From Cyanophora paradoxa CCMP329 (lineage: Eukaryota; Plantae; Glaucophyta): 34,410 nucleotides of DNA. The DNA lies in the NCBI GenBank assembly GCA_004431415.1, contig QPMI01000380.1, forward strand, positions 1 through 34,410, written 5' to 3'. Made by a program: the position numbers and the translations under genes. Under the pieces are notes generated by a model. That model saw nothing but the letters and a program-made list of their open reading frames with translations. It was not told where the DNA came from and ran no database searches. This document shows positions 1 through 34,410 of the stretch, one piece after another; within the stretch, counting starts at the first letter, position 1; each line of letters starts with the position of its first letter.

Positions 1-3000
1 AAATCACAGGGGTCCCCACCCACACGAAACAGCAGGCAGGGAGTGCTGGGATTCGCCAGAGCACCTTGGCTGGTTTGCATGATAGGGAAGGGTGTTCGTT
101 TTCTAGTTTCGAGGTTGGGTTCGGGGCTGCCCCCATCGCCCCCCCGCACAAAACAGCAGGCAGGGAGCACTGGGATTCGCCAGAGCACTCTAGCAGGTTT
201 GCATGATAGGGAGGGGTGTTAGTTCTCTAGTTTCAAGGTTGGGTTCGGGGCGGCCTGGATCGCCCCCCGAAATCTCACGTGGTGCCCACCCACACAAAAC
301 AGCAGGCAGGGAGCGCTGGGATTCGCCAGAGCACTCCCGCAGGTTCGCATGATAGGGAGGGGTGTTGGTTTTCTAGTTTCGAGGTTGGGTTTGGGGCTGC
401 CCCCATCGCCCCCCGAAATCTCACAGGGGTCCCACCCACACGAAACAGCAGGCAGGGAGCGCTGGGATTTGCCAGAGCACTCTGGCAGGTTTGCATGATA
501 GGAAGGGGTGTTAGTTTTCTAGTTTCGAGGTTGGGTTCGGGGTGGCCCCGATCGCCCCCCGAAATCTCACAGGGGTGCCCACCCACACGAAACAGCAGGC
601 AGGGAGCGCTGGGATTCGCCAGAGCACCTTGGCTGGTTTGCATGATAGGGAGGGGTGTTAGTTTTCTAGTTTCGAGGTTGGGTTCAGGGTGGCCCCCATC
701 GCCCCCCTAAATCTCACAGGGGTCCCCACCCACACAAAACAGCAGGAAGGGAGCGCTGGGATTCACCAGAGCACTCTGGCAGGTTTGCATGATAGGGAGG
801 GGTGTTAGTTTTCTAGTTTCGAGGTTGGGTTCGGGGCTGCCCCCATCGCCCCCTGAAATCTCACAGGGGTCCCACCCACACGAAACAGCTGGAAGGGAGC
901 GCTGGGATTCACCAGAGCACTCTGGCGGGTTTGCATGATAGGGAGGGGTGTTAGTTTTCTAGTTTTGAGGTTGTGTTCCGGGCGGCCCCGATCGACCCCC
1001 GAAATCTCACAGGGGTCCCCACCCACACAAAACAGCAGGCAGGGAGCGCTGGGATTCGCCAGAGCACTCCCGCAGGTTCGCATGATAGGGAGGGGTGTTA
1101 GTTTTCTAGTTTCGAGGTTGGGTTCGGGGCTGCCCCCATCGCCCCCCGAAATCTCACAGGGGTCCCCACCCACACAAAACAGCAGGCAGGGAGCGCTGGA
1201 ATTCGCCAGAGCACTCTGGCAGGTTTGCATGATAGGTAGGGGTGTTAGTTTTCTAGTTTCGAGGTTGGGTTCGGGGCGGCCCCGATCGACCCCCGAAATC
1301 TCACAGGGGTCCCCACTCACACGGAACAGCAGGCAGGGAGCGCTGGGATTCGCCAGAGCACCTTGGCTGGTTTGCATGATAGGGAGGGGTGTTAGTTTTC
1401 TAGTTTCAAGGTTGTGTTCCGGGCGGCCCCGATCGACCCCCGAAATCTCACAGGGGTGCCACCCACACAAAACAGCAGGAAGGGAGCGCTGGAATTCGCC
1501 AGAGCACTCTGGCAGGTCTGCATGATAGGGAGGGTGTTAGTTCTCTAGTTTCAAGGTTGGGTTCGGGGCTGCCCTCATCGCCCCCCGAAATCTCACAGGG
1601 GTCCCCACCCACACGAAACAGCTGGAAGGGAGCGCTGAGATTCGCCAGAGCACTCTGGCAGGTTTGTGTGATAGAGAGAGGTGTTAGTTCTCTAGTTTCA
1701 AGGTTGGGTTCGGGGCTGCCCCCATCGCCCCCCGAAATCTCACAGGGGTGCCCACCCACACGAAACAGCAGGCAGGGAGCGCTGGGATTGGCCAGAGCAC
1801 CTTGGCTGGTTTGCATGATAGGGAGGGGTGTTATTTTTCTAGTTTCAAGGTTGGGTTCGGGGCAGCTCCGATCGCCCCCCGAAATCTCACAGGGGTCCCC
1901 ACCCACACGAAACAGCAGGCAGGGAGCGCTGGGATTCGCCAGAGCACTCCCGCAGGTTCGCATGATAGGGAGGGGTGTTAGTTTTCTAGTTTTGAGGTTG
2001 GGTTTGGGGCTGCCCCCATCGCCCCCCGAAATCTCACAGGGGTCCCCACACACACAAAACAGCAGGCAGGGAGCGCTGGAATTCGCCAGAGCACTCTGGC
2101 AGGTTTGCATGATAGGGAGGGGTGTTAGTTTTCTTGTTTCGAGGTTCGGTGCAGGGCTGCCCTGATCGCCCCCAAAATCTCACAGGGGTGCCCACCCACA
2201 CGAAACAGCAGGCAGGGAGCGCTGGGATTCGCCAGAGCACCTTGGCTGGTTTGCATGATAGGGAAGGGTGTTCGTTTTCTAGTTTCGAGGTTGGGTTCGG
2301 GGCTGCCCCCATCGCCCCCTGAAATCTCACAGGGGTCCCCACCCACACGAAACAGCAGGCAGGGAGTGCTGGGATTCGCCAGAGCACTCTGGCAGGTTTG
2401 CATGATAGGGAGGGTGTTAGTTCTCTAGTTTCAAGGTTGGCTTCGGGGCTGCCCTCATCGCCCCCCCAAATCTCACAGGGGTCCCCACCCACACGAAACA
2501 GCTGGAAGGGAGCGCTGAGATTCGCCAGAGCACTCTGGCAGGTTTGCATGATAGGGAGGGGTGTTAGTTTTCTAGTTTCGAGGTTGGGTTCAGGGCTGCC
2601 CCCATCGCCCCCTGAAATCTCACAGGCATCCCCAGCCACACGAAACAGCAGGCAGGGAGCGCTGGGATTTGCAAGAGCACTCTGGCAGGTTTGCATGATA
2701 GGGAGGGGTGTTAGTTTTCTAGTTTCGAGGTTGGGTTCGGGGCTGCCCCCATAGCCCCCTGAAATCCCACAGGGGTCCCCACCCACACGAAACAGCAGGC
2801 AGGGAGCGCTGGGATTCGCCAGAGCACTCCCGCAGGTTTGCATGATAGGGAGGGGTGTTAGTTTTCTAGTTTCAAGGTTGGGTTTGGGGCTGCCCCCATC
2901 GCCCCCCGAAATCTCACAGGGGTCCCCACCCACACGAAACAGCAGGCAGGGAGCGCTGGGATTCACCAGAGCACTCCCGCAGGTTTGCATGATAGGTAGG

Positions 3001-5678
3001 GGTGTAAGTTTTCTAGTTTCGAGGTTGGGTTTGGGGCGGCCCCGATCGACCCCCGAAATCTCACAGGGGTGCCCACCCACAGGAAACAGCAGGCAGGGAG
3101 CACTGGGATTCGCCAGAGCACCTTGGCTGGTTTGCATGATAGGGAAGGGTGTTCGTTTTCTAGTTTCGAGGTTTGGTTCGGGGCTGCCCCCATCGCCCCC
3201 CGAAATCTCACAGGGGTCCCCACCCACACGAAACTGCAGGCCGGAAGCGCTGGGATTCGCCAGAGCACTCCCGCAGGTTCACATGATAGGGAGGGGTGTT
3301 AGTTTTCTAGTTTCGAGGTTGGGTTCCGGGCTGCCCCCATCGCCCCCCGAAATCTCACAGGGGTGCCACCCACACGAAACAGCAGGAAGGGAGCGCTGGA
3401 ATTCGCCAGAGCACTCTGGCAGGTTTGCATGATAGGGAGGGTGTTAGTTCTCTAGTTTCAAGGTTGGGTTCGGGGCTGCCCTCATCGCCCCCCGAAATGT
3501 CACAGGGGTCCCCACCCACACGAAACAGCTGGAAGGGAGGGCTGAGATTCGCCAGAGCACTCTGGCAGGTTTGTGTGATAGGGAGGGGTGTTAGTTCTCT
3601 AGTTTCAAGGTTGGGTTCGGGGCTGCCCCCATCGCCCCCCGAAATCTCACAGGCATCCCCAGCCACACGAAACAGCAGGCAGGGAGCGCTGGGATTCGCC
3701 AGAGCACCTTGGCTGGTTTGCATGATAGGGAGGGGTGTTATTTTTCTAGTTTCAAGGTTGGGTTCGGGGCGGCCCCGATCGACCCCCGAAATCTCACAGG
3801 GGTGCCCACCCACACGAAACAGCAGGCAGGGAGCGCTGGGATACGCCAGAGCACTCTGGCAGGTTTGCATGATAGGGAGGGGTGTTGGTTTTCTAGTTTC
3901 AAGGTTGGGTTTGGGCCTGCCCTGATTGCCCCGGAATTTTCACAGAAGTCCCCAGCCACACGAAACAGCAGGCGGGGAGCGCTGGGATTCACCAGAGCAC
4001 TCTGGCAGGTTTGCAGGATAGGGAGGGGTGTAAGTTTTCTAGTTTGGAGGTTGGATTCGGGGCGGCCCCGATCGACCCCCAAAATCTCACAGGCGTCCCC
4101 ACCCACAGGAAACTGCAGGCAGGGAGCACTGGGATTCGCCAGAGCATGATAGGGAGGGTGTTAGCTCTCTAGTTTCAAGGTTGGGTTCGGGGCTGCCATC
4201 ATCGCCCCCCGAAATCTCACATGGTCCCCACCCACATAAAAGAGCTGGAAGGGAGTGCTGGGATTCGCCAGAGCACTCTGGCAGGTTTGTGTGATAGGGA
4301 GGGGTGTTATTTTTCTAGTTTCGAGGTTGGGTTTGGGGCGGCCCCGATCGCCCCCCCAAATCTCACTGGGGTCCCCACCCACACGAAACTGCAGGCAGGG
4401 AGCGCTGGGATTCGCCAGAGCACCTTGGCTGGTTTGCATGATAGGGAGGGGTGTTATTTTTCCAGTTTCGAGGTTGGGTTCGGGGCGGCCCCAATCGCCC
4501 CCCGAAATCTCACAGGGGTCCCCACCCACACAAAACAGCAGGCAGGGAGCGCTGGAATTCGCCAGAGCACTCTGGCAGGTTTGTGTGATAGGGAGGGGTG
4601 TTATTTTTCTAGTTTCGAGGTTGGGTTTGGGGCGGCCCCGATCGCCCCCCCAAATCTCACTGGGGTCCCCACCCACACAAAACAGCAGGCAGGGAGCGCT
4701 GGGATTCGCCAGAGCACTCTAGCAGGTTTGCATGATAGGGAGGGGTGTTAGTTTCCTAGTTTCAAGGTTGCCCCCCGAAATCTCACAGGGGTCCCCACCC
4801 ACACGAAACAGCAGGCAGGGAGCGCTGGGATTCGCAGGAGCACTCTGGCAGGTTTGCATAATAGGGAGGGGTGTTAGCTTTTTAATTTCGAGGTTGGGTT
4901 CAGGGCTGCCCTGATTGCCCCCCGAAATCTCACAGGGGTCCCCACCCACACGAAACAGCAGGCAGGGAGTGCTGGGATTCGCCAGAGCACTCTGGCAGGT
5001 TTGCATGATAGGGAGGGGTGTTAGTTTTCTAGTTTCGGGGTTGGGTTTGGGGCTGCCCCCATCGCCCCCCAAAATCTCACAGGGGTCCCCACCCACACGA
5101 AACAGCAGGCAGGGAGCACTGGGATTCGCCAGAGCACTCTGGCAGGTTTGCATGATAGGGAGGGGTGTTAGTTTTCATGCTTTGAGGTTGGAGTCGGGGC
5201 TGCCCCCATTGCCCCCCGAAATCTCACAGGGGGTCCCCACCCACACGAAACAGCAGGCAGGGAGTGCTGGGATTCGCCAGAGCACTCTGGCAGGTTTGCA
5301 TGATAGGGAGGGGTGTTAGTTTTCTAGTTTCGAGGTTGGGTTCGGGGCTGCCCCAATCGCCCCCCGAAATCTCACAGGGGTCCCCACCCACACGAAACAG
5401 CAGGCAGGGGGCGCTGGGATTCGCCAGAGCACTCTGGCAGGTTTGCATGATAGGGAGGGGTGTTAGTTTCCTAGAATCGAGGTTGGGTTGGGGGCTGCCC
5501 CCATCGCCCCCCGAAATCTCACAGGGGTCCCCACCCACACGAAACAGCAGGCAGGGAGCGCTGGGATTCGCAAGAGCACTCTGGCAGGTTTGCATAATAG
5601 GGAGGGGTGTTAGTTTCCTAGAATCGAGGTTGGGTTGGGGGCTGCCCCCATCGCCCCCCGAAATCTCACAGGGGTCCC
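1..5678 (+). repeat. 147-bp tandem satellite, ~39 diverged monomers (runs off the window start)
   Basis: Unit GAAATCTCACAGGGGTCCCCACCCACACGAAACAGCAGGCAGGGAGCGCTGGGATTCGCCAGAGCACTCTGGCAGGTTTGCATGATAGGGAGGGGTGTTAGTTTTCTAGTTTCGAGGTTGGGTTCGGGGCTGCCCCCATCGCCCCCC. AAATC recurs at 416, 562, 709 (146-147 bp). The ORF track repeats every 49 aa. Confidence 0.98.
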
Positions 5679-5828
5679 AAAACTAGAAAACTAACACCCC
5701 TCCCTATCATGCAAACCTGCCAGAGTGCTCTGGCGAATCCCAGCGCTCCCTGCCTGCTGTTTCGTGTGGGTGGGGACCCCTGTGAGATTTCCGGGGGCAA
5801 TCGGGGCAGCCCCGAACCCAACCTCGAA
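5679..5828 (-). repeat. Single inverted monomer of the 147-bp satellite
   Basis: AAAACTAGAAAACTAACACCCC...CCCGAACCCAACCTCGAA is the reverse complement of almost exactly one monomer and directly abuts the forward array. Confidence 0.96.
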
Positions 5829-5901
5829 TGGATCCACTGTTTCCACCACCTGAATAGCCAACAGCCCCAGCTGGGATCCCTATTTTTCGTTTGGGAGGCA
5901 T
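5829..5901 (-). pseudogene. 5' part of a small basic/Gly-rich ORF (MPPKRKIGIPAGAVGYSGGGNSGSI) interrupted by a satellite monomer
   Basis: ATG at 5901 is preceded by AAAGATACA, similar to the ATPase leader. After 25 codons the frame enters satellite sequence (ORF track 5707..5901). Confidence 0.45.
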
Positions 5902-5910
5902 TGTATCTTT
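5899..5910 (-). promoter_or_regulatory. Leader motif AAAGATACA-ATG shared with the ATPase gene
   Basis: Minus strand TAATAAAGATACAATG here versus TAGAAAGATATACAACAATG at 6723-6742. Confidence 0.3.
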
Positions 5911-6020
5911 ATTAGAATGAGAGATAATTTTATAAACCGCGTTTATATCGCATCAATTTATTGCTATGGACTTGGCTTTTCACTTCTTTGGGGGCTTCCT
6001 CTTTTTCTGGTGGTTTCAGT

Positions 6021-6725
6021 TCATCTTTTTTTCTTTTTGGGCTTCCTGTGGAAGCGAGGAAAATCGAAATCTCCAACTAAATCGGCTTTATCAACATAGT
6101 AGCCCACATTATACTTGAAAGATGTATAAACAAGGAATTGGTATGAGTGGACATACTCTTCAAACAGTTTATAGAAATCTTCTTTTCGAGGAAAAGTTGA
6201 AAACTCCTCTGCAAATGCTTCCAGCTCTTTTTGATTGCTTGCACACACCATAATTTCGATATCACAATCACAGCGAATCACACTTGCAACCTTGCGCAGT
6301 TTTTGCGATATTGTAATGAGTGAGCAATTCACATGTCTTGATCTAACATACAGCATCCCCACTGTTTTATCTCGAGTTAAATCGAGCTGGTCATTTTCTA
6401 TCATATCCTCTAAAATAATCAGCATATGGTTAAGATCTTCTCCCCTCTCTCTTTTTTCCTCTCTTTCTTTAATGATCTTTGATACATATTGGGGATCCCA
6501 TGCACCCAGTTGAACAGTAGCAGCTTTATCCCAATAATGTGTAAATGAGGTTGCAGATATAATAAGTGTTGTATCAATCCTTTTGGCATCATGCAGCTGT
6601 TTCAAATAATATTTTACAGCTTCAGTCTTCCCACATCCTGATTTCCCAAGTATGAGTAGTCGAAAAGGGGGTTCTATCATTTCACCAGCATTGAATTCCT
6701 TCAGTTCAGAACTTGGTATAGTCAT
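6021..6725 (-). CDS. A32-like (FtsK/HerA superfamily) viral DNA-packaging ATPase
   Basis: Walker A PFRLLILGKSGCGKT, Walker B MLIILEDM, Arg-finger motif LYVRSRH, then SLITISQ and IR-x-D (typical A32 pattern GRH...hhhhQ...R-x-N). Compact 234 aa. The true C-terminus may extend to 5930 across a homopolymer indel. Confidence 0.88.
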   Translation of the reverse strand: MTIPSSELKEFNAGEMIEPPFRLLILGKSGCGKTEAVKYYLKQLHDAKRIDTTLIISATSFTHYWDKAATVQLGAWDPQYVSKIIKEREEKRERGEDLNHMLIILEDMIENDQLDLTRDKTVGMLYVRSRHVNCSLITISQKLRKVASVIRCDCDIEIMVCASNQKELEAFAEEFSTFPRKEDFYKLFEEYVHSYQFLVYTSFKYNVGYYVDKADLVGDFDFPRFHRKPKKKKR

Positions 6726-6789
6726 TGTTGTATATCTTTCTAAATAAAGACAGATAAAAATAATGCAGGGTGACTGAATATGGTAAGAT

Positions 6790-7371
6790 CTAAAGATTTA
6801 TACGATGTAATCCATCTTTGTCCAAAATTATAAACGAATGCATTAGAGCGCGAACATTAACATCGATTACCTTATCTGAAGGCATGTAGAGGGTGAGGAA
6901 GGAAGAAGAGGAATTTGTTAAATCAACATAACCAGACTGGGCAATATTTCGAATTGCCTTTTCTCCATCAAGGCAGAATGGGAGTCCTGAAAGGACATAT
7001 TTATCAACAACCTTATCCATGTTAGAGCATTTGAAGGCATCAGCAATTAGCTCAGCACCTTTGAGCAGTGGAATTGGCTCAGTGATTTGATCATGAGGCT
7101 TTGCAAAGACCCCGACCTTATAACTGACTGGAGAGGTGTACCTGGGGTATTTCAAGGGATCTAGATTTGATTTTGATAGTGGCAAGCGCTGAAAACGTGC
7201 TTGTACCTCGCCGGGCAATAGTGGGCCCCTATTCACCAGCATGTCATTTGTGCCAGATCGCACAGCAGCACAGCCTCGGAACAGTCTCAAACCGACTTCG
7301 TAATCAAATCTAGCTCCCTCGAGAACCCCCAACAGCATACTGAGGGGTGGTTGAAATATGGGCCCCGGGTT
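6790..7371 (-). pseudogene. 3' part of a probable double-jelly-roll major capsid protein gene (5' part lost, internal part amplified)
   Basis: The frame is open from 7371 to TAG at 6790 (Met at 7338). C-terminus LPFCLDGE...QSGYVDLTNSSSSFLTLY...VNVRALMHSFIILDKDG resembles the NCLDV-type MCP ending (YSFAL.PE..QPSG..NFSR...A.L.L...V.VYA.NYNVLRI..G). It lies 64 bp upstream of the packaging ATPase on the same strand. Confidence 0.55.
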
Positions 7372-10300
7372 TCAATATGGCTGACAGTGAGGATCTGAGC
7401 ACCCATGCATGCAGTGTTCATGATGATCATGATTTGATCATGAGGCTTTGCAAAGACCCCGACCTTATAACTGACTGGAGAGGTGTACCTGGGGTATTTC
7501 AAGGGATCTAGATTTGATTTTGATAGTGGGAAGCGCTGAAAGCGTGCTTGTACCTCGCAGGGCAATAGTGGGCCCCTATTCACCAGCACCAGATCGCAGA
7601 GCAGCACAGCCTCGGAACAGTCTCAAACCGACTTCATAATCAAATCTAGCTCCCTCGAGAACCCCCAACAGCATACTGAGGGGTGGTTGAAATATGGGCC
7701 CCGGGTTTCAATATGGCTGACAGTGAGGATCTGAGCACCCATGCATGCAGTGTTCATGATGATCATGATTTGATCATGAGGCTTTGCAAAGACCCCGACC
7801 TTATAACTGACTGGAGAGGTGTTTCTGGGGTATTTCAAGGGATCTAGATTTGATTTTGATAGTGGGAAGCGCTGAAAACGTGCTTGTACCTTGCTGGGCA
7901 ATAGTGGGCCCCTATTCACCAGCATGTCATTTGTGCCAGATCGCACAGCAGCACAGCCTCGGAACAGTCTCAAACCGACTTCATAATCAAATCTAGCTCC
8001 CTCGAGAACCCCCAACAGCATACTGAGGGGTGGTTGAAATATGGGCCCCGGGTTTCAATATGGCTGACAGTGAGGATCTGAGCATGAAGTGTTCATGATG
8101 ATCATGATTTGATCATGAGGCTTTGCAACGACCCCGACCTTATAACTGACTGGAGAGGTGTACCTGGGGTATTTCAAGGGATCTAGATTTGATTTTGATA
8201 GTGGCAAGCGCTGAAAGCGTGCTTGTACCTCGCGGGGCAATAGTGGGCCCCTATTCACCAGCACCAGATCGCAGAGCAGCACAGCCTCGGAACAGTCTCA
8301 AACCGACTTCATAATCAAATCTAGCTCCCTCGAGAACCCCCAACAGCATACTGAGGGGTGGTTGAAATATGGGCCCCGGGTTTCAATATGGCTGACAGTG
8401 AGGATCTGAGCACCCATGCATGCAGTGTTCATGATGATCATGATTTGATCATGAGGCTTTGCAAAGACCCCGACCTTATAACTGACTGGAGAGGTGTACC
8501 TGGGGTATTTCAAGGGATCTAGATTTGATTTTGATAGTGGCAAGCGCTGAAAACGTGCTTGTACCTCGCCGGGCAATAGTGGGCCCCTATTCACCAGCAT
8601 GTCATTTGTGCCAGATCGCACAGCAGCACAGCCTCGGAACAGTCTCAAACCGACTTCGTAATCAAATCTAGCTCCCTCGAGAACCCCCAACAGCATACTG
8701 AGGGGTGGTTGAAATATGGGCCCCGGGTTTCAATATGGCTGACAGTGAGGATCTGAGCACCCATGCATGCAGTGTTCATGATGATCATGATTTGATCATG
8801 AGGCTTTGCAAAGACCCCGACCTTATAACTGACTGGAGAGGTGTACCTGGGGTATTTCAAAGGATCTAGATTTGATTTTGATAGTGGGAAGCGCTGAAAG
8901 CGTGCTTGTACCTCGCCGGGCAATAGTGGGCCCCTATTCACCAGCATGTCATTTGTGCCAGATCGCACAGCAGCACAGACTCGGAACAGTCTTAAACCGA
9001 CTTCGTAATCAAATCTAGCTCCCTCGAGAACCCCCAACAGCATACTGAGGGGTGGTTGAAATATGGGCCCCGGGTTTCAATATGGCTGACAGTGAGGATC
9101 TGAGCATGCAGTGTTCATGATGATCATGATTTGATCATGAGGCTTTGCAACGACCCCGACCTTATAACTGACTGGAGAGGTGTACCTGGGGTATTTCAAG
9201 GGATCTAGATTTGATTTTGATAGTGGCAAGCGCTGAAAGCGTGCTTGTACCTCGCCGGGCAATAGTGGGCCCCTATTCACCAGCATGTCATTTGTGCCAG
9301 ATCGCACAGCAGCACAGCCTCGGAACAGTCTCAAACCGACTTCATAATCACATCTAGCTCCCTCGAGAACCCCCAACAGCATACTGAGGGGTGGTTGAAA
9401 TATGGGCCCCGGGTTTCAATATGGCTGACAGTGAGGATCTGAGCACCCATGCATGCAGTGTTCATGATGATCATGATTTGATCATGAGGCTTTGCAAAGA
9501 CCCCGACCTTATAACTGACTGGAGAGGTGTTTCTGGGGTATTTCAAGGGATCTAGATTTGATTTTGATAGTGGGAAGCGCTGAAAACGTGCTTGTACCTT
9601 GCTGGGCAATAGTGGGCCCCTATTCACCAGCATGTCATTTGTGCTAGATCGCACAGCAGCACAGACTCGGAACAGTCTCAAACCGACTTCATAATCAAAT
9701 CTAGCTCCCTCGAGAACCCCCAACAGCATACTGAGGGGTGGTTGAAATATGGGCCCCGGGTTTCAATATGGCTGACAGTGAGGATCTGAGCACCCATGCA
9801 TGCAGTGTTCATGACATGATTTGATCATGAGGCTTTGCAAAGACCCCGACCTTATAACTGACTGGAGAGGTGTTTCTGGGGTATTTCAAGGGATCTAGAT
9901 TTGAAAATGATAGTGGCAAGCGCTGAAAGCGTGCTTGTACCTCGCCGGGCAATAGTGGGCCCCTATTCACCAGCATGTCAGTTGTGCCAGATCGCACAGC
10001 AGCACAGCCTCGGAACAGTCTCAAACCGACTTCATAATCAAATCTAGCTCCCTCGAGAACCCCCAACAGCATACTGAGGGGTGGTTGAAATATGGGCCCC
10101 GGGTTTCAATATGGCTGACAGTGAGGATCTGAGCACCCATGCATGCAGTGTTCAATGATCATGATTTGATCATGAGGCTTTGCAAAGACCCCGACCTTAT
10201 AACTGACTGGAGAGGTGTACCTGGGGTATTTCAAGGGATCTAGATTTGAAAATGATAGTGGCAAGCGCTGAAAGCGTGCTTGTACCTCGCCGGGCAATAG

Positions 10301-13300
10301 TGGGCCCCTATTCACCAGCATGTCATTTGTGCCAGATCGCAGAGCAGCACAGCCTCGGAACAGTCTTAAACCGACTTCGTAATCAAATCTAGCTCCCTCG
10401 AGAACCCCCAACAGCATACTGAGGGGTGGTTGAAATATGGGCCCCGGGTTTCAATATGGCTGACAGTGAGGATCTGAGCATGCAGTGTTCATGATGATCA
10501 TGATTTGATCATGAGGCTTTGCAACGACCCCGACCTTATAACTGACTGGAGAGGTGTACCTGGGGTATTTCAAGGGATCTAGATTTGAAAATGATAGTGG
10601 CAAGCGCTGAAAGCGTGCTTGTACCTCGCCGGGCAATAGTGGGCCCCTATTCACCAGCATGTCAGTTGTGCCAGATCGCACAGCAGCACAGCCTCGGAAC
10701 AGTCTCAAACCGACTTCATAATCACATCTAGCTCCCTCGAGAACCCCCAACAGCATACTGAGGGGTGGTTGAAATATGGGCCCCGGGTTTCAATATGGCT
10801 GACAGTGAGGATCTGAGCACCCATGCATGCAGTGTTCATGACATGATTTGATCATGAGGCTTTGCAAAGACCCCGACCTTATAACTGACTGGAGAGGTGT
10901 TTCTGGGGTATTTCAAGGGATCTAGATTTGAAAATGATAGTGGCAAGCGCTGAAAGCGTGCTTGTACCTCGCCGGGCAATAGTGGGCCCCTATTCACCAG
11001 CATGTCAGTTGTGCCAGATCGCACAGCAGCACAGCCTCGGAACAGTCTCAAACCGACTTCATAATCAAATCTAGCTCCCTCGAGAACCCCCAACAGCATA
11101 CTGAGGGGTGGTTGAAATATGGGCCCCGGGTTTCAATATGGCTGACAGTGAGGATCTGAGCACCCATGCATGCAGTGTTCAATGATCATGATTTGATCAT
11201 GAGGCTTTGCAAAGACCCCGACCTTATAACTGACTGGAGAGGTGTACCTGGGGTATTTCAAGGGATCTAGATTTGATTTTGATAGTGGCAAGCGCTGAAA
11301 GCGTGCTTGTACCTCGCCGGGCAATAGTGGGCCCCTATTCACCAGCATGTCATTTGTGCCAGATCGCAGAGCAGCACAGCCTCGGAACAGTCTCAAACCG
11401 ACTTCGTAATCAAATCTAGCTCCCTCGAGAACCCCCAACAGCATACTGAGGGGTGGTTGAAATATGGGCCCCGGGTTTCAATATGGCTGACAGTGAGGAT
11501 CTGAGCATGAAGTGTTCATGATGATCATGATTTGATCATGAGGCTTTGCAACGACCCCGACCTTATGACTGACTGGAGAGGTGTACCTGGGGTATTTCAA
11601 GGGATCTAGATTTGATTTTGATAGTGGCAAGCGCTGAAAACGTGCTTGTACCTCGCCGAACAATAGTGGGCCCCTATTCACCAGCATGTCATTTGTGCCA
11701 GATCGCACAGCAGCACAGCCTCGGAACAGTCTCAAACCGACTTCATAATCAAATCTAGCTCCCTCGAGAACCCCCAACAGCATACTGAGGGGTGGTTGAA
11801 ATATGGGCCCCGGGTTTCAATATGGCTGACAGTGAGGATCTGAGCACCCATGCATGCAGTGTTCATGATGATCATGATTTGATCATGAGGCTTTGCAAAG
11901 ACCCCGACCTTATAACTGACTGGAGAGGTGTACCTGGGGTATTTCAAGGGATCTAGATTTGATTTTGATAGTGGCAAGCGCTGAAAACGTGCTTGTACCT
12001 CGCCGGGCAATAGTGGGCCCCTATTCACCAGCATGTCATTTGTGCCAGATCGCACGGCAGCACAGCCTCGGAACAGTCTTAAACCGACTTCATAAGCAAA
12101 TCTAGCTCCCTCGAGAACCCCCAACAGCATACTGAGGGGTCGTTGAAATATGGGCCCCGGGTTTCAATATGGCTGACAGTGAGGATCTGAGCACCCATGC
12201 ATGCAGTGTTCATGATGATCATGATTTGATCATGAGGCTTTGCAAAGACCCCGACCTTATAACTGACTGGAGAGGTGTACCTGGGGTATTTCAAGGGATC
12301 TAGATTTGATTTTGATAGTGGCAAGCGCTGAAAACGTGCTTGTACCTCGCCGGGCAATAGTGGGCCCCTATTCACCAGCATGTCATTTGTGCCAGATCGC
12401 ACAGCAGCACAGCCTTCGAACAGTCTCAAACCGACTTCATAATCAAATCTAGCTCCCTCGAGAACCCCCAACAGCATACTGAGGGGTGGTTGAAATATGG
12501 GCCCCGGGTTTCAATATGGCTGACAGTGAGGATCTGAGCACCCATGCATTCAGTGTTCATGATGATCATGATTTGATCATGAGGCTTTGCAAAGACCCCG
12601 ACCTTATAACTGACTGGAGAGGTGTACCTGGGGTATTTCAAGGGATCTAGATTTGATTTTGATAGTGGCAAGCGCTGAAAGCGTGCTTGTACCTCGCCGG
12701 GCAATAGTGGGCCCCTATTCACCAGCATGTCATTTGTGCCAGATCGCACAGCAGCACAGCCTCGGAACAGTCTCAAACCGACTTCATAATCAAATCTAGC
12801 TCCCTCGAGAACCCCCAACAGCATACTGAGGGGTGGTTGAAATATGGGCCCGGGTTTCAATATGGCTGACAGTGAGGATCTGAGCACCCATGCATGCAGT
12901 GTTCATGATGATCATGATTTGATCATGAGGCTTTGCAAAGACCCCGACCTTATAACTGACTGGAGAGGTGTACCTGGGGTATTTCAAGGGATCTAGATTT
13001 GATTTTGATAGTGGCAAGCGCTGAAACGTGCTTGTACCTCGCCGGGCAATAGTGGGCCCCTATTCACCAGCATGTCATTTGTGCCAGATCGCACAGCAGC
13101 ACAGCCTCGGAACAGTCTTAAACCGACTTCATAAGCAAATCTAGCTCCCTCGAGAACCCCCAACAGCATACTGAGGGGTGGTTGAAATATGGGCCCCGGG
13201 TTTCAATATGGCTGACAGTGAGGATCTGAGCACCCATGCATGCAGTGTTCATGATGATCATGATTTGATCATGAGGCTTTGCAAAGACCCCGACCTTATA

Positions 13301-16300
13301 ACTGACTGGAGAGGTGTACCTGGGGTATTTCAAGGGATCTAGATTTGATTTTGATAGTGGCAAGCGCTGAAAGCGTGCTTGTACCTCGCCGGGCAATAGT
13401 GGGCCCCTATTCACCAGCATGTCATTTGTGCCAGATCGCACAGCAGCACAGCCTTCGAACAGTCTCAAACCGACTTCATAATCAAATCTAGCTCCCTCGA
13501 GAACCCCCAACAGCATACTGAGGGGTGGTTGAAATATGGGCCCCGGGTTTCAATATGGCTGACAGTGAGGATCTGAGCACCCATGCATTCAGTGTTCATG
13601 ATGATCATGATTTGATCATGAGGCTTTGCAAAGACCCCGACCTTATAACTGACTGGAGAGGTGTACCTGGGGTATTTCAAGGGATCTAGATTTGATTTTG
13701 ATAGTGGCAAGCGCTGAAAGCGCGCTTGTACCTCGCCGGGCAGTAGTGGGCCCCTATACACCAGCATGTCATTTGTGCCAGATTGCAGAGCAGCACAGCC
13801 TCGGAACAGTCTCAAACCGACTTCATAATCAAATCTAGCTCCCTCGAGAACCCCCAACAGCATACTGAGGGGTGGTTGAAATATGGGCCCCGGGTTTCAA
13901 TATGGCTGACAGTGAGGATCTGAGCACCCATGCATGCAGTGTTCATGATGATCATGATTTGATCATGAGGCTTTGCAAAGACCCCGACCTTATAACTGAC
14001 TGGAGAGGTGTACCTGGGGTATTTCAAGGGATCTAGATTTGATTTTGATAGTGGCAAGCGCTGAAAGCGTGCTTGTACCTCGCCGGGCAATAGTGGGCCC
14101 CTATTCACCAGCATGTCATTTGTGCCAGATCGCACAGCAGCACAGCCTCGGAACAGTCTCAAACCGACTTCATAATCAAATCTAGCTCCCTCGAGAACCC
14201 CCAACAGCATACTGAGGGGTGGTTGAAATATGGGCCCCGGGTTTCAATATGGCTGACAGTGAGGATCTGAGCATGAAGTGTTCATGATGATCATGATTTG
14301 ATCATGAGGCTTTGCAACGACCCCGACCTTATAACTGACTGGAGAGGTGTACCTGGGGTATTTCAAAGGATCTAGATTTGATTTTGATAGTGGCAAGCGC
14401 TGAAAACGTGCTTGTACCTCGCCGAACAATAGTGGGCCCCTATTCACCAGCATGTCATTTGTGCCAGATCGCACAGCAGCACAGCCTCGGAACAGTCTCA
14501 AACCGACTTCATAATCAAATCTAGCTCCCTCGAGAACCCCCAACAGCATACTGAGGGGTGGTTGAAATATGGGCCCCGGGTTTCAATATGGCTGACAGTG
14601 AGGATCTGAGCACCCATGCATGCAGTGTTCATGATGATCATGATTTGATCATGAGGCTTTGCAAAGACCCCGACCTTATAACTGACTGGAGAGGTGTACC
14701 TGGGGTATTTCAAGGGATCTAGATTTGATTTTGATAGTGGCAAGCGCTGAAAGCGTGCTTGTACCTCGCCGGGCAATAGTGGGCCCCTATTCACCAGCAT
14801 GTCATTTGTGCCAGATCGCACAGCAGCACAGCCTCGGAACAGTCTCAAACCGACTTCATAATCAAATCTAGCTCCCTCGAGAACCCCCAACAGCATACTG
14901 AGGGGTGGTTGAAATATGGGCCCCGGGTTCCAATATGGCTGACAGTGAGGATCTGAGCACCCATGCATGCAGTGTTCATGATGATCATGATTTGATCATG
15001 AGGCTTTGCAAAGACCCCGACCTTATAACTGACTGGAGAGGTGTACCTGGGGTATTTCAAGGGATCTAGATTTGATTTTGATAGTGGCAAGCGCTGAAAA
15101 CGTGCTTGTACCTCGCCGGGCAATAGTGGGCCCCTATTCACCAGCATGTCATTTGTGCCAGATCGCACAGCAGCACAGCCTCGGAACAGTCTTAAACCGA
15201 CTTCATAAGCAAATCTAGCTCCCTCGAGAACCCCCAACAGCATACTGAGGGGTGGTTGAAATATGGGCCCCGGGTTTCAATATGGCTGACAGTGAGGATC
15301 TGAGCACCCATGCATGCAGTGTTCATGATGATCATGATTTGATCATGAGGCTTTGCAAAGACCCGACCTTATAACTGACTGGAGAGGTGTACCTGGGGTA
15401 TTTCAAGGGATCTAGATTTGATTTTGATAGTGGCAAGCGCTGAAAGCGTGCTTGTACCTCGCCGGCAATAGTGGGCCCTATTCACCAGCATGTCATTTGT
15501 GCCAGATCGCACAGCAGCACAGCCTTCGAACAGTCTCAAACCGACTTCATAATCAAATCTAGCTCCCTCGAGAACCCCAACAGCATACTGAGGGGTGGTT
15601 GAAATATGGGCCCGGGTTTCAATATGGCTGACAGTGAGGATCTGAGCACCCATGCATTCAGTGTTCATGATGATCATGATTTGATCATGAGGCTTTGCAA
15701 AGACCCCGACCTTATAACTGACTGGAGAGGTGTACCTGGGTATTTCAAGGGATCTAGATTTGATTTTGATAGTGGCAAGCGCTGAAAGCGCGCTTGTACC
15801 TCGCCGGCAATAGTGGGCCCTATACACCAGCATGTCATTTGTGCCAGATTGCAGAGCAGCACAGCTCGGAACAGTCTCAAACCGACTTCATAATCAAATC
15901 TAGCTCCCTCGAGAACCCCAACAGCATACTGAGGGTGGTTGAAATATGGGCCCGGGTTTCAATATGGCTGACAGTGAGGATCTGAGCACCCATGCATGCA
16001 GTGTTCATGATGATCATGATTTGATCATGAGGCTTTGCAAAGACCCGACCTTATAACTGACTGGAGAGGTGTACCTGGGGTATTTCAAGGGATCTAGATT
16101 TGATTTTGATAGTGGCAAGCGCTGAAAGCGTGCTTGTACCTCGCCGGGCAATAGTGGGCCCCTATTCACCAGCATGTCAGTTGTGCCAGATCGCACAGCA
16201 GCACAGCCTCGGAACAGTCTCAAACCGACTTCATAATCAAATCTAGCTCCCTCGAGAACCCCCAACAGCATACTGAGGGGTGGTTGAAATATGGGCCCCG

Positions 16301-19300
16301 GGTTTCAATATGGCTGACAGTGAGGATCTGAGCATGAAGTGTTCATGATGATCATGATTTGATCATGAGGCTTTGCAACGACCCCGACCTTATAACTGAC
16401 TGGAGAGGTGTACCTGGGGTATTTCAAAGGATCTAGATTTGATTTTGATAGTGGCAAGCGCTGAAAACGTGCTTGTACCTCGCCGAACAATAGTGGGCCC
16501 CTATTCACCAGCATGTCATTTGTGCCAGATCGCACAGCAGCACAGCCTCGGAACAGTCTCAAACCGACTTCATAATCAAATCTAGCTCCCTCGAGAACCC
16601 CCAACAGCATACTGAGGGGTGGTTGAAATATGGGCCCCGGGTTTCAATATGGCTGACAGTGAGGATCTGAGCACCCATGCATGCAGTGTTCATGATGATC
16701 ATGATTTGATCATGAGGCTTTGCAAAGACCCCGACCTTATAACTGACTGGAGAGGTGTACCTGGGGTATTTCAAGGGATCTAGATTTGATTTTGATAGTG
16801 GCAAGCGCTGAAAGCGTGCTTGTACCTCGCCGGGCAATAGTGGGCCCCTATTCACCAGCATGTCATTTGTGCCAGATCGCACGGCAGCACAGCCTCGGAA
16901 CAGTCTCAAACCGACTTCATAAGCAAATCTAGCTCCCTCGAGAACCCCCAACAGCATACTGAGGGGTCGTTGAAATATGGGCCCCGGGTTTCAATATGGC
17001 TGACAGTGAGGATCTGAGCACCCATGCATGCAGTGTTCATGATGATCATGATTTGATCATGAGGCTTTGCAAAGACCCCGACCTTATAACTGACTGGAGA
17101 GGTGTACCTGGGGTATTTCAAGGGATCTAGATTTGATTTTGATAGTGGCAAGCGCTGAAAGCGTGCTTGTACCTCGCCGGGCAATAGTGGGCCCCTATTC
17201 ACCAGCATGTCATTTGTGCCAGATCGCACAGCAGCACAGCCTCGGAACAGTCTCAAACCGACTTCATAATCAAATCTAGCTCCCTCGAGAACCCCAACAG
17301 CATACTGAGGGGTGGTTGAAATATGGGCCCCGGGTTTCAATATGGCTGACAGTGAGGATCTGAGCACCCATGCATCAGTGTTCATGATGATCATGATTTG
17401 ATCATGAGGCTTTGCAAAGACCCCGACCTTATAACTGACTGGAGAGGTGTACCTGGGTATTTCAAGGGATCTAGATTTGATTTTGATAGTGGCAAGCGCT
17501 GAAAGCGTGCTTGTACCTCGCCGGGCAATAGTGGGCCCCTATCACCAGCATGTCATTTGTGCCAGATCGCAGAGCAGCACAGCCTCGAACAGTCTCAAAC
17601 CGACTTCATAATCAAATCTAGCTCCCTCGAGAACCCCAACAGCATACTGAGGGTGGTTGAAATATGGGCCCGGGTTTCAATATGGCTGACAGTGAGGATC
17701 TGAGCACCCATGCATGCAGTGTTCATGATGATCATGATTTGATCATGAGGCTTTGCAAAGACCCCGACCTTATAACTGACTGGAGAGGTGTACCTGGGGT
17801 ATTTCAAGGGATCTAGATTTGATTTTGATAGTGGCAAGCGCTGAAAGCGTGCTTGTACCTCGCCGGGCAATAGTGGGCCCCTATTCACCAGCATGTCATT
17901 TGTGCCAGATCGCACAGCAGCACAGCCTCGGAACAGTCTCAAACCGACTTCATAATCAAATCTAGCTCCCTCGAGAACCCCCAACAGCATACTGAGGGGT
18001 GGTTGAAATATGGGCCCCGGGTTTCAATATGGCTGACAGTGAGGATCTGAGCACCCATGCATGCAGTGTTCATGATGATCATGATTTGATCATGAGGCTT
18101 TGCAAAGACCCCGACCTTATAACTGACTGGAGAGGTGTACCTGGGGTATTTCAAGGGATCTAGATTTGATTTTGATAGTGGCAAGCGCTGAAAGCGTGCT
18201 TGTACCTCGCCGGGCAATAGTGGGCCCCTATTCACCAGCATGTCATTTGTGCCAGATCGCACAGCAGCACAGCCTCGGAACAGTCTCAAACCGACTTCTA
18301 ATCAAATCTAGCTCCCTCGAGAACCCCAAAGCATACTGAGGGGTGGTTGAAATATGGGCCCGGGTTTCAATATGGCTGACAGTGAGGATCTGAGCATGAA
18401 GTGTTCATGATGATCATGATTTGATCATGAGGCTTTGCAAGACCCCGACCTTATAACTGACTGGAGAGGTGTACCTGGGGTATTTCAAGGGATCTAGATT
18501 TGATTTTGATAGTGGCAAGCGCTGAAACGTGCTTGTACCTCGCCGGGCAATAGTGGGCCCCTATTCACCAGCATGTCATTTGTGCCAGATCGCACAGCAG
18601 CACAGCCTCGGAACAGTCTCAAACCGACTTCATAATCAAATCTAGCTCCCTCGAGAACCCCCAACAGCATACTGAGGGGTGGTTGAAATATGGGCCCCGG
18701 GTTTCAATATGGCTGACAGTGAGGATCTGAGCACCCATGCATGCAGTGTTCATGATGATCATGATTTGATCATGAGGCTTTGCAAAGACCCCGACCTTAT
18801 AACTGACTGGAGAGGTGTACCTGGGGTATTTCAAGGGATCTAGATTTGATTTGATAGTGGCAAGCGCTGAAAGCGTGCTTGTACCTCGCCGGGCAATAGT
18901 GGGCCCCTATTCACCAGCATGTCATTTGTGCCAGATCGCACAGCAGCACAGCCTCGGAACAGTCTCAAACCGACTTCATAATCAAATCTAGCTCCCTCGA
19001 GAACCCCAACAGCATACTGAGGGTGTTGAAATATGGGCCCGGGTTTCAATATGGCTGACAGTGAGGATCTGAGCACCCATGCATGCAGTGTTCATGATGA
19101 TCATGATTTGATCATGAGGCTTTGCAAAGACCCCGACCTTATAACTGACTGGAGAGGTGTACCTGGGTATTTCAAGGGATCTAGATTTGATTTTGATAGT
19201 GGCAAGCGCTGAAAGCGTGCTTGTACCTCGCCGGGCAATAGTGGGCCCCTATTCACCAGCATGTCATTTGTGCCAGATCGCACAGCAGCACAGCCTCGGA

Positions 19301-22300
19301 ACAGTCTCAAACCGACTTCATAATCAAATCTAGCTCCCTCGAGAACCCCCAACAGCATACTGAGGGGTGGTTGAAATATGGGCCCCGGGTTTCAATATGG
19401 CTGACAGTGAGGATCTGAGCACCCATGCATGCAGTGTTCATGATGATCATGATTTGATCATGAGGCTTTGCAAAGACCCCGACCTTATAACTGACTGGAG
19501 AGGTGTACCTGGGGTATTTCAAGGGATCTAGATTTGATTTTGATAGTGGCAAGCGCTGAAAGCGTGCTTGTACCTCGCCGGGCAATAGTGGGCCCCTATA
19601 CACCAGCATGTCATTTGTGCCAGATCGCAGAGCAGCACAGCCTCGGAACAGTCTCAAACCGACTTCATAATCAAATCTAGCTCCCTCGAGAACCCCCAAC
19701 AGCATACTGAGGGGTGGTTGAAATATGGGCCCCGGGTTTCAATATGGCTGACAGTGAGGATCTGAGCACCCATGCATGCAGTGTTCATGATGATCATGAT
19801 TTGATCATGAGGCTTTGCAAAGACCCCGACCTTATAACTGACTGGAGAGGTGTACCTGGGGTATTTCAAGGGATCTAGATTTGATTTTGATAGTGGCAAG
19901 CGCTGAAAGCGTGCTTGTACCTCGCCGGGCAATAGTGGGCCCCTATTCACCAGCATGTCATTTGTGCCAGATCGCACAGCAGCACAGCCTCGGAACAGTC
20001 TCAAACCGACTTCATAATCAAATCTAGCTCCCTCGAGAACCCCAACAGCATACTGAGGGGTGGTTGAAATATGGGCCCCGGGTTTCAATATGGCTGACAG
20101 TGAGGATCTGAGCACCCATGCATGCAGTGTTCATGATGATCATGATTTGATCATGAGGCTTTGCAAAGACCCCGACCTTATAACTGACTGGAGAGGTGTA
20201 CCTGGGGTATTTCAAAGGATCTAGATTTGATTTTGATAGTGGCAAGCGCTGAAAGCGTGCTTGTACCTCGCCGGGCAATAGTGGGCCCCTATTCACCAGC
20301 ATGTCATTTGTGCCAGATCGCACAGCAGCACAGCCTCGGAACAGTCTCAAACCGACTTCGTAATCAAATCTAGCTCCCTCGAGAACCCCCAATAGCATAC
20401 TGAGGGGTGGTTGAAATATGGGCCCCGGGTTTCAATATGGCTGACAGTGAGGATCTGAGCACCCATGCATGCAGTGTTCATGATGATCATGATTTGATCA
20501 TGAGGCTTTGCAAAGACCCCGACCTTATAACTGACTGGAGAGGTGTACCTGGGGTATTTCAAGGGATCTAGATTTGATTTTGATAGTGGCAAGCGCTGAA
20601 AGCGTGCTTGTACCTCGCCGGGCAATAGTGGGCCCCTATTCACCAGCATGTCATTTGTGCCAGATCGCACAGCAGCACAGCCTCGGAACAGTCTTAAACC
20701 GACTTCATAAGCAAATCTAGCTCCCTCGAGAACCCCCAACAGCATACTGAGGGGTGGTTGAAATATGGGCCCCGGGTTTCAATATGGCTGACAGTGAGGA
20801 TCTGAGCACCCATGCATGCAGTGTTCATGATGATCATGATTTGATCATGAGGCTTTGCAAAGACCCCGACCTTATAACTGACTGGAGAGGTGTACCTGGG
20901 GTATTTCAAGGGATCTAGATTTGATTTCGATAGTGGCAAGCGCTGAAAGCGTGCTTGTACCTCGCCGGGCAATAGTGGGCCCCTATTCACCAGCATGTCA
21001 TTTGTGCCAGATCGCACAGCAGCACAGCCTCGGAACAGTCTCAAACCGACTTCGTAATCAAATGTAGCTCCCTCGAGAACCCCCAACAGCACACTGAGGG
21101 GTGGTTGAAATATGGGCCCCGGGTTTCAATATGGCTGACAGTGAGGATCTGAGCACCCATGCATGCAGTGTTCATGATGATCATGATTTGATCATGAGGC
21201 TTTGCAAAGACCCCGACCTTATAACTGACTGGAGAGGTGTACCTGGGGTATTTCAAGGGATCTAGATTTGATTTTGATAGTGGCAAGCGCTGAAAGCGTG
21301 CTTGTACCTCGCCGGGCAATAGTGGGCCCCTATTCACCAGCATGTCATTTGTGCCAGATCGCACGGCAGCACAGCCTCGGAACAGTCTCAAACCGACTTC
21401 ATAATCAAATGTAGCTCCCTCGAGAACCCCCAACAGCACACTGAGGGGTGGTTGAAATATGGGCCCCGGGTTCCAATATGGCTGACAGTGAGGATCTGAG
21501 CACCCATGCATGCAGTGTTCATGATGATCATGATTTGATCATGAGGCTTTGCAAAGACCCCGACCTTATAACTGACTGGAGAGGTGTACCTGGGGTATTT
21601 CAAGGGATCTAGATTTGATTTTGATAGTGGCAAGCGCTGAAAACGTGCTTGTACCTCGCCGGGCAATAGTGGGCCCCTATTCACCAGCATGTCATTTGTG
21701 CCAGATCGCACAGCAGCACAGCCTCGGAACAGTCTCAAACCGACTTCATAATCAAATCTAGCTCCCTCGAGAACCCCCAACAGCATACTGAGGGGTGGTT
21801 GAAATATGGGCCCCGGGTTCCAATATGGCTGACAGTGAGGATCTGAGCACCCATGCATGCAGTGTTCATGATGATCATGATTTGATCATGAGGCTTTGCA
21901 AAGACCCCGACCTTATAACTGACTGGAGAGGTGTACCTGGGGTATTTCAAGGGATCTAGATTTGATTTTGATAGTGGCAAGCGCTGAAAGCGTGCTTGTA
22001 CCTCGCCGGGCAATAGTGGGCCCCTATTCACCAGCATGTCATTTGTGCCAGATCGCACAGCAGCACAGCCTCGGAACAGTCTCAAACCGACTTCGTAATC
22101 AAATCTAGCTCCCTCGAGAACCCCCAATAGCATACTGAGGGGTGGTTGAAATATGGGCCCCGGGTTTCAATATGGCTGACAGTGAGGATCTGAGCACCCA
22201 TGCATGCAGTGTTCATGATGATCATGATTTGATCATGAGGCTTTGCAAAGACCCCGACCTTATAACTGACTGGAGAGGTGTACCTGGGGTATTTCAAGGG

Positions 22301-25300
22301 ATCTAGATTTGATTTTGATAGTGGCAAGCGCTGAAAGCGTGCTTGTACCTCGCCGGGCAATAGTGGGCCCCTATACACCAGCATGTCATTTGTGCCAGAT
22401 CGCACAGCAGCACAGCCTCGGAACAGTCTCAAACCGACTTCGTAATCAAATCTAGCTCCCTCGAGAACCCCCAATAGCATACTGAGGGGTGGTTGAAATA
22501 TGGGCCCCGGGTTTCAATATGGCTGACAGTGAGGATCTGAGCACCCATGCATGCAGTGTTCATGATGATCATGATTTGATCATGAGGCTTGCAAGACCCG
22601 ACCTTATAACTGACTGGAGAGGTGTACCTGGGTATTTCAAGGATCTAGATTTGATTTGATAGTGGCAAGCGCTGAAAGCGTGCTTGTACTCGCGGGCAAT
22701 AGTGGGCCCTATTCACCAGCATGTCATTGTGCCAGATCGCACAGCAGCACAGCTCGGAACAGTCTCAAACCGACTTCATAATCAAATCTAGCTCCTCGGA
22801 ACCCCAACAGCTACTGAGGGGTTGAATATGGCCCGGGTTTCATATGGTGACAGTGAGGATCTGAGCACCATGCATGCAGTGTTCATATGATCATGATTTG
22901 ATCATGAGCTTTGCAAAGACCCCGACCTTATAACTGACTGGAGAGGTGTACCTGGGGTATTTCAAGGGATCTAGATTTGATTTTGATAGTGGCAAGCGCT
23001 GAAAGCGTGCTTGTACCTCGCCGGGCAATAGTGGGCCCTATCACCAGCATGTCATTTGTGCCAGATCGCACAGCAGCACAGCCTCGAACAGTCTCAAACC
23101 GACTTCATAATCAAATCTAGCTCCTCGAGAACCCCAACAGCATACTGAGGGTGGTTGAAATATGGCCCGGGTTTCAATATGGCTGACAGTGAGGATCTGA
23201 GCACCCATGCATGCAGTGTTCATGATGATCATGATTTGATCATGAGGCTTTGCAAAGACCCCGACCTTATAACTGACTGGAGAGGTGTACTGGGTATTCA
23301 AGGGATCTAGATTGATTTGATAGTGGCAAGCGCTGAAAGCGTGCTTGTACCTCGCCGGGCAATAGTGGGCCCCTATTCACCAGCATGTCATTTGTGCCAG
23401 ATCGCACAGCAGCACAGCCTCGGAACAGTCTCAAACCGACTTCATAATCAAATCTAGCTCCCTCGAGAACCCCAACAGCATACTGAGGGTGTTGAAATAT
23501 GGGCCCCGGTTTCAATATGGCTGACAGTGAGGATCTGAGCACCCATGCATGCAGTGTTCATGATGATCATGATTTGATCATGAGGCTTTGCAAAGACCCG
23601 ACCTATAACTGACTGGAGAGGTGTACCTGGGTATTTCAAGGGATCTAGATTTGATTTTGATAGTGGCAAGCGCTGAAACGTGCTTGTACCTCGCCGGGCA
23701 ATAGTGGGCCCTATTCACCAGCATGTCATTTGTCCAGATCGCACAGCAGCACAGCTCGAACAGTCTCAAACCGACTTCATATCAAATCTGCTCCTCGAGA
23801 ACCAAGATACTGGTGTTGAATATGGCGGTTCATTGGTGACAGTGAGATCTGAGACCATTGCAGTGTTCATGATCATTGACATGGCTTTGCAAAGACCTTA
23901 AATGACTGGAGAGGTGTACTGGGTATTCAGGCTAGATTTGATTATAGTGAGCGTGCTTGTACCGCGGCAATAGTGGCCCTATTCACATGTCATTTGTGCA
24001 GATCGCACAGCAGCACAGCTCGGAACAGTCTCAACGACTTCGTAATCAATCTACTCCCTGAGAACCCCAAGCATACTGAGGGTGGTTGAAATATGGCCCG
24101 GGTTTCATATGGCTGACAGTGAGGATCTGAGCACCCATGCATGCAGTGTTATGATTCATGATTTGATCATGAGGCTTTGCAAAGACCCGACTTATAACTG
24201 ACTGGAGAGTGTACTGGGTATTCAGGATCTAGATTTGATTTTGATAGTGCAAGCGCTGAAAGCGTGCTTGTACCTCGCGGGCAATAGTGGCCCTATACAC
24301 AGCATGTATTGTGCCAGATCGCAAGCGCACAGCTCGAACAGTCTCAACCGACTTCGTATAATCTAGCTCCTCGAGAACCCCAATAGCACTGAGGGGTGAA
24401 ATATGGCCCGGGTTCAATGGTACAGTAGGATCGACACCCACATCAGTGTTCATGATGATATGATTTGATCATGAGCTTTGCAAGACCCGACTAAAGACGG
24501 AGGTGTACCGGGTATCAAGGACTAGATGATTGATAGTGGCAACGCTGAACTGTGACTCGATGCATACCAGCATTTGCCAATGCAGCAGCAGCTCGGAACA
24601 GTCTCAACCGACTCATAATCAAATCTAGCTCCTCGAGACCCCAACAGATACGGGTGTTGAATATGGCCCGGTTTCAATATGGCTGACAGTGAGGATCTGA
24701 GCACCATGCATGCAGTGTCATGATGATCATGATTTGATCATGAGGCTTGCAAGACCCGACTTATAACTGACTGGAAGGTGTACTGGGTATTCAAGGATCT
24801 AGATTTTTGAAGTGCAAGCGCTGAAGCGTGCTTGTACTCGCGGCATAGTGGGCCCTATTCACCAGCATGTCATTTGTGCCAGATCGCACAGCAGCACAGC
24901 TCGGAACAGTCTCAAACGACTTCATAATCAATCTAGCTCCTCGAGAACCCCAACAGCATACTGAGGGTGGTTGAAATATGGCCCGGGTTTCATATGGCTG
25001 ACAGTGAGGATCTGAGCACCATGCATGCAGTGTTCATGATGATCATGATTTGATCATGAGGCTTGCAAGACCCGACTTATAACTGACTGGAGAGGTGTAC
25101 CTGGGTATTTCAAAGATCTAGATTTGATTTGATAGTGGCAAGCGCTGAAGCGTGCTTGTACTCGCCGGCAATAGTGGGCCCTATTCACAGCATGTATTTG
25201 TGCCAGATCGCACAGCACAGACTCGGACAGTCTTAAACGACTTCAAATCAATCTAGCTCCTCGAGAACCCCAACAGCATACTGAGGGTGGTTGAAATATG

Positions 25301-25454
25301 GGCCCCGGGTTTCAATATGGCTGACAGTGAGGATCTGAGCACCCATGCATGCAGTGTTCATGATGATCATGATTTGATCATGAGGCTTTGCAAAGACCCC
25401 GACCTTATAACTGACTGGAGAGGTGTACCTGGGGTATTTCAAGGGATCTAGATT
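7083..25454. repeat. 347-bp head-to-tail tandem array, ~54 copies, derived from the capsid-like coding sequence
   Basis: TGATTTGATCATGAGG recurs at 7083 and 7430 (347 bp) and onward. ORF starts step by 347 (8696, 9043; 11783, 12130, 12477; 20398, 20745, 21092). The terminal copy reads in frame into unique coding sequence (KPHDQI|TEPIPLL). Confidence 0.98.
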
Positions 25455-26311
25455 CCGCCCCGTCCCGTCCCGCGAGCCGCGCCTCCGCCCCGCCCCACGA
25501 GCCCTGATGCCGCCCGCTGCGCCTCCGCCCCCGCCGGCGAGCTGCGCCGCCGCCCGCCGCGCCTCTGCCCGCCCAGCCAGCCTCGCGCGCGCCTCCACGC
25601 CACCGCCGCCCCGTCCGGCGCGCCGCGCCGCCGCCCGCCGCGCCTTCGCCCCGCCCGGCGAGCCGCGCCGCCGCCCGCCGCGCCTCCGCCCCGCCCGGCG
25701 CGCCTCGCCCGGCGACTCCTTGCCTCCGCGGCCCTGCCCGGCGTGCCGCGCCGCCGCCCGCCGCGCCTCTGCCCCGCCCGGAGCGCCTCGCCCGGCGCCT
25801 CCGCGCCTCCGCCGCCCCGCCCGGCGCGCCACGCCGCGCCCGCCGCGCCTCCGCCCCGCCCGGCGCGCCTCGGCCGGCTCCTCCGCGCCTCTGCCGCCCT
25901 GCCCGGCGTGCCGCGCCGCCGCCCGCCGCGCCTCTGCCCCGCCCGGCGCGCCTCGCCCGGCGCCTCCGCGCCTCCGCCGCCCACCCGGCGCGCCACGCCG
26001 CCGCCGCCGCGCCTCCGCCCCGCCCGGCGCGCCTCGGCCGGCTCCTCCGCGCCTCTGCCGCCCCGCCGGCGCGCCGCGCCGCCGCCGCCGCGCCTCCGCC
26101 CCGCCCGGCGAGGCGCGCCGCGCGCCGCCACCCGCCGGCTGGGGGCGTGGTAGTTCTCTGCGCCGGAGGTGCAGGGAGCTGCTGCCACAGGCGGGGCGCT
26201 GGGAGTTTGACACGATGGCGCTCGACGAGGCCACCCAGCGCCGCGCCCTCGCGTCCGCCCGCCTCGCCCCGTCGCGCCCCTCGCCCGCCCCGAGGCTCCC
26301 CACCTCTCCAC
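25455..26311. repeat. Extremely GC-rich low-complexity block with an internal 165-bp duplication
   Basis: Almost only C and G up to ~26140, with a recurrent CGCCGCGCCTC(C/T)GCCCCGCCCGGCG module. GCCCTGCCCGGCGTGCCGCG starts at both 25731 and 25896. Confidence 0.85.
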
Positions 26312-27032
26312 GGACCCCTGTCCTGTGAGATTTCAGGGGGCGATGGGGGCAGGCCCAAACACAACCTTGAAACTAGAAAACCAAACCCCTCCCTATCATG
26401 CAAACCTGCCAGAGTGCTCTGGCGAATCCCAGCGCTCCCTGCCTGCTGTTTCGTGTGGGTGGGGACCCCTGTGAAATTTCGGGGGGCGGTAGGGGCCACC
26501 CCGAACCCAACCTTGAAACTAGAAAACTAACACCCCTCCCTATCATGCAAACCTGCCAGAGTGCTCTGGCGGATCCCAGCGCTCCCCGCCTGCTGTTTCG
26601 TGTGGGTGGGGACCCCTGTGAGATTTCGGGGGGCGATGGGGGCAGCCCCGCACCCAACCTTGAAACTAAAAAACTAACACCCCTTCCAATCATGCAAACC
26701 TGCCAGAGTGCTCTGGCGGATCCCAGCACTCCCTGCCTGCTGTTTCGTGTGGGGGGGGCGATGGGGGCAGCCCCGAACCCAACCTCGAAACTAGAAAACT
26801 CACACCCCTCCCCATCATGCAAACCTGCCAGAGTGCTCCGGTGAATCCAAGCGCTCCCCGCCTGCTGTTTCGTGTGGGTGGGGACCCCTGTGAGATTTCG
26901 GGGGGCGATCGGGGCAGCCCCAAACCCAACCTCGAAACTAGAAAACTCACACCCCTCCCCATCATGCAAACCTGCCAGAGTGCTCTGGCGGATCCCAGTA
27001 CTCCCTGCCTGCTGTTTCGTGTGGGTGGGGAC
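26312..27032 (-). repeat. ~5 inverted monomers of the 147-bp satellite
   Basis: Reverse-complement monomers from GGACCCCTGTCCTGTGAGATTT to GTGGGTGGGGAC. One monomer has an internal deletion near 26750. Confidence 0.96.
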
Positions 27033-27111
27033 CGTCGCCAATCAGATTAACCGAGTCTCCAACCGTCAACCGTAAAAAAAGTCAAAACAGTCAAGTCGTG
27101 GACCGTCAACA

Positions 27112-27166
27112 TTCGACTTCGAGTTAAACGAAATGAACGTTTCGACTTCGAGTTAAACGAAATGAA
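27112..27166. repeat. Perfect 26-bp direct repeat (2 copies, 29-bp period) in the AT-rich spacer
   Basis: TTCGACTTCGAGTTAAACGAAATGAA at 27112-27137 and 27141-27166. Confidence 0.9.
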
Positions 27167-27205
27167 TAAAAACGAAAAACAAAAAAATAAAAAAATTGAA
27201 AATTT

Positions 27206-27538
27206 TCACTCCTTTTTCCTAGCGCCGGCCCCCACTTGTACTTTATCGTAGGTCAGTGTTAATGGGTTATCAATACCTGATACAAACCATAGCTTATGAT
27301 CAGGATCCCACTTGGCTCCACCCTTCTTAGCCTCCTCGCGATCCTCGAACGGGATTTTCAAATAAATTTTTTTATTTTTGCGCATTAATTCCGAAACGGC
27401 CACGGTACTATAGGTAGATAGAAGCTTATGTTCCGGCTCAGTTACAAACCAGCATTTATGCTTCATATCCCATTTAGCCCCAAGGGCTTTAGCTTCATCT
27501 TTTTGTTCAAAAGGGACCTCAATATAGATTTTCTCCAT
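27206..27538 (-). CDS. Small protein with two tandem DUF5710-like domains
   Basis: IYIEVPFEQKDEAKALGAKWDMKHKCWFV and IYLKIPFEDREEAKKGGAKWDPDHKLWFV both fit the DUF5710 pattern YL.VP(F/Y).EKD.AK..GA.WD...K.W(Y/F)V, known from giant-virus proteins and plasmid primases. Intact 110-aa ORF with an AT-rich leader (ATTATATAT). Confidence 0.85.
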   Translation of the reverse strand: MEKIYIEVPFEQKDEAKALGAKWDMKHKCWFVTEPEHKLLSTYSTVAVSELMRKNKKIYLKIPFEDREEAKKGGAKWDPDHKLWFVSGIDNPLTLTYDKVQVGAGARKKE

Positions 27539-27564
27539 TTCCTACTATACGGATATATAATATT

Positions 27565-27663
27565 TTACCTGGTTCGGATCCTAGTACTAGCCCTTATAGC
27601 TGGAGCCTTATCATAGGATGCTACAGCCTCTGCCCCACCGGCTAATTTCTCGGTTCCGGCTAC
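27565..27663 (-). pseudogene. 3' end of an unknown gene truncated by the satellite (VAGTEKLAGGAEAVASYDKAPAIRASTRIRTR*)
   Basis: Manual translation gives 32 open codons spanning all the unique DNA from the satellite junction to TAA at 27565-27567, 26 bp before the DUF5710-gene ATG. Confidence 0.35.
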
Positions 27664-30600
27664 TCACACGAAACAGCAGGCAGGGAGTGCTGGGATTCGC
27701 CAGAGCACCCTGGCAAATTTGCATGATAGGGAGGGGTGTTAGTTTTCTAGTTTTGGGGTTGGGTTCGGGGCTGCCCCCATCACCCCCCAAAATCTCACAG
27801 GGGTCCCCACCCACAGGAAACAGCAGGCAGGGAGTGCTGGGATTTGCCAGAGCACTCTGGCAGGTTTGCATGATAGGGAGGGGTGTAAGTTTTCTAGTTT
27901 TGGGGTTGGGTTCGGGGCTGCCACCATCGCCCCCCGAAATCTCACAGGGGTCCCCACCCACACAAAACAGCAGGCAGGGAGCGCTGGGATTCGCCAGAGC
28001 ACTCTGGCAGGTTTGCATGATAGGGAGGGGTGTAAGTTTTCTAGTTTCGGGGTTGGGTTCGGGGCTGCCACCATCGCCCCCCGAAATCTCACAGGGGTCC
28101 CCACCCACACGAAACAGCAGGCAGGGAGTGCTGGGATTCGCCAGAGCACTCTGGCTGGTTTGCATGATAGGGAGGGGTGTTGGTTTTCTAGTTTCAAGGT
28201 TGGGTTCGGGGCTGCCCCCATCGCCCCCCGAAATCTGACAGGGGTCCCCACCCACACGAAACAGCAGGCAGGGAGCGCTGGGATTCGCCAGAGCACCCTG
28301 GCAAATTTGCATGATAGGGAGGGGTGTTAGTTTTCTAGTTTCGGGTTGGGTTCGGGGCTGCCCCCATCACCCCTGAAATCTCACAGGGGTCCCCACCCAC
28401 AGGAAACAGCAGGCAGGGAGTGCTGGGATTTGCCAGAGCACTCTGGCAGGTTTGCATGATAGGGAGGGGTGTAAGTTTTCTAGTTTCGGGTTGGGTTCGG
28501 GGCTGCCCCATCGCCCCCGAAATCTCACAGGGGTCCCCACCCACACCAAACAGCAGGCAGGGAGCGCTGGGATTCGCCAGAGCACTCTGGCAGGTTTGCC
28601 TGATAGGGAGGGGTGTTAGTTTTCTAGTTTCCAGGTTGGGTTCGGGGCTGCCCCATTGCCCCCCAAAATCTGACAGGGTCCCCACCGACACGAAACAGCA
28701 GGCAGGTAGTGCTGGGATTTGCCAGAGCACTCTGGCAGATTTGCATGATAGGGAGGGGTGTTAGTTTTCTAGTTTCGGGGTTGGGTGCGGGGCTGCCCCA
28801 TCGCCCCCCGAAATCTGACAGGGGTCCCCACCCACACGAAACAGCAGGCAGGGAGCGCTGGGATTCGCCAGAGCACTCTGGCAGATTTGCATGATAGGGA
28901 GGGGTGTTAGTTTTCTACTTTCAGGGTTGGGTTCGGGGCTGCCCCCATCACCCCCGAAATCTCACAGGGGTCCCCACCCACACGAAACAGCAGGCAGGGA
29001 GTGCTGGGATTCGCCAGAGCACTCTGGCAGGTTTGCATGATAGGGAGGGGTGTTGGTTTTCTAGTTTCAAGGTTGGGTTCGGGGCTGCCCCCATCGCCCC
29101 CCAAAATTTCACAGGGGTCCCCACCCACACGAAACAGCAGGCAGGGAGTGCTGGGATTCGCCAGAGCACTCTGGCTGGTTTGCATGATAGGGAGGGGTGT
29201 TAGTTTTCTAGTTTCAAGGTTGGGTTCGGGGCTGCCCCCATCGCCCCCCGAAATCTCACAGGGGTCCCCACCCACACGAAACAGCAGGCAGGGAGCGCTG
29301 GGATTCGCCAGAGCACTCTGGCAGTTTGCATGATAGGGAGGGGTGTTAGTTTTCTAGTTTCGGGTTGGGTTCGGGCTGCCCCATCCCCCCGAAATCTCAC
29401 AGGGGTCCCCACCCACACGAAACAGCAGGCAGGGAGCGCTGGGATTCGCCAGAGCACTCTGGCAGGTTTGCATGATAGGGAGGGGTGTTAGTTTTCTAGT
29501 TTCGAGGTTGGGTTCGGGGCTGCCCCATCGCCCCCCGAAATCTCACAGGGGTCCCCACCCACACCAAACAGCAGGCAGGGAGCGCTGGGATTCGCCAGAG
29601 CACTCTGGCAGGTTTGCATGATAGGGAGGGGTGTTAGTTTTCTAGTTTCAGGTTGGGTTCGGGGCTGCCCCATTGCCCCCCAAATCTCACAGGGTCCCCA
29701 CCACACGAAACAGCAGGCAGGGAGCGCTGGGATTCGCCAGAGCACTCTGGCAGTTTGCATGATAGGGAGGGTGTTAGTTTTCTAGTTTCGGGTTGGGTTC
29801 GGGGCTGCCCCATCGCCCCCGAAATCTCACAGGGGTCCCCACCCACACGAAACAGCAGGCAGGGAGCGCTGGGATTCGCCAGAGCACTCTGGCAGTTTTG
29901 CATGATAGGGAGGGGTGTTAGTTTTCTAGTTTCAGGTTGGGTTCGGGGCTGCCCCATCGCCCCCCGAAATCTCACAGGGGTCCCCACCCACACGAAACAG
30001 CAGGCAGGGAGCGCTGGGATTCGCCAGAGCACTCTGGCAGGTTTGCATGATAGGGAGGGGTGTTAGTTTTCTAGTTCGAGGTTGGGTCGGGGCTGCCCCA
30101 TTGCCCCCCGAAATCTCACAGGGGTCCCCACCCACACGAAACAGCAGGCAGGGAGCGCTGGGATTCGCCAGAGCACTCTGGCAGGTTTGCATGATAGGGA
30201 GGGGTGTTAGTTTTCTAGTTTCGAGGTTGGGTTCGGGGCTGCCCCGATGCCCCCGAAATCTCACAGGGGTCCCCACCCACACGAAACAGCAGGCAGGGAG
30301 CGCTGGGATTCGCCAGAGCACTCTGGCAGTTTGCATGATAGGGAGGGGTGTTAGTTTTCTAGTTTCGAGGTTGGGTTCAGGGCTGCCCCATCGCCCCCGA
30401 AATCTCACAGGGGTCCCCACCCACACGAAACAGCAGGCAGGGAGCGCTGGGATTCGCCAGAGCACTCTGGCAGGTTTGCATGATAGGGAGGGGTGTTAGT
30501 TTTCTAGTTTCGAGGTTGGGTTCGGGGCTGCCCCATCGCCCCCCGAAATCTCACAGGGTCCCCACCCACACGAAACAGCAGGCAGGGAGCGCTGGGATTC

Positions 30601-33600
30601 GCCAGAGCACTCTGGCAGGTTTGCATGATAGGGAGGGGTGTTAGTTTTCTAGTTTCGAGGTTGGGTCGGGGCTGCCCCGATCGCCCCCCGAAATCTCACA
30701 GGGGTCCCCACCCACACGAAACAGCAGGCAGGGAGCGCTGGGATTCGCCAGAGCACTCTGGCAGTTTTGCATGATAGGGAGGGGTGTTAGTTTTCTAGTT
30801 TCGAGGTTGGGTTCGGGGCTGCCCCATCGCCCCCCGAAATCTCACAGGGGTCCCCACCCACACGAAACAGCAGGCAGGGAGCGCTGGGATTCGCCAGAGC
30901 ACTCTGGCAGGTTTGCATGATAGGGAGGGGTGTTAGTTTTCTAGTTTCGAGGTTGGGTTGGGGCTGCCCCATCGCCCCCCGAAATCTCACAGGGGTCCCC
31001 ACCCACACGAAACAGCAGGCAGGGAGCGCTGGATTCGCCAGAGCACTCTGGCAGGTTTGCATGATAGGGAGGGGTGTTAGTTTTCTAGTTTCGAGGTTGG
31101 GTTGGGGCTGCCCCATTGCCCCCCGAAATCTCACAGGGGTCCCCACCCACACGAAACAGCAGGCAGGGAGCGCTGGGATTCGCCAGAGCACTCTGGCAGG
31201 TTTGCATGATAGGGAGGGGTGTTAGTTTTCTAGTTTCGAGGTTGGGTTCGGGGCTGCCCGATCGCCCCCTGAAATCTCACAGGGGTCCCCACCCACACGA
31301 AACAGCAGGCAGGGAGCGCTGGGATTCGCCAGAGCACTCTGGCAGGTTTGCATGATAGGGAGGGGTGTTAGTTTTCTAGTTTCGAGGTTGGGTTCGGGCT
31401 GCCCCATCGCCCCCCGAAATCTCACAGGGGTCCCCACCCACACGAAACAGCAGGCAGGGAGCGCTGGGATTCGCCAGAGCACTCTGGCAGGTTTGCATGA
31501 TAGGGAGGGTGTTAGTTTTCTAGTTTCGAGGTTGGGTTCGGGGCTGCCCCATGCCCCCGAAATCTCACAGGGGTCCCCACCCACACGAAACAGCAGGCAG
31601 GGAGCGCTGGGATTCGCCAGAGCACTCTGGCAGGTTTGCATGATAGGGAGGGGTGTTAGTTTTCTAGTTTCGAGGTTGGGTTGGGGCTGCCCCATCGCCC
31701 CCGAAATCTCACAGGGGTCCCACCCACACGAAACAGCAGGCAGGGAGCGCTGGGATTCGCCAGAGCACTCTGGCAGGTTTGCATGATAGGGAGGGTGTTA
31801 GTTTTCTAGTTTCGAGGTTGGGTTCGGGCTGCCCCATCGCCCCCGAAATCTCACAGGGGTCCCCACCCACACGAAACAGCAGGAGGGAGCGCTGGGATTC
31901 GCCAGAGCACTCTGGCAGGTTTGCATGATAGGGAGGGTGTTAGTTTTCTAGTTTCGAGGTTGGGTTCGGGCTGCCCCATCGCCCCCGAAATCTCACAGGG
32001 GTCCCCACCCACACGAAACAGCAGGCAGGGAGCGCTGGGATTCGCCAGAGCACTCTGGCAGGTTTGCATGATAGGGAGGGTGTTAGTTTTCTAGTTTCGA
32101 GGTTGGGTTCGGGCTGCCCCATCGCCCCCGAAATCTCACAGGGGTCCCCACCCACACGAAACAGCAGGCAGGGAGCGCTGGGATTCGCCAGAGCACTCTG
32201 GCAGGTTTGCATGATAGGGAGGGTGTTAGTTTTCTAGTTTCGAGGTTGGGTTCGGGCTGCCCCTATCGCCCCCCGAAATCTCACAGGGTCCCCACCCACA
32301 CGAAACAGCAGGCAGGGAGCGCTGGGATTCGCCAGAGCACTCTGGCAGGTTTGCATGATAGGGAGGGGTGTTAGTTTTCTAGTTTCGAGGTTGGGTTCGG
32401 GGCTGCCCCATCGCCCCCGAAATCTCACAGGGGTCCCCACCCACACGAAACAGCAGGCAGGGAGCGCTGGGATTCGCCAGAGCACTCTGGCAGGTTTGCA
32501 TGATAGGGAGGGTGTTAGTTTTCTAGTTTCGAGGTTGGGTTCGGGGCTGCCCCGATCGCCCCCGAAATCTCACAGGGGTCCCCACCCACACGAAACAGCA
32601 GGCAGGGAGCGCTGGGATTCGCCAGAGCACTCTGGCAGGTTTGCATGATAGGGAGGGGTGTTAGTTTTCTAGTTTCGAGGTTGGGTTGGGGCTGCCCCAT
32701 CGCCCCCGAAATCTCACAGGGGTCCCCACCCACACGAAACAGCAGGCAGGGAGCGCTGGGATTCGCCAGAGCACTCTGGCAGGTTTGCATGATAGGGAGG
32801 GGTGTTAGTTTTCTAGTTTCGAGGTTGGGTTCGGGGCTGCCCCATCGCCCCCGAAATCTCACAGGGGTCCCCACCCACACGAAACAGCAGGCAGGGAGCG
32901 CTGGGATTCGCCAGAGCACTCTGGCAGGTTTGCATGATAGGGAGGGTGTTAGTTTTCTAGTTTCGAGGTTGGGTTCGGGCTGCCCCGATCGCCCCCGAAA
33001 TCTCACAGGGGTCCCCACCCACACGAAACAGCAGGCAGGGAGCGCTGGGATTCGCCAGAGCACTCTGGCAGGTTTGCATGATAGGGAGGGTGTTAGTTTT
33101 CTAGTTTCGAGGTTGGGTTCGGGCTGCCCCATCGCCCCCGAAATCTCACAGGGTCCCCACCCACACGAAACAGCAGGCAGGAGCGCTGGGATTCGCCAGA
33201 GCACTCTGGCAGGTTTGCATGATAGGGAGGGGTGTTAGTTTTCTAGTTTCGAGGTTGGGTTCAGGGCTGCCCCTATCGCCCCCCGAAATCTCACAGGGGT
33301 CCCCACCCACACGAAACAGCAGGCAGGGAGCGCTGGGATTCGCCAGAGCACTCTGGCAGGTTTGCATGATAGGGAGGGGTGTTAGTTTTCTAGTTTCGAG
33401 GTTGGGTTGGGGCTGCCCCATCGCCCCCCGAAATCTCACAGGGGTCCCCACCCACACGAAACAGCAGGCAGGGAGCGCTGGGATTCGCCAGAGCACTCTG
33501 GCAGGTTTGCATGATAGGGAGGGGTGTTAGTTTTCTAGTTTCGAGGTTGGGTTCGGGGCTGCCCCATGCCCCCCGAAATCTCACAGGGGTCCCCACCCAC

Positions 33601-34410
33601 ACGAAACAGCAGGCAGGGAGCGCTGGGATTCGCCAGAGCACTCTGGCAGGTTTGCATGATAGGGAGGGGTGTTAGTTTTCTAGTTTCGAGGTTGGGTTCG
33701 GGGCTGCCCCATCGCCCCCGAAATCTCACAGGGTCCCCACCCACACGAAACAGCAGGCAGGGAGCGCTGGGATTCGCCAGAGCACTCTGGCAGGTTTGCA
33801 TGATAGGGAGGGGTGTTAGTTTTCTAGTTTCGAGGTTGGGTTCGGGGCTGCCCCATCGCCCCCGAAATCTCACAGGGTCCCCACCCACACGAAACAGCAG
33901 GAGGGAGCGCTGGGATTCGCCAGAGCACTCTGGCAGGTTTGCATGATAGGGAGGGTGTTAGTTTTCTAGTTTCGAGGTTGGGTTCGGGCTGCCCCATCGC
34001 CCCCGAAATCTCACAGGGGTCCCCACCCACACGAAACAGCAGGCAGGGAGCGCTGGGATTCGCCAGAGCACTCTGGCAGGTTTGCATGATAGGGAGGGTG
34101 TTAGTTTTCTAGTTTCGAGGTTGGTTCGGGGCTGCCCCATCGCCCCCGAAATCTCACAGGGTCCCCACCCACACGAACAGCAGGCAGGGAGCGCTGGGAT
34201 TCGCCAGAGCACTCTGGCAGGTTTGCATGATAGGGAGGGGTGTAGTTTTCTAGTTCGAGGTTGGGTTGGGGCTGCCCGATCGCCCCCGAAATCTCACAGG
34301 GGTCCCCACCCACACGAAACAGCAGGCAGGGAGCGCTGGATTCGCCAGAGCACTCTGGCAGGTTTGCATGATAGGGAGGGGTGTTAGTTTTCTAGTTTCG
34401 AGGTTGGGTT
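27662..34410 (+). repeat. 147-bp tandem satellite, ~46 monomers (runs off the window end)
   Basis: Same unit and orientation as 1-5678. The distal part is near-consensus with many 1-bp homopolymer deletions. Confidence 0.98.

Follow-up and report, generated by a model that had tools for sequence, protein, structure and literature searches.

A reversed block between satellite arrays of Cyanophora paradoxa, most economically read as an inversion

In a 34,410-nucleotide stretch of Cyanophora paradoxa CCMP329 DNA (contig QPMI01000380.1; referred to here as the window), two arrays of a 147-bp satellite run in the same direction on either side of a block that holds satellite in the opposite orientation, which raises the question of whether that block was inverted in place. 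We consider the best reading, at a probability of about 0.5, to be that 5679-27027 was reversed within the satellite by an end-joining inversion at short homology. The satellite features on which the argument turns are as follows.

1..5678, plus strand: left array of the 147-bp satellite, 39 monomers, ending at monomer phase 6
5673..5678, plus strand: left copy of the inverted overlap, GGTCCC, within the quasi-palindrome GGGG-T-CCCC
5679..5828, minus strand: 150 bp of reversed satellite, 3 bp longer than one monomer, running from phase 98 to phase 100
26312..27033, minus strand: satellite in reverse, five monomers; phase 1 at 27033, phase 5 at 26312
27028..27033, minus strand: right copy of the inverted overlap, GGGACC
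27662..34410, plus strand: right array of the 147-bp satellite, restarting at phase 8-11

As the original prediction stated, the forward array stops at 5678, where its last letters are CACAGGGGTCCC, and minus-orientation satellite is found at both ends of the block (the 5679-5828 piece and the five monomers, 26322-27033). The reverse complement starts with GTCCCCACCCACACG when read from 27032 and does continue the monomer unbroken at the left junction, and a single flip does make all of the satellite co-directional. The inverted duplication, previously given as GTCCC, is real but is 6 bp long (GGTCCC/GGGACC) rather than 5, and, given this overlap, the segment that can be flipped cleanly is 5679-27027. 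One orientation switch is convergent and the other divergent, complementary types of the kind that a single inversion gives. Further, flipping the block also brings 26312 (phase 5) into phase with 27662-65 (phase 8-11), a second such pair.

If phases were uniform, a single end pair would fall within ±6 bp of phase with P = 0.088, four of the six ends within 8 bp with P = 0.007 and, for the best pairing, all three end/start pairs in phase with P = 0.004; the observed phase pattern exceeds uniform chance. However, because satellite ends cluster on one palindrome (GGGG-T-CCCC carries four of the six, and phases 1 and 5 lie symmetrically about its centre), the pattern is weaker proof of this particular flip, and pairing 5678 with 27662-65 and 26312 with 27033 matches phase equally well. 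Reading the inversion from satellite phase, as was proposed, therefore gives the most economical model, but its phase match fits the other pairing too. TAGTTTTGGG, the satellite variant needed to read through the other join, is confined on the plus strand to the two opening monomers of the right array, and this array beyond about 29.3 kb resembles a collapsed consensus. The last left monomers and the five reversed monomers have no variants in common in any of four pairs, a test that is neutral between the models because 25 of 52 pairs of true neighbours share none either. We note that GGACCGTC stands at the junction (27029) and is repeated within the leader of the adjoining DUF5710 island (27100), and GGACC may therefore be native to the leader and act as microhomology. 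For the 5679-5828 piece, no exact template was found in the window, the nearest having 5 mismatches, and a fold-back of the neighbouring monomers was ruled out as its source (11 mismatches to the template; phase 6 against phase 100 at the junction).

The remaining features of the window comprise fragments of viral type, a second tandem array and a GC-rich block.

5829..5929, minus strand: region 3' of the ATPase gene; the alignment of a diverged family member extends as far down as 5827
5930..6725, minus strand: A32-like packaging ATPase gene (Pox_A32, E 6.7e-12; relative P0001, 60%)
6790..7082, minus strand: likely capsid gene 3' end, about 97 codons (P0003 match, E 3e-29, 65%)
7083..25454, no strand assigned: 347-bp tandem array, about 53 copies, not capsid-derived
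25455..26311, no strand assigned: GC-rich block, 88% GC, containing an 83-bp repeat
27034..27205, no strand assigned: AT-rich "leader" with short internal repeats
27206..27541, minus strand: two-domain DUF5710 ORF (E 3.3e-31)

A profile search of the window ORFs matched the ATPase to Pox_A32 at 45.8 bits (cut-off 22.8), and its frame is interrupted in a T-rich stretch between 6048 and 6034. The 6790-7082 segment is likely the tail of a double-jelly-roll major capsid gene, which lacks its first ~357 codons and is cut off by the 347-bp array. The nearest capsid relative, P0003, bears the label Cyanophora paradoxa and gave values of 0.97-0.98 against the Capsid_N and Capsid_NCLDV clusters (recognition 1773, i.e. 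below 2300; family shares 11-18%); its single-sequence fold had a pLDDT of 34. For the capsid, Pfam gave no match and PDB none under E 0.3, and searches found neither further P0003 homologs nor longer homologs of the 193-aa frame. P0004-P0006, which are TPR proteins with a short matching stretch, were dismissed as chance matches. The known relatives of this capsid-plus-ATPase family are two ATPase homologs and one capsid homolog; no related loci were seen among the viral and metagenome contigs scanned, and Rfam gave no match.

The DUF5710 element is carried on contigs of 4057 and 4918 nt in public runs, and 27228-27665 is identical at 433 of 438 positions to such a longer element, which continues past 27665; the right edge of the island is a plain truncation of a longer element. 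Depth is 48-148 over the leader versus 285-467 over the element, from which we infer a second leader copy with a different left neighbour, departing from the window at about 27045 and not at 27034. On the ATPase side, contigs of the diverged family that reach 5827 have depths of 860, 1273 and 723 among the matches listed and lie off the leader, where depth among the same matches is at most 196, 349 and 81; in run X2 the diverged member extends 222 nt past 5827, unlike the window. The capsid tail, A32 ATPase and DUF5710 pieces belong to a multi-copy family of Polinton-like type, and the locus is a decayed viral remnant, with a truncated capsid and a broken ATPase frame. Criteria for Polinton-like viruses include an integrase, a polymerase, a minor capsid protein and a length of 14-40 kb; none of these three genes was recognised among the scanned window ORFs. 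An endogenous giant virus (Nucleocytoviricota) would be expected to show NCLDV hallmark genes besides capsid and ATPase along a long region; viral-type DNA in the window amounts to about 1.9 kb only. In this fragment, the leader, island and ATPase flank have no long match elsewhere in the window that would indicate terminal repeats. The flip had also been expected to yield one contiguous viral fragment, which it does not, as 150 bp of satellite still part the ATPase flank from the DUF5710 island; the two are joined in none of the contig matches listed.

The GC-rich block is likely host DNA. The 347-bp unit was ruled out as amplified capsid sequence, with P0003 matching 6793-7080 only; two of its frames gave no Pfam match and one gave no Atlas match above 0.76. 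From about 22.6 to 25.4 kb this array contains many 1-bp deletions (about 20 in each of the two last full units), and its right end is thinly supported.

In the inversion model, a composite of GC-rich DNA, the 347-bp array and the multi-copy fragments would have entered the satellite array nearly in phase, at a site that in the flipped state has end phase 5 and restart phase 8-11. One inversion, by end joining of microhomology type through the common 6 bp, would have followed, after breaks within the satellite palindrome and next to the DUF5710 leader; this order of events is inferred. The 150-bp reversed monomer may be repair filler copied from satellite or an earlier insertion of one unit. 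Inverted duplications at inversion ends, arising from staggered breaks or from MMEJ/MMBIR, are described in the part of PMC7584159 consulted.

It is possible, if unlikely, that nothing was inverted in place and that a 22-kb block, 5679-27661, was instead inserted in reverse into continuous satellite, its satellite pieces coming from another locus or from later inserts of whole monomers. This fits almost as well as the inversion. The two flanking arrays already run in the same direction and almost in phase, with only 1-4 bp lost between phase 6 on the left and phase 8-11 on the right; the DUF5710 ORF, capsid tail and ATPase already share the minus strand as the window stands; and the truncated right edge of the island is consistent with such an insertion. 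Further, the five reversed monomers (which include a tandem duplication of 5 bp at 26317-26326) lie between two direct copies of GGACC (26312, 27029) and have variants of their own, seen in no other monomer (e.g. C43, in three of the five versus 0 of 87). However, on this account the 6-bp in-phase overlap would be a matter of chance or of a hot spot at the palindrome, and the two internal satellite pieces demand additional events.

More doubtful is an assembly misjoin, i.e. two loci fused via the 347-bp array or a chimeric left junction. The one-base deletions at 22.6-25.4 kb are like those of raw reads, the right array looks collapsed, and 5678/5679, like 5828/5829 and 27661/27666, is crossed by none of the contig matches listed. 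In contrast, contigs of two of four public runs read through the right junction (27033/27034) with 0 differences: 27007-27075 in X1 (depth 60) and 27005-27075 in X2 (depth 107). Their satellite portions, at 27 and 29 letters, fall below the 31-letter rule. Runs X5 and X17 have zero cover over 27046-27093. Because contigs drop rare variants, missing cover here, at the left junction and for window-type letters in the middle of the ATPase is no evidence of absence. Of the two junctions, the right one has contig support in half of the runs, and the left one is absent among the matches listed. One-base deletions are nearly absent from the monomers around both junctions, the left junction lacks the mirror symmetry of a fold-back, and a misjoin would have to produce two complementary in-phase switches by chance.

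Improbable is a retroviral-type integrase (5-6 bp stagger), of the sort found in Polinton-like viruses, that prefers the palindrome, with the 6-bp overlap as a target-site duplication flipped in a reaction, one-ended or intramolecular, that started from an element end at 27034: the overlap matches the 6-bp duplication of rve integrases in the consulted part of PMC12220804, and the mirrored phases and four clustered ends agree with it, but the window showed no recognisable integrase, a direct 5-6 bp target-site duplication is absent (the two copies are inverted, and the left one borders satellite instead of an element end), depth over the leader is low relative to the element, and the second leader copy's divergence at about 27045 is unlike a shared terminus. 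We regard as a similarly long shot the wider idea that a Polinton-like viral integrase targets the 9-bp palindrome of a nucleosome-length satellite and, by reactions with a 5-6 bp stagger, inserts into, inverts and reshuffles the array, so that a virus family with DUF5710 as its cargo gene hides in and remodels the main host satellite.

The preferred inversion is an ordinary, common kind of event and, taken alone, matters little, since the literature already documents such inversions well, as it does degraded Polinton-like fragments in protist genomes. The locus does flag a capsid-plus-ATPase family that exists in many copies and of which very few relatives are known, and it indicates that satellite phase continuity is weak proof of inversion when breaks favour one phase. 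If breakpoints cluster on the palindrome genome-wide, this would suggest that the satellite holds a fragile site or is targeted by an integrase.

A Cyanophora paradoxa PLV is mentioned in the consulted part of PMC12220804, and DUF5710 together with endogenous elements was not found in the literature searched. As in the protist endogenous Polinton-like viruses described in the parts of PMC10120064 and PMC12220804 consulted, a likely capsid gene adjoins an A32 packaging ATPase, GC is low relative to host repeats, and there are many copies in several subfamilies; unlike in those descriptions, only fragments are present here, terminal repeats, integrase, polymerase and minor capsid were not seen in the window, and capsid features point to NCLDV-type clusters. 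Inversion O7 of Drosophila subobscura, as portrayed in the consulted part of PMC7584159, likewise combines a reversed block, a short duplication in inverted orientation at its two ends, filler-like sequence at one junction and breakpoints in previously rearranged DNA, although the duplication here is 6 bp only and lies within a satellite palindrome. Strand switches and inversions in human centromere satellites, so far as the accounts consulted describe them, also reverse monomer orientation locally within an array, whereas the reversed block here consists mainly of non-satellite DNA, including viral genes and another tandem array.

Most of the window is tandem DNA, and between its tandem regions lie two AT-rich islands, arranged as follows.

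1-5678 and 27662-34410, + strand: 147-bp satellite, forward
5679-5828 and 26312-27033, - strand: reversed 147-bp satellite
7083-25454: 347-bp tandem array
25455-26311: GC-rich block, 88% GC, containing an 83-bp repeat
First AT-rich island: A32-like packaging ATPase (Pox_A32, E 6.7e-12) plus the 3' end of a second gene
Second AT-rich island: two-domain DUF5710 ORF (E 3.3e-31)

The GC-rich block had no Pfam match in six frames and no Rfam match. The local reversal of the segment between 5679 and 27033 looks real, and the description of the satellite ends in the original prediction was correct apart from the overlap length and the satellite left over. The inverted duplication is present at both breakpoints, with a length of 6 bp (5673-5678 and 27028-27033) rather than 5 bp. 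Further, flipping 5679-27027 would not give the one contiguous viral fragment that had been proposed, as the ATPase flank (5829-5929) and the DUF5710 island would remain separated by 150 bp of satellite, 3 bp more than one monomer.

We next give the phase of the six satellite ends, numbering the 147-bp monomer from GGTCC.

5678: phase 6
5679: phase 100
5828: phase 98
26312: phase 5
27033: phase 1
27662-27665: phase 8-11

Four of the six lie on or beside GGGG-T-CCCC, one of three imperfect palindromes in the monomer. The probability is 0.088 for one pair of ends at most 6 bp apart in phase, 0.007 for four of six inside 8 bp of phase and 0.004 for three in-phase pairs when the best pairing is chosen. 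The four palindrome ends admit two pairings, that of an inversion (5678 with 27033, 26312 with 27662) and that of a reverse insertion (5678 with 27662, 26312 with 27033), and one coincidence remains under either. Monomer variants do not discriminate, since none is common across each proposed join but none is common in 25 of 52 true neighbor pairs either.

We favor an end-joining inversion, at a probability of roughly 50%, as a single event accounts for the two reversed pieces and two details are consistent with microhomology: the AT-rich leader (27034-27205) contains a second copy of GGACCGTC, and the satellite variant that would span the second join is confined to the first two monomers of the right array. 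Insertion of 5679-27661 in reverse into a satellite array, with which the co-directional and in-phase state of the outer arrays agrees, is possible but doubtful. An assembly misjoin is unlikely; contigs of runs X1 (27007-27075, depth 60) and X2 (27005-27075, depth 107) bear out the right junction (27033/27034), crossing it with 0 differences, their satellite sides (27 and 29 letters) being slightly below the 31-letter rule. Neither X5 nor X17 covers 27046-27093, and no contig among the matches listed crosses the left junction (5678/5679), which satellite would swamp. A rearrangement driven by an integrase is improbable. PMC12220804 ascribes 5-6 bp duplications to the rve integrase.

These four runs, all compared as contigs, and one of which may be the source of the window itself, belong to 22 from a single organism retrieved with 5828-7082; 20 of the 22 contain part of that query and none contains half or more.

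Several features of the satellite were also noted. Adjoining the GC-rich block, 26317-26326 is a 5-bp tandem duplication of phase 143-147 resembling a slippage or excision footprint. Two distant monomers, at 139-144 and 26753-26758, have lost almost the same stretch between two C-runs (phase 134 to 4-5). Across 1-4660, inner left monomers have mosaic variants in common (4.3 per monomer), which edge monomers mostly lack (0.7-1.4). The monomers of 29260-34410 are near-identical (0.8 substitutions each), yet most carry 1-6 one-base deletions; this stretch is likely a collapsed repeat consensus.

The DUF5710 island (27228-27665) is a cut piece of a longer homogeneous element (433/438 identical), represented by contigs 4057 and 4918 nt long at a depth of about 285-467. 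If the lowest depth class (40-100) is single copy, this would correspond to some 5-7 copies, depth not being copy number. Judged by depth, most copies diverge from the window left of 27228. Once the listed contigs are subtracted, a depth of about 52 (X1) and 95 (X2) remains at 27046-27075, which implies that the leader exists in another copy, flanked differently on its left. The leader also holds, at 27192-27199, the sole AAAATTGA of the window, a motif of giant-virus early promoters, although its occurrence here may be chance in A-rich DNA.

Former contiguity of the two islands was examined through contigs of a diverged ATPase subfamily that extend to 5827, one continuing 222 nt beyond. Nothing on the leader reaches their depths (860, 1273 and 723), the maxima there being 196, 349 and 81, indicating that they do not lie on it at 85% likeness, a weak test because the subfamily itself is only about 86% alike. 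The viral and metagenome contigs scanned held no related loci.

The ATPase has two relatives among 159 candidates (60% and 40% identity). The reading frame of the ATPase is interrupted between 6048 and 6034. Contigs of the compared runs differ from the window in this T-rich run, and the interruption may thus be specific to this copy or an error of assembly. The truncated frame upstream (6790-7082), likely a capsid tail, has a good match to P0003 alone (E 3e-29), which EukProt labels Cyanophora paradoxa, so that the host is probably an alga. By language-model features, P0003 is similar to capsid clusters (0.97-0.98, of weak recognition value); Pfam, PDB and a single-sequence fold gave no confirmation of capsid identity. 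All four runs have contigs covering 5828-7080, with depths between about 60 and more than 4000 and in subfamilies that are about 86-99% alike, and these depths show that the region belongs to a multi-copy family with diverged subfamilies. In one subfamily the ratio of depths between runs departs from that of the others (1009/461/1074/1107 versus 305/467/285/310 in the DUF5710 element), a hint that copy number may differ.

The 347-bp array (18.4 kb, 49% GC) starts exactly where the putative capsid gene is truncated. Capsid origin of its unit was ruled out, the P0003 match being confined to 6793-7080. Deletion variants of 8 and 11 bp recur; the last two full units carry 23 and 20 one-base deletions, and the anchor is lost three times past 22.5 kb. 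These late deletions and losses make the link joining the halves of the reversed block its weakest point.

Endogenous Polinton-like viruses are described as common across protists in the part of PMC10120064 consulted, the supplements of which may include this family. The consulted part of PMC12220804 reports a Cyanophora paradoxa Polinton-like virus, and its supplements, as far as covered, hold three Cyanophora rows and, by term search, no DUF5710. Literature searches gave nothing for DUF5710 with "endogenous", one paper, on Acinetobacter, for DUF5710 alone and, among the matches listed, nothing on point for Polinton-like insertion into satellite DNA. The fragments in the window work like the Polinton-like morphogenetic module described in the same part of PMC12220804, of which they are candidate members. 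Likewise, the reversal works as in known inversions with short inverted duplications, which, according to the portion of PMC7584159 consulted, can arise at inversion ends via staggered breaks, MMEJ or MMBIR.

Follow-up and report, generated by a model that had tools for sequence, protein, structure and literature searches.

A decayed capsid and ATPase gene fragment between satellite arrays, probably from an endogenous Polinton-like virus family of Cyanophora

Introduction

In small double-stranded DNA (dsDNA) viruses, a double jelly-roll protein forms the shell and an A32 ATPase is the motor that packages the DNA. A contig of Cyanophora paradoxa appears to carry genes for both next to each other, which raises the question of whether the locus holds the assembly genes of a virus that has so far escaped description, or what is left of something else. 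The preliminary description of the contig favoured the former: a compact module of a capsid gene, an A32-like ATPase gene and a small basic open reading frame (ORF), with unusual ATPase motifs that might mark a distinct lineage. Here, we analyse the whole stretch of 34,410 nt (the window).

We find that the locus is a broken copy from an endogenous family that has been catalogued yet is unnamed and unplaced, and not a new intact virus. The piece is decayed, measures 1.25 kb and probably derives from a multi-copy family of endogenous Polinton-like viruses (PLVs) of a Cyanophora genome.

Results

The viral piece and the surrounding satellites

The window consists mostly of tandem repeats, as detected with TRF and with blastn of the repeat units; the preliminary description does not mention this. 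Only positions 5829–7082 are unique within the window, and this stretch is flanked by two tandem-repeat arrays. It forms the viral piece of about 1.25 kb, in which the 3' end of a capsid gene, an A32 ATPase gene and a cut third frame follow each other, all on the minus strand. Both ends of the piece coincide with satellite boundaries. The GC content is 0.37–0.39 in the two main viral genes, whereas the arrays have values of about 0.5 and 0.59. The features are as follows.

16–5677, plus strand: 147-bp satellite array on the left flank (TRF period 147; 39 unit matches in plus orientation)
5683–5828, minus strand: one 147-bp satellite unit in inverted orientation (the blastn match between junction and array stops at 5828; 96–97% identity)
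5829–5901, minus strand: initial 24 codons of what may be a third viral gene (ATG at 5901; putative gene)
5930–6034, minus strand: C-terminal tail of the ATPase, in another frame than the body (22 of 33 residues shared with positions 228–260 of the relative P0001)
6021–6725, minus strand: A32-like (FtsK-HerA) DNA-packaging ATPase, 234 codons to a premature stop (Pfam Pox_A32)
6726–6789, minus strand: spacer of 64 bases from the capsid stop to the ATPase start
6790–7083, minus strand: last 97 codons of the major capsid protein gene (63 of 99 residues identical to residues 358–456 of the relative P0007)
7083–25454, plus strand: 347-bp satellite array (53 of 56 matches span at least 300 nt)

The first copy of the 347-bp satellite is followed by 44 copies up to position 22571 that are 95.4–100% alike to it (median 98.6). 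Beyond these, the copies at 22572–25369 carry many small deletions (77–97% identity) and resemble a poorly polished long-read stretch. The satellite also has diverged subfamilies: in contigs of two organisms (A and B), units are joined in tandem with different letters at the junction. Further blocks of the 147-bp satellite lie at 26322–27028 and 27662–34410. At 5760–5806, within the inverted 147-bp unit, the summed contig depth reaches 0.8–1.3 million in two runs, a depth that does not equal copy number; judged by this depth, the 147-bp satellite, which is about one nucleosome long, is probably a major satellite of the genome. Rfam had no match anywhere in the window, the 147-bp satellite included, and our literature search returned no description of this satellite.

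Two other regions interrupt the arrays. Positions 25456–26321 are very GC-rich, with nested repeats of 20, 40, 83 and 165 bp and a low-complexity frame of 273 amino acids that has no significant Pfam match. A second AT-rich island at 27031–27664 lies between satellite blocks of opposite orientation; it contains an intact ORF of 110 amino acids (27206–27538, minus strand), in which Pfam recognises DUF5710 twice (E 3.2e-31), and a perfect direct repeat of 26 nt at 27112 and 27141, and may be another viral scrap. Both AT-rich islands outside the satellites lie no more than one unit away from a point where the 147-bp array changes orientation (5677–5828 and 26322–27664).

The capsid gene

The capsid frame (6790–7371, 193 codons) is a chimera of satellite and capsid end. 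Its only full-length relative is P0007, a C. paradoxa gene model of 456 amino acids, and the homology is restricted to residues 98–193 of the frame (window 7080–6793; 63 of 99 positions identical, 64%). The remnant thus amounts to about a fifth of the protein. The first 96 codons (7084–7371) are the terminal copy of the 347-bp satellite. As the capsid homology starts at the satellite boundary, we conclude that the 5' half of the ORF is false. We also considered the satellite as the upstream part of the capsid gene and rejected this: across six frames it showed no similarity to P0007, with 77–192 of 200 shuffled sequences scoring as high, and an alignment anchored at the junction scored 0. The capsid ORF of the preliminary description therefore holds for its last 97 codons, whereas about half of it is satellite.

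Compared to 1.84 billion representative sequences, the capsid frame had four matches: P0007 (E 3e-29) and three bacterial-type TPR proteins (P0008–P0010). The latter match the satellite part of the frame at E 2e-5 to 2e-4, and we take them as chance. A profile search of the fragment had been proposed earlier; this yields no Pfam family, and it is the larger scan that finds P0007. The frame likewise had no match in PHROGs or among PDB sequences and no usable match in the Atlas, and a word search gave no longer relative. Pfam contains models of capsids of nucleocytoplasmic large DNA viruses (NCLDVs); even with these included, neither P0007 nor the capsid frame matched any family at E values up to 1. 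For P0007, no NCLDV capsid was matched among PDB sequences.

The link to a capsid comes from the published catalogue of protist endogenous viruses (PMC10120064; Bellas et al. 2023). P0007 agrees in contig name and length with row 106 of its Table S2, and the displayed sequence is alike by eye; this row is given as a major capsid protein with an HHpred result of 98.47% to an iridovirus major capsid protein. In row 107, a stretch of 24 residues is identical, by eye, to residues 97–120 of the capsid frame. All six Cyanophora capsids in the table have NCLDV capsids as their best HHpred matches. The putative capsid identity and the predicted double jelly-roll fold of our fragment rest on this published result for its homologue P0007. 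Our own structure models are poor, with a mean pLDDT of 31 for the capsid frame and 33 for P0007 (single-sequence and two-row input). Searched with Foldseek, the low-confidence P0007 model (pLDDT 33) matched an adintovirus capsid at E 1.9e-5 and PBCV-1 capsids at E 0.03–0.08; in the VIA fold search, the same low-confidence model reached a best Z of 4.3, with capsids mixed among carbohydrate-binding domains. We regard these fold matches as suggestive at most. Several contigs diverge from the window at 6784, beside the capsid stop, and may represent diverged capsid variants ahead of related ATPase genes.

The ATPase gene

The ATPase frame (6725–6021) matches Pfam Pox_A32 with 46.3 bits (cut-off 22.8, E 4.9e-12), and every other Pfam family remains below its own cut-off. 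The eight Atlas matches listed are all viral clusters at 0.98, mostly Pox_A32, and all of them are commonest in Nucleocytoviricota. The earlier view that the ATPase is viral and not cellular is thus borne out. Searches of PDB sequences returned weak P-loop matches only. Among 5.8 billion proteins, we found two relatives by a single-sequence search and six by a profile search; as these searches depend on shared words, relatives may escape them. Three of the relatives are close (P0001 with 60%, P0002 and P0003 with 40% identity each) and also score above the Pox_A32 cut-off; the other three have 25–31% identity over 38–65% of the length (E about 1e-6). With three close ATPases and one capsid homologue, the piece belongs to a very isolated lineage, in line with the preliminary description.

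The preliminary description had noted ED in place of DD in Walker B and SRH in place of GRH. Both are present in the window (ED at 6416–6405, SRH at 6344–6333), yet all six homologues carry DD and GRH. The window copy alone has Glu for the first Walker B Asp and Ser for the Gly of GRH, whereas all seven aligned rows, the window copy included, share the second Asp of Walker B and the Arg-His. Since the usual residues occur in six of six homologues, ED and SRH are, as far as these sequences go, traits of this copy or its subfamily and not a lineage marker. We take Walker A (ATPase residues 27–34), the acidic pair of Walker B and the arginine finger to have their customary roles. The general mechanism of such motifs in FtsK-type packaging ATPases is treated in parts of PMC7617512.

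The relative P0001 has 261 amino acids, and its last 33 residues match window 6034–5936 in another frame (22 of 33 identical). Because this tail sits in another frame and has no start codon of its own, we place a break in the gene within or near an A/T run at 6021–6035, where aligned contigs also disagree with the window. The break is possibly a true mutation and possibly an assembly error. In a tree of the seven ATPase rows, the window and P0001 group together with support 99/99; the tree has three long branches and contains no labelled references. The end branch of the window copy is 0.49, compared to 0.16 for its sister P0001.

The third frame

The third frame starts with an ATG at 5901, 28 bases past the stop of the ATPase tail. 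After 24 codons it hits the inverted 147-bp unit at 5828/5829 and runs on in the satellite to 5707. The small basic ORF noted earlier is thus cut by satellite, and it is basic in its first six residues only. Pfam gave no match for it. In one contig of depth 1273, the alignment begins at 5827 and is accompanied by 222 further letters that do not resemble the satellite; other copies therefore continue where the window copy is cut. Among the contigs listed, none bridges the 5828/5829 junction or the 7083 junction.

Copies of the piece and their divergence

Parts of 5829–7082 occur in 20 of the 24 listed runs (19 of organism A and one of organism B), with none of these runs holding more than 0.40 of the sampled words. 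In two DNA runs of one organism, 199 and 303 contigs align to the piece and cover all 30 bins. Sorted by identity, the first run has 33 contigs at 99% or more, 47 at 95–99%, 52 at 90–95% and 67 below 90%; the corresponding numbers in the second are 71, 90, 64 and 78. Where these contigs differ in the ATPase, 25 of the 37 differences fall on third codon positions (p = 2e-5; listed differences only, with one place in the frame-break run left out). As the listed differences concentrate at third positions, they point to purifying selection while the copies diverged, an estimate from sequence that describes the divergence between copies and not the state of the window copy.

Table S4 of PMC10120064 gives 366 capsid hits in C. 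paradoxa, 272 in cluster 21 and 94 in cluster 29; no hit lies outside these two MMPC clusters, neither of which is labelled virophage or Maverick-Polinton there. Both are marked 'new' and, by header count, have no group name. The claim of an undescribed virus hence fails, as the capsid family is already in Tables S2 and S4 of that study, albeit unnamed. Pattern scans of viral contigs and metagenome contigs, which are insensitive, gave no related locus, and phage records gave no match.

Concerning the state of the remnant, CpG observed/expected ratios, taken from short stretches, are 0.43–0.53 in the viral piece and both satellites, whereas two islands elsewhere in the window have 1.2. This depletion fits the CpG methylation of repeats and virus-derived genes reported for C. 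paradoxa in parts of PMC12344493. The remnant is likely methylated and silent. No RNA run was among the listed runs that match 5829–7082; two runs that we guess to be RNA contributed 7 and 11 short contigs, which have no bearing on expression.

Discussion

Origin of the remnant

The pair of a capsid gene beside an A32 ATPase gene is that of a small dsDNA virus, as the preliminary description had it, but the frames are broken and do not form a compact intact module. The common orientation and the short spacers (64 and 28 bases) also stand, although none of the three ORFs is whole. The remnant can neither make a particle nor encode a whole capsid.

The shell of the parent virus would have been built by the double jelly-roll protein, and its DNA pumped in by the A32 ATPase, a ring-shaped motor whose arginine finger acts in trans. 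The family would have spread as integrating viruses of about 14–40 kb under purifying selection, a size given for protist endogenous viruses in PMC10120064. One copy may have landed in or beside satellite DNA. The two arrays would then have trimmed it, through the joining of broken ends or through unequal exchange, so that the capsid gene lost about four fifths of its length and the third gene most of its own. That the satellite unit is open in the capsid frame, and so fakes a longer ORF, would be a coincidence. Against such a coincidence, shuffling shows an open frame of this kind to be somewhat unusual (p about 0.01).

The window lacks an integrase, a replication gene, a minor capsid gene and terminal repeats, and the membership in the PLVs is therefore borrowed from papers: C. 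paradoxa elements from such loci are treated as PLVs in parts of PMC12220804. Our piece shares several features with PLVs (Aquintoviricetes and unplaced groups), namely the adjacent capsid and A32 ATPase genes with short spacers and no introns, an AT content above that of the flanks, and many diverged copies per genome. It differs in lacking the integrase, the replication gene and the terminal repeats within the window, and our searches found none of the named PLV groups to be close to it in sequence; beyond the three close ATPases, the best matches have 25–31% identity. The closest described system is the pair of MMPC clusters 21 and 29, with a capsid 64% identical to row 106 of Table S2 and an endogenous, multi-copy occurrence, whereas the window copy is a 1.25-kb remnant between satellites. 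In PMC10120064, as far as available, these clusters have no group name, ATPase analysis or discussion.

Alternative explanations

The piece could instead come from an endogenous giant virus (Nucleocytoviricota) or from a Mriyavirus-like small relative rather than from an ordinary PLV. The taxonomy of the eight listed Atlas clusters and the NCLDV capsids that are the best HHpred matches of the six Cyanophora capsids (PMC10120064, Table S2) would fit such an origin, as would the giant-virus insertions in C. paradoxa reported in parts of PMC12344493 and the existence of PLV-sized groups with NCLDV-related capsid and ATPase (bioRxiv 10.64898/2026.06.19.733378, in part). However, the same preprint notes that IMG/VR files small viruses of this kind as Nucleocytoviricota, which makes the Atlas labels weak. 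P0007 has no Pfam family at E values up to 1 and no NCLDV capsid in PDB, and the one Foldseek match under E 0.001 is an adintovirus capsid, found with a low-confidence model. The hundreds of capsid hits and the 64-base spacer would also fit small integrating viruses better, and we consider this origin unlikely. We regard it as similarly improbable that the viral genes are real while the frame break and the satellite joins stem from errors of a long-read assembly in which near-identical copies were merged. The array at 22572–25369 is full of small deletions, false frameshifts are often found in such regions according to parts of PMC10120064, the contigs of four runs (X1, X6, X2 and X4) never show the letter of the window at 6028, and no junction-bridging contig is among those listed. 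Yet the satellite copies beside the 7083 junction are clean and 95–100% alike, and short contigs seldom bridge repeats, so that their silence proves nothing. Moreover, one run matches 6523–6663 without any difference, and at least part of the variant therefore exists.

A different reading of the 7083 junction has the 347-bp satellite arise from a coding stretch of this virus family, such as a diverged capsid paralogue or another viral gene, in which case the junction would be ancestral and no break would have happened. The capsid frame stays open through 96 codons of the unit, at the p value given above, the longest open run in three units has p 0.03, its GC by codon position (0.59/0.44/0.49) follows the same order as in the viral genes, and tandem joints of related units occur in runs of both organism A and organism B. 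Set against this are the lack of similarity to P0007, whether in six frames or anchored at the junction, the lack of a Pfam match in four satellite frames, library matches of the satellite part that are confined to the three TPR proteins taken as chance, and a GC content of 0.51 in the satellite compared to 0.37–0.39 in the viral genes; we think that a viral birth of the satellite is quite improbable, slightly more so than either of the two explanations above. By far the least credible explanation is that the three genes form an intact morphogenesis module, from an undescribed small virus whose ATPase has motifs of its own. Three co-oriented frames with short spacers and few relatives would look like this, but all three frames are broken, the usual motifs are found in six of six homologues, and the capsid family is already tabulated (PMC10120064, Tables S2 and S4). 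The intactness of the module is refuted by a capsid ORF that is half satellite, a third frame cut by satellite and a homology to P0007 that is partial. The decayed piece of an endogenous PLV family thus remains our preferred reading.

Relation to small relatives of giant viruses

Small viruses with an NCLDV-like capsid and ATPase have been described in several groups (bioRxiv 10.64898/2026.06.19.733378, in part). With the Mriyavirus-, Zoravirus- and Zephyrvirus-like relatives covered there, the window shares an NCLDV-like capsid and ATPase in profile searches; the markers given for Mriyavirus-like viruses are Mriya48, an HUH endonuclease and VLTF2/3. The main text of the preprint, as far as available, does not mention Cyanophora or glaucophytes. 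Since such small groups are already described, a placement of our family on the NCLDV side would still make it a new branch of a known kind.

Our literature search returned no paper devoted to these Cyanophora elements; there are brief mentions in parts of PMC12220804, PMC8502044 and PMC12344493. It likewise returned no paper that links satellite DNA, endogenous viral elements and capsids. In the main text of PMC6704402, which presents the improved assembly of C. paradoxa, as far as available, the words virus, viral, satellite and tandem do not occur.

Implications

The locus itself is a fossil and of little weight; its use is that of a pointer. Through it, capsid clusters that had previously only been counted are connected with an A32 ATPase and a gene order. 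The locus also illustrates that read-through into satellites and frame breaks in homopolymers can fake gene models and 'unusual motifs' in regions of this kind.

Glaucophytes branch deep among the relatives of plants. It is conceivable, though we hold it doubtful at present, that they carry, in hundreds of copies, their own deep and unnamed lineage of small integrating viruses, with a capsid and a packaging ATPase near the NCLDV side and no sampled free relative, and that at this locus a major satellite may derive from one of its genes. Should the family fall outside the named groups in a labelled tree, the small dsDNA viruses would gain a deep branch linked to a host, with a bearing on the origin of giant viruses.
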